Notes under the pieces: model-generated | Told to the model about the DNA's origin: nothing | The model's database searches: none | The model's input: only the letters and a program-made list of their open reading frames with translations | NCBI GenBank assembly: GCA_903871235.1 | Contig: CAIQGA010000111.1 | Coordinates: forward strand, 8,662 to 72,661 | Source: an uncultured Chlorobiaceae bacterium | GTDB taxonomy: Bacteria > Bacteroidota > Chlorobiia > Chlorobiales > Chlorobiaceae | Reading direction: 5' to 3' | Length of the DNA stretch: 64,000 nt | Position numbers and translations under genes: made by a program | Shown here: piece after piece, positions 1 to 64,000 of the stretch | Position numbering within the stretch: the stretch's first letter is position 1 | Layout: each line of letters begins with the position of its first letter

Positions 1-543
1 GACCTCACGGTGCAGCAGGATCCCTATACCGGCTATTTGCAGGTATCGGGAGCAATCGACAGCTTGATGCGGCGCAGGAAGCTGGAGAAAAGTGTCCACG
101 TTATTGCGGGCGGAGGAAGTGGCATTGAGCTCTACCGCCGGCTCCTCATTGAGGGGTATGAGGTGACTACCGGAGTCCTCAACCGTCTTGATTCAGATGC
201 CGAAGCGGCAAGGGCGCTCAATATTCCGGTGGTGCTTGAGCAGCCCTTTTCGCCAGTCGGCGCTGTGGCCATTGCAAAGGCGATGGAGATGATTTCGAGC
301 GCTGACGCAGTTGTGCTCAGCCAGGTGCCTTTCGGCTCCGGAAACCTTGTCAATCTTCAGCTTGCTGAAGAGGCGCTTAAAAGGGGCAAGATGGTTTTGC
401 TCGCAGCCGGTATCGGTGAGAGGGACTATACCGAAGGCAAAGCGGCGGTTGATGTTGCCGCCCGCCTGAAACATGCCGGAGCTCAAAATTGGAACTCAAT
501 TCATGAGCTGATGGCCCAACTTCAGCAACAACCACACCATTGA
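1..543 (+). CDS. ABC transporter ATP-binding protein, cobalamin/Fe-siderophore (BtuD/FepC-like) family; C-terminal part only, 5' end outside the window
   Basis: Frame is open from base 1. HVIAGGGSG..LYR.L..GVLN..DSD..A..L...EQPFS resembles the C-terminal extension of long BtuD-like ATPases. Directly upstream of cbiR. Confidence 0.65.
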   Translation, partial: DLTVQQDPYTGYLQVSGAIDSLMRRRKLEKSVHVIAGGGSGIELYRRLLIEGYEVTTGVLNRLDSDAEAARALNIPVVLEQPFSPVGAVAIAKAMEMISSADAVVLSQVPFGSGNLVNLQLAEEALKRGKMVLLAAGIGERDYTEGKAAVDVAARLKHAGAQNWNSIHELMAQLQQQPHH

Positions 544-548
544 CAACC

Positions 549-1346
549 ATGACCCTTAAACAGCAATTCCCCTTTCGATTCGGAACAAGTTCCTACATCA
601 TTCCTGCCGATATCATCCCCAATGTGGAGTTTCTCAAGGACAAGGTGGACGATATCGAGCTGGTACTTTTCGAGTCGGATGAGTTCAGCAATCTGCCCTC
701 ACCTGGCGATATGCAGCAACTTGCCCGGATGGCCGAAGAGAATTCGCTGACCTACTCTGTGCACCTTCCGCTTGACGTCTATCTCGGCCATCCTGACCGC
801 CGGGAGCGGGAGCGCTCAGTCGGCAAATGCCTGCGCATTATCGAGCTGACCCATGATCTCCCAAAATCTGCCTGCGTCATGCACTTCGAGGCGGGGCCGG
901 GTGTTGATATCAACCAATTTTCTGCGGATGAAAACAGACTCTTTACGGAGGCGCTGCGCGATTCCATAACCATGCTTCTGCAGGGAACAGATGTTGCGGC
1001 ATCAGAATTCTGTGTTGAAAACCTCAACTACCCCTTTGAGCTTATCTGGCCAGTGGTCGAAAAGTTTGGCCTCTCCGTTACGCTTGATGTGGGCCATCTT
1101 GAATACTACGGATTCCCGACAGCGGACTATCTCAAGCGATACCTTCAATACGCCAAAGTGCTGCATGTTCATGGCACTCTTGACGGCAAAGATCACAACT
1201 CCCTGAGCCACCTGAAACCGGAGGCGCTTGGGTTGCTTATGGGTGAACTTGCGCTTCAGCCATTGTCCAGCCGTGTCTTTACCATGGAGATCTTTTCGCA
1301 GGAGGATTTTGACTCCTCCTGCCGGGTGATGGAGCGGTTTGTTTGA
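549..1346 (+). CDS. cbiR: Cobamide remodelling phosphodiesterase CbiR (AP endonuclease 2 / TIM-barrel family)
   Basis: N-terminal GTSSYIIPADIIPNVEFLKDKVDDIELVLFES..NLP; metal-ligand motifs SVHLPLD, VENL, LDVGH, LHVHG, DH, TMEIF; cobalamin gene context. ATG at 549 preferred over TTG at 540. Confidence 0.8.
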   Translation: MTLKQQFPFRFGTSSYIIPADIIPNVEFLKDKVDDIELVLFESDEFSNLPSPGDMQQLARMAEENSLTYSVHLPLDVYLGHPDRRERERSVGKCLRIIELTHDLPKSACVMHFEAGPGVDINQFSADENRLFTEALRDSITMLLQGTDVAASEFCVENLNYPFELIWPVVEKFGLSVTLDVGHLEYYGFPTADYLKRYLQYAKVLHVHGTLDGKDHNSLSHLKPEALGLLMGELALQPLSSRVFTMEIFSQEDFDSSCRVMERFV

Positions 1347-1463
1347 ACAAAAAACGATTGTAATTGCTTTGATTTCAATTAAATTACAGCAAGTGCCCGT
1401 TTCGGGTGGCCGCGCAAAGAGCTGTTTTGCAGCGGGCCTGTAATGGTCTACAGTTGACACACC

Positions 1464-3884
1464 ATGCAGCCAAAACAGGAGAGCAGGATGTCAGATGCAG
1501 TTCAACCCTCGCAGTTGAGCCTTGGCAATGCCGGAAATAATCATGACTTCGTCAAAGAGGTCGTTAACGCTATTCCTGGTTTGTTCTATCTGTTGGATGC
1601 CAGCGGGCAGTTTGTGATGTGGAACGAGTATCTGCGCGATTCAGTTGTGTTTAAATCTGAAAAGGAGATGACTGCGATCAGCGCATTGGACAGTATTTAT
1701 CCGGATGACCGGTTGCTGGTTAAGGAAAAAATCAGGAACATCATTAGCAACGGTGTTGATGATTGGGTTGAAGTGAGAGCGTTTCGGCGAGGTGGTCCGG
1801 AATTCCTGTGGTATCTGTTGAGTGGCCAAAGGGTAATCATTGACCACAAGCCCTTCGTCATTGGCATCGGAACCGATATCACCGAGCGCAAGAGGCTTGA
1901 GGCCGAGCTTCAAAGGTTGAACCGAACACTCCTGGCATTAGGCAAATGTAATGAGAGTATTCTTCATGCTCGAAATGAAGTGGAATTATTGCATGCTGTT
2001 TGCCATATCATCGTTGAAATCGGCGGCTATCGGATGGCATGGGTGGGTTATAAAAAACAGAACAAGGCAAAAAGTGTTCGCCCTCTTGCTCATGCAGGTT
2101 TTGATGAGGGGTATCTGGAAAAGGTGGTGGTCTCCTGGGCTGATGTTAATCTTGGACGCGGCCCCATGGGAACAGCAATCCGGACTGGCATCCCATCATT
2201 AGTAAACGATGTTTTGACCAATCCGCAATTTGAGCCATGGCGTAAGGATGCCATCCAGAGAGGTTATGCATCTATTCTGGGCTTACCCCTGAAAGTCGGC
2301 AAGAAGGTGTTTGGCGCAATAACCATTTATTCGGCCTATCCAGACGCCTTTGATGCCATGGAGAGTGAGTTGCTCACAAAGCTTTCTGAAAATTTAGCTT
2401 ATGGAATTACGGTCTTGCGAGAGCGTGAGGCACGCCGATTGGCTGAGGAAAGTCTGCATCAAAGCGAAAAACGTTACCGGAACCTCTTTCAGAACAATCG
2501 TACCGTGATGCTCATCACTGATCCGGATGATGGCCAGATTGTTGATGCCAACCCTGCCGCAGCAACGTTTTACGGGTGGCCGATTGAAACACTCTGTCGG
2601 ATGCACATACAGGATATCAACACACTTCCTCCCGAACAGGTCATGGCCGCCATGCAACAAACCAGATCGGAAGAGAAAAATTACTTTTCATTTCGTCACC
2701 GGAGGGCAGACGGCTCTATTCGTGATGTGGAGGTGCTCAGCAGCAAGGTTGAGATTGCAGGCAAGGATTTTCTTCATTCTATTATTCATGATGTCACCGA
2801 GCGAAAGTGCTACGAAACTGTCACGGCATTTCACCTCTCGTTGATCAAGATGGCAGCAACAAAGTCGATAGAGGAGCTCTTGCAGATGACGGTTGATGAG
2901 GCGGAACGGCTGACGGAAAGCTTGATTGGCTTCTTTCATATTATTTCGGAAGATCAGACAACAATCTCAACGCAGGTATGTTCAACCAACACCATGAAGA
3001 GTATGAGGATGTCAACAATAAATTATCCGCACTATGACCTTGATAAAGCCGGGGTGTGGGCCGATGCCATACGGGAAAAGAGAGCTGTTATCCATAATGA
3101 TTATTCCTCCTTCAGAAATCGTAAAGGGATACCGGCGGTTCATACCCAAATGAGGTGTGAGGTGGTTGTTCCTGTTGTGCGTGATGAACATGTCGTAGCG
3201 ATTCTCGGGGTTGGCAATAAGCCTGGCGAGTATGATGAGGATGATGTCAAATGGGTGGGTATCATGGCAGATCTCAGTTGGGATATTGTTGCCAAAAAGA
3301 TTGCCGAGGATGAACAGAAAATACTTCAGGCTCAGAAGTATGTTATTGAAAATCTGGCTATGCATGATGATTTGACTGGTCTTCCAAATCGTCGTTTTAT
3401 TTCTGATCGGATAAGCCAGGTCCTTGGCCTGTACCAACAGAACAAGATGATGGCTGCGTTGATGATCTTTGATTTGGACAAGTTTAAAATTGTCAACGAT
3501 ACGTTTGGCCACGCGATCGGTGACGGGTTGCTTCAGCAGGTGACAACCCGCACACTCGGAACCTTACGGAGAAGCGGAGATTCTGTCGCCCGTCTTGGCG
3601 GTGATGAGTTTGTTGTGTTATTGCCTCAAATTGCCGAGATAACAAATGCTGTTGCAATTGCTGAAAAAATACGGAGCGCCTTAATGAAAACGTTCGATGT
3701 TGAAGGTCATGCCATCAATATTTCATGCAGCATTGGTATTGCGATTTATCCCATTCATGGTCAGAACGAACTGACGCTGATGAAACATGCCGATGACGCC
3801 ATGTATAAATCGAAGAGTGATGGCAAAAATCGCATTACGGTATTTGGTGATGACCCTGTTGTTCCAGAAGGAAATCGTTCTTGA
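1464..3884 (+). CDS. Diguanylate cyclase, PAS-GAF-PAS-GAF-GGDEF
   Basis: HDDLTGLPNRR, DLDKFKIVNDTFGHAIGD and RLGGDEF, with an intact RxxD I-site (RSGD five residues before GGDEF). Start may be the ATG at 1488, which has a GGAG RBS. Confidence 0.93.
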   Translation: MQPKQESRMSDAVQPSQLSLGNAGNNHDFVKEVVNAIPGLFYLLDASGQFVMWNEYLRDSVVFKSEKEMTAISALDSIYPDDRLLVKEKIRNIISNGVDDWVEVRAFRRGGPEFLWYLLSGQRVIIDHKPFVIGIGTDITERKRLEAELQRLNRTLLALGKCNESILHARNEVELLHAVCHIIVEIGGYRMAWVGYKKQNKAKSVRPLAHAGFDEGYLEKVVVSWADVNLGRGPMGTAIRTGIPSLVNDVLTNPQFEPWRKDAIQRGYASILGLPLKVGKKVFGAITIYSAYPDAFDAMESELLTKLSENLAYGITVLREREARRLAEESLHQSEKRYRNLFQNNRTVMLITDPDDGQIVDANPAAATFYGWPIETLCRMHIQDINTLPPEQVMAAMQQTRSEEKNYFSFRHRRADGSIRDVEVLSSKVEIAGKDFLHSIIHDVTERKCYETVTAFHLSLIKMAATKSIEELLQMTVDEAERLTESLIGFFHIISEDQTTISTQVCSTNTMKSMRMSTINYPHYDLDKAGVWADAIREKRAVIHNDYSSFRNRKGIPAVHTQMRCEVVVPVVRDEHVVAILGVGNKPGEYDEDDVKWVGIMADLSWDIVAKKIAEDEQKILQAQKYVIENLAMHDDLTGLPNRRFISDRISQVLGLYQQNKMMAALMIFDLDKFKIVNDTFGHAIGDGLLQQVTTRTLGTLRRSGDSVARLGGDEFVVLLPQIAEITNAVAIAEKIRSALMKTFDVEGHAINISCSIGIAIYPIHGQNELTLMKHADDAMYKSKSDGKNRITVFGDDPVVPEGNRS

Positions 3885-3910
3885 AAAAATACAAAAAGGG
3901 CACATCTTTT

Positions 3911-5104
3911 ATGTTCATACCAAACCTTCCCCTTGATTTCTCCCTGCTTCCGCTCCCGTCAATTCATTTTGGCGTTGGGCGGTTTTCCCGGCTTGCGGAA
4001 CTTGCCGGAAGCTTCGGAAAAAATATTCTGGTTGTTACCGGCGCTCATGCGCTGCAGCGGTCAGGCCGTCTGTCGAATCTGATGGAGAGCCTGCAATCTG
4101 CTGGAATGTGCACGTATCATCTTGCCGTTGATCGGGAACCTTCTCCTGAACTTGTTGATAGAGCTGTTTCATACTACCAGGAGCTTGCTATTGAAGTTGT
4201 TCTGGCGGTTGGTGGCGGCAGTGTGCTTGATGCAGGCAAGGCCATTTCCGCTATGCTGCTCTGCGATGCGGCGGTTGAGCGTTTTATCGAGGGTCAGGAG
4301 GGTTTCATGCAGCATGACGGGCGGAAGGTTCCTTTCATTGCCGTGCCGACAACCTCGGGTACCGGGAGCGAGGTGACAAACAATGCGGTTATCAGCCGGA
4401 TTGGCCTGAACGGCTTTAAGCGCTCTCTGCGTCATGCGGCGTTTGTGCCAAATATTGCCCTCATCGACCCGGAACTTATGGTGAGTGTTTCGCCGGAACT
4501 GACGGCGGCATCAGGGATGGACGCCTGCACCCAACTTCTTGAAGCCCTCACCTCCCCCTTTGCAACACCCTATACCGACGCCATCACCTGTAGCGGACTT
4601 GAACGTTTCAGTCGTTCCTTTCTTTCCGCCTGCACTGATTGGTCAGGCAACAGTGCTGTGCGGGGAGATATTGCTTATGCCGCACTGATGTCGGGTATTG
4701 CGCTGGCCAATGCCGGTCTCGGGATTGTGCACGGCTTTGCCTCGTCGGTCGGCGGCTTGATCGACATACCGCACGGCACACTCTGCGCAACCCTGCTTGC
4801 CGAAGCGACAAGGGAGAATATTTTTCAGCTTCGCGCCGTTAATAAGAGCCATCCTGCGTTGCAGAAATATGCAAAGGCTGGCGCCATACTCTCGGGAGTT
4901 GCCGACAAGAGTGTTCATACCGGGTGCGACCAGTTGGTGGAGACGATTGAGGAGTGGCAGGAGTTGCTCTCTTTTCCCCGGCTGCGCAGTTTCGGGCTCG
5001 CTCTGGAAGAGCTTGACGCCATTGTTGCCGCTACCCGCAGCAAGAGCAATGCCGTACAGCTTGACGATGCTGCCATGAAGCGGATTCTTGTCAAGCGCCT
5101 GTGA
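3911..5104 (+). CDS. Iron-containing alcohol dehydrogenase
   Basis: GGGSVLDAGK, VPTTSGTGSEVT, GMDA, NAGLGIVHG, IPHG motifs. ATG at 3911. Confidence 0.9.
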   Translation: MFIPNLPLDFSLLPLPSIHFGVGRFSRLAELAGSFGKNILVVTGAHALQRSGRLSNLMESLQSAGMCTYHLAVDREPSPELVDRAVSYYQELAIEVVLAVGGGSVLDAGKAISAMLLCDAAVERFIEGQEGFMQHDGRKVPFIAVPTTSGTGSEVTNNAVISRIGLNGFKRSLRHAAFVPNIALIDPELMVSVSPELTAASGMDACTQLLEALTSPFATPYTDAITCSGLERFSRSFLSACTDWSGNSAVRGDIAYAALMSGIALANAGLGIVHGFASSVGGLIDIPHGTLCATLLAEATRENIFQLRAVNKSHPALQKYAKAGAILSGVADKSVHTGCDQLVETIEEWQELLSFPRLRSFGLALEELDAIVAATRSKSNAVQLDDAAMKRILVKRL

Positions 5105-5113
5105 ACCTCTGTA

Positions 5114-5569
5114 TCATGCCCGGGTTGTCCACCAGTCATCTCCGTAGCTGTAAAAGAGCTCTTCACCCTTGCTGATGTTGCGCAGTGCATAGAGGACAAG
5201 TTCCACCCCAAGTGCGCCTTGTTCGCGGTAGTAGGCGACGTTGGGTGTTGATGAGTGGTTAAAAAGCATCCCGTTACCCATTACAACAAGCCGTGCGCTT
5301 TCCGTGCTGCCGTAAAAAACATAGTTCAGCAGTTCACCCCCAACGTCCTGATCGGTCACTTCAAGGGCTGGGCAGCGTTCGATAATGTCGCCTTCACTGA
5401 TCTTCTTCAGAGCAAAAGCTCCCCGTCCACTGACGGTTGATGCTCCGATTTTTACCAGCTCACCCCTGCCTGCCGAAGCTTTTTTTGCAAAAAAATGGCC
5501 AATTGTGAGACCGATCGTTATGCCGATAACAAGCATGAGCGGTATGAGAATGAAAAGATTGACGTCCAT
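5114..5569 (-). CDS. SET-domain protein (putative lysine methyltransferase) with an N-terminal hydrophobic helix
   Basis: GRGAFA, FNHSSTPNV, ALRNISKGEELFYSYG; hydrophobic LFILIPLMLVIGITIGLTIG. Start placed at the ATG at 5569. Confidence 0.88.
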   Translation of the reverse strand: MDVNLFILIPLMLVIGITIGLTIGHFFAKKASAGRGELVKIGASTVSGRGAFALKKISEGDIIERCPALEVTDQDVGGELLNYVFYGSTESARLVVMGNGMLFNHSSTPNVAYYREQGALGVELVLYALRNISKGEELFYSYGDDWWTTRA

Positions 5570-5710
5570 AGGCTGATTGTTTTTGGAAAGAGAGATGATG
5601 CAGGGGTTTAGGCAGCATTGGTGCAAAATAGCAATTTTTAAAGGGTTGCAAGAACGATCACAAGCGGGTTTTCAGCTTATGAACTGGGCGTGAAAATCGG
5701 ATGCCTGAAT

Positions 5711-5746
5711 AAAAAAAAGGCCAGAAGTAGAAGAACTTCTGGCCTT
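5711..5746 (-). terminator. Intrinsic terminator of the outer-membrane protein gene
   Basis: 12-bp stem aaggccagaagt / acttctggcctt with an A8 run on + (U8 on the minus strand), 23 nt after the stop at 5769. Confidence 0.8.
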
Positions 5747-5768
5747 GATTTCTGCAGGTACTGACGAT

Positions 5769-6317
5769 TCAGAACTGATATCTGATACCTGCCATAATGT
5801 GTTGGCTATTCAGGCTTACGTCATTGCCTTCATAGGGACACTCAAGACCTTCCGGCTTGATGTAGCGGTAGCCAAGATCAAGGGTGGTAGTATCATTGAT
5901 TTTGAAGCCTACTCCAGCACCAACTTGCCAGACAAAAGAGGTCATGGAATTCGTTGACCAAGTTACATCGACATTGGCAACACCTGCACCAACCATCACG
6001 TATGGTATGAATTTGGAGTCAGTGTTAATGTCGTAATAGCCGTTAGCCATTACTGTCAGGAGTGATATCTCATCAACGCTCGGGCTTTTAAAATTGTGAT
6101 TTTCATATCCCAGAGCACCCTCAATCCTGTAAGATCCAAAATTGTAGCCAACTGCGCCATTCCATGCGGCAGAGTTGTCAAATTTATCACCCCACCCCAC
6201 CTCACCCCAATCACCGAGTATCCCAAGACCAACAGAACCGCTGACATAAGGATTCGCATAAGCAGGAGTTGAAACAATGCCTGCAAGCAAAACGAGTTTT
6301 AAAATAAGCTTTTTCAT
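5769..6317 (-). CDS. Small outer-membrane beta-barrel protein (OmpA-TM/Ail/OmpW-like)
   Basis: Signal peptide ending AYA; PYVMVGAG, WQVGAGVGF, LDLGYRY; C-terminal GIRYQF beta-signal. Confidence 0.88.
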   Translation of the reverse strand: MKKLILKLVLLAGIVSTPAYANPYVSGSVGLGILGDWGEVGWGDKFDNSAAWNGAVGYNFGSYRIEGALGYENHNFKSPSVDEISLLTVMANGYYDINTDSKFIPYVMVGAGVANVDVTWSTNSMTSFVWQVGAGVGFKINDTTTLDLGYRYIKPEGLECPYEGNDVSLNSQHIMAGIRYQF

Positions 6318-6576
6318 TTTCGTACTATTTACACTTATTTAAAATATAACGTACAAAAATCTGAACGTGACTTGGGGAAATATCGTTCCCGGCTCGCCCT
6401 TCAATTTAGCAATGAACGCAGTTCTTTTGCGGGTTGTGCGTCACTGCCGATTGTTTCTGCTCTACAAATATTGTCTTTGCTAAACTATCATCGTGTTGGT
6501 ACAGAGAAAAAGAGCCGGTATGCTTATATTGAGGTTTGATGCTTTAATGATTGAATAATAACTACGGATACTGAAT

Positions 6577-6915
6577 ATGCATGCGTTCCCGAAAACAAAA
6601 CTTCCCACTGCTGTGACGATGGGAAAAGAAGAGCAGAAAAGCCTGGAACGAAACCGGAAAAAGGCTCTCTATCAGGCGACCATTGAGCAAATCGTTGAGG
6701 GTTGGGCCGTTGGCAAGCCAGTGCTTGAATCAACCGGCAAGCCGATCGGTTACTACCGACTCACCAACTATCTCCGTCAGCATCTCATCTCCCATGAGAG
6801 CATGCCCAAAGGAATTCACACCATGCCTGAAGGACGCGACAGCTTTAACAAGATAGAGCCCTCGTTTCCGGTGGATTTCGACAGCATCATCGGTGAGGTT
6901 ACTTTGCCGGAATGA
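6577..6915 (+). CDS. Hypothetical protein (112 aa)
   Basis: Fills the intergenic space with plausible composition; no family recognised. Confidence 0.65.
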   Translation: MHAFPKTKLPTAVTMGKEEQKSLERNRKKALYQATIEQIVEGWAVGKPVLESTGKPIGYYRLTNYLRQHLISHESMPKGIHTMPEGRDSFNKIEPSFPVDFDSIIGEVTLPE

Positions 6916-6988
6916 GAGGCGCGTACTCTGCTTGATGGTCACCAAACGTTCTTTTTCTGATACTTTTTTTGCGCTGTTGTTATTATTC

Positions 6989-7004
6989 CTTACCATTAAG
7001 TAAG
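6989..7004. promoter_or_regulatory. Putative TA autoregulatory operator (CTTAC-N6-GTAAG)
   Basis: Inverted repeat cttac cattaa gtaag about 30 nt upstream of the antitoxin start. Confidence 0.45.
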
Positions 7005-7033
7005 AATCAATTTATAGAGTAAGGAGTGCGACG

Positions 7034-7282
7034 ATGGCTATTGCAACAATGACAAACAAAGGTCAAGTGACCATACCGAAAGAGGTTCGTGAAATTTTCG
7101 GCCTGCATTCAGGCGACAAGCTTGATTTTTCATGCGAAAAGGGGGGGCGTATTGTTGTGACGCCAATCAAAAAAAATGTTGACGATCTTTACGGAAAACT
7201 GTTTAAAGCGGAAAGAAAAGCACTCTCAATCGAGGCAATCGGTGACGCTCTCAAGCGAAAATTCCAGCAACCAGAGTTATGA
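7034..7282 (+). CDS. vapB: AbrB/MazE/SpoVT-family antitoxin (VapB-like)
   Basis: [25 protein letters not shown] swapped-hairpin motif; ATGA overlap with the PIN gene. Confidence 0.88.
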
Positions 7283-7680
7283 ATGCCCTTGATACCAATA
7301 TTCTTGCCCGCTTTCTCGTTCGTGACGATGTGGATCAGGCTGAATGCGTCTACCGGCTGTTTAAAGCTGCCGAGGCGGAAAAAACAGTTTTCTTTGTCTC
7401 TCTTCCTGTTCTTCTTGAACTTATATGGGTGCTTGATTCTGCTTATAAAATTCCACGGCAAGAAATTCTTGATGCACTTGGAGAGCTTTTGCTGCTTCCC
7501 ATCCTTGTTTTTGATGCACAGTCGGCGGTAAGGTCGTTTATTTCAGATGCCCGAAAAAATGATCTCGACCTTTCAGACCTTTTGATTGCCTTTGATGCGG
7601 TATCGTCCGGTTGTGAACAGGTGATTACTTTCGATAAAAAAGCGGCAAAATCAGATTTTTTTATCCTTCTTTCGAAGTAA
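7279..7680 (+). CDS. vapC: PIN-domain toxin (VapC-like)
   Basis: [30 protein letters not shown] acidic PIN motifs. Confidence 0.88.
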
Positions 7681-7957
7681 AGGCTGTTGTACAGGATTTT
7701 CTTTATTGCTTTATCCGTTTGGGCCTCGTTAGCCTGCTGTTCATTGCGGATACTTTGTGTTGTGCTGCTGGTAACTCGTTTTTTTTGTGAGGAGGTTGCT
7801 GAACAATAAGCGGTCAACAACAAGTCGCCCCATAATCTCAAGTCATCCAAGCCTGATTTCTTGATTTGTGGCCTTTTTTGACTATGGAATCAATTCTTGT
7901 GAAGCGCTTAGTTGCAATAAACCACATTGAAATAAAGAAAAAAATGGATAACCACCA

Positions 7958-8152
7958 ATGAATACACGAGAATTGTCACCCTGTTTTGTCACAAAGAATG
8001 TTGATGCCTGCCGCGATTTTTACCAGTGTCACTTCTCGGCAAAAGCCATTTTTGATTGCGGCTGGTATCTCAACCTGCGTCTTGCCGGAGATGGCCCTTC
8101 AATCGCAGGGACCACTCGGTTTGTTCTTGCGAGAGCGCTCCAAGCTCAGTGA
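7958..8152 (+). pseudogene. Truncated VOC/glyoxalase-family gene (N-terminal half only)
   Basis: SPCFVTKNVDACRDFYQCHFSAKAIFDCGWYLNLRL is a VOC N-terminal module. The ORF stops at 64 aa with an unrelated-looking tail. Confidence 0.65.
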
Positions 8153-8259
8153 GAAACACTTCTGAATTTTGCTTTCTTTGCCCATGTACGGCCGTTTGTA
8201 TGGTGCGAATGCTTGGATAATATTAACGTAAAGGTACGTGAAAAACAAGAAGGGTTGCC

Positions 8260-8994
8260 ATGCCAGATAATCCACTCGACAGAGGGCAGCACATTGAGGT
8301 GCTTACAATCACCGACCTGTCAAAATTCTACATGATGGGGGAGGTGCGGGTTGATGCGCTGAAGCATATTTCGCTGGAGTTTCATGCGGGGGAGCTGGCG
8401 GTGCTGCTGGGGGCTTCGGGCAGTGGCAAATCGACCTTGCTCAATATTATCGGTGGCCTTGACCTTCCCTCTTCGGGGAAACTTTTTTTTCATGGGCGAG
8501 AGATTACGGCGGCTACTGAGGCGGAGTTGACCGCTTACCGTCGTCGTTCGATTGGCTTTGTTTTCCAGTTCTACAATCTTATTTCAAGCCTTTCGGCGCT
8601 TGAGAATGTGCAGCTTGTGACCGAGATTGCTGATAATCCGATGAATGCAGAGGAGGCGCTACGGCTGGTTGGCCTTGGTGACCGTTTGAACCATTTCCCC
8701 GCGCAACTTTCCGGCGGGGAGCAGCAGCGTGTGGCCATTGCGAGGGCGGTTGCGAAGCGGCCTGAGCTGTTGCTCTGTGATGAGCCCACGGGGGCACTCG
8801 ATTTTCAGACTGGTAAACTGGTGCTTGATGTGCTTGAGAAGGTCAATCGCGAACTGGGTACGACAACCTTGGTCATCACCCATAACGCTTCGATTGCGGG
8901 GATGGCTGACCGGGTTGTACGTCTGCGGAGCGGCGAGCTCTCCGAGGACCGGCGGAACCTCACCCGGCTGTCACCTTCGGAACTGGTCTGGTAG
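8260..8994 (+). CDS. ABC transporter ATP-binding protein (LolD/MacB-ATPase-like)
   Basis: [39 protein letters not shown]. Confidence 0.95.
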
Positions 8995-9002
8995 GGCGAG
9001 CG

Positions 9003-11366
9003 ATGAAAGCCCTTCAGAGAAAGCTGTTGCGCGAACTGATGCGCCTCAAGGGGCAGATGCTTGCCGTTGCGGCTGTTGTGGCTTGCGGTATTTCGGTTTT
9101 TGTCTCCATGAGCAGTGTAAAGTATTCGCTGGAGGCTTCGCGTCAGCGCTATTACAATCGCTTCCGTTTTGCGGATGTTTTTGTGCAGGTGAAGCGTGCT
9201 CCGGAGTTTTATCGTGAAGCGGTGAGCCGTATTCCGGGGGTGGCATCGGTCACGACGCGCATTACGGCTGATGTTACCCTTGATGTGCCGGGGCTTGATG
9301 AACCTGCCTCCGCCCGACTGGTCTCGATTCCTGACTACCGTATGCCGGTGCTGAATGATCTCTTTTTGAAAAAAGGGCGCTATATTGAGCCGGGAAAGCC
9401 AGAAGAGGTGATTGCGAGCAAACCCTTTCTCGAAGCGAACCACCTTGCTCCGGGTGATCGGATCAGTGCGGTGATCAATGGCCGAAAGAGGAATCTGCTG
9501 ATTGTGGGCATGGGGCTTTCGCCCGAATATATCTATGAGGTGCAGCCGGGCTCCTTTTTCCCCGACAAGCGTCGCTTCGGGGTCTTCTGGATGGGGCGCC
9601 GCTCGCTTGAGTCGGCGCTCGACATGAGCGGAGCCTTCAATGACCTTTCGCTCACGCTGGCTCACGGGGCATCTGAAAAAGATGTCATCATGCGGCTCGA
9701 CAACCTCTTCAAACGCTACGGTTCACTTGGCGCCTACGGGCGGAGCGAGCATCTTTCCGACCGCTTTATTGTTGATGAGATCAAGCAGGTCGGCATCCAG
9801 ATCACCTTTCTTCCGGTTGTCTTTCTTGCCGTGGCGGTCTTTCTGCTCAATATTGTGCTTCGCCGCATTGTGGCCACCCAGCGCGACCAGATTGCCGTGC
9901 TCAAGGCTATCGGCTACTCCAACGAGGATGTGGGGCTGCACTATCTTGGTTTTGCTCTGATTCCCACTGCTTTTGGTGCGGTTGTCGGTACACTGCTTGG
10001 TGCGTGGCTTGGCAGGGGGCTGATGAACATCTATGCAGAATTTTACAATTTTGCCGAGCTGGTCTATTTTTTCCGTTTTGAAGATGTTGCCCTCTCGGTT
10101 CTGTTGAGTTTTGCTGCGGCTATTTTTGGAGCGCTTGGTGCCGTACGCAGTGCGGTGCAGCTCCCTCCAGCCGAGGCGATGCGCCCGGACTCTCCGGTAC
10201 TCTACAAGCCGGGCATTTTTGATCGGGAGTCGTTGCGCAAAAAAATTCCGGTCTCCCTGCGCATTATTGTGCGGAACCTGGAGCGCCGTCCTTGGAAAGC
10301 TGCCCTCTCGGTGCTGATGATCTCCCTTTCCGTTGCGATTCTTATTGCGGGTCGTTATACCTACGACTCCCTTGACCGGATGGTGCAGGTGGAGTTCAAC
10401 GAGAAGCACCGTGAGGATGTTACACTGATTTTCAATAACCCAATGCCTCCTTCGGTACGCTTTACTATTGCCTCGCTTGATGGGGTGGTTGAGCATGAAT
10501 ATTATCGCGAAGAGCCGGTGAAGATGAGTTTCGGTCATCGTGTTCGTCGGCAGTCGATCAAGGGGATGGAGTCGGCAGAGGGGTTGCAGCGGTTGGTTGA
10601 TCAGTCGAACCGTCAAATCAGCCTCCCTTCTGAGGGGGTTCTGCTTACCTCAACGCTGGCAACGCTGCTTGGTGTCAAGCCGGGCGACACCTTGCAGGTT
10701 GATTTTTTGCAGGGGCGCCAGCGTCACCGGGAGCTGCTTGTCAGTGGTACCATTGATGAAATTCTCGGTCTTTCGGCTTACATGAATCTTGGATCGCTGA
10801 ACCGTCTGGCGGGGGATGGAGGAGCGTTGAACGCGGCCTATCTGCGTCTTGATCAAACCAAGGCTGCGAAGCTCTACACCACTTTCAAGGGTATGCCGGG
10901 AGTTTCGGGCATCATGATGCTCAAGGCGATGAAGCAGAGTTTTGATGAGCTGATTGCCCAGAGCATGAACACCTCGACCCTCATTCTTACTACTTTTGCC
11001 TGTATACTTGCCTTTGCGGTGGTCTACAACGGTGCCCGCATATCGCTTTCAGAGCGGGCACGCGAACTGACAAGCCTCCGGGTGCTCGGCATGACAAAGG
11101 GGGAAATTTCCTTTATTTTGCTTGGTGAACAGGCACTGCTGACGATGGCGGCCATACCGGTCGGCTTTCTGATTGGCATCACTCTCTCTGCACTGCTTGC
11201 CCATGCGCTCAGTTCTGAACTCTACCGGCTCCCTCTGGTCTTCAGCGCTTTTAACTTTCTCTTTGCTTTTGTGGTTATTGTTCTTGTCTCGCTGGTCTCC
11301 GCCGTGCTCGTCAGAAGGCGGCTTACGAGTCTTGATTTGGTCGAGGTTTTAAAAACAAGGGAATAG
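9003..11366 (+). CDS. ABC transporter permease, duplicated FtsX/MacB type
   Basis: Two repeats of TM + periplasmic domain + 3 TM; QIAVLKAIGYS and ELTSLRVLGMT motifs. Confidence 0.92.
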   Translation: MKALQRKLLRELMRLKGQMLAVAAVVACGISVFVSMSSVKYSLEASRQRYYNRFRFADVFVQVKRAPEFYREAVSRIPGVASVTTRITADVTLDVPGLDEPASARLVSIPDYRMPVLNDLFLKKGRYIEPGKPEEVIASKPFLEANHLAPGDRISAVINGRKRNLLIVGMGLSPEYIYEVQPGSFFPDKRRFGVFWMGRRSLESALDMSGAFNDLSLTLAHGASEKDVIMRLDNLFKRYGSLGAYGRSEHLSDRFIVDEIKQVGIQITFLPVVFLAVAVFLLNIVLRRIVATQRDQIAVLKAIGYSNEDVGLHYLGFALIPTAFGAVVGTLLGAWLGRGLMNIYAEFYNFAELVYFFRFEDVALSVLLSFAAAIFGALGAVRSAVQLPPAEAMRPDSPVLYKPGIFDRESLRKKIPVSLRIIVRNLERRPWKAALSVLMISLSVAILIAGRYTYDSLDRMVQVEFNEKHREDVTLIFNNPMPPSVRFTIASLDGVVEHEYYREEPVKMSFGHRVRRQSIKGMESAEGLQRLVDQSNRQISLPSEGVLLTSTLATLLGVKPGDTLQVDFLQGRQRHRELLVSGTIDEILGLSAYMNLGSLNRLAGDGGALNAAYLRLDQTKAAKLYTTFKGMPGVSGIMMLKAMKQSFDELIAQSMNTSTLILTTFACILAFAVVYNGARISLSERARELTSLRVLGMTKGEISFILLGEQALLTMAAIPVGFLIGITLSALLAHALSSELYRLPLVFSAFNFLFAFVVIVLVSLVSAVLVRRRLTSLDLVEVLKTRE

Positions 11367-11372
11367 ATCTCT

Positions 11373-12536
11373 ATGGTACTCTCAAAAACACAGCGCATTG
11401 CCGCAATCTCCGTTGCCGTGGCGGCACTGATTCTTTTTTTTGTTTTCCGCCCCTCTCCGCTTCCTGTCGATTCCGCCGTTGTCAAGCGAGGCCCGCTGCA
11501 GGTCACGCTTGAGGGGGAGGGGGTCACCCGTGTGAACGACCGTTTTGTGGTGGCCGCTCCGGTCAGCGGGCAATTGGTGAGGGTGGAGCTTGAAGAGGGT
11601 GACAGTGTGCGCAAGGGGAGTGTGGTGGCTTCGCTGCTGCCTGCCCAGCTCGACAGCCGTGAGTACCGTGAGGCTTCATCGAGGGCGGGTGCGGCCCGTG
11701 CGACCCTTGATGAGGCGATTGCCCGGCAACGGAGGGCGGCGCTTACGCTTGCACAGGCAGAACGCCGCTTCGAGCGTTATCGTAACCTTTATAGTGAGGG
11801 GGCTATTTCAAAAGAGGCTTATGAGCTCGCGGAGAGTGAGGCTCAAACGCTGCGCAAAGAAAATGAAGCCGCCCGTTCAGGGGTTGAGGCAGCCCGTTAC
11901 AATTTTGGTGCGCTTCAGGCTCTTGTTGACCAGCAGTTGTCGAAAAAACCGGTGAAGGTGCTCTCCCCGGTTGACGGACGGGTACTCCGCATTCATGAAG
12001 AGAGCGAGCGGGTTGTGGGGGCTGGTTCACCGCTGGTCGATATCGGCGACCCTTCGGCCATTGAAATTGTGATTGACCTGCTCTCTTCAGATGCTATCAG
12101 GGTAAAGCCGGGAAACCGGGTGGTGATTATGGACTGGGGCGGTGAGAGGGAGCTGCAGGGGGTAGTGAAAACGGTCGGGCCCGCCGCTTTTACCAAAACG
12201 TCGGCACTTGGCATAGAGGAGAAACGGGTGAACATTTTAGCGACACTCAGCAAAGATGAACGGCTGCTTGGCGATAACTTCCGTGTCCAGGCAAGCATTG
12301 TGTTGCGTGAGGCGGCCAATGTGCTCCAGGTTCCGGTCAGCAGTCTTTTCAGGGGCAAAGAGGGGTGGCATCTCTTTGTCATTGAGGATGGTCGTGCCGT
12401 GGACAGGGTGGTGAGTGTCGGGATGCGGGGAACCATTCAGGCGCAGGTGCTCGCCGGGGTGAGGGATGGTCAGCGGGTGGTGGTGCATCCCACCAATGAT
12501 CTCAAGGATGGCATGAGGGTGGTGGCGCAGGAGTGA
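11373..12536 (+). CDS. Efflux membrane-fusion (HlyD/MacA-like) protein
   Basis: N-terminal anchor, VAAPVSG and VLSPVDGRV lipoyl half-motifs, coiled-coil hairpin. Confidence 0.92.
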   Translation: MVLSKTQRIAAISVAVAALILFFVFRPSPLPVDSAVVKRGPLQVTLEGEGVTRVNDRFVVAAPVSGQLVRVELEEGDSVRKGSVVASLLPAQLDSREYREASSRAGAARATLDEAIARQRRAALTLAQAERRFERYRNLYSEGAISKEAYELAESEAQTLRKENEAARSGVEAARYNFGALQALVDQQLSKKPVKVLSPVDGRVLRIHEESERVVGAGSPLVDIGDPSAIEIVIDLLSSDAIRVKPGNRVVIMDWGGERELQGVVKTVGPAAFTKTSALGIEEKRVNILATLSKDERLLGDNFRVQASIVLREAANVLQVPVSSLFRGKEGWHLFVIEDGRAVDRVVSVGMRGTIQAQVLAGVRDGQRVVVHPTNDLKDGMRVVAQE

Positions 12537-12541
12537 GCTTT

Positions 12542-12657
12542 CAAGTTGTGGTAGGTGCCGGGTAATCGGCCCCCCCCCGCAACTTGTAACCACCCCGTCA
12601 GGCTTCGCCTGCTACCCCTCCGAGGGAGGAGAATTTTGTGGGAGGCATCCCCGCAAA
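12542..12657. repeat. Cluster of intergenic stem-loops (REP-like)
   Basis: caagttgtgg/ccgcaacttg, caggc-ttc-gcctg, cctcc-gag-ggagg, tttgtggg/cccgcaaa. Confidence 0.45.
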
Positions 12658-12716
12658 TGGAGTGAACAGGAAAAAGAGAGCTTGTAGTTTTCCCTGCACG
12701 GAGTAACTTTACCCCC

Positions 12717-14069
12717 ATGAGCAACATTGAAACAACAGCCGAGGGAGCGGGCCAGCTCCATTCCACAATTCTTGTTATTGGCGGTGGCGCGGCGGGGATG
12801 GCTGCGGCCATTGCTGCGCGTCGAAGTGCAAAGGGTTCCGGCCAGCCCTGTTCCATAAACATCATCGAGCGGAATGCGCGCCCTGGAGCGAAAATCAGGA
12901 TATCGGGGGGCGGCAAATGCAATGTGACCCACCAGGGCACCCCGGCGGAGCTGCTTGAGCAGGGCTTTTTGCGGCGCAATGAAGCACGTTTTTTGCGTCA
13001 CGCCTTGTACAGCTTTTCAAACAGCGACCTTCTTGAACTCTTGCGTTCTCGGGGTGTTGAAACTGAGGAACGTCCTGATGGAAAGGTTTTTCCTGTAAGC
13101 GGAGATGCTGCGACGGTGGCCCGTGCCTTTGAAGAGCTGCTGCGGGATTCGAAGGTACAGCCGCATTACTCCAGCCGGGTTCGGAGTGTCGAGCGCCGGG
13201 GAGAACTCTTTGTGGTGACCACTGCCGACAAGGTGTTCACGGCTGATTCTCTTATTCTGGCAACGGGCGGAGTCTCCTACTCAAAAACCGGCACAACGGG
13301 TGATGGCCTTGCCATTGCCCGCTCGCTTGGCCACACCATCACAAAGCCATCGGCAGCCCTTGCTCCACTCTTCACCATTAAGCCCCCCCCGGCCTCACTT
13401 TCAGGTCTTGCGCTCCGTGGAGTCAGCCTTGTTGCCATTGCTGGAGGAAAGAGTGTTGAGCGGCGCGGCGACCTGCTTTTTACGCATCGTGGCTTTAGTG
13501 GCCCGGTAGCACTTTCGCTTTCGCGTGACGTTGCGGAGCTGATGGGTGAATCGGGCACTTGCGCTCTCTTTGCCGATCTTTTTCCGGAACAAAGCAGCGC
13601 TGAGCTTGAGGCGGAGCTGTTGAAACAGGCGCGCAAGAGTGGTACACAGATGGTTCGCAAGTTTTTGCAGGTATGCCCGATAGCTCCTCAGAAAGGTTTC
13701 TTTGGAGCCGCCCCGCATGGCACGATTCCCACAGCTCTTGTCCCTTTTCTCATGCGTCATGCGGCTCTCGACAGTGAGGTCACCTGGAGCGGACTCGCGA
13801 AAGAGAAGCGGCAGTCGCTGCTTTCGGGGCTCAAGCGATTTCCGCTTGGCAGCGTGCGCGATGTGCCGCTTGACCAGGGAGAAATTTCTGCCGGGGGAGT
13901 ATCGCTTTCGGAGGTAAACCCCAAAACCTTCTGCTCAAGGGTTGTGCCAAATCTTTTTCTCTGCGGCGAGATCCTCGATTACGCTGGAGAGATTGGCGGC
14001 TTCAACCTGCAGGCAGCATTCTCCACCGGCTGGGTTGCGGGTGGGAATGCGGCGAAAAGTTGTCAGTAA
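12717..14069 (+). CDS. HI0933/YhiN-family NAD(P)/FAD-dependent flavoprotein
   Basis: IGGGAAGMAAA, KIRISGGGKCNVT, ILATGG.SY..TGTTGDG, LFTHRGFSGP, GEILDYAGEIGGFNLQAAFSTG. Confidence 0.93.
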   Translation: MSNIETTAEGAGQLHSTILVIGGGAAGMAAAIAARRSAKGSGQPCSINIIERNARPGAKIRISGGGKCNVTHQGTPAELLEQGFLRRNEARFLRHALYSFSNSDLLELLRSRGVETEERPDGKVFPVSGDAATVARAFEELLRDSKVQPHYSSRVRSVERRGELFVVTTADKVFTADSLILATGGVSYSKTGTTGDGLAIARSLGHTITKPSAALAPLFTIKPPPASLSGLALRGVSLVAIAGGKSVERRGDLLFTHRGFSGPVALSLSRDVAELMGESGTCALFADLFPEQSSAELEAELLKQARKSGTQMVRKFLQVCPIAPQKGFFGAAPHGTIPTALVPFLMRHAALDSEVTWSGLAKEKRQSLLSGLKRFPLGSVRDVPLDQGEISAGGVSLSEVNPKTFCSRVVPNLFLCGEILDYAGEIGGFNLQAAFSTGWVAGGNAAKSCQ

Positions 14070-14139
14070 TCAGTAATCAGTAATCAGTAATCAGTAATCA
14101 GTAATCAGTGGTCAGTGGTCAGTGGTCAGTGGTTAGTGA
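14063..14139. repeat. Heptamer tandem array (TCAGTAA)x6 (TCAGTGG)x4 + TTAGTGA
   Basis: Read directly. The first unit contains the stop codon of the flavoprotein gene. Confidence 0.95.
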
Positions 14140-14144
14140 AAGGG

Positions 14145-15080
14145 TTATTCTGAGCAGGAGTAGATGGGCTCTTTGGTTAGGGCGTCCATCATTCGTACTT
14201 CAAAACGGTACTCCTTGATGTTGAAGGAGAGGGCAGGATTGTCGTGAAAGATGACCTGGCTCTTTTCGAAGCGTACCTTCATGGGGATGCTCACTTTGCG
14301 TTCATCACCACAGACGTTGTTTTTTACTCCGGGATGGAAGAGTTTTCCCTCTTCCCCTGAAGCTGAAACATGGATGGCATGGTCAACGGTGCTGAGCGCC
14401 TCTATAGAGCCATCCTGGGCAAGCTGGACCGAGTTGACGTCGCCGTGAATGCCGTTCGGCTCGTTGTCGTAGGAGGTAATCATTCCGATTGGGGTGAGTA
14501 TCTCCATTTTTTTGAGTGGCTCAAAGGAGCGGATTGCCCCCGACTCATAAAAGGCCAACCCTTTTCTCACCGTCACCTCTCCCATTGGCGTTTCAATCGT
14601 CAGGGTCTGGCCCGGCCAGAGGGTGATGCTTTTCAGCGCACCGCTTTCGTAAAACTGCAAGCCGATTACTTTGGTTGCAAGGCTCCCCAGCGGTGAACGG
14701 AAGGTGAGTGTTGAGGCAAGGGCGAACTCATTCTTCCACGACCAGAAGCCGCTCAGTTTACCGTCAAGTGGAAAGATCCGTTTGATGCTCCCATTTTTAT
14801 GAAAGGTCACCAGCTCCGCCGGAATGGTACCGACCGGTGTTTCAAGCATGGTTTGCGATTGCAGGGCAATTGATTTCAGTGCACCATCCTTGTAGAAGTA
14901 CATTGGTTTGACCGCACGCCGACCCATGTCCTCCGCTTCATATTGTGGCACCAGCGTGCCGTAGGGGGTCATCAGTGTGTTGGCTTCGGTGACAAGGCAG
15001 CCATCCGTTTTGCCGTTTGAATAGAGGGTGCGAAACTCGACACCCGACATGTCGCCGTAGATGGTGCTGGCACTGCTCAT
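14145..15080 (-). CDS. Hypothetical protein with internal MORN-variant-like repeats
   Basis: Repeated FYKDGALKSIAL..QT..ETPVG / FYESGALKSITL..QT..IETPMG and FHKNGSIKRIFP / FYESGAIRSFEP. Start placed at the ATG at 15080. Confidence 0.75.
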   Translation of the reverse strand: MSSASTIYGDMSGVEFRTLYSNGKTDGCLVTEANTLMTPYGTLVPQYEAEDMGRRAVKPMYFYKDGALKSIALQSQTMLETPVGTIPAELVTFHKNGSIKRIFPLDGKLSGFWSWKNEFALASTLTFRSPLGSLATKVIGLQFYESGALKSITLWPGQTLTIETPMGEVTVRKGLAFYESGAIRSFEPLKKMEILTPIGMITSYDNEPNGIHGDVNSVQLAQDGSIEALSTVDHAIHVSASGEEGKLFHPGVKNNVCGDERKVSIPMKVRFEKSQVIFHDNPALSFNIKEYRFEVRMMDALTKEPIYSCSE

Positions 15081-15135
15081 GTTTCTCCGGTTGTGTTGTT
15101 TTTTGACTCTTTTCACGTTCCTGTTGTATGTTATT

Positions 15136-15151
15136 TGCAAGTATCGTGCCA
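15136..15151 (-). promoter_or_regulatory. Sigma54 (RpoN) -24/-12 promoter
   Basis: Minus strand reads TGGCAC-GATAC-TTGCA, an exact match to TGGCAC-N5-TTGCA, about 55 nt upstream of the ATG at 15080. Confidence 0.8.
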
Positions 15152-15416
15152 AAGAATGACTGTATAGCACAAGAGACAATTCTAAAAGAGTTTGGCTTGT
15201 TATTTTTTAGCTGAGAAGGCTGGAAAGAGTTACAAAAAGGTGGGAATCACCGGGTGAGCTGCATTATGGTAGGAAATAAGGGTAAGGAGAACCACTGCTG
15301 TCGCTTTTTTTTGGTATGGTGACAGGGTCAGTTCCCTCAACCCTTCAGAAAGTTTCAGGGAGTGGCAGAGTGTGCAGCAACGCTGGAAGGCGCCATACCG
15401 TTTTTAGAGAGAAGGC

Positions 15417-15941
15417 TTATTGATAGGCTACAGTCACCTGAAAGCTGCCTGCGTAACTTCCTAATTGCTGGTTAGCACCGACATCAAGCTTCCCGCCTAT
15501 ATTGAATGTGGCCAGCCCATCACTTCCCAGCTTTGCTGAGCCGGAGGGGGGATAGACGGTAAAACTGTGCACCTTCATGGTGTTGCTGCCGTTTGAGATA
15601 TTGACGGCATCGTTGTCGGGCAAGGTAACTGTATAGACGGCATTGGCTGCACCGGAAATATTGAATGATGCTGCTCCCGATTTTGAGGACACAAGCGCTA
15701 CATCTCCTTCATGCGTGCGTTTGGAGTCTGATGGGGCAATGGTCACCGTACCCGATGACTCACCTGGAATAATGACACCAAAAGCAAGATCACCCAAAGT
15801 ACTGGTTTCGGTGTTTTTTGAAGCAGAGATTGCGGTCATTATGGTTGCCGTGGCGCTGCCCTCGGCACCGGCTGCCTTTGCTTCATTTCCAGAAGAGAGC
15901 AATGCCAAAAGGCAGAAGAGAACTATAACTTTGTTTTTCAT
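15417..15941 (-). CDS. DUF4402-type pilin-like secreted protein (distal copy)
   Basis: Signal peptide ending AKA; GSATATIMTAI, LAFGVIIPG, C-terminal FNIGGKLDVGANQQLGSYAGSFQVTVAYQ. Confidence 0.8.
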   Translation of the reverse strand: MKNKVIVLFCLLALLSSGNEAKAAGAEGSATATIMTAISASKNTETSTLGDLAFGVIIPGESSGTVTIAPSDSKRTHEGDVALVSSKSGAASFNISGAANAVYTVTLPDNDAVNISNGSNTMKVHSFTVYPPSGSAKLGSDGLATFNIGGKLDVGANQQLGSYAGSFQVTVAYQ

Positions 15942-16107
15942 GGGTAACCTCCCCCATTTTGACGTCTATGATTCAGAGACTCTCTGAATGGATGGCAATA
16001 CGCTGTAATTACTTTTTAATCAAATAAATAGACTCAAATCAACCTCTCACAAAATTTATCAAAAGATAAAGCATTAAACAAATTCGAATATGAAAATAAT
16101 TATGGCT

Positions 16108-18891
16108 TCAAGGCTGACGCGGTTTTTCTTTGCCGGATTCTACGGGAGCGCTTTCGCTGGATTCAGCCGGGGCATCACCAGTCGGCTCAGCGGGAAGCTC
16201 TTCAAGCACCAGATTGACATTGTCGACATAATCGCCCTCCGGCGGAATGGTTACCTGCTGTACTGGTGAGTTGGTGCCCAGTTTTGTCACCTGATCGGGC
16301 GAGATGCGCACAATGTACTTGCCGGTTGGCAGCGCACCGAGAATGTAGACACCGTCATATTCCGACCGAGCATGCCCGATCACCTTATCCTCCATGTTGA
16401 TGGCTTCTATGCTGATACCTGAGGCGGGTCTGTCAACACCCTCTTTTTTTCTGTAGACTGTACCGCTTATTTCACCCGTTACCCATACCGGAAATTTTAC
16501 CTGCACAGCATAGCCTGGTCGGGGCACCACTCGGACTCCCTTGTCGGCAGGCACCCAGAGCAGCTCTTTCAGTGTTCCCGGCGAGAGAGCGATATCGGCA
16601 GGAGTGTTTGGTGCAATCCCCTGAAGAAAGGCAATGCCGTTTGAGCTGGTTACGGTTCGGTGGTTTTGCTGGTTGACAAAAAAACCAGCATCCTTGATGG
16701 TGCTCTCATCCTGATCAAACTTCCGGTTGCGGTTGCTGTCGAGATAGGCAAGGGCGGAAATGGCAGCCTGTTGACTGCTCATACTACCGTCGGTTTTCCA
16801 TTGACCGCCTTTTGAATCGTGGCTGATATTGGTCGAAAGCTGTATGCCCACACTCCATGCTCCACTGGCCGAATAGTTGCCCGTAACCCCCATTGCGACA
16901 GAACTGAAGGTATGGTTGAGCCCCATCGAGGCAGTTATTGCCTTGCTCAGGGGAGTGTAGGCAACGGTGTTGACCAGTAGCCACTCATGCGGCAGGCGGA
17001 GCTCACAGGAGGTTCCAACGGTGTTGATCACCCTCACCGGACGAAGTTGGTAGTCAACCTCTGCTCTGAAGGCGATGCTCCTGTGCGTCATGCTTGCGTA
17101 AGAGCTGCCCGAAACGGCATTACTTCGTGTGTCACCCTCCTCAGTTTGTTCAACGCTAAGCGTATGGCGGTGATCGATCCCCCATGTCCGCTGACTGCTT
17201 GTTATGATGGCACTTTTTGATTTTCGAAGCTCGTCATACTCGGTCTGTGCCAACGACATGGAAAAGCGCGAATTGGTTAAAAAGAAGAGGGGATTCAGAC
17301 CATCAATGCGTACATCCCACTTTCTCAGATAAGAAATGGTGCTGGTGGTTGTATGCCAATCCTTATCATAGTCTTGCAGTGTTGCGGAGAGGCTGATCGG
17401 CCCCAGGCGCGTCTGGGCGCCTGCCTGCCGGGCCCACTGACTGGTGGCCAGATTACGGGCCATCTGCAGGTCAAGTTGTATCATTCTGAGGTAGCCGCTG
17501 AAACCTGCCCCGGCAAAGTTTTGCCGCTGGCCGCCGATGAGGGCTGATGTGAAATAGTTGGTCGAAGTGAGCAACTTGCTGACGCCGAACGTGCTTTTCC
17601 ATGTGACGAGAGGTGCTGGGTCACCGACTGGTGTGGCAAGCAGTGAGCGCCGGGATGCATCGGATGCTGTGATTTGATAGTTGAAGCTTCCCGGCTCAAT
17701 CATGTTGCGCCCGACATTGTAGATATGACTCTCAACCCGTTTTTCACCCTGGGGGCCGTGAAAAATCAGACGCAGTTCATTCAGGCCATAGACGAGCGGA
17801 ATATCGACAAATGCATAGTTCTCCTCCGGATTTGAAGGGCGGTAATCGAGCAGGTCAGCGTTACTGTAGAGCTCCACATCCCACCCTTTGGCTAAAAAAC
17901 CGTTCAGTGTGAGCTTATCGAAATATGAGGATTGATTGAGCGGGTAGTTGCTGACCATGAACCCCGCCCCCACACTGTTTCCAATCAGTGGCAGCGTTTC
18001 GGGCTGGATATCTCCGATGGCAACCTTGCGGGCATTGAGCTTCCATAACATTCCGCCCGAAGGATGTTCCCGCTCAAGGAGAACCGAGCCGTTCGTAATG
18101 CCGATAATCGATTTCCCGGCAGCCGCAATCTGGCCTGAAAGATCAAGCCGACCGCTCATCCAGAGAAAATCGCCCGTCAGGCGGGTGTAATAACTGCTGT
18201 TTCCGGGAGTTATTTTTCCAAAACCCTTTCCGTTCAATGAAGAGGAGAGGGAGAGGTCGATACTTGGGCCGGCAAGGAGACGGTAAGGAGTGTCGAGCAA
18301 CGGGTAGCCGGAATCCCGGTAATTACCGTAACCCCAGGTATTTGCTCCGCGCTGGCTGCGCGCCATCCGCTCCTGGATGGGGAGCGGCACAAAGGGACGG
18401 ATATCGATTGCGGCATCAAAGCTGTTGGCATCAATGCGCATGGCAAGCCACTCCGCAAGCAGTTTGCTTTCAACATAGATATCGTCCGGCATGGCAACTA
18501 CCAGTGCCGGATCATAACGGTATGATTTACCGGAGACGGTAACGGAGGAGGTAGCCATATTGAGGCTGAATGGTTGTGACGGGGTGGCCACATGGCCTGA
18601 TCCGCTCCCTTTGGCGGGGTCAACCGTAATGCCGAGCTCAAGCGTGCGGCTCAGCTCGCCAAGGGGCAGAAAGAGTCCCGGAGGGGCCGTATAGGTAACG
18701 AGATTGCCATCAAGGGTCGCTCCGCCAAGCCGAACGACGCAAAGCAGCATAAAGTCATCACTGAGGGCGGTCGGTTCCACCGGATTTTTGCTCTCTTCAC
18801 CATGCAGAAGCCTTGTTACGGAGACGTTTACAAGGCAGAGCCAGAAGAGGACACGGAGCAAGCGCTGTAAAAATCTGAAAAAATTATGCAA
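16108..18891 (-). CDS. Usher-like outer-membrane protein with C-terminal Ig/carboxypeptidase-regulatory-like domains
   Basis: Signal peptide; N-terminal LFLPLGELSRTLELGI; GWDVELY..ADLLDY..Y.FVDIPLVYGLNELRLIFHGPQGE; long amphipathic beta-strand region; C-terminal AYLDSNRNRKFDQDE and ARSEYDGVYILGALPTGKY. Lies between chaperone and pilin genes. Confidence 0.72.
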   Translation of the reverse strand: MHNFFRFLQRLLRVLFWLCLVNVSVTRLLHGEESKNPVEPTALSDDFMLLCVVRLGGATLDGNLVTYTAPPGLFLPLGELSRTLELGITVDPAKGSGSGHVATPSQPFSLNMATSSVTVSGKSYRYDPALVVAMPDDIYVESKLLAEWLAMRIDANSFDAAIDIRPFVPLPIQERMARSQRGANTWGYGNYRDSGYPLLDTPYRLLAGPSIDLSLSSSLNGKGFGKITPGNSSYYTRLTGDFLWMSGRLDLSGQIAAAGKSIIGITNGSVLLEREHPSGGMLWKLNARKVAIGDIQPETLPLIGNSVGAGFMVSNYPLNQSSYFDKLTLNGFLAKGWDVELYSNADLLDYRPSNPEENYAFVDIPLVYGLNELRLIFHGPQGEKRVESHIYNVGRNMIEPGSFNYQITASDASRRSLLATPVGDPAPLVTWKSTFGVSKLLTSTNYFTSALIGGQRQNFAGAGFSGYLRMIQLDLQMARNLATSQWARQAGAQTRLGPISLSATLQDYDKDWHTTTSTISYLRKWDVRIDGLNPLFFLTNSRFSMSLAQTEYDELRKSKSAIITSSQRTWGIDHRHTLSVEQTEEGDTRSNAVSGSSYASMTHRSIAFRAEVDYQLRPVRVINTVGTSCELRLPHEWLLVNTVAYTPLSKAITASMGLNHTFSSVAMGVTGNYSASGAWSVGIQLSTNISHDSKGGQWKTDGSMSSQQAAISALAYLDSNRNRKFDQDESTIKDAGFFVNQQNHRTVTSSNGIAFLQGIAPNTPADIALSPGTLKELLWVPADKGVRVVPRPGYAVQVKFPVWVTGEISGTVYRKKEGVDRPASGISIEAINMEDKVIGHARSEYDGVYILGALPTGKYIVRISPDQVTKLGTNSPVQQVTIPPEGDYVDNVNLVLEELPAEPTGDAPAESSESAPVESGKEKPRQP

Positions 18892-19198
18892 TTGGCAATC
18901 TGGCTCTTGGCGAGTACCCGTTCAGTGCGGTTTTTCTGATTGCTGTAATAAACGATCAGATGTGGCACAGAAAAACCATAGTCTACCAAAGAGAACAGTA
19001 CTTTCCAAAAAAGAAGATGCTGAACTGGCTGCGCCACAGGAAAGGAGATGAGTGAATTTTTGCTATAAGTATAAACTGCAGGGGGAGCAGAAGCCGATTG
19101 GTTGCCAGCCATATCCTGTTGAGAGGATGTGGCTGATAAAAAAAAGCTTGATTGCGGGAAATTATTTTCGGTGAGTGACGGATGGAAGGGGCGAAGCC

Positions 19199-20044
19199 TT
19201 ATGGAACGGCAATCCGGCCTTCGGCGATGAGCTGTTCGGTCTCATTTTCTTTGGCAATATAGCGCACAATTAATTCTCCAGTCCTGATCTCAACTCCCTT
19301 GGGTGGCGAGAGGGTCATTGAGACTGTGCGTTTTGGATTGGGGGTATAGACTGCAACGCCATTCATAGCGCCAACAGTGACCGCTTTTCCCGTGCCTTTA
19401 AATTGAACCACCAAATCACCGTAGGTTGATCGACTCCCCTCGCGCTCAATGGTGAAGTGAAGCCCTTTGGCATCAAAACGAAGGGCGCTCAGTCGAGTTG
19501 TTGCCGTCAGCGAGCCATAGCGCACAATGACCGGAATCGTTACGCCATAAATGGGTATCAGCTTGATCTGTATGCCCCGGCTTACCGAATCGGGTTTGAC
19601 CGCACTCTCAGCAGTGGGAATCAAACGAAAGCTCAGGTGAGAACGGTACTCGCCCTCGGCCAGATCAGCGGGTTTACGCAGCATCATCCGTACCATCTGT
19701 ACCTGACGAGGCTCAAGAATTACCCGTCGTGGGGAGAATCGAATCAGGGAGTCAGCAAAGCGATCCTGCGGGTCGGGCGTGTCAGTTGCGTCGATCTCCT
19801 TTATTTCACCGGCAGCATTCATGCGGTACTGCACGAAAGAGAGGGCGTATGTATGGGCAGTGTTGCTTCGGTTGACCAGTGCCAGTTCAGTGGTTTGCAT
19901 ATTTCCCTCAAAGACGACCCGTGTCGGTGTTACGAGCAGATCCTGGATTGAAGAGGCGGGTTCATCAGCGGCCATCGCCAGTTTGGCGGAACCGAACAGT
20001 GTGGCCATCATCAAGAGGGTCGAGAACAAGCGCTTGATCTTCAT
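19199..20044 (-). CDS. Periplasmic pilus assembly chaperone (PapD-like)
   Basis: Signal peptide; LLVTPTRVVFEG, LIRFSPRRVILEP...Q.VR, LAEGEYRSHL, YGVTIPVIVR. Confidence 0.82.
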   Translation of the reverse strand: MKIKRLFSTLLMMATLFGSAKLAMAADEPASSIQDLLVTPTRVVFEGNMQTTELALVNRSNTAHTYALSFVQYRMNAAGEIKEIDATDTPDPQDRFADSLIRFSPRRVILEPRQVQMVRMMLRKPADLAEGEYRSHLSFRLIPTAESAVKPDSVSRGIQIKLIPIYGVTIPVIVRYGSLTATTRLSALRFDAKGLHFTIEREGSRSTYGDLVVQFKGTGKAVTVGAMNGVAVYTPNPKRTVSMTLSPPKGVEIRTGELIVRYIAKENETEQLIAEGRIAVP

Positions 20045-20119
20045 AGTGCTTCACGAAAATGGTTTCTTTGTCATAGCAGTAATGCTTCACTGAATGATAA
20101 GAAATATTTAAGGAAATTT

Positions 20120-20653
20120 TTAATTGTAGGCTGCATCGACGTTAAAGCTTCCAGTGTAGCTGCCGGTTGCCTGGCCACTGGAAACCGACAGCACTCCGCC
20201 AACCTTGAATACTTCCTCACCGCTTTCATTGAGAGTGCCGGTGGCGTTATGCTCCAGGCCACTCACTGTCATTGATCCGCCACTGCCATTGGTGATGGTG
20301 GCCGTGGCGTCCATTGTTATGGAATAATGAAAACCCGCTTCACCGGTCACTTTAAATTGTGCCGGTCCGGTTGGTAACTGAGTGGTCAAGGTCAAACCAG
20401 TGGAGGGGGTAACCACACCGGCAGAGGTAACCGTAACTGTTCCGCCTGTTCCAGGAATAATGTGTCCAAAGGCAAGATTTCCCTGCGTTACATTTGCAAC
20501 ACTACTACGGTCAGTTTCGGGATTACTATTGTCTACAGAAATGGATATTGCTGTTCCGATTCTTGCTGTAGCAGTGCCCGACGTGGCAGAGGCATGGGAA
20601 GCAGGATAGAACAACGCGGCCATGCAGGAGAGGAGGAAAAATATTTTTTTCAT
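20120..20653 (-). CDS. DUF4402-type pilin-like secreted protein
   Basis: Signal peptide; GTATARIGTAI, GNLAFGHIIPGTGGTVTV, FKVGGVLSVSSGQATGSYTGSFNVDAAYN. Confidence 0.82.
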   Translation of the reverse strand: MKKIFFLLSCMAALFYPASHASATSGTATARIGTAISISVDNSNPETDRSSVANVTQGNLAFGHIIPGTGGTVTVTSAGVVTPSTGLTLTTQLPTGPAQFKVTGEAGFHYSITMDATATITNGSGGSMTVSGLEHNATGTLNESGEEVFKVGGVLSVSSGQATGSYTGSFNVDAAYN

Positions 20654-20668
20654 ACATGTTTAGGTTGT

Positions 20669-21181
20669 TCAGTAATTTACAGTTACGTCAAAGGTGCCTT
20701 TGTACACTCCCGCAGCTTGATTTTGCGCCACAGCGAGAGTTCCCCCTACCTTGAATGAATCATTATGATTGGTAAATTGGCCTTTTTTATCTCTGTCCAG
20801 GTTACTACTGGTCGATAACGTTACCGTCATCGTACTACCTTGAGGGTTTGTGATTTTGGTGGTTTGCGAAATTTTTACCTGGTAGGTTTTATTACTATGA
20901 ACGTCACCGATAACAGAAAATATTGCGGGGTGGCAGGTAGAACTTACGAGCACCACCGCTCCTGAGGAAGAACGTGATTGGTTATCAGCTTTATCAGGAT
21001 CGATTATGACCGCACCTCCGGCTCCAGGAACGATTGTGCCAAATGCCAGGTCAGTCAAAGCGCTGACACCAATGGCCGTTCCAATCGAAGCTGTTGCGGT
21101 GCCTTGGGCTGCTTGCGCATCATTTCCTGATGCGAGCAATAAAGCCGCCAGTCCTATGATGTATAAATTTTTTTTCTGCAA
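20669..21181 (-). CDS. DUF4402-type pilin-like secreted protein
   Basis: Probable TTG start at 21181 (track ORF extends to 21223); GTATASIGTAI, LAFGTIVPGAGG, FKVGGTLAVAQNQAAGVYKGTFDVTVNY. Confidence 0.8.
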   Translation of the reverse strand: MQKKNLYIIGLAALLLASGNDAQAAQGTATASIGTAIGVSALTDLAFGTIVPGAGGAVIIDPDKADNQSRSSSGAVVLVSSTCHPAIFSVIGDVHSNKTYQVKISQTTKITNPQGSTMTVTLSTSSNLDRDKKGQFTNHNDSFKVGGTLAVAQNQAAGVYKGTFDVTVNY

Positions 21182-21337
21182 GTTAAAATTACCCCGTTCA
21201 GTTCTCTTTCCTTGGTATGACACCCAGAGAGCATGCTGTTGTCAAAAAGATAAAAGTTTTGTTAATCACGAAACAGTGAAGGGCTGAAAACATATTTTCA
21301 GACCTCCACTGTAAATGAACGATATGCAAAAAGGTAC

Positions 21338-21868
21338 TTAATTGTATGCTACACTTATAGGAAAGGTTCCCTGGTACACACCAGCCACCTGGCCACTGGC
21401 AACAGTCAGTGTTCCACCAACATTAAAAACTTCCTGACCGCTTGCATCAAGTGCTCCTGCTGTAGTTGTTTTGGTGAAGGTACCAACAGCCATAGTTTCA
21501 CCAACAGACCCTGTTGTATTTGTGATATTAACTGATCCAACGGGTAGTGTTATCGTGTACGTATTACCAATATCTCCTGTGACTTTAAATTTCGCTGCTG
21601 ATTTTGTTATCTGATTGGTAAGCACTACTGTTCCTGTTGAACTTGATGCTCCTGCAGGTGTAATAGTCACCGTTCCGCCAGTGCCGGGAATAATGTGACC
21701 AAAGGCAAGATTACCTCCATTTGCGCCACTACCATCCTGAGTAATGGTTATCGCTGTTCCGATTTTTGCCGTAGCAGTACCTGTCGCAGAGTCTGTAAAC
21801 GCCTGAGCCTCACCACCAAAAGCAAGCAAAGCTGCTAAACTTGCGAGTGCCAAAATTCTCTTTGTCAT
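21338..21868 (-). CDS. DUF4402-type pilin-like secreted protein (first gene, probable major subunit)
   Basis: ATG at 21868 with AGGAG RBS; signal peptide ending AQA; GTATAKIGTAI, GNLAFGHIIPGTGGTVTI, FNVGGTLTVASGQVAGVYQGTFPISVAYN. Confidence 0.82.
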   Translation of the reverse strand: MTKRILALASLAALLAFGGEAQAFTDSATGTATAKIGTAITITQDGSGANGGNLAFGHIIPGTGGTVTITPAGASSSTGTVVLTNQITKSAAKFKVTGDIGNTYTITLPVGSVNITNTTGSVGETMAVGTFTKTTTAGALDASGQEVFNVGGTLTVASGQVAGVYQGTFPISVAYN

Positions 21869-22357
21869 GATGTATCTCCTGTTTCCGATTGAGTGATTGA
21901 TGTCTCTAAAAAAAATCTGATTCTGTAACCCGATTGTCACGGTGAGGCTCTTCTGAATCACTTCCCCTCACCACTATCTTGTTTCTGTGAGAAATATATA
22001 TAATTCAGTAATAAATAAAAAAAAATATATATGCTTTTTATATCGTTTAGAGCGTTCTTTGTGTCAATAATCGTTTATCTTGTTTTATTTAAAGGAGTTG
22101 GTCTTTTGTAAAAAAATACAGTTTTGGTGACCCTTATGACACAGTCGTATATATACGATTTGTGTTATTTTTATGGCTCAGTGGTGCAGAATTGTTCTGT
22201 CAACAGGTGCTTCACGGGGGAGGTTGGTGAGGGGAAGCAGAGGAAAAAAAATAGTTTACTATATTCAGCATCGCTGCAATGGCAGGCGTTGTGAGGCGCT
22301 GTTTTGTTGTTGTGCGCCCGGTTGATAACAGTTTTTTTTATTTTTACCGTTTTTTTT

Positions 22358-22894
22358 ATGGCAGCAACAGGCAGCGCAAAAATTGTTTATGTGACCGGCG
22401 GGGCTCGGAGCGGCAAGAGTTCGTTTGCCCTGCACCTTGCAGCGCCCTATAGAGCCCGGGTATTTCTGGCAACGGCGGAGCCTTTTGACGGGGAGATGGT
22501 GCAGCGGATAGGCAAGCACCGTGAGGAGCGGGGCGAGCAGTTTACAACAATTGAGGAGCCGCTCGCTCTCGATTGTGCACTCCGGGAACTCCCTGAAGGA
22601 ACCGGGGTGGTCTTGCTCGACTGCCTGACGGTCTGGGCAGGAAACCTCATGCACTACGGCGAGGAGAGGGGAGAGGGGGAGATTGAGCAACAGATTGAAC
22701 GTTTTCTTGAGGCGTTGCGCCATCCTCCCTGCGATATGATTCTTGTTTCCAATGAAGTTGGCATGGGCATTGTGCCGGAGAATGCCATGGCCAGAAGGTT
22801 TCGTGATATTGCCGGTATCATCAACCAGCGCGTTGCCTCTCTGGCATCGGAGGCATGGTTGTTGTGCAGCGGTTTGCCGCTCCGATTAAAGTAG
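22358..22894 (+). CDS. cobU: Bifunctional adenosylcobinamide kinase / cobinamide-phosphate guanylyltransferase
   Basis: VTGGARSGKSSFA, LATA, RIGKHREER, LLDCLTVW, VSNEVGMGIVP, FRDIAGIINQ. Start at the ATG at 22358. Confidence 0.95.
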   Translation: MAATGSAKIVYVTGGARSGKSSFALHLAAPYRARVFLATAEPFDGEMVQRIGKHREERGEQFTTIEEPLALDCALRELPEGTGVVLLDCLTVWAGNLMHYGEERGEGEIEQQIERFLEALRHPPCDMILVSNEVGMGIVPENAMARRFRDIAGIINQRVASLASEAWLLCSGLPLRLK

Positions 22895-22962
22895 AAAAGG
22901 TAGCGAGGGCTAACGAGGGTTAAAGTGCCCGAATTAACTGATAACAGTATAATAGTAGAATT

Positions 22963-24036
22963 ATGCGTGAAGAGTTGCAGCAGTTGCTGGATTGCATCAA
23001 GCCGGTCTCCCGCTCGATGAGCGATGCGGCCCGTGCCCATCTTGATGATTTGACCAAACCGCAGGGGAGCCTGGGACGACTGGAGGAGATTGCCCTGAAC
23101 TATGTTCTGGCGACTGGCAGTTTGACGCCCCGGCTTGCAAAAAAGAAAATATACTGTTTTGCCGCCGACCATGGTGTAGCAGTTGAGGGGGTCTCGGCCT
23201 TTCCGGCAGAGGTGACGCCGCAGATGGTTTATAACATGCTCAGTGGCGGTGCGGCCATTAATGTGCTGACGCGCCATGCAGGTGTTGACCTTGATGTGGT
23301 GGATATGGGTGTAAACCATCATTTTCCGGACTTGGCAGGGCTTGTCAAAAGAAAGGTGCGGCCCGGCAGTGCCAACATGGCCATCGGCCCGGCAATGAGT
23401 GAAGAGGAGGCCCTGCAGGCGCTGCTTTGCGGGGCGGAACTGGCAATTGAAGCTCAAGAGGCGGGCTACCATCTTCTTGGTACCGGAGAGATGGGGATTG
23501 CCAATACCACTCCGGCAACGGCTCTTTATTCTGTTCTGCTTGAAGTGCCGGTTGAGGAGATTACGGGCAGGGGCACCGGTATTGATGATGAGCGCCTGCA
23601 CCACAAGATAGCGGTTATCAAACAAGCTATTGCCGTTAATGCCTCATGTTGCACAACGCCCCTGGGGACGCTTGCTGCGCTTGGTGGTTACGAAATTGCG
23701 GCCATAACAGGCTTCATTCTTGGTGCTGCCGCAGCCCGTATTCCGGTTGTGGTCGATGGCTTTATCTCTTCTGCCGGTGCGGTGGTGGCGCTCAAACTCT
23801 GCCCTGAAGTTGAAGGTTATCTCTTTTTCAGCCACCTTTCCAACGAACAGGGGCACAGGGCGGTGATGGAGAAGCTTGGTGCTCGGCCGATTCTTGATCT
23901 TGATCTCCGTCTTGGAGAGGGAACGGGAGCGGCAATCGCCATGCAACTCATTGAGGGTGCTGTGAAAATTTACAATCAGATGGCTACCTTCAGTGGAGCA
24001 AAAGTGAGTGAAAAATCGGGGAGTAAGGGGTGCTGA
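22963..24036 (+). CDS. cobT: Nicotinate-nucleotide--dimethylbenzimidazole phosphoribosyltransferase
   Basis: [50 protein letters not shown]. Confidence 0.96.
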
Positions 24037-24782
24037 GTGGCCTCGTCACAGCTCTCAGGACACTTACCGTTCTTCCCGTTCCTGGGCGGGAGAGCGACAC
24101 CTTCAGCCGCTCACTTTTCTGGTTTCCAGTTGTCGGCCTGTTGCTCGGACTCATGGAGGCATCGATTGGCTTTTTCAGCTCCCTTACCGGGTGGAATGAA
24201 CTCTCGGCGGCGCTTGTGCTGCTTGGCGGTATCGCCTTGAGCCGGGGAATGCACGCTGATGGTCTGGCCGATCTGGCCGATGGATTCTGGGGAGGCAGGA
24301 CGAGGGAGGCGATACTGAGAATTATGAAAGATCCCAATGTCGGCTCTTTTGGGGCAATTGCCCTTTTCTCCGTGATGCTGCTCAAATGGATTGCCCTTTT
24401 TAAACTGGTCGGACTTGGAGCGTTTGAGCTGATTGCCGCAGGTGTTTTGCTTGCCCGCCAGGTACAGGTTCTTCTTGCTTCATCCCTCCCTTATGCCCGA
24501 AAAGAGGGAGGCACCGCGCAGGCTTTTGTGGGCGGGGCTGGAGCGCATCACAGTGTGGCAACCTCCCTGCTGACGCTCCTTTTTCTCTTGCCTCTCCTTC
24601 ACGCCGAACTTTCAGCGCTCGCTGTGGTCATTGCCGCTGCGCTCGCTGCCGCACTGTTGACCGGCGCTTTGAGCTGGCGCAAAATCGGGGGCGTCACCGG
24701 AGATGTGCTCGGGGCGGGAAGCGAGGTGACCGAGCTCTTCGTCTGGATTGCGGCCGCGCTTTATGCTGGCTTCAAGGCATAG
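24030..24782 (+). CDS. cobS: Adenosylcobinamide-GDP ribazoletransferase (cobalamin synthase)
   Basis: [34 protein letters not shown]; multiple TM helices. Confidence 0.95.
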
Positions 24783-24805
24783 CGAGGGGCTCAAGGGTGT
24801 CAGTT

Positions 24806-25285
24806 TCATGAAGCAATGCGATATTTCATTGCAACCGTTACCTCAAGCTCTTTTTTATCGAGCGTGAAAACACAATCCTCGAATTTTGGCCCGCCAAACC
24901 CGATCTTCGGGTTGTTTGAAACGCCAACACCCTCTTTGGGTATGCCAATAAAGTTGGTATCGAGTTTTCCGTTGTTGTTTTCGTCGTGCATGACGCTGAG
25001 GGCGTAACTGCCAAAGGGAAGATGCTCAAAAACAACCGTTTCGGCACTGCTGCTCATATTTTTCATTACTGAGCGACAGGCTTGCTGGTGTTTGCCGGGA
25101 AACCCTTTTTTTGAGTTGTAGAGCGAAACGCCAAACATGCCGGGAAGGTTTTTCATGCCGCTAATATGCACCGTGATTGAGCCAAACCGGGTTAGGGGTT
25201 CAGGAGTGTTTTCTGCTGCGAAAACTGCGGCGGAAATTGCAAAAACAAAAAAGAGGGCGGTGAAAATTGTGAACAGTTTTTTCAT
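24806..25285 (-). CDS. DUF2141-family secreted protein
   Basis: Signal peptide; YALSVMHDENNNGKLDTNFIGIPKEGVGVSNN, GPKFEDCVF. Confidence 0.85.
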   Translation of the reverse strand: MKKLFTIFTALFFVFAISAAVFAAENTPEPLTRFGSITVHISGMKNLPGMFGVSLYNSKKGFPGKHQQACRSVMKNMSSSAETVVFEHLPFGSYALSVMHDENNNGKLDTNFIGIPKEGVGVSNNPKIGFGGPKFEDCVFTLDKKELEVTVAMKYRIAS

Positions 25286-25475
25286 AGGAAGTGGTAAGAA
25301 GGATTATCCAGAGCATGATCAATTACTATTGCGCTGCACGCAATATGGATAATCATAACACCCTGTACAATAAAAAGATTTGGCGCGGCAATAACCTGCC
25401 GTTTTCTGTTTTTTTGAGATAAAAAAACTGCGTAAATTGTTATAAAATCTTTTTATCCAAAGCAAGAGAACGGTC

Positions 25476-28400
25476 ATGAAGAAAAAGTTACCAGCCACTG
25501 ATCTGAAAGTCGGAGCAGAAGGTTCCGGGGAGCATCCACCTCGCAAGTTCTCTTTTCCTGTTATCGGGATTGGGGCTTCGGCGGGCGGGCTTGAAGCGCT
25601 GGAAATTTTTTTAAAAAATGTTTCACCCCGATGCGGTGTTGCCTTTGTGATTGTTCAGCATCTTGATCCGACGCACAAGGGGATTATGGTGGAACTGCTT
25701 CAGCGGGTTACCGGTATGGAGGTGGTTCAGGTCAGCGACAGGATTTTTATTGAAAAAAACCACGTCTATGTCATTCCTCCGAACAAGGATATGTCGATGT
25801 TGAACGGTATGCTGCATTTGCTTGATCCTGTTCAGCCACGGGGATTGCGCTTGCCAATCGACTTTTTTTTTCGTTCCATGGCTGATGATCTTTGCCAGCA
25901 CTCCGTCGGAGTGATTCTTTCAGGCATGGGTTCTGACGGTACGTTGGGTTTGCGTGCCATACAGGAGAAGGGTGGTGGTGTTTTTGTTCAGGATCCTGCA
26001 TCGGCCAAGTTTGACGGCATGCCTCGCAGTGCAATCAATGCCGGCCTGGCCGATGTTGTCGCTCCGGTAGAGGAACTCCCGGCAAGAATCTTTGCCTATC
26101 TCAAGCATATTCATTCATTTTGTGTTGAAGAGCATCGCCTTGAGGTGAGTGCCCAGAGTGCCCTGGAAAAGGTGATAATCCTTTTACGTGCACAGACCGG
26201 TCACGATTTTTCGATGTATAAAAAAAATACCGTCTACCGCCGCATCGAACGTCGTATGGGCATTCATGAGATTGAAAAGATTGCCATGTATGTCCATTTT
26301 TTGCAGGAAAATCCGCATGAAGTTGAACTGCTCTTCAAGGAGTTGTTGATTGGGGTTACAAGCTTTTTTCGTGATCCGGGCGTTTGGGAGGTGTTGAAAA
26401 AGAGCGCAATTCCCTCTCTTCTCTCTTTCCAACCGGCTGATGGTCTCTTTCGAGCATGGGTGAGCGGCTGTTCTACCGGCGAGGAAGCCTATTCTCTCGC
26501 CATTGCTTTCAGGGAGGTGGTTGATGCGCTCAAACCGGCGAAGAATTTCAGACTGCAGATTTTTGCAACAGACCTCGATAAAGATGCCATTGACAGGGCT
26601 CGCCAGGGGATCTATCCGGCCAATATCGCAAGTGATGTTTCGCCCGATCGGTTGCAGCGTTTTTTTGTAAAAGACGAGCATCATGGCTACAGGATATCAA
26701 GAGATATTCGCGAAACGATTGTTTTTGCGCCCCATAATGTCATCATGGACCCTCCTTTTACCAAGCTCGATATTATTGTATGCCGAAACCTTTTGATTTA
26801 TATGGAGCAGGAGTTGCAGAAAAAGCTTCTCCCCCTGTTTCATTACAGCCTCAATGCGGGTGGTCTTCTTTTTCTCGGGACAGCAGAAAGCATCGGTTCC
26901 TTTACCTATCTTTTTGACTCTCTTGATGCCAAGGCTCGAATTTTTCGAAAACTTCGTTATGGCCACCGCGCAGAGCCGGTCGAGTTTCCCGCCTCTTTTG
27001 CTCCTGTGTTATATAAATCAGCGGAGATGATTGGCCATCGCGCCGTAATGAAAGCAGGCGATATGAACCTGCAGTCAGTAACTGATCAGTTTTTGCTTCA
27101 GCATTATACTCCGGCGGGGGTACTGACCAACGAAAAGGGTGATATCATCTCTATCAGTGGGCGCACAGGCAAGTACCTTGAGCCTGCAGCAGGCAAGGCT
27201 AACTGGAATGTCTTTGCCATGGCTCGTGAAGGGCTTCGCTACGAACTGAATATCCTCTTTGGAAGTGTGATTCGCAAAAAAAAGAGCCTTGTAAAAAAAG
27301 GGGTGGTGGTTGGCACAAACGGTGGCAGGCAGCAGGTCGATTTGACGGTTGAGTTGCTTGAAGCGCCTGAAATTTTACGAGGGTTGCTGCTGATTGTTTT
27401 TAAAGATGTTGATGGTGTTTCGGCTGATTTGGTAACAGGGAGTGCTGAACATGCAGACGCCGGAAGTGATCATGCGGAGTTGATCGGTCAAGAGCTCAAG
27501 GAGGCGCAGAATGAAATTTTGATTATTCGCGAAGAGATGCAGACCTCCCAGGAAGAGCTAAAATCGATGAATGAAGAGATGCAGTCGGCCAATGAAGAGT
27601 TGCAGAGCACCAACGAAGAGCTGACAACCTCAAAAGAGGAGATGCAGTCACTCAATGAGGAGTTGCAGACGGTCAATCATGAGCTGCAATCGAAGGTGAC
27701 CGATTTGTCGGAAACCAATAATGATATGAAAAATCTGCTCAACAGCACTGATATTGCAACACTCTTTCTTGATGATGCGCTCAATATACGCCGCTTCACC
27801 AACCGGACGGCAGCAATTATCAAGCTGATTGCGACCGACATTGGTCGTCCCGTCACCGATATTGTGACTGATCTGCACTATCCCAACCTGATTGATGATG
27901 CGCGTGAAGTGCTTCGCACCCTTGTGTACAGTGAAAAACAGATTCCGGCAAGTGACGGCAGGTGGTTTATTGTTAAAATCATGCCCTATCGTACGCAGGA
28001 AAACAGGATTGTCGGGCTGGTGATTACCTTTACCGACATCACTGCTGTCAAGAAGTTTGAGGGCTCTTTGCAGGAAAGTGAAGAGCGTTTTCGCTTTTTG
28101 TTTGAAGCGATGCCTGGCGGCGCTCTCCTCCAGGATTGTGATGGCAAAATTCTGATGGTCAACAGGGAGGCGGAACGGATGTTTGGAATTTCTGAAAAAG
28201 AGATGCAGGGCAAAATGATGGAGGAGTTGCGATTGAAAGCTCTTCATGAAGATGGCTCTCCATTTGCGGTTGGCGACTATCCTTTTCAGCTTGCTTTGCA
28301 ATCCGGCAAGCCTGTCAAAGAGATCATGATGGGTCTGTTGCAACATTCAGACAAGGAGTGCCGCTGGATCAAGGTCAGCGCAGTGTCTCGTTTCAAGGCG

Positions 28401-28499
28401 GAGAGGGCGCAATCAGTTCAGGTTGTCTCAACATTTTTTGAAATACCAAACCACCTGCCAGGGAGCAAGAGTGGTGGAAGCGAGGAGTGTCAATCATGA
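25476..28499 (+). CDS. CheB-CheR fusion (methylesterase + methyltransferase + coiled coil + PAS domains), copy 1
   Basis: CheB triad GASAGG / VQHLDP / SGMGSDG; CheR FFRD, GCSTGEEAYS, ATDLD, CRNLLIY; EELQSTNEEL heptads; C-terminal PAS domains; no kinase domain. Confidence 0.93.
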   Translation: MKKKLPATDLKVGAEGSGEHPPRKFSFPVIGIGASAGGLEALEIFLKNVSPRCGVAFVIVQHLDPTHKGIMVELLQRVTGMEVVQVSDRIFIEKNHVYVIPPNKDMSMLNGMLHLLDPVQPRGLRLPIDFFFRSMADDLCQHSVGVILSGMGSDGTLGLRAIQEKGGGVFVQDPASAKFDGMPRSAINAGLADVVAPVEELPARIFAYLKHIHSFCVEEHRLEVSAQSALEKVIILLRAQTGHDFSMYKKNTVYRRIERRMGIHEIEKIAMYVHFLQENPHEVELLFKELLIGVTSFFRDPGVWEVLKKSAIPSLLSFQPADGLFRAWVSGCSTGEEAYSLAIAFREVVDALKPAKNFRLQIFATDLDKDAIDRARQGIYPANIASDVSPDRLQRFFVKDEHHGYRISRDIRETIVFAPHNVIMDPPFTKLDIIVCRNLLIYMEQELQKKLLPLFHYSLNAGGLLFLGTAESIGSFTYLFDSLDAKARIFRKLRYGHRAEPVEFPASFAPVLYKSAEMIGHRAVMKAGDMNLQSVTDQFLLQHYTPAGVLTNEKGDIISISGRTGKYLEPAAGKANWNVFAMAREGLRYELNILFGSVIRKKKSLVKKGVVVGTNGGRQQVDLTVELLEAPEILRGLLLIVFKDVDGVSADLVTGSAEHADAGSDHAELIGQELKEAQNEILIIREEMQTSQEELKSMNEEMQSANEELQSTNEELTTSKEEMQSLNEELQTVNHELQSKVTDLSETNNDMKNLLNSTDIATLFLDDALNIRRFTNRTAAIIKLIATDIGRPVTDIVTDLHYPNLIDDAREVLRTLVYSEKQIPASDGRWFIVKIMPYRTQENRIVGLVITFTDITAVKKFEGSLQESEERFRFLFEAMPGGALLQDCDGKILMVNREAERMFGISEKEMQGKMMEELRLKALHEDGSPFAVGDYPFQLALQSGKPVKEIMMGLLQHSDKECRWIKVSAVSRFKAERAQSVQVVSTFFEIPNHLPGSKSGGSEECQS

Positions 28500-29863
28500 A
28501 AAAAAACAAGGTTAGCCCGCTCGAACTCTCTGCATTGCGGCGCAGGGCTGAAGAGCGCCTCGAGAAGAGTGGAGAGAAAGATAAGGGAGGGGCTCTTTCA
28601 CCGGCCGAGATGCATCGACTGATTCATGAATTGTCGGTTCACCAGATTGAGCTTGAAATGCAGCAGGAGGAGCTCATGCAGTCGCGCGATGAAATGGAGG
28701 CTGGACTTGAGCGTTATACTGAACTCTATGACTTTGCACCGGTTGGTTACCTGACGCTTGCGCGCGATGGTACCATACTTGAGGTAAACCTGACGGCAAC
28801 GAAGATGCTTGGTGTGGATCGTTCACTTTTAAAGGGGGCCCGCATTGCGCTTTTTCTTGATCCTGAGGGGATAAAGAGTTTTAATGCACTGATGGAGAGG
28901 GTTTTCAGTCATAAAGAGCCCCATTTTTGTGAGTGTATGCTGGTGCACGAAGAGAGCGCGTTGACTTTGCAACGTACGGTCTGCATTGATGCAGTTGTTC
29001 AGGACGATGGCCAGTCATGCAGGGCGGTGCTTTCGGACGTTACCCACCAGAAGCAGATTGAGAGAGAGAATGCTGCACTTCAGGCAACTCTGGTTCATGC
29101 AGAGAAGATGGAGTCGATCGGCAGGCTGGCGGGTGGTGTTGCTCATGAAATTAACAATATGCTGCAGGTGATGCTGGGTAATATTGAGATACTGATTGCT
29201 ACAGGGGATCTTGATGCCTCGATGCACCTCCCACTTGTTGACGTGCGGAATTCGATTATGAAATCAGCAGAGATTGTCAGAAAACTGCTTGTTTTTGCCC
29301 GCAAGGAGCTTGTCAATCCGACGAAACTTGATCTCAATACGTCGCTGAAGGAGATGGGGGAGCGGCTCGAATGCCTGCTGGGAGACAATATCCGGCTGAC
29401 TTTTAGCCTGGGCGAAGGGCTCTGGTCAGTGGATATGTATCTGCCGCAAATAGAACAGATCATGATTAATCTTACCCTCAATGCAAGGGATGCCATGAAG
29501 GAGGGAGGTGACTTTTTTATTGCGACCCGTAATGTTCAGGTTGATGCTCCATTTTCTCAATCGCATCCTGAAATTGAGCCGGGCGATTATGTTGTGGTCG
29601 AGGTTGGTGATAACGGATGTGGCATGGACAAGGAGACGCTTGATTTTGTTTTTGAGCCCTTTTTTACCACAAAACCGATGACCGAGGCAACCGGGCTCGG
29701 GCTTGCCGTGGTCTATGGTATTGTCCGACAGAACCTTGGCGCTATTTTTGCGCACAGTACAAAGGGAAAGGGAACAACTTTTGAGATCTATTTGCCCCGA
29801 AGTACCTCACAAGACATTTCCCTTTCACAGCCAGATGCTGTCCATGAGGGGTTTATGCCTTAA
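28496..29863 (+). CDS. PAS sensor histidine kinase (no receiver domain)
   Basis: HELSVHQIELEMQQEEL..YTELYDFAPVGYLTL N-terminus; H-box GGVAHEINNML; NLTLNARDAM; DNGCGMD; FEPFFTTK; GLGLAVV. ATGA overlap with the CheBR stop. Confidence 0.92.
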   Translation: MKKNKVSPLELSALRRRAEERLEKSGEKDKGGALSPAEMHRLIHELSVHQIELEMQQEELMQSRDEMEAGLERYTELYDFAPVGYLTLARDGTILEVNLTATKMLGVDRSLLKGARIALFLDPEGIKSFNALMERVFSHKEPHFCECMLVHEESALTLQRTVCIDAVVQDDGQSCRAVLSDVTHQKQIERENAALQATLVHAEKMESIGRLAGGVAHEINNMLQVMLGNIEILIATGDLDASMHLPLVDVRNSIMKSAEIVRKLLVFARKELVNPTKLDLNTSLKEMGERLECLLGDNIRLTFSLGEGLWSVDMYLPQIEQIMINLTLNARDAMKEGGDFFIATRNVQVDAPFSQSHPEIEPGDYVVVEVGDNGCGMDKETLDFVFEPFFTTKPMTEATGLGLAVVYGIVRQNLGAIFAHSTKGKGTTFEIYLPRSTSQDISLSQPDAVHEGFMP

Positions 29864-29923
29864 AATAAGTTATCCCTTAAAAGCCTTGAATGGCTCTTGT
29901 AACCGGGAGACAACATACTCGCG

Positions 29924-31138
29924 TCAACAGATGCTGAATTCACCCCGGGCAAGGCGCTCCGTAAAGTGGATGATACCGGCCAGTTCGTCATCAATGATTG
30001 TGGCGACCGCTTCACGGATATCCTCAATCGTCACCCCTTCCGCCGGTATGATTTGTGCCGAAGCAGAAAGAGGTCGATCAATGGGCTGGCCGATCTGGCT
30101 GCAAAGAAAGAGTGAAACCTCCTCAACTCCCTTGACCTCACGGTAGATGCGTCCGGCGCACTCCCGTGCCAGCACATTATAGATTTTACCGACGTGGCGG
30201 ACAGGGTTCTTGCCGGCAGCGGCCTCAAGGCTGAGCGGCCTTTGGAACGAAATAAGGCCGTTGACCCTGTTACCTCTACCTACTTCACCTCCATCAGCCC
30301 CTTCAGCCGAGGTGCCGAGGACGGTCAGGTAGATACCACCTTCACCCCGAGTATGGTCGTCGAGCATGTTCAGCTCTATGGTGATTTTTTCGAAGGGATG
30401 ACGCTCTTCGGCAATAAAGGCGAGCACCGCCTCTCGCACCGCTTCCTTGCGTTTGAAATAGGTGGCGGTATCGGCGATAAAGCGATCTACAAAGGCAACG
30501 GCAATGGTCAGGGTTACGCTGTCACGATCGCGGAATGCCATTACCTTTACATCTTCGCCAGTTTCCGGGAATGCGAGCTTGAAAGCGGGGGAGTTGAGAT
30601 GGTTTTCGACTTTAAGCACAAGGGACTCTGTACTGCTGAGCGGCGCATAGCCCACTCCGACGGAGGTGTCGTTGGCGCCGACAATGCTTCTTGAAAAGAG
30701 GTCAGTCAGCTCTGCTGAACCGGGCTTGATTTCGTTCTGGAAGAGGATGTGCAGGCAGGGGTCAACAAAACGGAGGTTCTCTTTCAGCCATCTCGATGCG
30801 GCCTCTTCAGCAATTTCAGCAACAGGGATTGTTATTCCCTGGTAGTGGAAGGTCGCCCTGTCACCGAAAATAATTTTCATCGGCTCAAGTACCCTGCCTC
30901 CTCCCGGTTGTACCGCGCTTCTTCCGGCAACCAGCAGTCCCTTGTCGATGTTGTGGTGCAGAATGCTACCCGTAAGGGCAAGATACTCCCCGCAGAGGCT
31001 GATGCAGACCGCCTCCATGACCGAGTCGCAGATGGTATCGGGATGCCCTTTTCCCTTTCTCTCAATCAGCTCAACCCTGCGGATGCCAGCGGGAGCGCCG
31101 CCAGCATGTTCGACAATAATGTTCCTTGCTGCGCTCAT
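29924..31138 (-). CDS. mat: Archaeal-type methionine adenosyltransferase (SAM synthetase)
   Basis: ERKGKGHPDTICD, HHNIDK, GANDTSVGVGYAP, GEDVKVM, GRGNRVNGLI, EAAAGKNPVRHVGKIYN. Start at the ATG at 31138. Confidence 0.88.
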   Translation of the reverse strand: MSAARNIIVEHAGGAPAGIRRVELIERKGKGHPDTICDSVMEAVCISLCGEYLALTGSILHHNIDKGLLVAGRSAVQPGGGRVLEPMKIIFGDRATFHYQGITIPVAEIAEEAASRWLKENLRFVDPCLHILFQNEIKPGSAELTDLFSRSIVGANDTSVGVGYAPLSSTESLVLKVENHLNSPAFKLAFPETGEDVKVMAFRDRDSVTLTIAVAFVDRFIADTATYFKRKEAVREAVLAFIAEERHPFEKITIELNMLDDHTRGEGGIYLTVLGTSAEGADGGEVGRGNRVNGLISFQRPLSLEAAAGKNPVRHVGKIYNVLARECAGRIYREVKGVEEVSLFLCSQIGQPIDRPLSASAQIIPAEGVTIEDIREAVATIIDDELAGIIHFTERLARGEFSIC

Positions 31139-31407
31139 GTTCGCCGTGTCATGTTTTTTTTGCAAAAAGCCCATTTTTAAGCGTTTTTATGTTTAATTTA
31201 CTGTAAAAAAAGCTTTTTCCCATAGACGCTGACATTTGGGTTTGTTCTCTTTTTTTCTGCTGACCGATTTTCGGTAATTAACCATTGCGGTTCATTTCTA
31301 TTGGATAATTAGGCTATATTTGCTGTTGACGTTGTGGCTTGGCCTGTCAGAAGATCGGTACAGGTATTGGCCTTTTGAGAGTCGGCAAACACCAAAGTAT
31401 TGAAGCT

Positions 31408-34400
31408 ATGGAAGAAGAGCAAAAGCCAGGCAGGAAACATTCCGCAAAGAAAGTTGCTCCCCCTGCGAAAGTTGTTGATACCGTAAAGGAGAAGAGGCCT
31501 CTTCTATTTCCTATAATTGGTATAGGTGCTTCGGCTGGTGGCCTTGAGGCATTGGAACTCTTTTTGAAAAACGTTCCGTTTTCATCCGGTATGGCGTTTG
31601 TTATTGTCCAGCATCTTGACCCGACACACAAGGGCATTATGGCGGAACTCCTCCAGCGTTCGACCCCCATGCCGGTAGAGCAGATCACGGATGATCTGGT
31701 TGTCAAAAAAAATCATGTTTATATTATTCCGCCCAATAAGGATCTTACACTTTTTCATGGGGTATTGCGTTTACTCGACCCTGTTAAACCAAGGGGGCTG
31801 CGACTGCCGATTGACTATTTTTTCCGCTCACTGGCTGATGATTTAATGGAGCTCAGTATCGGTGTTATTCTGTCGGGGATGGGTTCAGATGGTATGTTGG
31901 GCTTGAGGGCTATCAAGGAGATAGGAGGTGGTGCTTTTGTACAGGATCCTTTGACAAGCAAGTTTGACGGTATGCCTCGCAGTGCCATCAATGCAGGCTT
32001 GGCCGATGTGGTTGCCCCTGTGGAGGAGTTACCGGGGAAAATTATCAACTTTTTTCACCATCGCCCTCATCTGGGCAGCAGTTCCAGTCTCACGTTGCAG
32101 GATAAAACGCAGAGTGCGTTCGACAAAATCATGCTCATTTTGCGACATCAGACCGGTCATGATTTCTCTCTGTACAAAAAAAGTACCATTTATCGCCGTA
32201 TTGAACGACGCATGGGCATTCACAATATTGAGCGTATTAATGACTATGTCCGTTTTTTGCAGGAAAATAGTACAGAGTCAGAATTGCTTTTTAATGAGTT
32301 GCTCATAGGGGTGACAAGTTTTTTCCGTGACCCTGCGGCATGGGAAAGGCTCAAGAGTGGTTCCATTCCCCTTTTGCTTGCATCACGCCCTGAAGGGGGT
32401 GTTTTGCGGGCATGGTCAGTTGGCTGCTCTACTGGAGAGGAGGCCTACTCTCTTGCAATTATTTTCAGGGAGGCGATAGAGGATTTAAAGCTTCCAAAAA
32501 ATTATTCGCTTCAGATTTTTGCAACAGACCTCGACAAACATGCAATTGATATTGCTCGTGAAGGTTCCTATCCCCGGAACATCGTAGCCGATGTTTCCGA
32601 AGAGCGGCTCCATCGATTTTTTACCAAGAGTGAAGAGGGGTATCGAGTTAACAAAAGTATCCGGGAACAGATAGTTTTTGCCCCTCAAAACCTCATCAAG
32701 GATCCGCCGTTCACAAAACTTGATATCCTTGTTTGCCGAAATTTACTCATTTATCTGGAACCAGAACTGCAGAAAAGGCTTGTCCCCTTGTTTCATTACA
32801 GCTTGAATCCTGGAGGGTTTCTCTTTCTTGGCAGTGCAGAAAATATGTACGGCGACACTGAATTATTCATTCCGTTTGAAGGCGCGGCACATATTTTTCA
32901 ACGCACGACCAATACCTCTGTTTCTAAATTTGTTGATTTTGCAGATACTTTTTCCGGCCTGTTTCAGCGCAGTTATCCTAAAAAAAATTTGGAGCCACCG
33001 AAAGAGTCTCCTGCAAGTATCTCTACTCTTGCGGAACGCCTTATTTTGAAGGAGTATGCTCCAGTTTCTCTTCTTACAACCCGTCAGGGTGACATTATCT
33101 ATATTAACGGTCGTACCGGAAACTATATTGAGCCGATATCAGGCAAGGCTAACTGGAATATTTTTGCCATGGTTCGTGAAGGGCTTAAATTCTCATTGAG
33201 CAACCTTTTCGAAAAGGCGTTGCGAAGCAATACAACGGCCACGGTGAAGGATGTTGTTCTTAAAAAGAACAATGAGTCGGTGATGGTCGATATGACGGTG
33301 GAACCCATAAAAAAACCTGACCAGCTCGCAGGTATGTTTCTTTTTGTCTTTACCGAAAAAAGTGTGGTTGAAAAAAAGGATATCAAGATCAGGCAAGAGG
33401 AAGAAGAAAAATTTTCCCCCGACCAAATGCAGCTTGTGGATGAACTCAAGCGTGTCCGCTCAGAGCTGCTTGCCACGCATGAAGATATGCAAACGTCGCA
33501 GGAGGAGCTCAAGAGCATGAATGAGGAGCTGCTCAGCGCCAATGAAGAGCTGCAAAGTACCAATGAAGAGCTCTCAACGGCCAAAGAGGAGATGCAGTCG
33601 CTCAATGAGGAGCTCCAAACCGTGAATCAGGAGCTGCAGGGAAAGCTTGATGAGCTGGGGCGCACCAGCGATGACATGAAAAACCTGCTTAACAGCACTC
33701 AAATTGCAACACTTTTTCTTGATGAACATCTTAATATTCGCAGTTTTACCAAAGCGATGGCCTCCATAAGCAAGTTTATGGCGATCGATAAAGGGCGCCC
33801 ATTCAGTGACATCGCCTCAACCCTGAACTATCCTGAACTGCGTGATGATGCGCTTTCGGTACTTGACACCCTTGTTTTCAAGGAAAAGCAGATCAGTACT
33901 ACCGATGAGCGATGGTTTTTGATTCGCATCATGCCCTATTGTACCCAGGACAACCATATCAATGGTCTCGTTATCACCTTTATTGATATCACCTTGAGCA
34001 AAAAGCTAGAGCTGAAACTTCTTGATGTTGAAAAGCGGTTTATGGTTCTCTTTAAACAGATGGCAGCTTGCTCACTTTTTTTGAACAGTGAGGGAACCAT
34101 CAGCATGGTTAATCCAGCCGCTGAACGATTTTTTGGGTTGACAGCATCGGAGATGGCGGGCCGGAGCTTTAAGGAGCTTAGTGTGAAGATGCTCTCGGAG
34201 GAGGGTCTGGATTTTGCGCCCGACGCAGACCCCTTTGCACAGGTATACCGAAGTGGAAAGCCGCTTAATGGCGTCGTTATGGGTTTCTCTTCTCCTTCCG
34301 GCACTGGCTGCCGATGGACGTTGATGGATGCCATTCCGCAATTTGCTGAAGACCATAGTAATCCATACCTCATCTACGTCGTGTTTGAAGAGATCCAGGA

Positions 34401-34437
34401 TCCCCAATCGCGCAACAACAAGCTAACAATCAGATGA
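31408..34437 (+). CDS. CheB-CheR fusion, copy 2
   Basis: Same architecture and catalytic motifs as copy 1 (GASAGG, VQHLDP, SGMGSDG, FFRD, GCSTGEEAYS, CRNLLIY, EELQSTNEEL). ATG at 31408. Confidence 0.93.
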   Translation: MEEEQKPGRKHSAKKVAPPAKVVDTVKEKRPLLFPIIGIGASAGGLEALELFLKNVPFSSGMAFVIVQHLDPTHKGIMAELLQRSTPMPVEQITDDLVVKKNHVYIIPPNKDLTLFHGVLRLLDPVKPRGLRLPIDYFFRSLADDLMELSIGVILSGMGSDGMLGLRAIKEIGGGAFVQDPLTSKFDGMPRSAINAGLADVVAPVEELPGKIINFFHHRPHLGSSSSLTLQDKTQSAFDKIMLILRHQTGHDFSLYKKSTIYRRIERRMGIHNIERINDYVRFLQENSTESELLFNELLIGVTSFFRDPAAWERLKSGSIPLLLASRPEGGVLRAWSVGCSTGEEAYSLAIIFREAIEDLKLPKNYSLQIFATDLDKHAIDIAREGSYPRNIVADVSEERLHRFFTKSEEGYRVNKSIREQIVFAPQNLIKDPPFTKLDILVCRNLLIYLEPELQKRLVPLFHYSLNPGGFLFLGSAENMYGDTELFIPFEGAAHIFQRTTNTSVSKFVDFADTFSGLFQRSYPKKNLEPPKESPASISTLAERLILKEYAPVSLLTTRQGDIIYINGRTGNYIEPISGKANWNIFAMVREGLKFSLSNLFEKALRSNTTATVKDVVLKKNNESVMVDMTVEPIKKPDQLAGMFLFVFTEKSVVEKKDIKIRQEEEEKFSPDQMQLVDELKRVRSELLATHEDMQTSQEELKSMNEELLSANEELQSTNEELSTAKEEMQSLNEELQTVNQELQGKLDELGRTSDDMKNLLNSTQIATLFLDEHLNIRSFTKAMASISKFMAIDKGRPFSDIASTLNYPELRDDALSVLDTLVFKEKQISTTDERWFLIRIMPYCTQDNHINGLVITFIDITLSKKLELKLLDVEKRFMVLFKQMAACSLFLNSEGTISMVNPAAERFFGLTASEMAGRSFKELSVKMLSEEGLDFAPDADPFAQVYRSGKPLNGVVMGFSSPSGTGCRWTLMDAIPQFAEDHSNPYLIYVVFEEIQDPQSRNNKLTIR

Positions 34438-34465
34438 AACGATGGTCATAAAAAAGGAACCTTTT

Positions 34466-34682
34466 ATGGCAGATTTTTCTGAAGAACAGGGTAAGGGCAA
34501 AAATTCAAAAGCCAATTCGATTGATGATTATGATGCCTTTTTTTACGACAAGGAGTAATGGTACATGCCCTGGAATTCCTATAGTTCGTGCCATTATGAA
34601 ACAAAACATGGGTTTTGTAATTCTTGATACTCAATTTGGCGAGGGAACCACTGTTCGACTCTATCTGCCTTGTTCTGCATAA
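34466..34682 (+). pseudogene. Histidine kinase HATPase C-terminal remnant
   Basis: With one T removed from the T7 run at 34538-34544 it reads DAFFTTRSNGTCPGIPIVRAIMKQNMGFVILDTQFGEGTTVRLYLP, aligning to EPFFTTK...GLGLAVVYGIVRQNLGAI...GKGTTFEIYLP of the kinase at 28496. Confidence 0.75.
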
Positions 34683-34733
34683 TATTTTTATAACACCTTT
34701 ACATGCTGCGGCAATCAGGCAAAAGGGATACTT

Positions 34734-36161
34734 ATGATTTTACAAGATGAGCATGTTTCATCGGTCGCTACAGTTGCATCGTCCGAGTTACGATATCGCC
34801 GGCTTTTTGAGAGCGCGCAGGATGGGATATTGATTCTTGACTTCGAGAGTGGTAAAATCGTCGATGCCAACCCTTTTATTGCCAAACTGATCGGTTACGC
34901 ATGCAATGAACTTCTTGGTAAGGAGCTTTGGGAGATTGGATTCATTGTCGACAAGGAGTTTGCGCGGAAGGCGTACGAGGAACTTCAGTCAAAAAATTAC
35001 ATCCGTTACGAAGATTTGCCATTGCAGCATAAAAAGGGCCAAATTATTGACGTTGAGTTTGTCAGTAATGTCTATGATGTCGGTCGTGAAAAAGTGATTC
35101 AGTGCAGCATTCGCGATGTTTCAGAGAGGAAATTTCTGGCTCAATCAGTCGCCCGCTCCGAGCTGCGCTACCGCAGTCTGTTTGAGAATGCGCAGAACGG
35201 TATCATGATTCTCGACTTCATGAGTGGTAAAATTGTCGATGCCAATCCGTTTATTCTTGATTTGCTGGGGTTTTCTGCGCATGAACTTTGCGGCAAAGAG
35301 CTCTGGGAAATCGGTTCTACGATTGACAAGGAGTTTGCGCTGCAGGCGTTTGAGGCGTTACAGAAGAAAAATTATATCCGGTATGAAAATCTGCCACTGA
35401 GAAAGAAATATGGTCAGTTGATTGATGTAGAGTTTACAGGCTCGGTGTACGATGTCGGCGGGGAAAAAGTGATTCAATGCGATATACGCGACATCTCAAA
35501 CCAGAAAAAACTGGTGCTCTATCAAAATCTTGCAATTTCAAATATGGAGGATCTCGTTAATGCTCTGGTCGCCATGAGCGAAGCAAGGGATCCTTATACG
35601 GCTGGCCACCAGCAACGGGTTTCGGAGCTCTCGGTAGCCATAGCCAAGGAGTTGCATTACTCTGAGGCCAATCTGGAAGGGTTGCGAATGAGCACCATGC
35701 TGCACGATATCGGCAAGTTTGCCATTCCGGCAGAGATTTTGACAAAACCGACGGAATTGACTGAGGACGAGGTGGGGTTGTTGCGTAGCCATGTTGTTGA
35801 AGGGTATAAAATCCTCAAGCTCATCCATTTTCCCTGGCCGGTGGCGCAAACCGTGTTGCAGCATCACGAACGTCTTGATGGCAGCGGTTATCCAAACGGC
35901 CTCAAGGGCGACAGTATCAGTGACGAGGCACGCATTATTGCTGTGGCCGATACCGTTGAGGCGCTGACCAGTTCAAGGCCCTACCGGTCAGCCGTCGGGC
36001 TCGACATCGCCTTGATGAACATTCAGGAGGAGAGTGACCGATTGTTTGATCCAAAAATTGTAGCCGTATGCCTGAGGCTTTTTAAAGAGAAGAAATTCAA
36101 GTTTTCTGCATCAAAGCTCAAGGTCTCATACACTGTTCAAAGTGTAAGAAAGTCCCTTTAA
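34734..36161 (+). CDS. PAS-PAS-HD-GYP cyclic-di-GMP phosphodiesterase
   Basis: RDPYTAGHQQRV, LHDIGK, HHERLDGSGYPNGL, ADTVEAL..RPYR. Confidence 0.92.
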   Translation: MILQDEHVSSVATVASSELRYRRLFESAQDGILILDFESGKIVDANPFIAKLIGYACNELLGKELWEIGFIVDKEFARKAYEELQSKNYIRYEDLPLQHKKGQIIDVEFVSNVYDVGREKVIQCSIRDVSERKFLAQSVARSELRYRSLFENAQNGIMILDFMSGKIVDANPFILDLLGFSAHELCGKELWEIGSTIDKEFALQAFEALQKKNYIRYENLPLRKKYGQLIDVEFTGSVYDVGGEKVIQCDIRDISNQKKLVLYQNLAISNMEDLVNALVAMSEARDPYTAGHQQRVSELSVAIAKELHYSEANLEGLRMSTMLHDIGKFAIPAEILTKPTELTEDEVGLLRSHVVEGYKILKLIHFPWPVAQTVLQHHERLDGSGYPNGLKGDSISDEARIIAVADTVEALTSSRPYRSAVGLDIALMNIQEESDRLFDPKIVAVCLRLFKEKKFKFSASKLKVSYTVQSVRKSL

Positions 36162-36178
36162 CCCTCACGAGATTTGCC

Positions 36179-38047
36179 ATGCAGCCTGATACCATGAAGA
36201 GTAACGGTTTTCTCGACAAAAACAGTGGGTTCTCATTTTTTTCACTCTTTTTTACTCTTTTGGAACCGGTCTTTCTTGTTGACACAGAGGGTGTCATTCT
36301 TGATGCCAATACGGCTTTTTGCGACCAGTTTTGCACCTCCGTGACGGAGTGCCGTGGTAAAAATTATCATAGGTTGCTTTTGCCTGAAATAGCCGATCAG
36401 CGGTTGACCATGATAAAAGAGGCCGTGCGCACTCGGAAAACAGTTTTCTGGGACGATGAACAGGATGAAAAATTTCTGCGCTACAGCGTTCATCCCTGTC
36501 AATCCCCGCAGGGTGAAATCACTCAATTGCTGATCATTGCCCAGGATGTTACCGATATCCTGAAGTCGTTGAAAAATGAGAGGCTGTTCAGTACATCGGT
36601 TATTGAAGCCATTCCCGGCTCCTTTTATGTCATTGATGCAGGCGGAAAAATGACGGTGTGGAATCGTTACGTTCGTGACCAGATTTTTGGTAAAGCTGAA
36701 AGCGAGATGCGGGGTATTATTGGTATCGAGTGCATTCATCCGGATGACAGGGCGATGATGGCTGAGAAAATAGAGAGGATTATGAAACACGGCGAAGAGT
36801 TGATCGCTGAAACCAAGGTACTGCTTCTTGGCGGCCCGGAATGGAGGAGCTTTTTGATGACCGGCAACAGAATGGTGATTGACGGAAATCCGTTTCTTAT
36901 TGGTGCAGGTATTGATATTACAGCGCGGAAAGCGGCCGAGGAAGAGGTTGCGCTTCAGTTGCAACATATACGCTCTTTACGGGAAATTGACCTTGCCGTA
37001 AGGGGAACTACCGATGTCTACCTCTCGCTTAAAATTATTCTTGACTTCACCCTTTCAGAGCTGCATGTTGATGCTGCGGATTTTCTTTTAATGGAGCGCT
37101 CTCTCAATACACTGAGTTATGTTGTGGGATGCGGGTTTCGGGCGAAAAAAATTGAACGTACCGATTTACACATCATACCAGGCTCTGCCTATGAGTGCCT
37201 GCTTGAACACAAAGAGCTGCATCTTTCAAACTGTGGCGGGGTGCAGGGTGAATTTTTGCCCTCTTCTCTTATGACGAGTGAGGGATTTGTTGACTACTAC
37301 GTCATCCCTTTGGTTGTTAAAGGGGAGCTTATTGGTCTTTTTGAAGTTTTTCAACGTACCGCACTCCAGTTAACTCTTGATGGTTTTGATTTTATCCATA
37401 CTCTGGCAGGGCAGGCGGCTATGGCGATTGAAGATTATCGATCAGTCAGAAGCTTGCGTCTGGCCAATCAGGAGCTGTTGCGGGCCTATGATGCGACCAT
37501 TGAGGGGTGGTCGCACGCACTTGATTTGCGCGACGAAGAGACCGAAGGCCACTCCCGGCGCGTGACAGAGATGACCATGAAGCTTGCCCGCGCAGCCGCA
37601 ATCCCGGATGAAGCGTTGCCAGATATTCGTCGCGGATCCTATTTGCATGATATTGGCAAGATGGCTCTCCCTGATGCGATTCTTTTTAAGGATGATCAGT
37701 TGACAGAGGAGGAGTGGGTTGTCATGCGCAAGCATCCTGTGTTTGCCTATGAATTTCTTTCACCGATCACCTACCTGCATGGGGCGCTCGATATACCCTA
37801 TTGCCATCATGAAAAATGGGATGGAAGCGGTTACCCTCGGGGATTGAAAGGGGAGCAAATTCCATTGGCCGCGCGTTTGTTCGCAATTGTTGATGTGTGG
37901 GATGCCCTGCAGTCTAATCGCCGCTATCGCCAGGGTTTGCCGAAGCAGGAATTGATTGAGCATATCAAATCGCTTTCCGGCACGCACTTCGACCCCGAAA
38001 TTGTTGCTCTGTTTCTGGATATGATAACCACAGGGGAGTTGCCCTGA
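36179..38047 (+). CDS. PAS-PAS-GAF-HD-GYP cyclic-di-GMP phosphodiesterase
   Basis: RDEETEGHSRRV, LHDIGK, HHEKWDGSGYPRGL, DVWDAL..RRYR. Confidence 0.92.
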   Translation: MQPDTMKSNGFLDKNSGFSFFSLFFTLLEPVFLVDTEGVILDANTAFCDQFCTSVTECRGKNYHRLLLPEIADQRLTMIKEAVRTRKTVFWDDEQDEKFLRYSVHPCQSPQGEITQLLIIAQDVTDILKSLKNERLFSTSVIEAIPGSFYVIDAGGKMTVWNRYVRDQIFGKAESEMRGIIGIECIHPDDRAMMAEKIERIMKHGEELIAETKVLLLGGPEWRSFLMTGNRMVIDGNPFLIGAGIDITARKAAEEEVALQLQHIRSLREIDLAVRGTTDVYLSLKIILDFTLSELHVDAADFLLMERSLNTLSYVVGCGFRAKKIERTDLHIIPGSAYECLLEHKELHLSNCGGVQGEFLPSSLMTSEGFVDYYVIPLVVKGELIGLFEVFQRTALQLTLDGFDFIHTLAGQAAMAIEDYRSVRSLRLANQELLRAYDATIEGWSHALDLRDEETEGHSRRVTEMTMKLARAAAIPDEALPDIRRGSYLHDIGKMALPDAILFKDDQLTEEEWVVMRKHPVFAYEFLSPITYLHGALDIPYCHHEKWDGSGYPRGLKGEQIPLAARLFAIVDVWDALQSNRRYRQGLPKQELIEHIKSLSGTHFDPEIVALFLDMITTGELP

Positions 38048-38130
38048 ACGCTTGTCAGGATGGGCAGCATCCCTGGTTATTGGCAGAAGGGTTGTGAAGG
38101 GGGAAGAACAGTGTGGTGTCGAACGCTGCT

Positions 38131-38211
38131 GAGCTGACGCTTATGAAACCTGCCGATGATGCCATGTACCAGTCGAAGAGCAGGGGGTGAAATTGCTTTA
38201 CTCTTTTTGGG
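38131..38211 (+). pseudogene. GGDEF-domain C-terminal remnant
   Basis: ELTLMKPADDAMYQSKSRG*NCFTLFG versus ELTLMKHADDAMYKSKSDGKNRITVFG at the end of the cyclase (3768-3847). Confidence 0.8.
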
Positions 38212-38220
38212 AATAAGGTG

Positions 38221-38802
38221 TCATAAAAAGGCTTTGAGCGCCTTGCAGACCCGTGAGAGGGGGAGGCCGACTACATTGTAGTAGCATCCTTCAATTCGCC
38301 GGACGTGGCAGGCCATGAGGGGATCCTGAATGCCGTAGGCGCCTGCCTTGTCGAAAGGTTTTTCTGAGAGGAGGTAGCGCTTTATTTCATTGTCTGACAT
38401 GGGCTCAAATTCAACGGTGGTGGTCACGCATTCGGTGTGGGTTTTAAGTCCAAAAAGGAGCACAAAACCGGTATAGACCCGGTGCGAGCGGTTCTGGAGG
38501 CTTTTGAGCATATCGAACGCATCGTCAAATCCTGCCGGTTTTCCATAGATTCGGTTTCCTTTTGCCACGACGGTATCGGCGGTGAGAATGATGCTGCTTT
38601 TTCTTCTTTCTGGCGACAGCAGCAGCAGGGCTGCCTCTGCTTTTTCAAGCGAGATTCTGGTGACATTTTCTTCGATTGAGCGCGAGGGGTCGAGGACTTC
38701 CGGAGTCTCGACCGCCAGGGTTTCAAATGGGAGGAGCGTCAATGAGAGAATGTCGCGCCTTCTTGGTGACTGTGATGCAAGAATAAGTGCCGGTTTGGCC
38801 AT
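38221..38802 (-). CDS. maf: Maf-family nucleoside triphosphate pyrophosphatase
   Basis: LILASQSPRRRDIL, ADTVV, YGKP, DKAGAYGIQ, YNVVGLP. Confidence 0.95.
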   Translation of the reverse strand: MAKPALILASQSPRRRDILSLTLLPFETLAVETPEVLDPSRSIEENVTRISLEKAEAALLLLSPERRKSSIILTADTVVAKGNRIYGKPAGFDDAFDMLKSLQNRSHRVYTGFVLLFGLKTHTECVTTTVEFEPMSDNEIKRYLLSEKPFDKAGAYGIQDPLMACHVRRIEGCYYNVVGLPLSRVCKALKAFL

Positions 38803-38812
38803 AAGTACCTTG

Positions 38813-40570
38813 TCAGTTCAGGTTGTTCCAGCCCCTGCGGTTCAGGTCTGCAAAGATAAGTGAGCCGGCTATGACTCCCGCACCAAGATAGAGTGAGCCC
38901 TGGAGCATGTCGCCAAAGATGAATTTTCCGGTACCGAAAAGGATTGCGTAGATCATGATGATGCCGAGAGCCCAGTCAACAAAGAGCATGACAAAGCCGC
39001 TGTCGGATTCCACATCGGGCAGATTCTTTGAGATTTTTTTCCAGAACCGGCCTCCGACCCGTGTGGTTCTGTAGAAGAGCTCCAACTGGGCGGTTTCGGT
39101 TGGAGGTGTCAGAAAGGTGACGATAAGGGTTGCCGTGATGGTAAAGGCAACGATGATGAAAATTGAGAAAGGGAAGGTGACGGTGGTAAAGAGCTGCAAC
39201 CAGGTAAAGGCAATAAAGGGAGCCACCATCGAGGTGATTTCTGACCACGCGTTCAGTCTCCACCAGAACCAGCGGAGGATCAAGACAAAGCCGGTACCGG
39301 CACCGCACTGAATAATGAACTCCCATGCGCCGGTGATGGTGTCGAGCACAAAGAAGGTGATATAGAGGGCAAAGGCCGCAGTCAAAAATGTGGTGATTTT
39401 GGAGACTGTCACATAGTGCTTGTCACTGGCGCCTATTTTCAGAAAGCGCTTGTAAAAGTCGTTGATGAGGTAGCTCGTGCCCCAGTTCAGATGGGTTGAT
39501 AGCGTTGACATGTAGGCCGCAAGGAAGGCGGCGATCAGCAGCCCTTTCAGTCCGGGAGGGAGTACCGCCTTCATGACGTAGACAAAGCCATCCTCTTTCT
39601 GGTTCATGGGAAGGTCGGGAAACATGACGAGGCTGACCAGGCCGACAATAATCCAGGGCCACGGCCGCAGGCAGTAATGGGCTACGGTGAACCAGAGCGT
39701 TGCCAGGAGTGAGTGTTTTTCGTTTTTGGCGCTCATCATGCGCTGGGCGATATAGCCGCCGCCGCCGGGCTCTGAGCCGGGGTACCAGGATGACCACCAC
39801 TGAACAAAGGCCATGGCAGCAAAGGAGATGAAGGGAAGGGCGATCGCTCCCGTGATGCTTTTGCCTGATGAGGTGAAGGTGGGGAAAAAGTCGAACATCC
39901 AGGCAGGCAGGGCTTTGGTGAGGCCTCCGGCAGAGACGACAACGGGTGATTGAACGGCAAGAACGGCAAGAATGATACAGCCTGCCATAGCGATGACAAA
40001 TTGCACGGCATCGGTAATGGAGACTCCCCAGAGCCCTGAGAGGCCTGAATAAAAGGTGGTCAGCAGCACGAGGGCAACAATGGTCAGTACGGGGTCCAGC
40101 TCCGGCACCATGATTCTGATAATCTTGTACATGGCGAGGTTGACCCAGCCGATAATGACGGCGTTAATGAAGAGCCCGAAATAGATCGCCTTGAAGCCGC
40201 GCAAAAAACGGGCGGCCGGGCCGCTGTAGCGCAGTTCAATGAACTCAAGGTCGGTTAAGATTTCGGCCCTTCGCCAGAGTCGGGCAAAAAAGAAGACGGT
40301 CAGCATCCCGCCTGAAACAAAGGTCCACCAGACCCAGTTACCGGCAATACCGTTTTTGGCTACAAATCCGGCCACTGCCAGGGGAGTGTCGGCGGCAAAG
40401 GTTGTTGCCACCATGCCGGTACCGGCAATCCACCAGGGAAGCTGGCGCCCGGAAAGAAAAAATTCACCGACATTTTCCGAGGCGCGTTTGGAGAACCAGA
40501 GTCCGATAACAAGCGTCAGCAAAAGGTAGCCGACGATGAAACTGTAATCGAGGAGGTTGAGCGATTCCAT
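38813..40570 (-). CDS. Sodium:solute symporter family protein
   Basis: FFLSGRQLPWWIAG..MVATTFAADT, YIAQRMMSAK, AAYMSTLS; many TM helices. Confidence 0.92.
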   Translation of the reverse strand: MESLNLLDYSFIVGYLLLTLVIGLWFSKRASENVGEFFLSGRQLPWWIAGTGMVATTFAADTPLAVAGFVAKNGIAGNWVWWTFVSGGMLTVFFFARLWRRAEILTDLEFIELRYSGPAARFLRGFKAIYFGLFINAVIIGWVNLAMYKIIRIMVPELDPVLTIVALVLLTTFYSGLSGLWGVSITDAVQFVIAMAGCIILAVLAVQSPVVVSAGGLTKALPAWMFDFFPTFTSSGKSITGAIALPFISFAAMAFVQWWSSWYPGSEPGGGGYIAQRMMSAKNEKHSLLATLWFTVAHYCLRPWPWIIVGLVSLVMFPDLPMNQKEDGFVYVMKAVLPPGLKGLLIAAFLAAYMSTLSTHLNWGTSYLINDFYKRFLKIGASDKHYVTVSKITTFLTAAFALYITFFVLDTITGAWEFIIQCGAGTGFVLILRWFWWRLNAWSEITSMVAPFIAFTWLQLFTTVTFPFSIFIIVAFTITATLIVTFLTPPTETAQLELFYRTTRVGGRFWKKISKNLPDVESDSGFVMLFVDWALGIIMIYAILFGTGKFIFGDMLQGSLYLGAGVIAGSLIFADLNRRGWNNLN

Positions 40571-40606
40571 CTCTTTTTTGTTAAAATTATTGTTGCCTGC
40601 TTACCC

Positions 40607-41518
40607 TTACTCGTCTATTCTTGAAAGTTCGCGGAAGCTCTGGTAGCGGTCTTCAATTTCAAGCAGATTAAGTGCGGCAATTTTTTCGGTACCGAATTTT
40701 TCCACGCAGAAGCTCGCCATTGCGCTGCCGTAGAGCACCGCCCGGCGCATTTCAGTATCGGTGATGGTTTCACAGCGTGAAAGGTGGCCGATAAAGCCTC
40801 CTGCAAAGGTGTCGCCAGCTCCGGTTGGGTCATAGATGGATTCAAGCGGGAAAGCCGGAGCAGCAAAGATGCCGTTGTCGGTGAAGAGAAGGGCGCCGTG
40901 CTCTCCTTTTTTGATGATCAGGGTTTTCGGTCCCATCTGGCGGATGATTCTTGCCGATTTGACAAGGTTTGGGTCGCCGCTGAGCAGCCTTGCCTCGCTG
41001 TCGTTCAGGATGAAAATATCAACTTGTTCAAGGGTTTTTTTCAGCTCTTCAGGTTTTCCTTCGATCCAGAAGTTCATGGTGTCGAGGATGACCAGTTTCG
41101 GCTTCTTGATCTGGTCGAGCACTTTGAGTTGCAGTTCGGGGTCGATATTGCCGAGGCAGACAAATTCCGCATTGCGGTACTGCTGGGGTACAACGGGATC
41201 GAAATCAGCAAAGACGTTCAACTGGGTGTCGAGCGTGTCGCGGGTGTTCATGTCGTAGTGGTAACGGCCAGCCCAGCGGAAGGTTTTTCCCCCTTCGACC
41301 ATCTGCACCCCTTTGGTGTCGATGTTTTTGGAGTGCAGCAGTTCAAAATGTTTCTCCTCAAAGTCGGAACCGACGACGCCTACCATCTGGATGGAGTCGG
41401 TAAAATAGCTTGCCGAGAGGGCGATGTAGGTGGATGAGCCGCCAAGGGTGTTGTCGGAGCGTCCAAAAGGGGTTTCGATGTCGTCAAAGGCAAGGGAGCC
41501 GACAATGAGAATAGACAT
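40607..41518 (-). CDS. PfkB-family carbohydrate/nucleoside kinase
   Basis: LGGSSTY, IIKKGEHGA, DPTGAGDTFAGG. Confidence 0.93.
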   Translation of the reverse strand: MSILIVGSLAFDDIETPFGRSDNTLGGSSTYIALSASYFTDSIQMVGVVGSDFEEKHFELLHSKNIDTKGVQMVEGGKTFRWAGRYHYDMNTRDTLDTQLNVFADFDPVVPQQYRNAEFVCLGNIDPELQLKVLDQIKKPKLVILDTMNFWIEGKPEELKKTLEQVDIFILNDSEARLLSGDPNLVKSARIIRQMGPKTLIIKKGEHGALLFTDNGIFAAPAFPLESIYDPTGAGDTFAGGFIGHLSRCETITDTEMRRAVLYGSAMASFCVEKFGTEKIAALNLLEIEDRYQSFRELSRIDE

Positions 41519-41553
41519 AGGAAAAAAATGGATAATGGTTAATTAAAAAGTTG

Positions 41554-41640
41554 TCAGTTGTCAGTAATCAGTAGTCAGTTGTCAGTAGTCAGTTGTCAGT
41601 AATCAGCCAACTGAAAACTGATTACTGATGGCTGATTACT
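41554..41640. repeat. TCAGTNN heptamer array followed by inverted copies
   Basis: TCAGTTG TCAGTAA TCAGTAG TCAGTTG TCAGTAG TCAGTTG TCAGTAA TCAGCCA, then ACTGAAA ACTGATT ACTGATG GCTGATT; 12-bp inverted repeat agtaatcagcca / tggctgattact. Confidence 0.9.
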
Positions 41641-41645
41641 TTTTT

Positions 41646-43556
41646 TCAGAGCTCAGGCGGAAGCTCAAAGAGCATGCACTGGCCCGGTTTGCAGCTTACC
41701 TCAAGCCGATGCGCCTTGATTAAACACTCTGTTTCGCTGATGAGGTCGAAGAGAGAGTCGTTTTCCATACTGAATTCAAGAAATCCACTTCTTGTTTCTG
41801 TCAGGTTGCTGTTGCCGATAAAGAGAAGCGAGCGGCCAGCCAGGGTTCTCATGACGGCAAAGAGCTCCGGTTGGCTGGTATAGGGGATGGCTATTGAGCC
41901 GGTTTCGCCCGAGAGTACAAGGTCGAGGTAGCGTGAGCGTATTTCAAGGATTTTACGGATATACCGGTTGAGGGGTATGAGGCCATTGCTCTTTTCCCAG
42001 TCAAAACTGAGTGCACTGAAGAGCGGCAGTTTTTCCGGCGGATAGAGGGCGCGGTCTTCATCAGTGAAATTCAGGCCAAGGTTTACCGGATACCATTCGC
42101 AGAGTTCCATGCCCGAATGGAGAAAAGGGATGGTCGGCAGTATGGCACTGAGCGTAAAGATAAAGATTGAGTGGTTGCGGCCAGCCTCCTGACGGGGATA
42201 GCGGAAACAGACGCGCGGGGTGTTGTGATTTTCACCCGTACCAAAAAAGGGTAGTGCGACGCCGGTTTTGTTCAGGTGGTTCAGTAGCCCCCGGATAAAA
42301 ACGATATCGTGGATGACAAAAGGCAGAGAGCCGAAGACCGCATCAAACCCTTCGTTGCTGATTTCGGGCGAAGGATTGAAATTTTCATCCCAGAAGGCAA
42401 AATCGGCCCTTTTTTCGCGTGCCTTTCGGACAATGGTTTGTTTGAGCAGCGTTGGCAGGGCATGGCCCATGTCAATCATTGCACCATCAATCTGGTATTC
42501 CTCCTGAAAATCGGGGATGATACCGGCAATCTCCTCCCAGAGGCTGCGGTTGAAGGTTTCCGGATTGTCGAGGGCCGCGTCGTACATTCGGATGGTGTTG
42601 TAGGCAATGTAGTTGAACGCCTCATGGGTGTGCATTTTCAGATAGGTGACATCACTCCATGCTGGCTGCTGGTCGTCAGGGGGCCAGTCGGAGAATGCGC
42701 TTGCAATATGGCACGCTGTGCCGTCTGCCGCAATGCCTTGAAGAGTGCTGTCATTACCAGAAAGCGCTACCGGTTGCTCAACGAATTGTTCACGGTAGTG
42801 TGCAGGGGGGGAGGGAAGATTATGCAACTCATGGCGGTCAACAACCTCATAAATACGGTTGAGTGTTGGTTGATCAAAATGGGGTGGCCCGTAGTTTCGG
42901 GTTTGCTCATTTTCTTTCAGCCAGTAAAACCATTCAGGATGCTTTTGTATCCAACTGCTGTCAACAGAGGCTGTCCTGAAAACAAACTCCAGCACGACGT
43001 GCATGTCGAGGAGGTGTGCGGCTTCAACAAATGCTTTGAGGAGCAGCTCCGCCGAAAGCCCGAGTGCCGGTTCAGCGAGCAATGGGTCAAGTTTTCTCGG
43101 ATTTTTAACGGCATAGGGGGAGCCGAGAGAGCCTTTTTTGCTTTGCTGTCCTATTTCGGTGAGTGGAAGAAGGTAGATGGTATTTGCGCCGAGATTTTTT
43201 ATATACGGCAGAAGCGCGATGGCCTTCAGCAGGGTGCCGGTCTCCCTGAAGCCGCTCGTAAGCGGTTCAGTGCTGATGGAACCATCGCCGTCATGGTCAA
43301 AAGCAGCGGCGAGGCGGACAAAGAGGTTATAGACTACGGCCGCTTTTTTCCACTCGTTGTCTTTTGGTTTCGGTACATTGTTTTCGCCATCGAGAATTGT
43401 TTCGATGATTCGGGCAAAGTATGTGGCGGGGTCGACCTGTTCGGTACAACCCTCTTTTCCGCTCCAGATGCCGGGAACACTGTAGTCGTTTCCGGTTTCA
43501 GGACGCTGAAGGCTTTGCAGCGCATAAAGAAGTGAGGCCAGGTGGGTTTTCTGCAA
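41646..43556 (-). CDS. GH13 alpha-amylase-family glycoside hydrolase
   Basis: [34 protein letters not shown]. Confidence 0.87.
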
Positions 43557-43628
43557 CGTGATGCTATTGTTTTTCGGGGATGTAATTCTTATTTGAGAGG
43601 CAATGTACTAAAGATTTTATTTCTCTTT

Positions 43629-44360
43629 ATGAAGAACATTCGGATTACTGTTGAATATGATGGAACCTCTTTTGCCGGATGGCAACGACAGTCTGGTACT
43701 TTTGTAACGGTTCAGGGGAGTATTGAGGCGGCTCTTGGCAAGATTTTGCAGGAAGAGGTTTCTCTTGCGGCTGCGGGAAGAACCGACAAAGGAGTTCACG
43801 CCAGGGCCCAGACGGCAAATTTTTTTACAGAGTCACTGATGGAGCTACCCAGAATTGCCCATTCACTGAATTCGATTCTGCCAAAAACCATAAGGATAAG
43901 CAATCCGGTGGAGGTTGATTTTGATTTTCATGCCCGTCACAGTGCAAGAGAGAGAGAGTACCGCTATTTTCTTCTTGAGGAGCCGTCGGCGATTTATGGG
44001 CGTTTTGCGGGTTGTTCGTTTGGAAAGCTTGATGTTGCACGTATGCAGCAATTGGCGGCACTTATGGTCGGAACGCATGACTTTTCGGCCTTCTCAAGGG
44101 AGAATCGGGATAATCCCGGGAAAATCTGCACGGTAAAAGCTTGCAAATGGTACTCCTCCAGAGAGGTTATGGTGTTGCGGATTTCAGCAGACCGTTTTTT
44201 GCGCAGTATGGTGCGTTATCTTGTTGATGCCATGATACGAGCAGGAAAGGGAATTCTGACGCAGGAAGAGTTCTGCCGGATGCTTGAAAGCGGGATTATG
44301 ACGAGTCAGCTTAATCCGGCATTGCCTGGCGGTCTTTTTTTGTGGAAGGTGAGCTATTGA
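43629..44360 (+). CDS. truA: tRNA pseudouridine(38-40) synthase
   Basis: EYDGTSFAGWQRQ, AGRTDKGVHA, FHARHSA, FLRSMVR, GLFL. ATG at 43629. Confidence 0.96.
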   Translation: MKNIRITVEYDGTSFAGWQRQSGTFVTVQGSIEAALGKILQEEVSLAAAGRTDKGVHARAQTANFFTESLMELPRIAHSLNSILPKTIRISNPVEVDFDFHARHSAREREYRYFLLEEPSAIYGRFAGCSFGKLDVARMQQLAALMVGTHDFSAFSRENRDNPGKICTVKACKWYSSREVMVLRISADRFLRSMVRYLVDAMIRAGKGILTQEEFCRMLESGIMTSQLNPALPGGLFLWKVSY

Positions 44361-44516
44361 CTGCTGGATTTCTTTTCATGGCGACGAGATATAAAAGTAC
44401 ATGATTATTGTAATAGTCAGGAACTGTTTTTATGTTACTTTGTTAATTCAATGGGGATTTTTGCTGTTGCAGCATGGATCGTTTAACAACCATTCCTCTA
44501 ATTCAAACTGCCGCTT

Positions 44517-46232
44517 GTGAAAATCAGTTTCTCTTTTATGATACTCAGGGTGTTGCTGTCGGCACTTTTTTTACAGTTCCTGTCGGCCCCTCTTTGTGCT
44601 GCCGATTCCATCACAAAAAACAGGGATTTTTTTGCCAGATCCTCTGTTTCCGAGATTCTTGACAGTCTGGTGAATGCAACCTATTTCAAGGATGAACACT
44701 TTTCTGTTCCGTTAAAAGAGGGTGACAAGTTTGGCTTCCCTTCTACCTTTGTACCCCAGTACAGTGATTCTGTCTATGCTGCAAGAATTGCTGTACTCAG
44801 ACGCAAAACAGCGATACCTCTCGTCTATAACAGTCATGTTCGTGGATTTATAAGACTTTATGCTATCGACAAGAGAGCTTCGACGGCAAAAATTCTTGGA
44901 CTGACCAAACTCTATTTTCCTCTTTTTGAAGAAAAGCTTGGTGCATATAATGTGCCTGCTGAAATAAAATATCTGGCGATTGTCGAATCAGCCCTCAACC
45001 CGACGGCGGTCTCTTCTGCCGGGGCGAGGGGGTTGTGGCAGTTTATGTATGGGACAGGAAAAATGTACGGTATGAAGTCATCCTCTTTTATCGAGGATCG
45101 GTATGACCCCTATAAATCTTCGGTTGCAGCAAGCCGATATTTGCGTGATCTCTACAACATGTATGGAGACTGGTTCCTCGCTCTTGCGGCATATAATTCA
45201 GGTCCGGGAAATGTCAACAAGGCGATCAGGAGGGCGGGTGGAATCAAGGATTACTGGGCAATATGGGATTATCTTCCCGCCGAAACCAGAGGTTATGTAC
45301 CGGCATTTATTGCTGTAAACTACATTATGAACTACGCCACAGAGCATAACATCCGTCCGGTTGAACCTGGATTTTTGTATCAGGATGTCGATACATTGCA
45401 AACAACTCGCGTTTTGTCGTTTGAGCAGATCAGTGAGACCCTGGGTTTGCCGATGCGAGATCTTCAGTTTCTTAACCCGCAGTACAAGCTTGGCATCATT
45501 CCTTCAGCCAGCTCTTTTTTGCCAAATGTTCTCAGGCTTCCGAAAAAATATATTGCTCAGTTTCAGAGGCGGGAAGAGGAAATCTATGCTTATAAGTCTG
45601 CGGTAACCACTGAACGTGAGGGGCTTTATGCCCGGCTTGAAAGTCTGAATGCTGGAACTGGTGTTCAGTCTGCGGAGCCTGGTTCGGCTGAAACGGGCGG
45701 GAAGATACATGTTGTGCAGCAGGGAGAGAGCCTTGGCTCGATTGCAAGAATGTATCGCGCCTATATCAGTCAGCTTATAGCATGGAATAACCTTAAAGAA
45801 GCAGATGTTACTCCCGGGCAGAAACTTATTGTTTTTGGTGCACCAGACAGTGGCGCGTCATCTCAGGCCGGACCGAAAAATAGTGAAGGCTCAAGGATGA
45901 CTGTTGAAAAGAAAACGACAGCACGTCACAGGGTGAAAAGAGGTGAAACTCTTTTCTTTATTGCCAGAAAGTACAACACCACTCTTCAGCGACTGGTTGC
46001 ACTGAACGATCTGGGGGGCAGGATGAGGATTGTTCCTGGCCAGCGTATCAAGGTTGACGGGGAGGTTTCAATAAGTGAAAGCCGTTCATCATCAACAAAG
46101 GTTTCAGCGGCAAAGCATATCAGGTTGACTGCTAGAAAAAGCAGTTCATCATCGAGGAGGGTTTCGGCCGCAAAACATCATAACGTAAAAAAAGAGAGCC
46201 GTCCGGCTCATGCCCGTAAGCGCAGAAGGTGA
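44517..46232 (+). CDS. mltD: Membrane-bound lytic murein transglycosylase D-like protein with LysM domains
   Basis: [38 protein letters not shown]; Lys[10 protein letters not shown] and HRVKRGETL. Confidence 0.92.
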
Positions 46233-46402
46233 GATGAGCGGGAAACAGATTTTTATTGCGGCGGTAAAATTGATTTTCGTCGTGTTCTATAAAGGATAAT
46301 TTTATTATCTTGAGCCTTTTCAGGTTAGTCAACTGACGGAGAATAAGTGTTGGTAAAGAGAGCTTTATTCAATAATTCTTTAAATGAGAATCATTAAAAC
46401 GT

Positions 46403-47590
46403 ATGCGTAATATCATTTTTACCGGAAAAGGTGGAGTTGGTAAAACTTCTGTAGCCGCCGCAACAGCGCTCAGAGCAGCAGATATGGGGTACAAGACCCT
46501 CATTATGTCTACCGATCCGGCCCACAGTCTGGGTGACTCACTCGATGTTCAGTTAGGACCTTCCCCGGTTAAAGTTGCTGAAAACCTCTGGGGTCAGGAA
46601 GTCAGCGTTTTTGGTGATCTCAATCTGAACTGGGACGTCGTCAGGGAACATTTTGCCCATCTGATGGAATCCAGGGGTATTGAAGGTGTTTATGCTGAGG
46701 AAATGGGTGTACTTCCAGGTATGGAAGAGCTCTTTTCGCTTTCGTATATCAAGCGTTATAATGAACAGCAGGAGTATGACCTCCTTGTTGTTGACTGTGC
46801 GCCTACCGGCGAGACCCTTCGTTTGCTCTCCCTGCCTGAGACATTTGGATGGTTTATCAAGCTTATCCGCAATGTTGAAAAATTCATGGTGAAACCGGTT
46901 ATCAGACCGCTTTCAAAGAAAATCAAGAAAATAGACGATTTTGTGGCTCCGGTAGAGGTTTATGACAAGGTTGATAACCTTTTCTCTTCCACGGAAGGTA
47001 TTATTGATTTGCTGGCCGACAGCTCAAAAACAACCATGCGTCTTGTCATGAATCCTGAAAAGATGGTTATCAAGGAGTCTATGCGCGCCTTGACCTATCT
47101 TAACCTCTATGGCATTACTGTTGATCGTATTACCATCAACCGCGTCATGCCTGACCAGAGCCCGGATCCTTATTTCCAGAAATGGCGTGCCATTCAGCAG
47201 AAGTATATTGAGCAGATCCAGGAAGCTTTTGCCCCAATCCCCATCACTGAAGTTCCGTTGTTTGATGATGAGGTTGTTGGTATGCCGATGCTTCGCAGGG
47301 TCGGTGAAAAAGTGTATGGTGACCTGAATCCCCTTGATATTTTCTTCAACGAGAATCCTATTGATATCAAAAAGGTTTCTGATGGTCATTACAAGGTTCG
47401 TGTCAGATTGCCCTTCATGGAGAACATGGGTCTTGAACCAAAAATCCTCAAGCTTGGCGATGATCTTACCATTCGTATTGGTGATTATCAGAAGATTGTG
47501 GCTTTGCCGATTTTCCTTGCAGGCATGGAATCTACAGGCGCCTCTTATGAAGACAAGTGGCTGAGTATTGATTTCTCCAAGGCAAAATAA
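46403..47590 (+). CDS. arsA: ArsA/Get3 (TRC40)-family ATPase with C-terminal HSP20-like domain
   Basis: [29 protein letters not shown]; C-terminal ~80-aa beta domain. Confidence 0.9.
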
Positions 47591-47630
47591 ATCTGGTGAT
47601 TGCTTCGACGCTCATTCAGTTGTTAAAGAC

Positions 47631-47665
47631 AATAAAAAACCTGCTGGCAAGGCAGGTTTTTTATT
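47631..47665. terminator. Bidirectional intrinsic terminator between arsA and serA
   Basis: aataaaaaacctgc-N7-gcaggttttttatt between convergent genes. Confidence 0.88.
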
Positions 47666-47684
47666 GAGCATTTTTTCAGGATTC

Positions 47685-49265
47685 TCAGAGCAACACAAGA
47701 TTGGCGACGTCAACACCATCAACAGCCCTTACTTCGTCGAGCAGCGCAGGCGTAACATTGCCATCAACGACAATTGCGGTCATCGCAACCTTTTTTTCCT
47801 CATCTCTTGAGAGTGCCACATAAGCGACATTAAGGTTATGCTGCAAGAGTAACTGGGTGACATGGGCAATAACGCCCGGTTTGTCGGTGTTGTTGTAGAT
47901 GATAATGTTTCCTTCGGGTTTGAATTCCACAAGAAAACGGTCGATCATCACAATTCTTATCTCTTTTTCACCAAAAACAGTTCCACCGATCATCCGTTTT
48001 GTCGCTCCTGTTTCAAGTTCTATGCGGATGAGGTTGGTGTAATCAGGATTCTCTTTTTCAAACTTCTGCTCCAGACTTATGCCGCACTCCTTTGCCATGG
48101 TGAATGCATTGATGTAGTTGGTATCTTTTGATTGCCGTACATCAAGAAACCCTTTGAGAGCTGCGGCTGTGATTACTTCATTGAAGGTATGAAGGAACTC
48201 TCCCGAGGTTCTGACGGTCATTTTGCTCGCCTGGTCTGGCGTCATCTGTGCCAATATTGCACCGAGTTTTTCGGCCAGTGCAAGATATGAGCTCACTCCG
48301 GGAGCCTGCGCCAGTTCGACAGCCGAGGCATTGACCGCGCCCTCAAGCTTTCCTGTGCGTTTCCATGCAACAATTTGCTCTGCTATCTGAATGGCGACTT
48401 TTTCCTGTGCCTCGTTGGTGGATGCGGCAATATGCGGAGTGGCAATCACCTGTTCGAGCTTGAGAAGGGGATTGTCGGGTTTGACCGGCTCGCTTTCAAA
48501 AACATCAAGTGCCGCCGTGGCAACTTTTCCAGAAAGAATGGCTTCCGCAAGGTCGGCCTCATTAATAATTCCTCCCCTGGCACAGTTGACGATGATAACG
48601 CCCGGCTTCATCAGCTCAATTGTTTTTTTTGAAATCAGGTTCCGGGTTGATTCGTTGAGAGAAGAGTGGATGGTGATAAAGTCGGCACGTATAAAATTTT
48701 CGTGCAGGGGGAGAAGTTCAATATTGAGTTTTGCAGCGTATTCGTCGGGAATCATCGGATCGTAGGCGATGATGTTCATTCCGAAGGCCTGCATGCGGGA
48801 TGCCACCTCACGCCCGATTTTTCCAAGGCCGATAATGGAGAGGGTTTTGCCCTCAAGCTCCACGCCTGAAAATTTTGTTTTGTTCCAGTTTCCCAGCTTC
48901 AGGTCGGCGGTTGCCTGGGGAATACGGCGTGCGGCGGAAAGCATCATGGCACAGGTATGCTCTGCGGCTGAAACGGTGTTTCCTCCGGGCGTGTTCATGA
49001 CAATAATGCCGTTTCGGGTTGCGGCTTCAATGTCGATATTGTCGACTCCCGCACCAGCACGTCCAATAAGTCGCAGCTTTGTGCCGCACTCAATAACTTC
49101 TGCGGTAACTTTTGTTGCACTTCTGACGATAAGCTTGTCGAAGTCGCCGATGATCTCTTTGAGTTCTTCCTTGCTGATTTTCGGCTTTTCGGTCACGGTG
49201 AAGCCGTTTTGACGGAGGATCTGACCGCATTGAGGATCAATACCGTCTGTGATCAGTACGTTCAT
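47685..49265 (-). CDS. serA: D-3-phosphoglycerate dehydrogenase
   Basis: VRSATKVT, GRAGAGVDNID, NTPGGN, GLGKIGRE, TPHIAAST; C-terminal ACT domain. ATG at 49265. Confidence 0.96.
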   Translation of the reverse strand: MNVLITDGIDPQCGQILRQNGFTVTEKPKISKEELKEIIGDFDKLIVRSATKVTAEVIECGTKLRLIGRAGAGVDNIDIEAATRNGIIVMNTPGGNTVSAAEHTCAMMLSAARRIPQATADLKLGNWNKTKFSGVELEGKTLSIIGLGKIGREVASRMQAFGMNIIAYDPMIPDEYAAKLNIELLPLHENFIRADFITIHSSLNESTRNLISKKTIELMKPGVIIVNCARGGIINEADLAEAILSGKVATAALDVFESEPVKPDNPLLKLEQVIATPHIAASTNEAQEKVAIQIAEQIVAWKRTGKLEGAVNASAVELAQAPGVSSYLALAEKLGAILAQMTPDQASKMTVRTSGEFLHTFNEVITAAALKGFLDVRQSKDTNYINAFTMAKECGISLEQKFEKENPDYTNLIRIELETGATKRMIGGTVFGEKEIRIVMIDRFLVEFKPEGNIIIYNNTDKPGVIAHVTQLLLQHNLNVAYVALSRDEEKKVAMTAIVVDGNVTPALLDEVRAVDGVDVANLVLL

Positions 49266-49568
49266 GGTTTTTGTTATTAGGTTTTTGCGGAATTGTATTG
49301 ATGAAGGCATCCAGAGCCGTTCCTGCCCTTTTTCTGGGAGCCCTCATTTTTATCCTGCTATAATATATTTTTTTTGGGGTTACTCTATTAAAGAAAACTT
49401 GCCACAACGTTTATCATCACCACATGGGTGAAGGAGTGCTGAGCAAGAGGTTTTACCATGCAGCTTATTTTCGTGGGAATTTATCAGTCGGGTTGCTCAT
49501 GATATTCCTCTGTTTTTTTTATCTTGCCTCTTGTAAATTCTAATGAGGTTATTATTGTTGTAAAACGA

Positions 49569-50621
49569 ATGGAACAGTTACATGATTTAAGAGTTTCACG
49601 AATTATCCGTCTCTCTTCTCCTAAAGCACTTAAAGAGATGCTGCCGGTGGACGAGCGTATTACGGCTACAGTTGCTGCCGGACGTCGTGAAGTTGAAAAT
49701 ATATTGACCGGCAAGGATTCGAGGTTGCTGGTGATTGTCGGCCCTTGTTCAATCCATGATATGGATGCTGCGCGAGAGTACGCCTCCCGTCTCTCAGTGT
49801 TGCGCACTGAACTCCAGAGTGATTTGTGCCTCATGATGCGGGTTTACTTTGAAAAACCACGAACAACGATTGGCTGGAAAGGGTTTATTAATGATCCTCA
49901 TCTGGATGATACCTACGATATTGAGCATGGCATTTTTCATGCACGCAAGCTCCTGCTTGAAATCAATGAAATGGGGTTGCCAGCCGCAACGGAATTTCTC
50001 GATCCCATATCACCGCAGTATGTGGCCGATCTGGTGAGCTGGGCGGCAATTGGCGCAAGGACCATCGAGTCACAGACTCACCGCCAGATGGCCAGTGGAC
50101 TCTCCATGCCGGTCGGCTTCAAGAACTCGACTGATGGTCGCCTTAACGTGGCTGTTGATGCAATTCGCTCTGCAATGCACCCTCACAGCTTTCTTGGTAT
50201 TGATCAGGAGGGACGCAGCAGCGTTATTACTACAAAAGGCAACCCGTTTGGCCATCTTGTGCTGCGTGGCGGTGAAAAGCCGAATTATGATCGGGCAAGC
50301 ATCGCTCTTGCTGAATCATGGATTGGCAAGGCTGGCCTTGAGCAGTCGCTTCTGGTTGATTGCAGTCACGCCAATTCAGGCAAAAAACATGAACAGCAAT
50401 TGACGGTATGGGAAGATATTCTTTGTCAAAAAACAGAGGGCAATAAAAGTATTGTCGGTGCCATGATTGAAAGTAACCTCTTCTGCGGCAATCAGCCATT
50501 CCCGGAGGATACCGACAAGCTCAGGTACGGTGTTTCCATTACCGATGAGTGCCTTTCATGGGAGGAGAGTGAGCGTATGCTTCGTGAAGGTGCGGCTGTT
50601 ATGCACAAGCTTCTTCACTGA
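49569..50621 (+). CDS. aroF: 3-deoxy-7-phosphoheptulonate (DAHP) synthase, class I-alpha (AroF/G/H type)
   Basis: [53 protein letters not shown] at 49569. Confidence 0.93.
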
Positions 50622-50673
50622 TTACCTTTTTGCATGGGCAAAGCGTTTCTATCACATAACGGGGAAGTTTACT

Positions 50674-51807
50674 ATGGCAATAGAGATTCGGCAGGTTCAG
50701 AGTAAAAAAGAGCGAAAAGAGTTTATCAAATTTGCATGGCAGATATACCGGAATGATCCGGAACTCAATAAACACTGGGTTCCGCCGGTTATTGATGATT
50801 ACATGAAAACTCTCGACACAGAGCATTTTCCCCTGTATGATCATGCCGATCTCGCAATGTTTACTGCCTGGAAGGATGGGACTATGGTGGGCACTATTGC
50901 GGCCATTGAAAACAGAAGGCACAACGAGGTTCATGGTGACAAGGTTGGTTTCTGGGGTTTTTTTGAGTCGGTTAATGACCAGCAGGTAGCCAATGCCCTC
51001 TTCGATGCGGCCGCCGGATGGCTGAAAAAAAAGGGGCTCAATGCCATGCGCGGACCGGTAAGCCCATCCATGAATGATCAATGCGGCATGTTGACCAGAG
51101 GCTACGATAGTGCGCCGGTGTTTCTCATGCTTTACAATCCCCCTTACTACAATGATCTTGTTCTGAAGTATGGTCATCGGGTCGGGCAGGAGTTGCTTGC
51201 GTGGTATATCGACCAGAAAATTATTGATATCGAACGCCTGCGCCGCATCGCAGGCCATGTGATGAAACGGGAGGGATTGACCGTACGGATCATCAACATG
51301 AAGGATTTTGACCGCGAAATTGATCGTATACGCGACATCTACAATAAGGCGTGGGAGAAAAACTGGGGCTTTGTGCCCATGACCGACAAAGAGTTCAATT
51401 TTCTTGCAAAAAGCCTGAAACCTCTTGCAAATCCTCATTATATCTACTTTGTCGAAGATCGTGACAAGCGTACGGTCGGCTTTTCGCTCTCGCTTCCCGA
51501 TGTGAACCAGGCGCTGAAACATGTGAATGGAAATCCGTTCTCGCCCCTTGGTCTGCTCAAATATCTTTGGTACAGTCGTAACATTTCGATGGTTCGCACC
51601 ATAACGATGGGCGTGCTGCCTGAATACCGAAGCAAGGGAATTGACAGTATTCTCAACACCCAGATTGCCGATTATGGAGGAAAACACGGCCTCTTTGCCA
51701 GCGAAATGAGCTGGGTGCTCAAATCGAATGAGGCGATGAGCAAACTGGCAAAGGTGATAGGGGGGAAGCCTTACAAGGAGTACGTTATTTACGAAGCTGA
51801 TATTTGA
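50674..51807 (+). CDS. GNAT-family N-acetyltransferase (YghO-like)
   Basis: GFWGFFES, RGPVSPSMND, YNPPYY, MGVLPEYRSKGID, SWVLKSN. ATG at 50674. Confidence 0.8.
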   Translation: MAIEIRQVQSKKERKEFIKFAWQIYRNDPELNKHWVPPVIDDYMKTLDTEHFPLYDHADLAMFTAWKDGTMVGTIAAIENRRHNEVHGDKVGFWGFFESVNDQQVANALFDAAAGWLKKKGLNAMRGPVSPSMNDQCGMLTRGYDSAPVFLMLYNPPYYNDLVLKYGHRVGQELLAWYIDQKIIDIERLRRIAGHVMKREGLTVRIINMKDFDREIDRIRDIYNKAWEKNWGFVPMTDKEFNFLAKSLKPLANPHYIYFVEDRDKRTVGFSLSLPDVNQALKHVNGNPFSPLGLLKYLWYSRNISMVRTITMGVLPEYRSKGIDSILNTQIADYGGKHGLFASEMSWVLKSNEAMSKLAKVIGGKPYKEYVIYEADI

Positions 51808-51831
51808 TGGCAGTAATGGTTTGTACACGAT

Positions 51832-51866
51832 AAAAAAGGAGGCCCTGTGGAAAGGCCTCCTTTTTT
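51832..51866. terminator. Bidirectional intrinsic terminator
   Basis: aaaaaaggaggcc-loop-ggcctcctttttt between convergent genes. Confidence 0.88.
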
Positions 51867-51907
51867 TGTTTTGTACATTGCCGGAAAGCGTGGTACAACA
51901 TCCAGTT

Positions 51908-52600
51908 TTAGAATGATGCCATAAAGACAAGGTGCGAAGCTTCGGTGTTCGGATTGTACACATACGATGCCGTGTAGCGATCTTTTGAAACCGATATACC
52001 GGTGTTGACAAGACCAAAATTATCGGTTTCCTTGCCACGGTCGTTGTCGCTGTAGTAAACTTGATCACCGAACCCAATAACACCTTTTGCCGAGTAGCCT
52101 TCCTTGTCGTAGAACTTGTAAGCGGCTTCACAGTACTTGGCATTTTCGTATCCAGGGAGTGTATCATTACCGGCAACGTTGATTGCAGCAAGCAGGCTTA
52201 GATTATCCTTCGCATAGCCAACGCTGAGTTCGACCACATTCGGGCCGTCATTGCTGAAATCAAACTGTCTGTCGTTGTCACCGGAAGGGACATAATAATT
52301 TGTTGCGGTCAGGCTGAATGGCCCAACAGGAACAGTCACGTAAAGATCGACTTCCTTGTACCTGCTGCCGTCGTTTTCGCTTACGGCATAGGAACCCCAT
52401 GCACCAACAACGATACCGTTACCAGCAAAAGTGTAGGAAAGGGCTGGCTGAATAGCCGGTGAATTACCTAAATCGATTCCTCTCCATACATAACTGCTCA
52501 CTACGTCGGCGCCCACTTTAAATCCTTCAGCCTGGGCGGTACCACCGAGTCCTGCAAAAAGCGCAACAGCGAGGGTTAAAAGTTTTGCTGTTTTTTTCAT
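51908..52600 (-). CDS. TorF-like putative outer-membrane porin
   Basis: Signal peptide ending AQA; GADVVSSYVWRG, AIQP, GAWGS, EVDLY; C-terminal Phe. Confidence 0.72.
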   Translation of the reverse strand: MKKTAKLLTLAVALFAGLGGTAQAEGFKVGADVVSSYVWRGIDLGNSPAIQPALSYTFAGNGIVVGAWGSYAVSENDGSRYKEVDLYVTVPVGPFSLTATNYYVPSGDNDRQFDFSNDGPNVVELSVGYAKDNLSLLAAINVAGNDTLPGYENAKYCEAAYKFYDKEGYSAKGVIGFGDQVYYSDNDRGKETDNFGLVNTGISVSKDRYTASYVYNPNTEASHLVFMASF

Positions 52601-52870
52601 CGATCTGCTCCTTTTTTTGTGTTGTAGTTGTCTCAGTTGTTTTTTCTTTTGCGGCTCCGAAAAAACACCGAACTCTTTAAGAAAATCATAACTCTTTAAT
52701 ATAATTAATTAATAAATTGATACAAATAAGTAATGATTGTTAGGCTTATTAGCAATTATACTTAAAAAAGTTAGATTCATCGTGTTTTTTCGCCATTTGT
52801 TTGGAGGCTCGCTTCACCGTACATTCAGAGCGTCTGTTGGAGAGCTTCTGTAACAATGGGATTGATAATC

Positions 52871-53296
52871 ATGAAGCGAGCTGAAATTGTGCTGCAAGGT
52901 GGATACTCCGGTTATGAAGCTTTGAACGGGTTTATAGCATCGTTTGCCGAGAGCGAAGGGTACAGCGACCTCTTTTTGGAGCGGCTTCAACTTACCATTA
53001 AGGAGGCTTTTGTCAACGCTGTCAAGCATGGCAACCGCGAACAGAACGGCTTGAGCGTTACCTGCGCGTTCCGTGCCGTTGCTGGCTCGTTTATTGCATC
53101 CATCAGAGATTGTGGAAAAGGGTTTAACCCTGATGAACTGCCAAACCCTGCTGATCCCCGGAATCTTTTACGGTTATCAGGACGGGGTCTTTATATTATC
53201 CGTAGTATCGTCGAAAGCATCGCCGTTGAGTGTGGTGGTGAGGGGTCTGTACTGACGCTGCGTTACCGTCCCGATTCAATGCACATCCCGTTATGA
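52871..53296 (+). CDS. Anti-sigma factor / Ser-Thr kinase, RsbW-like (HATPase_c_2)
   Basis: EAFVNAVKHGN, IRDCGKGFNP, SGRGLYII. Confidence 0.88.
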   Translation: MKRAEIVLQGGYSGYEALNGFIASFAESEGYSDLFLERLQLTIKEAFVNAVKHGNREQNGLSVTCAFRAVAGSFIASIRDCGKGFNPDELPNPADPRNLLRLSGRGLYIIRSIVESIAVECGGEGSVLTLRYRPDSMHIPL

Positions 53297-53343
53297 TCGC
53301 TCTAATAGTTGTATAAACAGATAAATAAACAATAATAAACAAA

Positions 53344-54984
53344 ATGGATGTATCACAAAGCGCAGTCTGGAGTGCTCTTGTAACACACAAGCAGGAAATT
53401 GAGCATCTGCATATCCGCGAACTGTTCCAGCAGGAGGGTGATCGGTTTGAACGCTTCTCCATTCAGTGGGGCGAACTTTTGCTTGATTATTCAAAAAACC
53501 GGATCACCCCGCGCACCATGGAGCTGCTTGTGGATCTCGCTCGCAGCGTTGAGCTTGAAAAAAAGCGAGACGAGATGTTTGAAGGCGTCGCAATCAACTC
53601 CACAGAAAAGCGTGCGGTGCTCCATACCGCTCTTCGCAGGCCTGCGGGATATTCGCTGGAGGTTGACGGACTTGATCTTTCAAGTGAAATTGCCGATGTG
53701 CTTGCCCAGATGAAGGAGTGTTGTGAGCGGGTTATTTCAGGCTCGTGGAAGGGATATACCGGCAAGCGGATGACCGACGTGGTCAATATCGGTATCGGCG
53801 GCTCCGATCTCGGTCCCTGCATGGTAACCGAAGCGCTTCGCCCCTTTGCCCACGGCCATCTTCAGGTTCATTTTGTCTCCAATATTGATGGCACCCATAT
53901 CAGCGAGACCCTGAAAAAGCTCAATCCGGAGACGACGCTTTTTGTTATTGCCTCAAAAACCTTTACGACCCAGGAGACGCTCACCAATGCCATGAGCGCC
54001 CGGGAATGGTTTTTGACTCATGCTACCGACAAGTCGCATATTGCCAAGCATTTTGTGGCGGTCTCAACCAACCGCGCAAAGGTTGTGGAGTTTGGCATTG
54101 ATGAAGCAAACATGTTCAGGTTCTGGGAGTGGGTTGGAGGGCGTTACTCTCTCTGGTCTTCCATAGGGCTCTCCATAGCGCTCTTTCTCGGTTTTGACCA
54201 TTTTCAGGAACTGCTCAACGGCGCTTATGCGATGGACGAGCACTTCCGTCTTGCACCCCTCGAAGGCAATATCCCCGTCCTGCTTGCCTTGCTTGGCGTC
54301 TGGTACAACAACTTTTTTGATGTCTCCTCTCACGCAGTGATCCCTTACGATCAGTACCTGCACCGTTTTCCCGCCTATCTTCAGCAGCTCGACATGGAGA
54401 GCAACGGCAAGCGGGTCGACAAGCAGGGCAACACGGTAACCTATGCAACAGGGCCAGTGATTTGGGGCGAACCAGGCACCAATTCACAGCACGCCTTTTT
54501 TCAGTTGCTGCACCAGAGCCCCAACTTTATTCCCGCAGATTTTATTGTGCCGCTCAAAACCCGGAACCCGGCAGGGGAGCATCACGATATTTTGCTTGCC
54601 AACTGCTTTGCTCAGACCGAAGCGCTCATGAAGGGCAAAAATGAGCAGGAGGTGCGCCAGGAACTTGAAGCCGCCGGTACGGAGCCTTCAGAGCTTGAAG
54701 CGTTGCTTCCGCACAAGGTGTTTCCGGGAAACCGTCCGACAAATACCCTTGTTTTCAATGAACTCAACCCCTTTGCTCTCGGAAGCCTCATTGCGATGTA
54801 CGAGCACAAGGTGTTTGTGCAGGGCGTTATCTGGGGGGTCAACTCCTTCGACCAGTGGGGTGTTGAACTTGGCAAGCAACTGGCAAAAGCCATCTTCCCT
54901 GAAATCCAGGGGGAGGAGAGGGTTTGCGGTCACGACAGTTCGACCAACGCGCTCATCAACAGGTACCGCGAAGCCCGAAAATAA
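53344..54984 (+). CDS. pgi: Glucose-6-phosphate isomerase
   Basis: [51 protein letters not shown]. Confidence 0.97.
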
Positions 54985-55005
54985 GAGGATTGCTGATTGA
55001 CACAA

Positions 55006-55037
55006 AGAAAAGCCGCCTTTTTACGGGCGGCTTTTCT
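55006..55037. terminator. Intrinsic terminator between pgi and glnK (likely bidirectional)
   Basis: 12-bp stem agaaaagccgcc / ggcggcttttct. Confidence 0.82.
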
Positions 55038-55099
55038 GCGTTTATGAATGAGAGTCTCATTGAAACGCACGTTTTTCAGAGCCGATCTGCTCCCGGGAG

Positions 55100-55447
55100 T
55101 TAATCCTTGTTGTACATCGAATCGTCTCCACTCTCTCCGGTGCGGATCCGGTACGACTCATCAACAGTCCAGACAAAGATTTTTCCATCGCCAACTTCAC
55201 CGGTATAGGCCGATTTCAAAAGACAAGAGACCGTTTTTTGAAGATTGATATCGCGAACAACAATCGAGAGCGTTAACCGTGAGATATAGTCAGTATCAGC
55301 CGAGCCACGGAAAACGTCTTTCTTTTTACGTTCATTTCCAACCCCGAATGATTCGGTATAGGAAAAGAAGTCGATATCAATGGCGTGCAGCGCCGCTTTT
55401 ACCTCTTCAAATTTTGAACGCCTTATGATCGCCTCTATTTTTTTCAT
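55100..55447 (-). CDS. glnK: Nitrogen regulatory protein P-II
   Basis: MKKIEAIIR, TGEVGDGKIFV, RIRTGE; directly downstream of amtB. Confidence 0.92.
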   Translation of the reverse strand: MKKIEAIIRRSKFEEVKAALHAIDIDFFSYTESFGVGNERKKKDVFRGSADTDYISRLTLSIVVRDINLQKTVSCLLKSAYTGEVGDGKIFVWTVDESYRIRTGESGDDSMYNKD

Positions 55448-55476
55448 AATGAGTTTTAATTTTACGGGTTAATAAA

Positions 55477-56958
55477 TCAGTTGGTATACGCTTCCGCGCC
55501 ATGTTCAAAAACATCCAATCCTCCAACGCCGGTTTCGCCTTCAGCCTCAACGCGCAACTTGAATGGATGTGGCAACTTGTTGATCACCCACATAACAATG
55601 ATGGCAACAGTAAAGGTTGTCAGCGCAACGATTGCATTTCCGACAAACTGCGCAAGAAAAACATTCCAGCCCCCACCATAAAACAATCCCGTTACAGGAG
55701 CCGTGTTATCAGCACCAAGAGGAGTGGCAAAACCATACTCTCCACTGGCAAAAAGGCCGATAGCCCAGGTTCCAAAAATACCATTCAGTCCATGAACCGG
55801 CACAGCACCAACAGGATCATCAATACGAAGATATTCAAGCAGGTAAATACCACCAAAAACAATTGCGCCTGCAATGAGACCGATGATGATTGAGCCAAAC
55901 GGTGAAACCCAGTAGCATGGTGCGGTGATTGCAACCAGACCGCCAAGAAGACCGTTCACGGTAAAGCCAACGTCAAACTTCCCTTTGAAGGAGCCAACAT
56001 AGAAGGCCAGAAACATGGCACTCAATGCTCCGGCACAAGCCGCCAGCGTCGTATTTGCAGCTACACGACCAACACCGATGGCATCCATTGCCGAGAGTGT
56101 GCTGCCGGGGTTAAAACCATACCATCCGAACCACAAGAGGAAAGCTCCTGTAACCGCAACCGGCAAGTTGTGGGCCGCAGGTAAACCGCCTCTCTCTTTG
56201 TCATCCCGCAAAAAGACTCGTCCGATACGGGGCCCCAACACAATGGCGCCTGCAAGCGAAACAACACCACCAATGGTATGCACAACCGTCGAACCTGCAA
56301 AGTCACGGAAAGGGTTGCCCAATTCAGGCAAAAAGTTTCCGGGAGTACCCATGGTGACGAGGAAACCGTCCGGACCCCATGCCCAGTGACCAATGATGGG
56401 GTAGATGAAAGCCGTTACCATAATACTGTAGAGGATATCGCCACGGAAACTGGTACGCCCGATCATGGCGCCCGATGTAATGGTTGAAGCGGTATCGGCA
56501 AAGGCAAACTGGAAGACCCAGTGAGCCAGAAGTGCTACACCAGTTGCCCCGTAGGTGTTTGGTGCACCCTGCAAAAAGAACCAGTGCTGGCCAATAAAGC
56601 CGTTCCCTTCACTGAACATGAATGCGTATCCGATGGCCCAGAAAGAGATGCCGCAAATTGCCGTATCGAGCACACACTCAATAAGCACGTTCACAGTTTC
56701 CCGCTTTCTGGCAAAACCAGCTTCGAGCATCACAAATCCAGCCTGCATTCCAAAGACGAGGGCTGCAGCAATCAATGTCCAGAGGGTGTTCACGGAATTG
56801 ATAATGTTCAGCTCCATAGGGGTATAGCTCTCAGCCGCCATTCCAGGCGTACCTATGATTCCGGTTACCGTGCTCATCGACAAGAGGACAACACAAAGCC
56901 CGATCATCTTTCCTGCAAAAATGGTTAACCCAAGTTTCCAGTTTTTTTGTTTCGACAT
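55477..56958 (-). CDS. amtB: Ammonium transporter
   Basis: MQAGF..LEAG, DFAGSTVVH, LLWFGWYGFN, NG.LGGLVAIT, DDPVGAVPVHG. ATG at 56958 has an AGGGG RBS. Confidence 0.96.
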   Translation of the reverse strand: MSKQKNWKLGLTIFAGKMIGLCVVLLSMSTVTGIIGTPGMAAESYTPMELNIINSVNTLWTLIAAALVFGMQAGFVMLEAGFARKRETVNVLIECVLDTAICGISFWAIGYAFMFSEGNGFIGQHWFFLQGAPNTYGATGVALLAHWVFQFAFADTASTITSGAMIGRTSFRGDILYSIMVTAFIYPIIGHWAWGPDGFLVTMGTPGNFLPELGNPFRDFAGSTVVHTIGGVVSLAGAIVLGPRIGRVFLRDDKERGGLPAAHNLPVAVTGAFLLWFGWYGFNPGSTLSAMDAIGVGRVAANTTLAACAGALSAMFLAFYVGSFKGKFDVGFTVNGLLGGLVAITAPCYWVSPFGSIIIGLIAGAIVFGGIYLLEYLRIDDPVGAVPVHGLNGIFGTWAIGLFASGEYGFATPLGADNTAPVTGLFYGGGWNVFLAQFVGNAIVALTTFTVAIIVMWVINKLPHPFKLRVEAEGETGVGGLDVFEHGAEAYTN

Positions 56959-57314
56959 ATTTTCCCCTATTCGGGTAAAATAACCTCTCCTTTCGAGGCT
57001 GACGGTTCCTGATTTCATGGCATGTATTTTTTAGGTTGTTAAAAAGTTGTTGCAGTCCGGTCCGTCACTGCGAATCACTTGTGCTTAATAATTAAGGTTC
57101 ATTTCAAAAGTAATGGAAAATTTTAAATAAAAAAACGCATTTATGTAAATAAAGTTAGGCTTTTGCGGTTTTTTTCAAAAAAAACCACTTTTATGTAAAA
57201 AATGACCATAAAAAGCCGCTTACCGCAGAATTGTTTTTTTTTACACCAGGAGAGTGGCTGGAAAATGGAAGGCTGTTGCTGGGATAAAGGGGAGAGGCAG
57301 AACGAGCGGAGTGG

Positions 57315-59756
57315 CTACATGAGGTTCTGGGGATCGACGTCAACCGTAAAGCTGAGCCCTGCGGAACGGAAGCGGGCCATAATGTCGTCGCCCATCTGTT
57401 TGACAAAAAGTGGCGAGAGTTTGCCATCAAGGAGTTTGACCACAACCTGGTAGCGGTAGCGTCCCCTTATTTTTGCAATACAGGCTGGTGCAGGTCCAAG
57501 GATAGCTCCCTTTTCTGCAGGCAGTTGCAGTGCCAGCGTGTTTTTGCACGAGAGCGCTGCCGCTTCCGCCTGCTTTTCATCCTCTGCACTGCACTCAAAT
57601 TTGATGAGCCGCGAGGCAGGGGGGTAGTGGAGCTCCTTTCTTATGGCGCTCTCCTGGAGAAAAAACTTTTCATAACTCTCCTTTCCCTGTAAAAGAGCGG
57701 GAAAAACATCGTTCTCCATATTGTACACCTGGAAGTAGACCTCTCCCGGCAGCACAGAGCGCCCTGCACGTCCGGCAACCTGGGTGAGCAGTGAAAATGT
57801 TCTCTCTGAAGCGCGGAAGTCGGGGATATTGAGCCCGATATCGGCCATGAGAACTCCCACAAGGGTGACCGCCGGAAAATCGAGCCCTTTGGCCACCATT
57901 TGCGTGCCGAGCAGAATTCGCGCCTTGCGGTCGTGAAACTCCGTCAGAATCCGCCCGTGAGAGCCCTTGGTGGTGGTGGTATCAACATCCATACGGAGAA
58001 TCTTTTCATCGGGAAAGAGAGTCTTCAGCTCCTCCTCAATGCGCTCGGTACCGCTGCTTTTATAAAAAAGATTGGTCGAAGAGCACTTCAGGCACGACTC
58101 CGTAAATCTTTTGGTATGGCCGCAGTAGTGGCAACGGAGCTGTTTTTGGGTGGAGTGGTAGACCAGAGGAATATTGCAGAAGCGGCAGAGAGGGATATGG
58201 CCACAATCAAGGCAGAAGAGACTTCCGGCAAAGCCCCTCCTGTTTTGCAGAAGAATGACCTGCTCATCTTTTTCAAGACGAATCTCTATCTGACGGCAGA
58301 GGAGTTCTGAAATTGACGACGAGGCCTTTGGGCTCCCTTTCATCCAGATAAGTGTGAGCTTGGGCATGGTTGCCCCATCAACCCGTTCAGGAAGATTGAT
58401 CAGGGTATATTTGCCCGTGACCGAGTTGTTGTACGACTCAAACGAAGGAGTGGCCGAACCGAGCACGCAAATAGCCTGACTGAACATAGCTCTCATCACA
58501 GCCGTGTCACGCCCGTTGTAGCGGGGATTGCGATCCTGCTTGTAGGCGCTGTCGTGCTCTTCGTCCACAATAATTGCTCCGAGGTTCTCAAGCGGAGCAA
58601 AGATGGTTGAACGGGCGCCAAGGGCAATTTTTGTTTTTCCAAGCCGGAGGCTGTGCCAGGCATCATATTTCTCCTGATTGCTCATGGCACTGTGAAGGAT
58701 GGTGATCTCTTCATGAAAGTGCTCACGGAAGCGGCCTGCGGTCTGGGGGGTCAGCGCTATTTCAGGCACCAGCACAATGGCGGTTTTTCCTGCCGCAAGA
58801 ACTTTCTTCAGCAGCTCTATATAAATCAGGGTTTTGCCGCTTCCGGTCACCCCGTGAAGCAGGAACGTGCGGTATTCCCTCTTGTCGAACGCACCAATCA
58901 ACTGCTCAAGCGCTTTTTGCTGTGAGGCTGTCGGCGTTTTTGGTGATTGCGCCACTTCAGTAAAGCCGGTTGTGAAGTGGCTTATCGTATCCTTTAAAAT
59001 TTTTTCAACAAACCCCTTTTTTTCAAGGGCGTTGAGCGTCTCTCGCGAGACGGCGATGGCTTCAGCAAAAGCGCTACTTTCACCGATAGCGGCCAGTTTC
59101 CGGATTGCCTCAAGCTGTTTTGGAGAGCTTTTCAGCAGCTCGTCAATATTTTCCGGTAATGAAGGGCTCAGGCACCAGGCAAGTTTTTGTTTTGCTTTTG
59201 TGGACGAGAACTTTTTTGAGAGCTTCAGATCCCCACCTCGTTCAAGCGCAGCAATGGTGCGGTAGAGCTGCTTTTTGCCGATCCGGCGCTGCAACTGATG
59301 CACCGTCAGTCGCTTCTCCACCATCATCACCTGCATGATTGAGCGCCGGAGCGCCGTGTTGATGACCTTCTGACCATCGCTCTTGAGCGCAAAATCGGTC
59401 ATTTCAACAATATCATCCACCGTTGTGCGTACAGCCGCCGGAAGGGCAGCCATCAGGGAGTCAACCCGCCTTGTAAAATAATAGTCGGCCATCCACGCGG
59501 TGAGGCGCAAGAGGGAGGGGCTGAGTACCGCCTCGCCGCCATAGAGCAGATCGAGGAGCTCTACGCTCGAGACCTCTTCTTCACCCTCCAGCGTTGCAAG
59601 GCTCAAAATGTAGCCGATCGAGACCCTTCCGTTACCTGTTTTTGCCGACATGAGCACCATGCACCCCGGATGGATGTCATGCTCAAGGCTTTCGGGCACC
59701 AGTGCAAAAAATGGCTCCCCCCTGAATAATTTTTCAGCCGCAATCAGTGCATGCAT
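57315..59756 (-). CDS. priA: Primosomal protein N'
   Basis: GVTGSGKT, LVPEIALTPQ, DEEHD, GSATPS, CLDC/CRFC/CHYC/CLKC zinc ligands, QVAGRAGR. Confidence 0.96.
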   Translation of the reverse strand: MHALIAAEKLFRGEPFFALVPESLEHDIHPGCMVLMSAKTGNGRVSIGYILSLATLEGEEEVSSVELLDLLYGGEAVLSPSLLRLTAWMADYYFTRRVDSLMAALPAAVRTTVDDIVEMTDFALKSDGQKVINTALRRSIMQVMMVEKRLTVHQLQRRIGKKQLYRTIAALERGGDLKLSKKFSSTKAKQKLAWCLSPSLPENIDELLKSSPKQLEAIRKLAAIGESSAFAEAIAVSRETLNALEKKGFVEKILKDTISHFTTGFTEVAQSPKTPTASQQKALEQLIGAFDKREYRTFLLHGVTGSGKTLIYIELLKKVLAAGKTAIVLVPEIALTPQTAGRFREHFHEEITILHSAMSNQEKYDAWHSLRLGKTKIALGARSTIFAPLENLGAIIVDEEHDSAYKQDRNPRYNGRDTAVMRAMFSQAICVLGSATPSFESYNNSVTGKYTLINLPERVDGATMPKLTLIWMKGSPKASSSISELLCRQIEIRLEKDEQVILLQNRRGFAGSLFCLDCGHIPLCRFCNIPLVYHSTQKQLRCHYCGHTKRFTESCLKCSSTNLFYKSSGTERIEEELKTLFPDEKILRMDVDTTTTKGSHGRILTEFHDRKARILLGTQMVAKGLDFPAVTLVGVLMADIGLNIPDFRASERTFSLLTQVAGRAGRSVLPGEVYFQVYNMENDVFPALLQGKESYEKFFLQESAIRKELHYPPASRLIKFECSAEDEKQAEAAALSCKNTLALQLPAEKGAILGPAPACIAKIRGRYRYQVVVKLLDGKLSPLFVKQMGDDIMARFRSAGLSFTVDVDPQNLM

Positions 59757-59827
59757 AGTGATGAATAAAAAAAAGCCAGCACAAAGGTACTGACTTTTTT
59801 ATTTGAATGACTCTTTGTTTCGGGTTT

Positions 59828-60484
59828 TCAGAGAGTCAAAGCTTCAAGAATCCTGTCGCGAATCTCCTCCACCTTTCCCGACCCCTCAATCTTGTAATAA
59901 CGCGGAGCATCTGCCGCCCCAGTCTTTGACAAGGTAGAGTAGTATTCGATCAGCGGGGCGGTTTGTGCATGATAAATTTGAAGCCGTTTTTTTACCGTAT
60001 TTTCATGATCATCCTCTCGTTGTACAAGAAGATCTCCGGTTTCATCATCAACGCCCGCTCTTTTTGGTGGATTGAAGAGCAGGTGATAGGTTCTGCCGGA
60101 AGCAAGATGCACACGGCGTCCGCTCATCCGGTCGATGATCTCCCGATCAGCAACATGGATCTCTACAATATGGTCAATGTGAATCCCGTCTTTTCTCAAC
60201 GATTCAGCCTGGTTAAGGGTACGGGGAAAGCCATCAAAAAGACATCCATTTGCGCAGTCAGCCTCCGTCAGGCGCTCCTTGACAAGAGCAATAATGATTT
60301 CATCAGAAACAAGTTGCCCGCTATCCATCACTTTTTTTGCAGCGATACCAAGAGGAGTGCCCGAATTGACCGCAGAGCGCAACATGTCGCCCGTTGATAT
60401 CTGCGGTATCCCGAGTGTTTTTGATATGTAGTTCGACTGCGTGCCTTTTCCGGCCCCTGGTGCTCCCAGTAGAATAATTCTCAT
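59828..60484 (-). CDS. adk: Adenylate kinase
   Basis: [30 protein letters not shown]. Confidence 0.96.
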
Positions 60485-60494
60485 CAAACTGATT

Positions 60495-61274
60495 TTATAG
60501 GGTTTTTTTTGTCGTCACAATCATGATTTTTGGCTTTGGTGGCCTTGTTTCTTCTGCGGTCATATCGGCTGCGGGGGCGCTTGCAGATGACTCATTTTCT
60601 ACTTCAGCGCCTGAGAGGGGAGATTCGGCAAGGGGTGCCTCATCATGTTTAACGGCGGGTTTAAGCTGGATAGTTTGTATGGCTGGCTTTTTCTTGAATT
60701 CGATTGCCGTGCCCTTAGGGGCGCCTTCAGGTTTTGGCTGATGCTGCAACTGGAGATCATCAAAAATCTGCTGGGAAGCCGCAGCAGAGCCCTGGGTGTC
60801 GAGTGAACGGTACTGATAATCCTCATCACTGATCTGCTCTGTCCGGAACGCAAAATCCATTGCACCGAGCATCATTCTGATAACGCGGCGGCTTTCACCA
60901 AGGTCGCCCTTCGACTCTATGTGGGTTTCAGCCTTGGCATTGACCGTGGTGATACAACGACCGTTGATATCCTTCTCCTCAAGAAGCCCGAAGGTGACGT
61001 TTATTTTCAGACCAAAAAGGATAAAAGAACTCACTTCTGCGCGAATGGTAACCATGCCGCCCACAGCGGTTCTTTCGCTTACCAGGTTCCAGCCGAGCCA
61101 GTGATCGATTTTACTGAGAATAAAATCAGAGACGTCAGTGATTGGCCGGTCGTAGCGCCGTACTTTCAGTTCATTGAAAACGGGGTTTTCAGAGGTGTGC
61201 GTCGCATTGGTGGTAAGACCCTGGCAAGCTTTGTTAAATTCAGTTCTGAACGGAATAAGATCGATCAAATCCAT
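60495..61274 (-). CDS. Hypothetical protein with DUF1499-like N-terminal domain and low-complexity tail
   Basis: [22 protein letters not shown] resemble DUF1499; A/E/P/S-rich C-terminus. Confidence 0.55.
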
Positions 61275-61295
61275 GATTACTAAGACGGTTAGAGA

Positions 61296-62375
61296 TTATT
61301 GCGGGTTCTGAATACCGACCGTCGCCAGTTGGCCACATGCCGCATTAATGGTGGTGCCGTAGCTTTTTCTGACAGTGACATGCAATCCGGCATTCATGAG
61401 GTATTGCTGGAACAGCTCTCTGGCAGCGCTATAAACAGGCTTGAATTTACTATTATTGATTGAATTGTAATCAATCAAATTTATTTTACACAAAAACGTT
61501 TTGGCAAACCGGGCAAGAATTTTGGCATCATCGAGAGAGTCGTTGATTCCCCTGAGAAGCAGATAGACAATGGTGACCGGCATTCCCGTCGAAGAACTGT
61601 ATTCAGAAAGTGCTTTTCCCAGCTCAGCCAGCGGATATTGACGGGCTGCAATCGGCATAAGCGACTCGCGTTTCTGTTGATCGGCTGAATGGAGCGAGAC
61701 TGCAAGCTTGGTTTTCATGCCCGACTTTGCAAGTCGCAGGATTTCAGGAATGACGCCCACCGTCGAAATAGTAATTCTTTTCTGCGAAAGGCAAAAACGG
61801 TAATTGCGCGTGGTGAGGTTTTCAATGGCTTCAATGACGTTATCGGTGTTCAGCAACGGCTCCCCCATTCCCATAAACACAATATTAGTCAGGGCTTTGC
61901 CCGGCTCCCTTGCAGCAACCAGATCGTTGAGCGCGTAGACTTGACCGGTAATTTCTCCGGCAGTAAGGTTGCGCCGAAAGCCCATTCTGCCCGTAGCACA
62001 AAAAGGGCACTGCAGCGGACATCCAATTTGCGATGAAACGCAGCCAGTCATCCGGTTTTCCGATGCAATCAAGACGCTTTCAACCTGGTTCCCGTCTTGC
62101 AACTCCAGCAAAATTTTTTGGGTAGGATTTTCGCAACCCTCTTCAAAGCACTCCTGATAGGTAACAGCGCTCAACTGATGAATCGAAAAACTCTCCGCAA
62201 GCTTTTTGCGCAACGCAAGACTTAAAATGGTCATTTCATCAAAAGTGGCTGCACGGTGGCTGAAGAGCCACTGGTGTATCTGTGTAGCCCTGAACGAGGG
62301 CTCACCCAGCGTACTCAATGCCTGCTGAAGTTCCTTGAGGGTAAGATCGGTAATATTCTGGAGCGGTTGGGTCAT
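61296..62375 (-). CDS. rlmN: 23S rRNA (adenine2503-C2)-methyltransferase, radical SAM
   Basis: CVSSQIGCPLQCPFCATG, VFMGMGEPL, LAVSLHS, NAACGQL. Confidence 0.96.
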   Translation of the reverse strand: MTQPLQNITDLTLKELQQALSTLGEPSFRATQIHQWLFSHRAATFDEMTILSLALRKKLAESFSIHQLSAVTYQECFEEGCENPTQKILLELQDGNQVESVLIASENRMTGCVSSQIGCPLQCPFCATGRMGFRRNLTAGEITGQVYALNDLVAAREPGKALTNIVFMGMGEPLLNTDNVIEAIENLTTRNYRFCLSQKRITISTVGVIPEILRLAKSGMKTKLAVSLHSADQQKRESLMPIAARQYPLAELGKALSEYSSSTGMPVTIVYLLLRGINDSLDDAKILARFAKTFLCKINLIDYNSINNSKFKPVYSAARELFQQYLMNAGLHVTVRKSYGTTINAACGQLATVGIQNPQ

Positions 62376-62840
62376 CAAAAGGGATCGTATTATGAAAAAA
62401 AATTGTCAACTCATAAAATAACCTTCTTAGGGCAATTTACAGTGAGAGAGTTCTTTTAATTTCTGAAAATGATTTTTTCGTCTGGGCGTCACCATTTTCG
62501 AGCGTCAAGGTAGCTTTGCATATTCCGCTCATCACAGCATAGATCCCGGCACCAGCCACGCTTCTTTCTCCTTGACAGGCTTTATGCCTCTTTCTGATGT
62601 ATCTTTGTTGTGTTTCCGGTGTTTTTGCCATCTGTAACTGATTGTATTTCTTTTATTTGATGTGAATTTATGATAAATAGTGGTGATGGTAATGCGTGTA
62701 ACCTGAGTCAGGTTTCCAGTTTTTAATGAGAGGGTCACTATCAGCAAAAATGGCCCTGTCTCCATAGAGAGGAAACGGGATAAGATGCGTTTCGTTATCT
62801 TATTTTGATACAATAATCTGGTAGGCTGGAGGCCTCTTGA

Positions 62841-64000
62841 ATGAACGTCTTTAAGACTCACGCAAGTATCATAGAGGATTATTCTTCCTACATCAGCAGT
62901 TTCATCTCCATTGCTGACCCCGACATCCGCCAGGTGGTTGATCGAGCATTAAGTACGGGCAAGCTTTGGCCAGAGCCACTCTTGCAGTTTAACCCTTCGT
63001 TTGAGATGTTTGGGGGGCTCGAAAAGCTGATCGAATCGAAAACTTTGCATGAGGCCATTGGTGACATTTTCAAAGGGTATAAACTCTATCGCCATCAGGT
63101 TGAGGCAATACAATTAGGGACCAGCGGCAAGGATTTTATTGTTACCTCCGGCACCGGCTCAGTCAAGTCGTTGACCTATATCGGCTCTATTTTTCACCAT
63201 CTGCTTTCCAACCCGGCAGCAAAAGGGGTAACAGCGGTTGTCGTCTATCCCATGAATGCCCTCATTAACTCGCAGTTCGAAGAGTTCAGCCGATACAAAA
63301 AGAATTATGAGGAGGCCACAGGCAAAGAGTTTCCGATCATTTTCGGCCAGTATACAGGCCAGGATGGTGAGGAGGCGCGGGAAAAAATGCGGAAGAACCC
63401 GCCGCATATCTTGCTGACCAACTACATGATGCTGGAGCTGTTGCTGACCCGCGTGCGTGAGCGAAACATTCGGGACAGTATCTACCTGAATCTCCGGTTT
63501 CTGGTCTTTGATGAACTGCACACCTATCGCGGTCGGCAGGGTGCGGATGTCTCCATGCTGATTCGGCGGATTCGATCCAACTGCGTCCAGCAGATTGTGA
63601 GTATCGGCACCTCAGCCACGATGATTTCTGATAGTGCTGGTGATATTGAGCAACAGAAAGCAGAGGTTGCCAAGGTTGCCACAACACTCTTTGGTTGCCC
63701 ATTCACCTCAGAGCAGGTTATCAACGAAAAGCTGGCCCGTTCACTCTCTCCCACCGGCACTATTCCGGCGAAGCATTTTCTTGCAGCGGCCATTGAGTCG
63801 GGCATTCATCAGGAGGATGATATTGAGGCACTCAAAAAGAATCCGATCGCCGTATGGCTGGAGAACAAGATTGCCCTTGAAGAGCGGGGAGGTGATCTCG
63901 CAAGGGGCAAACCAAAACGGCTGAGAGAGATTGCTGCTGAATTGGCGACCGATGCAGGGATGGCTGAAGAGAGGTGTCGCCTCTTTTTGGAGGAGTTACT
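62841..64000 (+). CDS. Large SF2 DEAD/DEAH-box helicase, YprA/DrmA-like; 3' end outside the window; missing from the ORF track
   Basis: My translation is open from the ATG at 62841 (GGAGG RBS) to the window end: LWPEPLLQFNPSF, LYRHQ, TSGTGSVKS, YPMNALINSQ, TNYMMLELLL, FDELHTYRGRQG, GTSAT. Confidence 0.88.
   Translation, partial: MNVFKTHASIIEDYSSYISSFISIADPDIRQVVDRALSTGKLWPEPLLQFNPSFEMFGGLEKLIESKTLHEAIGDIFKGYKLYRHQVEAIQLGTSGKDFIVTSGTGSVKSLTYIGSIFHHLLSNPAAKGVTAVVVYPMNALINSQFEEFSRYKKNYEEATGKEFPIIFGQYTGQDGEEAREKMRKNPPHILLTNYMMLELLLTRVRERNIRDSIYLNLRFLVFDELHTYRGRQGADVSMLIRRIRSNCVQQIVSIGTSATMISDSAGDIEQQKAEVAKVATTLFGCPFTSEQVINEKLARSLSPTGTIPAKHFLAAAIESGIHQEDDIEALKKNPIAVWLENKIALEERGGDLARGKPKRLREIAAELATDAGMAEERCRLFLEEL

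What the first reader, a model, noticed from the sequence alone, without database searches (positions are those of the whole stretch)
25476..38211. Non-chemotactic methylation-signalling cluster: CheBR - kinase - SAM synthetase - CheBR - HD-GYP x2
Seen: two catalytically intact CheB-CheR-coiled-coil-PAS fusions, one translationally coupled to a receiver-less PAS kinase. An archaeal-type MAT gene lies between them, and two HD-GYP phosphodiesterases follow. No MCP, CheA, CheW, CheY or flagellar gene is in the window. Established: CheR needs SAM; HD-GYP domains degrade c-di-GMP; CheBR fusions occur in many bacteria and their substrates are largely unknown; most Chlorobiaceae are non-flagellated. 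Inference: a self-contained circuit in which reversible glutamate methylation, with its own SAM supply, tunes a kinase and c-di-GMP output.
Basis: partly seen in the sequence, partly recalled or inferred. Interest (0 to 1): 0.75.

Follow-up and report, generated by a model that had tools for sequence, protein, structure and literature searches.

The report
Two MAC1 methylation sensors beside unrelated MAT
The genes are real, but the SAM synthetase is an ordinary second copy found in most green sulfur bacteria and is not part of the circuit; the real unit is a catalogued but untested CheB-CheR "methyl-accepting coiled-coil" protein paired with a kinase that carries a conserved N-terminal helix.

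Summary
All six genes exist as described, and the enzymes look catalytically intact. The genome has no MCP, CheW/CheA or FlhA.

1. **The archaeal-type MAT is not part of the circuit.**
   - It lies on the opposite strand.
   - It occurs in 64 of 81 Chlorobiaceae genomes, whether or not CheBR is present (80% vs 78%, p=0.79).
   - In other genera it sits in its own housekeeping context.
   - It is absent from ±10 kb of 80 CheBR loci drawn from many phyla.
   - It touches a CheBR gene in only 4 congeners.
   - Eight genomes have CheBR and no MAT. MetK is near-universal.
2. **The CheBR proteins belong to the known, uncharacterised MAC1 class.** Their NEELQS(T/A) coiled coil is their most conserved part.
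3. **The conserved partner is the next gene.** It carries an N-terminal helix, HELSVHQIELEMQNEEL.
   - Helix and CheBR co-occur almost perfectly: 38 of 41 CheBR genomes against 1 of 40 without CheBR.
   - The helix lies just downstream in 67 of 78 cross-phylum loci.
4. **CheBR2 has lost its partner kinase.** A 46-codon remnant remains at 34536-34673.
5. **The two adjacent HD-GYP proteins lack the helix.** Three HD-GYP and two GGDEF paralogues elsewhere in the genome carry it.

Verdict: a new member of a known kind, with a useful helix-tag lead.

The parts
25476..28499 (+). CheBR1: MAC1-type protein with CheB methylesterase, CheR_N, CheR methyltransferase, an NEELQS(T/A) heptad coiled coil (aa ~680-745), PAS_10 and PAS. 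It has no REC domain and no kinase domain.
   Evidence: Pfam and NCBIfam. The catalytic motifs are intact. Orthologues of 76-78% identity follow cobUTS-DUF2141 in G022, G019 and G052. The coil is the most conserved segment across 56 homologues from other phyla.
27513..27710 (+). Coding region for the coiled coil of CheBR1 (aa 680-745: REEMQTSQEELKSMNEEMQSANEELQSTNEELTTSKEEMQSLNEELQTVNHELQ). This is the candidate methyl-accepting segment.
   Evidence: Sequence. Mean identity to 56 cross-phylum homologues is 0.79, and 0.93 for aa 706-735. The corresponding values are 0.74 for CheB and 0.65 for CheR. The EE-x-x-S-(T/A) units resemble the MCP methylation consensus EExxA(S/T); that comparison rests on established knowledge and is an inference.
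28496..29863 (+). Partner kinase: N-terminal helix tag (HELSVHQIELEMQQEEL...LYDFAPVGY, ORF aa ~38-90), PAS, HisKA and HATPase_c, with no receiver domain. Its ATG overlaps the CheBR1 stop codon (ATGA).
   Evidence: The helix profile A1 matches it at E 3e-30. Orthologues directly follow CheBR1 in G022, G019 and G052.
29924..31138 (-). Archaeal-type methionine adenosyltransferase (PF01941). It is an independent gene on the opposite strand and is not part of the signalling module.
   Evidence: It is single-copy, and bacterial MetK is also present on C27. It occurs in 64 of 81 family genomes, independently of CheBR. In other genera it lies in a housekeeping context. The start at 31138 is inferred from G019, which has a stop codon upstream of that Met. 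No riboswitch was found.
31408..34437 (+). CheBR2: a second MAC1-type paralogue with the same architecture, 57% identical to CheBR1. The longest ORF starts at TTG 31339; ATG 31408 is the more likely start.
   Evidence: Orthologues of 70-77% identity occur only in G022, G073, G074 and G049 of the 81 genomes.
34536..34673 (+). Remnant (last ~46 codons of the HATPase_c domain, then a stop) of the deleted partner kinase of CheBR2.
   Evidence: It is 26/46 identical (E 9e-20) to aa 392-437 of the 440-aa helix-tagged kinase that lies between CheBR2 and HDGYP1 in G074. The G2 box GTGLG has become GTCPG. All the other frames of the gap contain stop codons.
34734..36161 (+). PAS-PAS-HD-GYP phosphodiesterase (HDGYP1). 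It has no helix tag.
   Evidence: No match to the helix HMM. A 75%-identical orthologue follows CheBR2-HK in G074.
36179..38047 (+). PAS-PAS-GAF-HD-GYP phosphodiesterase (HDGYP2). It has no helix tag.
   Evidence: No match to the helix HMM. Its orthologue lies next to MAT, with no CheBR2 present, in G019.

Best explanation
The region is a lineage-specific juxtaposition of three things, not one circuit.

**A. An operon of a MAC1-type protein (CheBR1) and its cognate kinase.**
- CheBR1 has the architecture CheB-CheR-coiled coil-PAS_10-PAS.
- The kinase begins with a conserved helix, HELSVHQIELEMQNEEL, followed by PAS.
- Likely mechanism (inferred): the PAS domains sense a cytoplasmic signal.
- The fused CheR and CheB then add and remove methyl groups on Glu/Gln pairs. 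The targets would be the protein's own NEELQS(T/A) coiled coil, the similar helix of the partner, or both.
- The helix docks on or packs against that coil, so the methylation state sets kinase output. This would give an MCP-free, CheA/CheW-free adaptation or memory device.
- SAM would come from the general pool.

**B. An independent archaeal-type MAT gene on the other strand.** It is a dispensable second MAT that most Chlorobiaceae carry in addition to MetK.

**C. A second MAC1 paralogue (CheBR2).**
- Its own helix-tagged kinase has been deleted in this genome, leaving a 46-codon stub.
- It now abuts two PAS/GAF HD-GYP genes that lack the helix.
- CheBR2 probably acts in trans on some of the 11 helix-tagged proteins of the genome. 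Their outputs are 5 kinases, 2 GGDEF, 3 HD-GYP and 1 wHTH.

**What is shown:** gene content, motifs, strand arrangement, phyletic patterns, neighbourhood conservation and the deletion remnant.

**What is inferred:** what gets methylated, and how the helix couples to output.
For: - **Architecture and intact motifs:**
- **No MCP, CheW/CheA or FlhA in the genome:**
- **MAC1 class described and untested:** (bioRxiv 10.1101/2022.05.07.491037; PMC6943060).
- **Helix and CheBR co-occur:** present together in 38 genomes, CheBR alone in 3 (partial or contig-edge copies), helix alone in 1, neither in 39. Fisher p=2e-18.
- **Helix position:** it starts within 1.5 kb downstream on the same strand in 67 of 78 CheBR loci. 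These come from Desulfobacterota, Chloroflexota, Verrucomicrobiota, Acidobacteriota, NC10 and a Thermoplasmata MAG.
- **CheBR3:** the third paralogue (C198) is also directly followed by a helix-tagged hybrid kinase.
- **Coil conservation:** the coil is the most conserved segment of the protein.
- **MAT is independent:**
- **Kinase remnant:**
Against: - No experiment exists for any MAC1 protein, so substrate and mechanism are inference.
- The helix EE pair is not invariant. The helix could therefore be only a docking or dimerisation element rather than a substrate.
- Phyletic counts are not phylogenetically independent. Part of the co-occurrence follows trivially from operon co-inheritance.
- The MAT-CheBR2 divergent pair persists in 4 of the 5 genomes that have a CheBR2-type gene, while their flanks differ. 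This leaves a small chance of shared regulation.
Confidence: 0.75

Rival explanations
1. The MAT is a dedicated SAM source for the flanking CheBR methyltransferases, and the six genes form one self-contained circuit.
For: - MAT sits between the two CheBR genes, and its divergent pairing with CheBR2 recurs in G022, G073 and G074. Those three MATs are 69-87% identical to the window's, and their flanks differ.
- The genome also has MetK, so the MAT is an 'extra' enzyme.
Against: - It is on the opposite strand and is its own transcription unit.
- MAT is present in 31 of 40 genomes without CheBR and absent from 8 of 41 with CheBR (p=0.79).
- A CheBR1-HK orthologue exists in G052, and a CheBR2 orthologue in G049, with no MAT in either genome.
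- G019 keeps the MAT next to HDGYP2 with no CheBR2.
- 0 of 80 cross-phylum CheBR loci have a MAT or MetK nearby.
- In other genera the MAT lies between a CDF transporter gene and GT4/CorC-mreB-hisD-queA-acnB.
- In G076 and G063 it is divergent from cobUTS.
Confidence: 0.06
2. The two adjacent HD-GYP phosphodiesterases are genuine outputs of CheBR2, so methylation state controls c-di-GMP breakdown locally.
For: - The HDGYP1 orthologue (75% identity) follows CheBR2-HK in G074.
- In G049 a helix-tagged PAS-HD-GYP is divergent from CheBR2.
- A Syntrophales locus (L089) has a helix-tagged HD-GYP right after its CheBR.
- Three helix-tagged HD-GYP and two helix-tagged GGDEF paralogues exist in this genome.
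Against: - HDGYP1 and HDGYP2 have no helix tag.
- Only 5 of 80 CheBR loci have any HD-GYP within 10 kb.
- The direct adjacency is secondary to the kinase deletion.
- HDGYP2 stays next to MAT in G019, which has no CheBR2.
Confidence: 0.2
3. CheBR2 is on its way to becoming a pseudogene-like relic, and the cluster is a decaying signalling island with no coordinated function apart from the CheBR1-HK pair.
For: - Its partner kinase has been deleted.
- CheBR2-type genes occur in only 5 of 81 genomes.
- The neighbourhood is highly rearranged among close relatives.
Against: - CheBR2 is a full-length open frame with every catalytic motif and the coil intact.
- Ten other helix-tagged proteins are available in trans.
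- Several relatives carry many more helix proteins than CheBR genes, for example G076 with 17 helix proteins and 1 CheBR. That suggests action in trans is normal.
Confidence: 0.15

Closest known systems
MAC1 methyl-accepting coiled-coil proteins (Wuichet and Zhulin 2010, as cited in bioRxiv 10.1101/2022.05.07.491037 and MiST3, PMC6943060). Databases label the same family 'CheB/CheR fusion protein' (cheBR); that label is recalled from memory and from earlier scan notes.
   Same: - CheB and CheR domains fused to a heptad coiled coil and PAS_10.
- No dependence on MCP, CheA or CheW.
- Wide and patchy phyletic spread.
- Never characterised experimentally.
   Different: - The kinase is a separate, translationally coupled gene rather than part of the same polypeptide.
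- The genome is one of the minority with no other chemotaxis system at all.
- The genome holds 3 MAC1 genes and 11 proteins that carry the partner helix, with mixed outputs.
Canonical MCP adaptation system (CheR/CheB acting on EExxA(S/T) sites of chemoreceptors; structures 1AF7 and 1A2O).
   Same: - Homologous catalytic domains with intact active-site motifs.
- The candidate substrate is a Glu-pair heptad helix.
   Different: - No MCP, CheA or CheW is present.
- CheB lacks its REC domain, so it cannot be controlled by CheA phosphorylation.
- The enzymes are fused to each other and to the presumed substrate.
Wsp system of Pseudomonas (WspA MCP, WspC/WspF methylation enzymes, WspR diguanylate cyclase). 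Recalled from established knowledge.
   Different: - Wsp needs an MCP (WspA), a CheA-like WspE and CheW-like proteins. None of these exists here.
- Here any c-di-GMP link would run through helix-tagged GGDEF or HD-GYP proteins encoded elsewhere in the genome.
Archaeal-type methionine adenosyltransferase (Pfam PF01941; NCBIfam NF003363).
   Same: A full-length match above the equivalog cut-off (626 bits against 557).
   Different: Here it is a second, dispensable MAT alongside MetK in a bacterium. It is present in 64 of 81 Chlorobiaceae genomes. No functional tie to the neighbouring genes was found.

Membership tests
MAC1 / CheB-CheR fusion (cheBR) family | CheB methylesterase and CheR methyltransferase domains in one polypeptide | tested here: met
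   In both proteins PF01339, PF03705 and PF01739 all score far above their cut-offs.
MAC1 / CheB-CheR fusion (cheBR) family | Heptad coiled coil resembling an MCP methylation region, followed by PAS_10 | tested here: met
   NEELQS(T/A) heptads at aa 680-745 are followed by PAS_10 (E 8e-32). The coil is the most conserved segment across phyla.
MAC1 / CheB-CheR fusion (cheBR) family | [quoted passage not shown] | tested here: not met
   CheBR1 and CheBR2 have no HisKA or HATPase_c domain. For CheBR1 the kinase is the next gene, with an ATGA overlap. For CheBR2 the kinase has been deleted. This is a split variant of the architecture.
MAC1 / CheB-CheR fusion (cheBR) family | Match to the MiST3 MAC1 profile HMM | not testable with these tools
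   The MiST3 profiles are not in any of the libraries offered (describes them).
Canonical chemotaxis adaptation system | MCP substrate plus a CheA/CheW signalling complex in the genome | tested here: not met
   0 MCPsignal and 0 CheW-domain matches in the 99.95%-complete genome. The control genomes were positive in both searches.
Canonical chemotaxis adaptation system | Catalytic residues of CheB (Ser-His-Asp) and the SAM-binding motifs of CheR | tested here: met
   S35, H62 and D154 sit in their conserved contexts. The CheR motifs were aligned to 1AF7 and 5FTW.
HD-GYP c-di-GMP phosphodiesterase | HD_5 domain with HD and HHExxDGxGYP motifs | tested here: met
   PF13487 scores E 1.5e-39 and 1.2e-34. 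HDIGK and HHE(R/K)xDGSGYP are present in both proteins. Enzymatic activity was not tested.
   - 0 of 80 cross-phylum loci carry a MAT or MetK nearby.
- 4 of 64 MAT-bearing family genomes show adjacency.
- Presence of the two genes is not associated, p=0.79.

The most novel reading that the evidence does not exclude
The N-terminal helix HELSVHQIELEMQNEEL is an addressing tag. It makes otherwise ordinary PAS proteins clients of MAC1 CheB-CheR enzymes; the clients include kinases, GGDEF cyclases, HD-GYP phosphodiesterases and a wHTH regulator. A few PAS-regulated 'writer/eraser' proteins would then set the Glu-methylation state of their own coil and of many helix-tagged effectors in trans. That would be a methylation-based signalling network parallel to phosphorelay. 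In Chlorobiaceae it runs with no MCP, CheA or CheW. I found no paper describing this helix or its link to MAC1. Earlier agents of this scan saw the same pairing in other phyla.
Probability: 0.35. Interest if true: 0.8.

Novelty: new member of a known kind. Interest (0 to 1): 0.4.

Why it matters
As posed, with a private SAM supply, the finding does not hold and would have sent experimenters after the wrong gene.

What remains is still useful. MAC1 proteins are widespread and extremely conserved: 60-66% identity across phyla, and 93% in the coil. According to the literature read here, they are completely uncharacterised.

Chlorobiaceae offer a clean natural experiment:
- Half the genomes have CheBR, and those same genomes have the helix-tagged proteins.
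- There is no background chemotaxis machinery.
- Within one genome the outputs span two-component, c-di-GMP and DNA-binding proteins.

This makes two questions directly testable: what CheB/CheR fusions methylate, and how the signal leaves them.

Tried and rejected
1. **CheBR1 and the kinase as a frameshifted single gene.** The 1464-1482 aa 'open frames' suggested this. Rejected: G022 also has a stop codon and then a new ATG 15 nt later, and the window has a clean ATGA overlap.
2. **A SAM riboswitch or other RNA element upstream of MAT.** Nothing in Rfam matched 25000-38500 apart from one chance-level hit.
3. **A shared operator in the MAT/CheBR2 intergenic region.** The alignment of four genomes shows only a promoter-like TTGATT...TATATT block for CheBR2. 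The promoter and terminator scans did not exceed the shuffled controls.
4. **G019's MAT as a pseudogene** (1 TAA). Rejected: the stop lies upstream of the real start codon.
5. **Literature.** Searches for 'CheBR', CheB-CheR fusions, the helix or coil peptide strings, and archaeal-type MAT in Chlorobi gave little. Only the MAC papers were useful.
7. **Structure prediction.** Not run. A monomer model would not address the heteromeric coil-helix question.
Full report
**1. Observation**

The six genes are real. Pfam and NCBIfam give the following.
- 25476-28499 (+) and 31339/31408-34437 (+): two proteins with the architecture CheB_methylest, CheR_N, CheR, coiled coil, PAS_10, PAS. They are 57% identical to each other.
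- 28496-29863 (+): a PAS-HisKA-HATPase_c kinase with no receiver domain.
- 29924-31138 (-): an archaeal-type AdoMet synthase. PF01941 scores E 3e-155, and NF003363 is above its equivalog cut-off.
- 34734-36161 (+): a PAS-PAS-HD-GYP protein.
- 36179-38047 (+): a PAS-PAS-GAF-HD-GYP protein.

Catalytic motifs are present in both CheBR proteins. These are the CheB Ser/His/Asp contexts and the CheR FFRD, CSTGEEAYS, FATDLD and CRNLLIY motifs. Both phosphodiesterases have the HD and GYP motifs. The CheBR1 stop and the kinase start overlap as ATGA.

The absence of chemotaxis genes holds for the whole 3.3-Mb, 99.95%-complete genome. It has no MCP signalling domain, no CheW domain and therefore no CheW or CheA, and no FlhA.

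The flanks are cobU-cobT-cobS and a DUF2141 gene on one side, and maf and a sodium:solute symporter on the other.

**2. Is the MAT part of it?**

I sampled 81 genomes of the family. Contig titles identify it as Chlorobiaceae, and the genus as Chlorobium-like. Presence counts:

| Gene | Genomes with it (of 81) |
|---|---|
| Archaeal-type MAT | 64 |
| CheBR | 41 |
| Bacterial MetK | 77 (70 of 71 high-quality) |

The own genome has both MetK and MAT. The MAT against CheBR table is 33 with both, 8 with CheBR only, 31 with MAT only and 9 with neither. That is 80% against 78%, Fisher p=0.79.

*Adjacency.* A MAT gene lies next to a CheBR gene in only four genomes: the own genome, G022, G073 and G074. 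In each case the neighbour is the CheBR2 type, in divergent orientation.

*Double dissociation.*
- G049 has a CheBR2 orthologue and no MAT anywhere in the genome.
- G052 has cobUTS-DUF2141-CheBR1-HK and no MAT.
- G019 has the MAT next to the HDGYP2 orthologue with no CheBR2.
- G076 and G063 have the MAT divergent from cobUTS.

*Context in the other two genera.* There the MAT sits in a conserved housekeeping context. A CDF transporter gene is on one side. On the other are GT4 or CorC, then mreB, hisD, queA and acnB.

*Wider survey.* In 80 CheBR loci from many phyla, with up to 10 kb of flank, no MAT or MetK was found. No riboswitch or other known RNA element lies in the region.

The MAT is a family-wide, dispensable second MAT that happens to lie here.

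**3. What the CheBR proteins are**

[quoted passage not shown] The MAC1 type incorporates CheB and CheR domains. [quoted passage not shown]

CheBR1, CheBR2 and a third paralogue on contig C198 fit this class, except that the kinase is a separate gene.

The family is remarkably conserved. Homologues in Desulfobacterota, Chloroflexota, Verrucomicrobiota, Acidobacteriota, NC10 and even a Thermoplasmata MAG are 60-66% identical over about 870 residues.

Conservation within the protein, measured across 56 homologues from outside the Chlorobiaceae:

| Segment | Mean identity to CheBR1 |
|---|---|
| Coil, aa 680-745 | 0.79 |
| Best 30-aa window, aa 706-735 | 0.93 |
| CheB domain | 0.74 |
| CheR domain | 0.65 |

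The NEELQS(T/A) heptad coil is thus the most conserved part. Its EE-x-x-S-(T/A) units resemble the MCP methylation consensus. That comparison rests on established knowledge and the match is my inference.

**4. The real partner**

The kinase begins with a helix, HELSVHQIELEMQQEEL...LYDFAPVGY. A profile of this 52-residue element (A1) finds 11 proteins in the own genome. One is the hybrid kinase directly after CheBR3.

By Pfam their outputs are five histidine kinases, two GGDEF cyclases, three HD-GYP phosphodiesterases and one OmpR-type winged-helix protein.

*Phyletic pattern.* Across the 81 family genomes the helix and CheBR co-occur almost perfectly: both in 38, CheBR only in 3 (partial or contig-edge copies), helix only in 1 (at a contig edge), and neither in 39. 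Fisher p=2e-18. These counts are not phylogenetically independent.

*Position.* In 67 of the 78 cross-phylum loci with enough downstream sequence, the helix begins within 1.5 kb after the CheBR core on the same strand.

*Ratios.* Some genomes have many more helix proteins than CheBR genes, for example 17 to 1 in G076. That suggests action in trans.

I found no paper containing these peptide strings. Earlier AI notes of this scan report the same pairing in other phyla. I treated them as leads and tested the claim independently here.

**5. CheBR2 and the HD-GYP genes**

In G074 the order is MAT(-), CheBR2, a helix-tagged kinase of 440 aa, then HDGYP1 (75% identical).

In the window the 297-nt spacer between CheBR2 and HDGYP1 encodes PFFTTRSNGTCPGIPIVRAIMKQNMGFVILDTQFGEGTTVRLYLPC at 34536-34673.
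- It is 26/46 identical to the last residues of that kinase, E 9e-20.
- All other frames of the spacer contain stop codons.

So the partner kinase of CheBR2 was deleted in this lineage, and the CheBR2/HD-GYP adjacency is secondary.

HDGYP1 and HDGYP2 have no helix tag. HD-GYP domains occur near CheBR in only 5 of 80 loci.

A c-di-GMP link is still plausible at genome level for three reasons:
- Five of the 11 helix-tagged proteins make or break c-di-GMP.
- G049 has a helix-tagged HD-GYP divergent from CheBR2.
- One Syntrophales locus has a helix-tagged HD-GYP right after its CheBR.

**6. Mechanism, with what is shown and what is inferred**

*Shown:*
- Intact writer and eraser domains fused to an ultra-conserved Glu-pair coil.
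- An obligatory genomic association with helix-tagged PAS proteins.
- The absence of MCP, CheA and CheW.

*Inferred:*
- PAS-regulated CheR and CheB set the methylation of the coil, the similar helix, or both.
- The helix packs on the coil and transmits this state to the kinase or another output.
- SAM comes from the general pool.

*Confidence:*
- About 0.9 that the MAT is a bystander.
- About 0.85 that CheBR1-HK is a functional MAC1 pair.
- About 0.5 for the specific substrate and coupling model.

**7. Novelty and verdict**

The cluster as posed is not a new system. It is a pair of split MAC1 modules, one of which has lost its kinase. They lie next to an unrelated MAT and two untagged HD-GYP genes, in a rearrangement-prone, signalling-gene-rich region.

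Novelty class: new member of a known kind.

The helix-tag network is the interesting residue, and Chlorobiaceae are a clean background in which to test it.

No experiment exists for this family.

Noticed in passing
window 34536-34673 (+): A 46-codon stub of a histidine-kinase ATPase domain lies in the CheBR2/HDGYP1 spacer. It is the remnant of a roughly 1.2-kb deletion of the kinase that G074 still has at this position.
   Followed up: yes
G000 contigs C142, C232, C167, C198, C107 (two genes), C103, C125, C25, C123 (loci L102-L111): Ten further proteins carry the HELSVHQIELEMQNEEL helix. Their outputs are HK, GGDEF, HD-GYP or OmpR-type wHTH. One of them directly follows a third CheBR paralogue on C198.
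   Followed up: yes
L022-L101: CheBR homologues are 60-66% identical over about 870 aa across very distant phyla, including a Thermoplasmata archaeon MAG. This implies strong constraint and probably frequent horizontal transfer.
   Followed up: partly
L005-L013 (MAT loci of other Chlorobiaceae genera): The archaeal-type MAT has a conserved housekeeping neighbourhood: CDF transporter, MAT, GT4 or CorC, mreB, hisD, queA, acnB. It coexists with MetK in nearly every genome, so Chlorobiaceae usually keep two unrelated MATs. The reason is unknown.
   Followed up: partly
L015, L016 (G076, G063): In these congeners the MAT is divergent from cobU-cobT-cobS. The window also has cobUTS 5 kb from the MAT. 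A MAT/cobalamin association in this genus might relate to B12-dependent radical-SAM methylations, but that is speculation.
   Followed up: no
window 1464-3884 (+): A GAF-PAS-GAF-GGDEF diguanylate cyclase. GGDEF homologues also flank the MAT in G073 and G019, which shows how rich in signalling genes these variable regions are.
   Followed up: no
window 19199-21961 (-): Three tandem DUF4402 genes plus neighbouring genes. Another note of this scan flagged them as a possible pilus operon. I did not examine them further.
   Followed up: no
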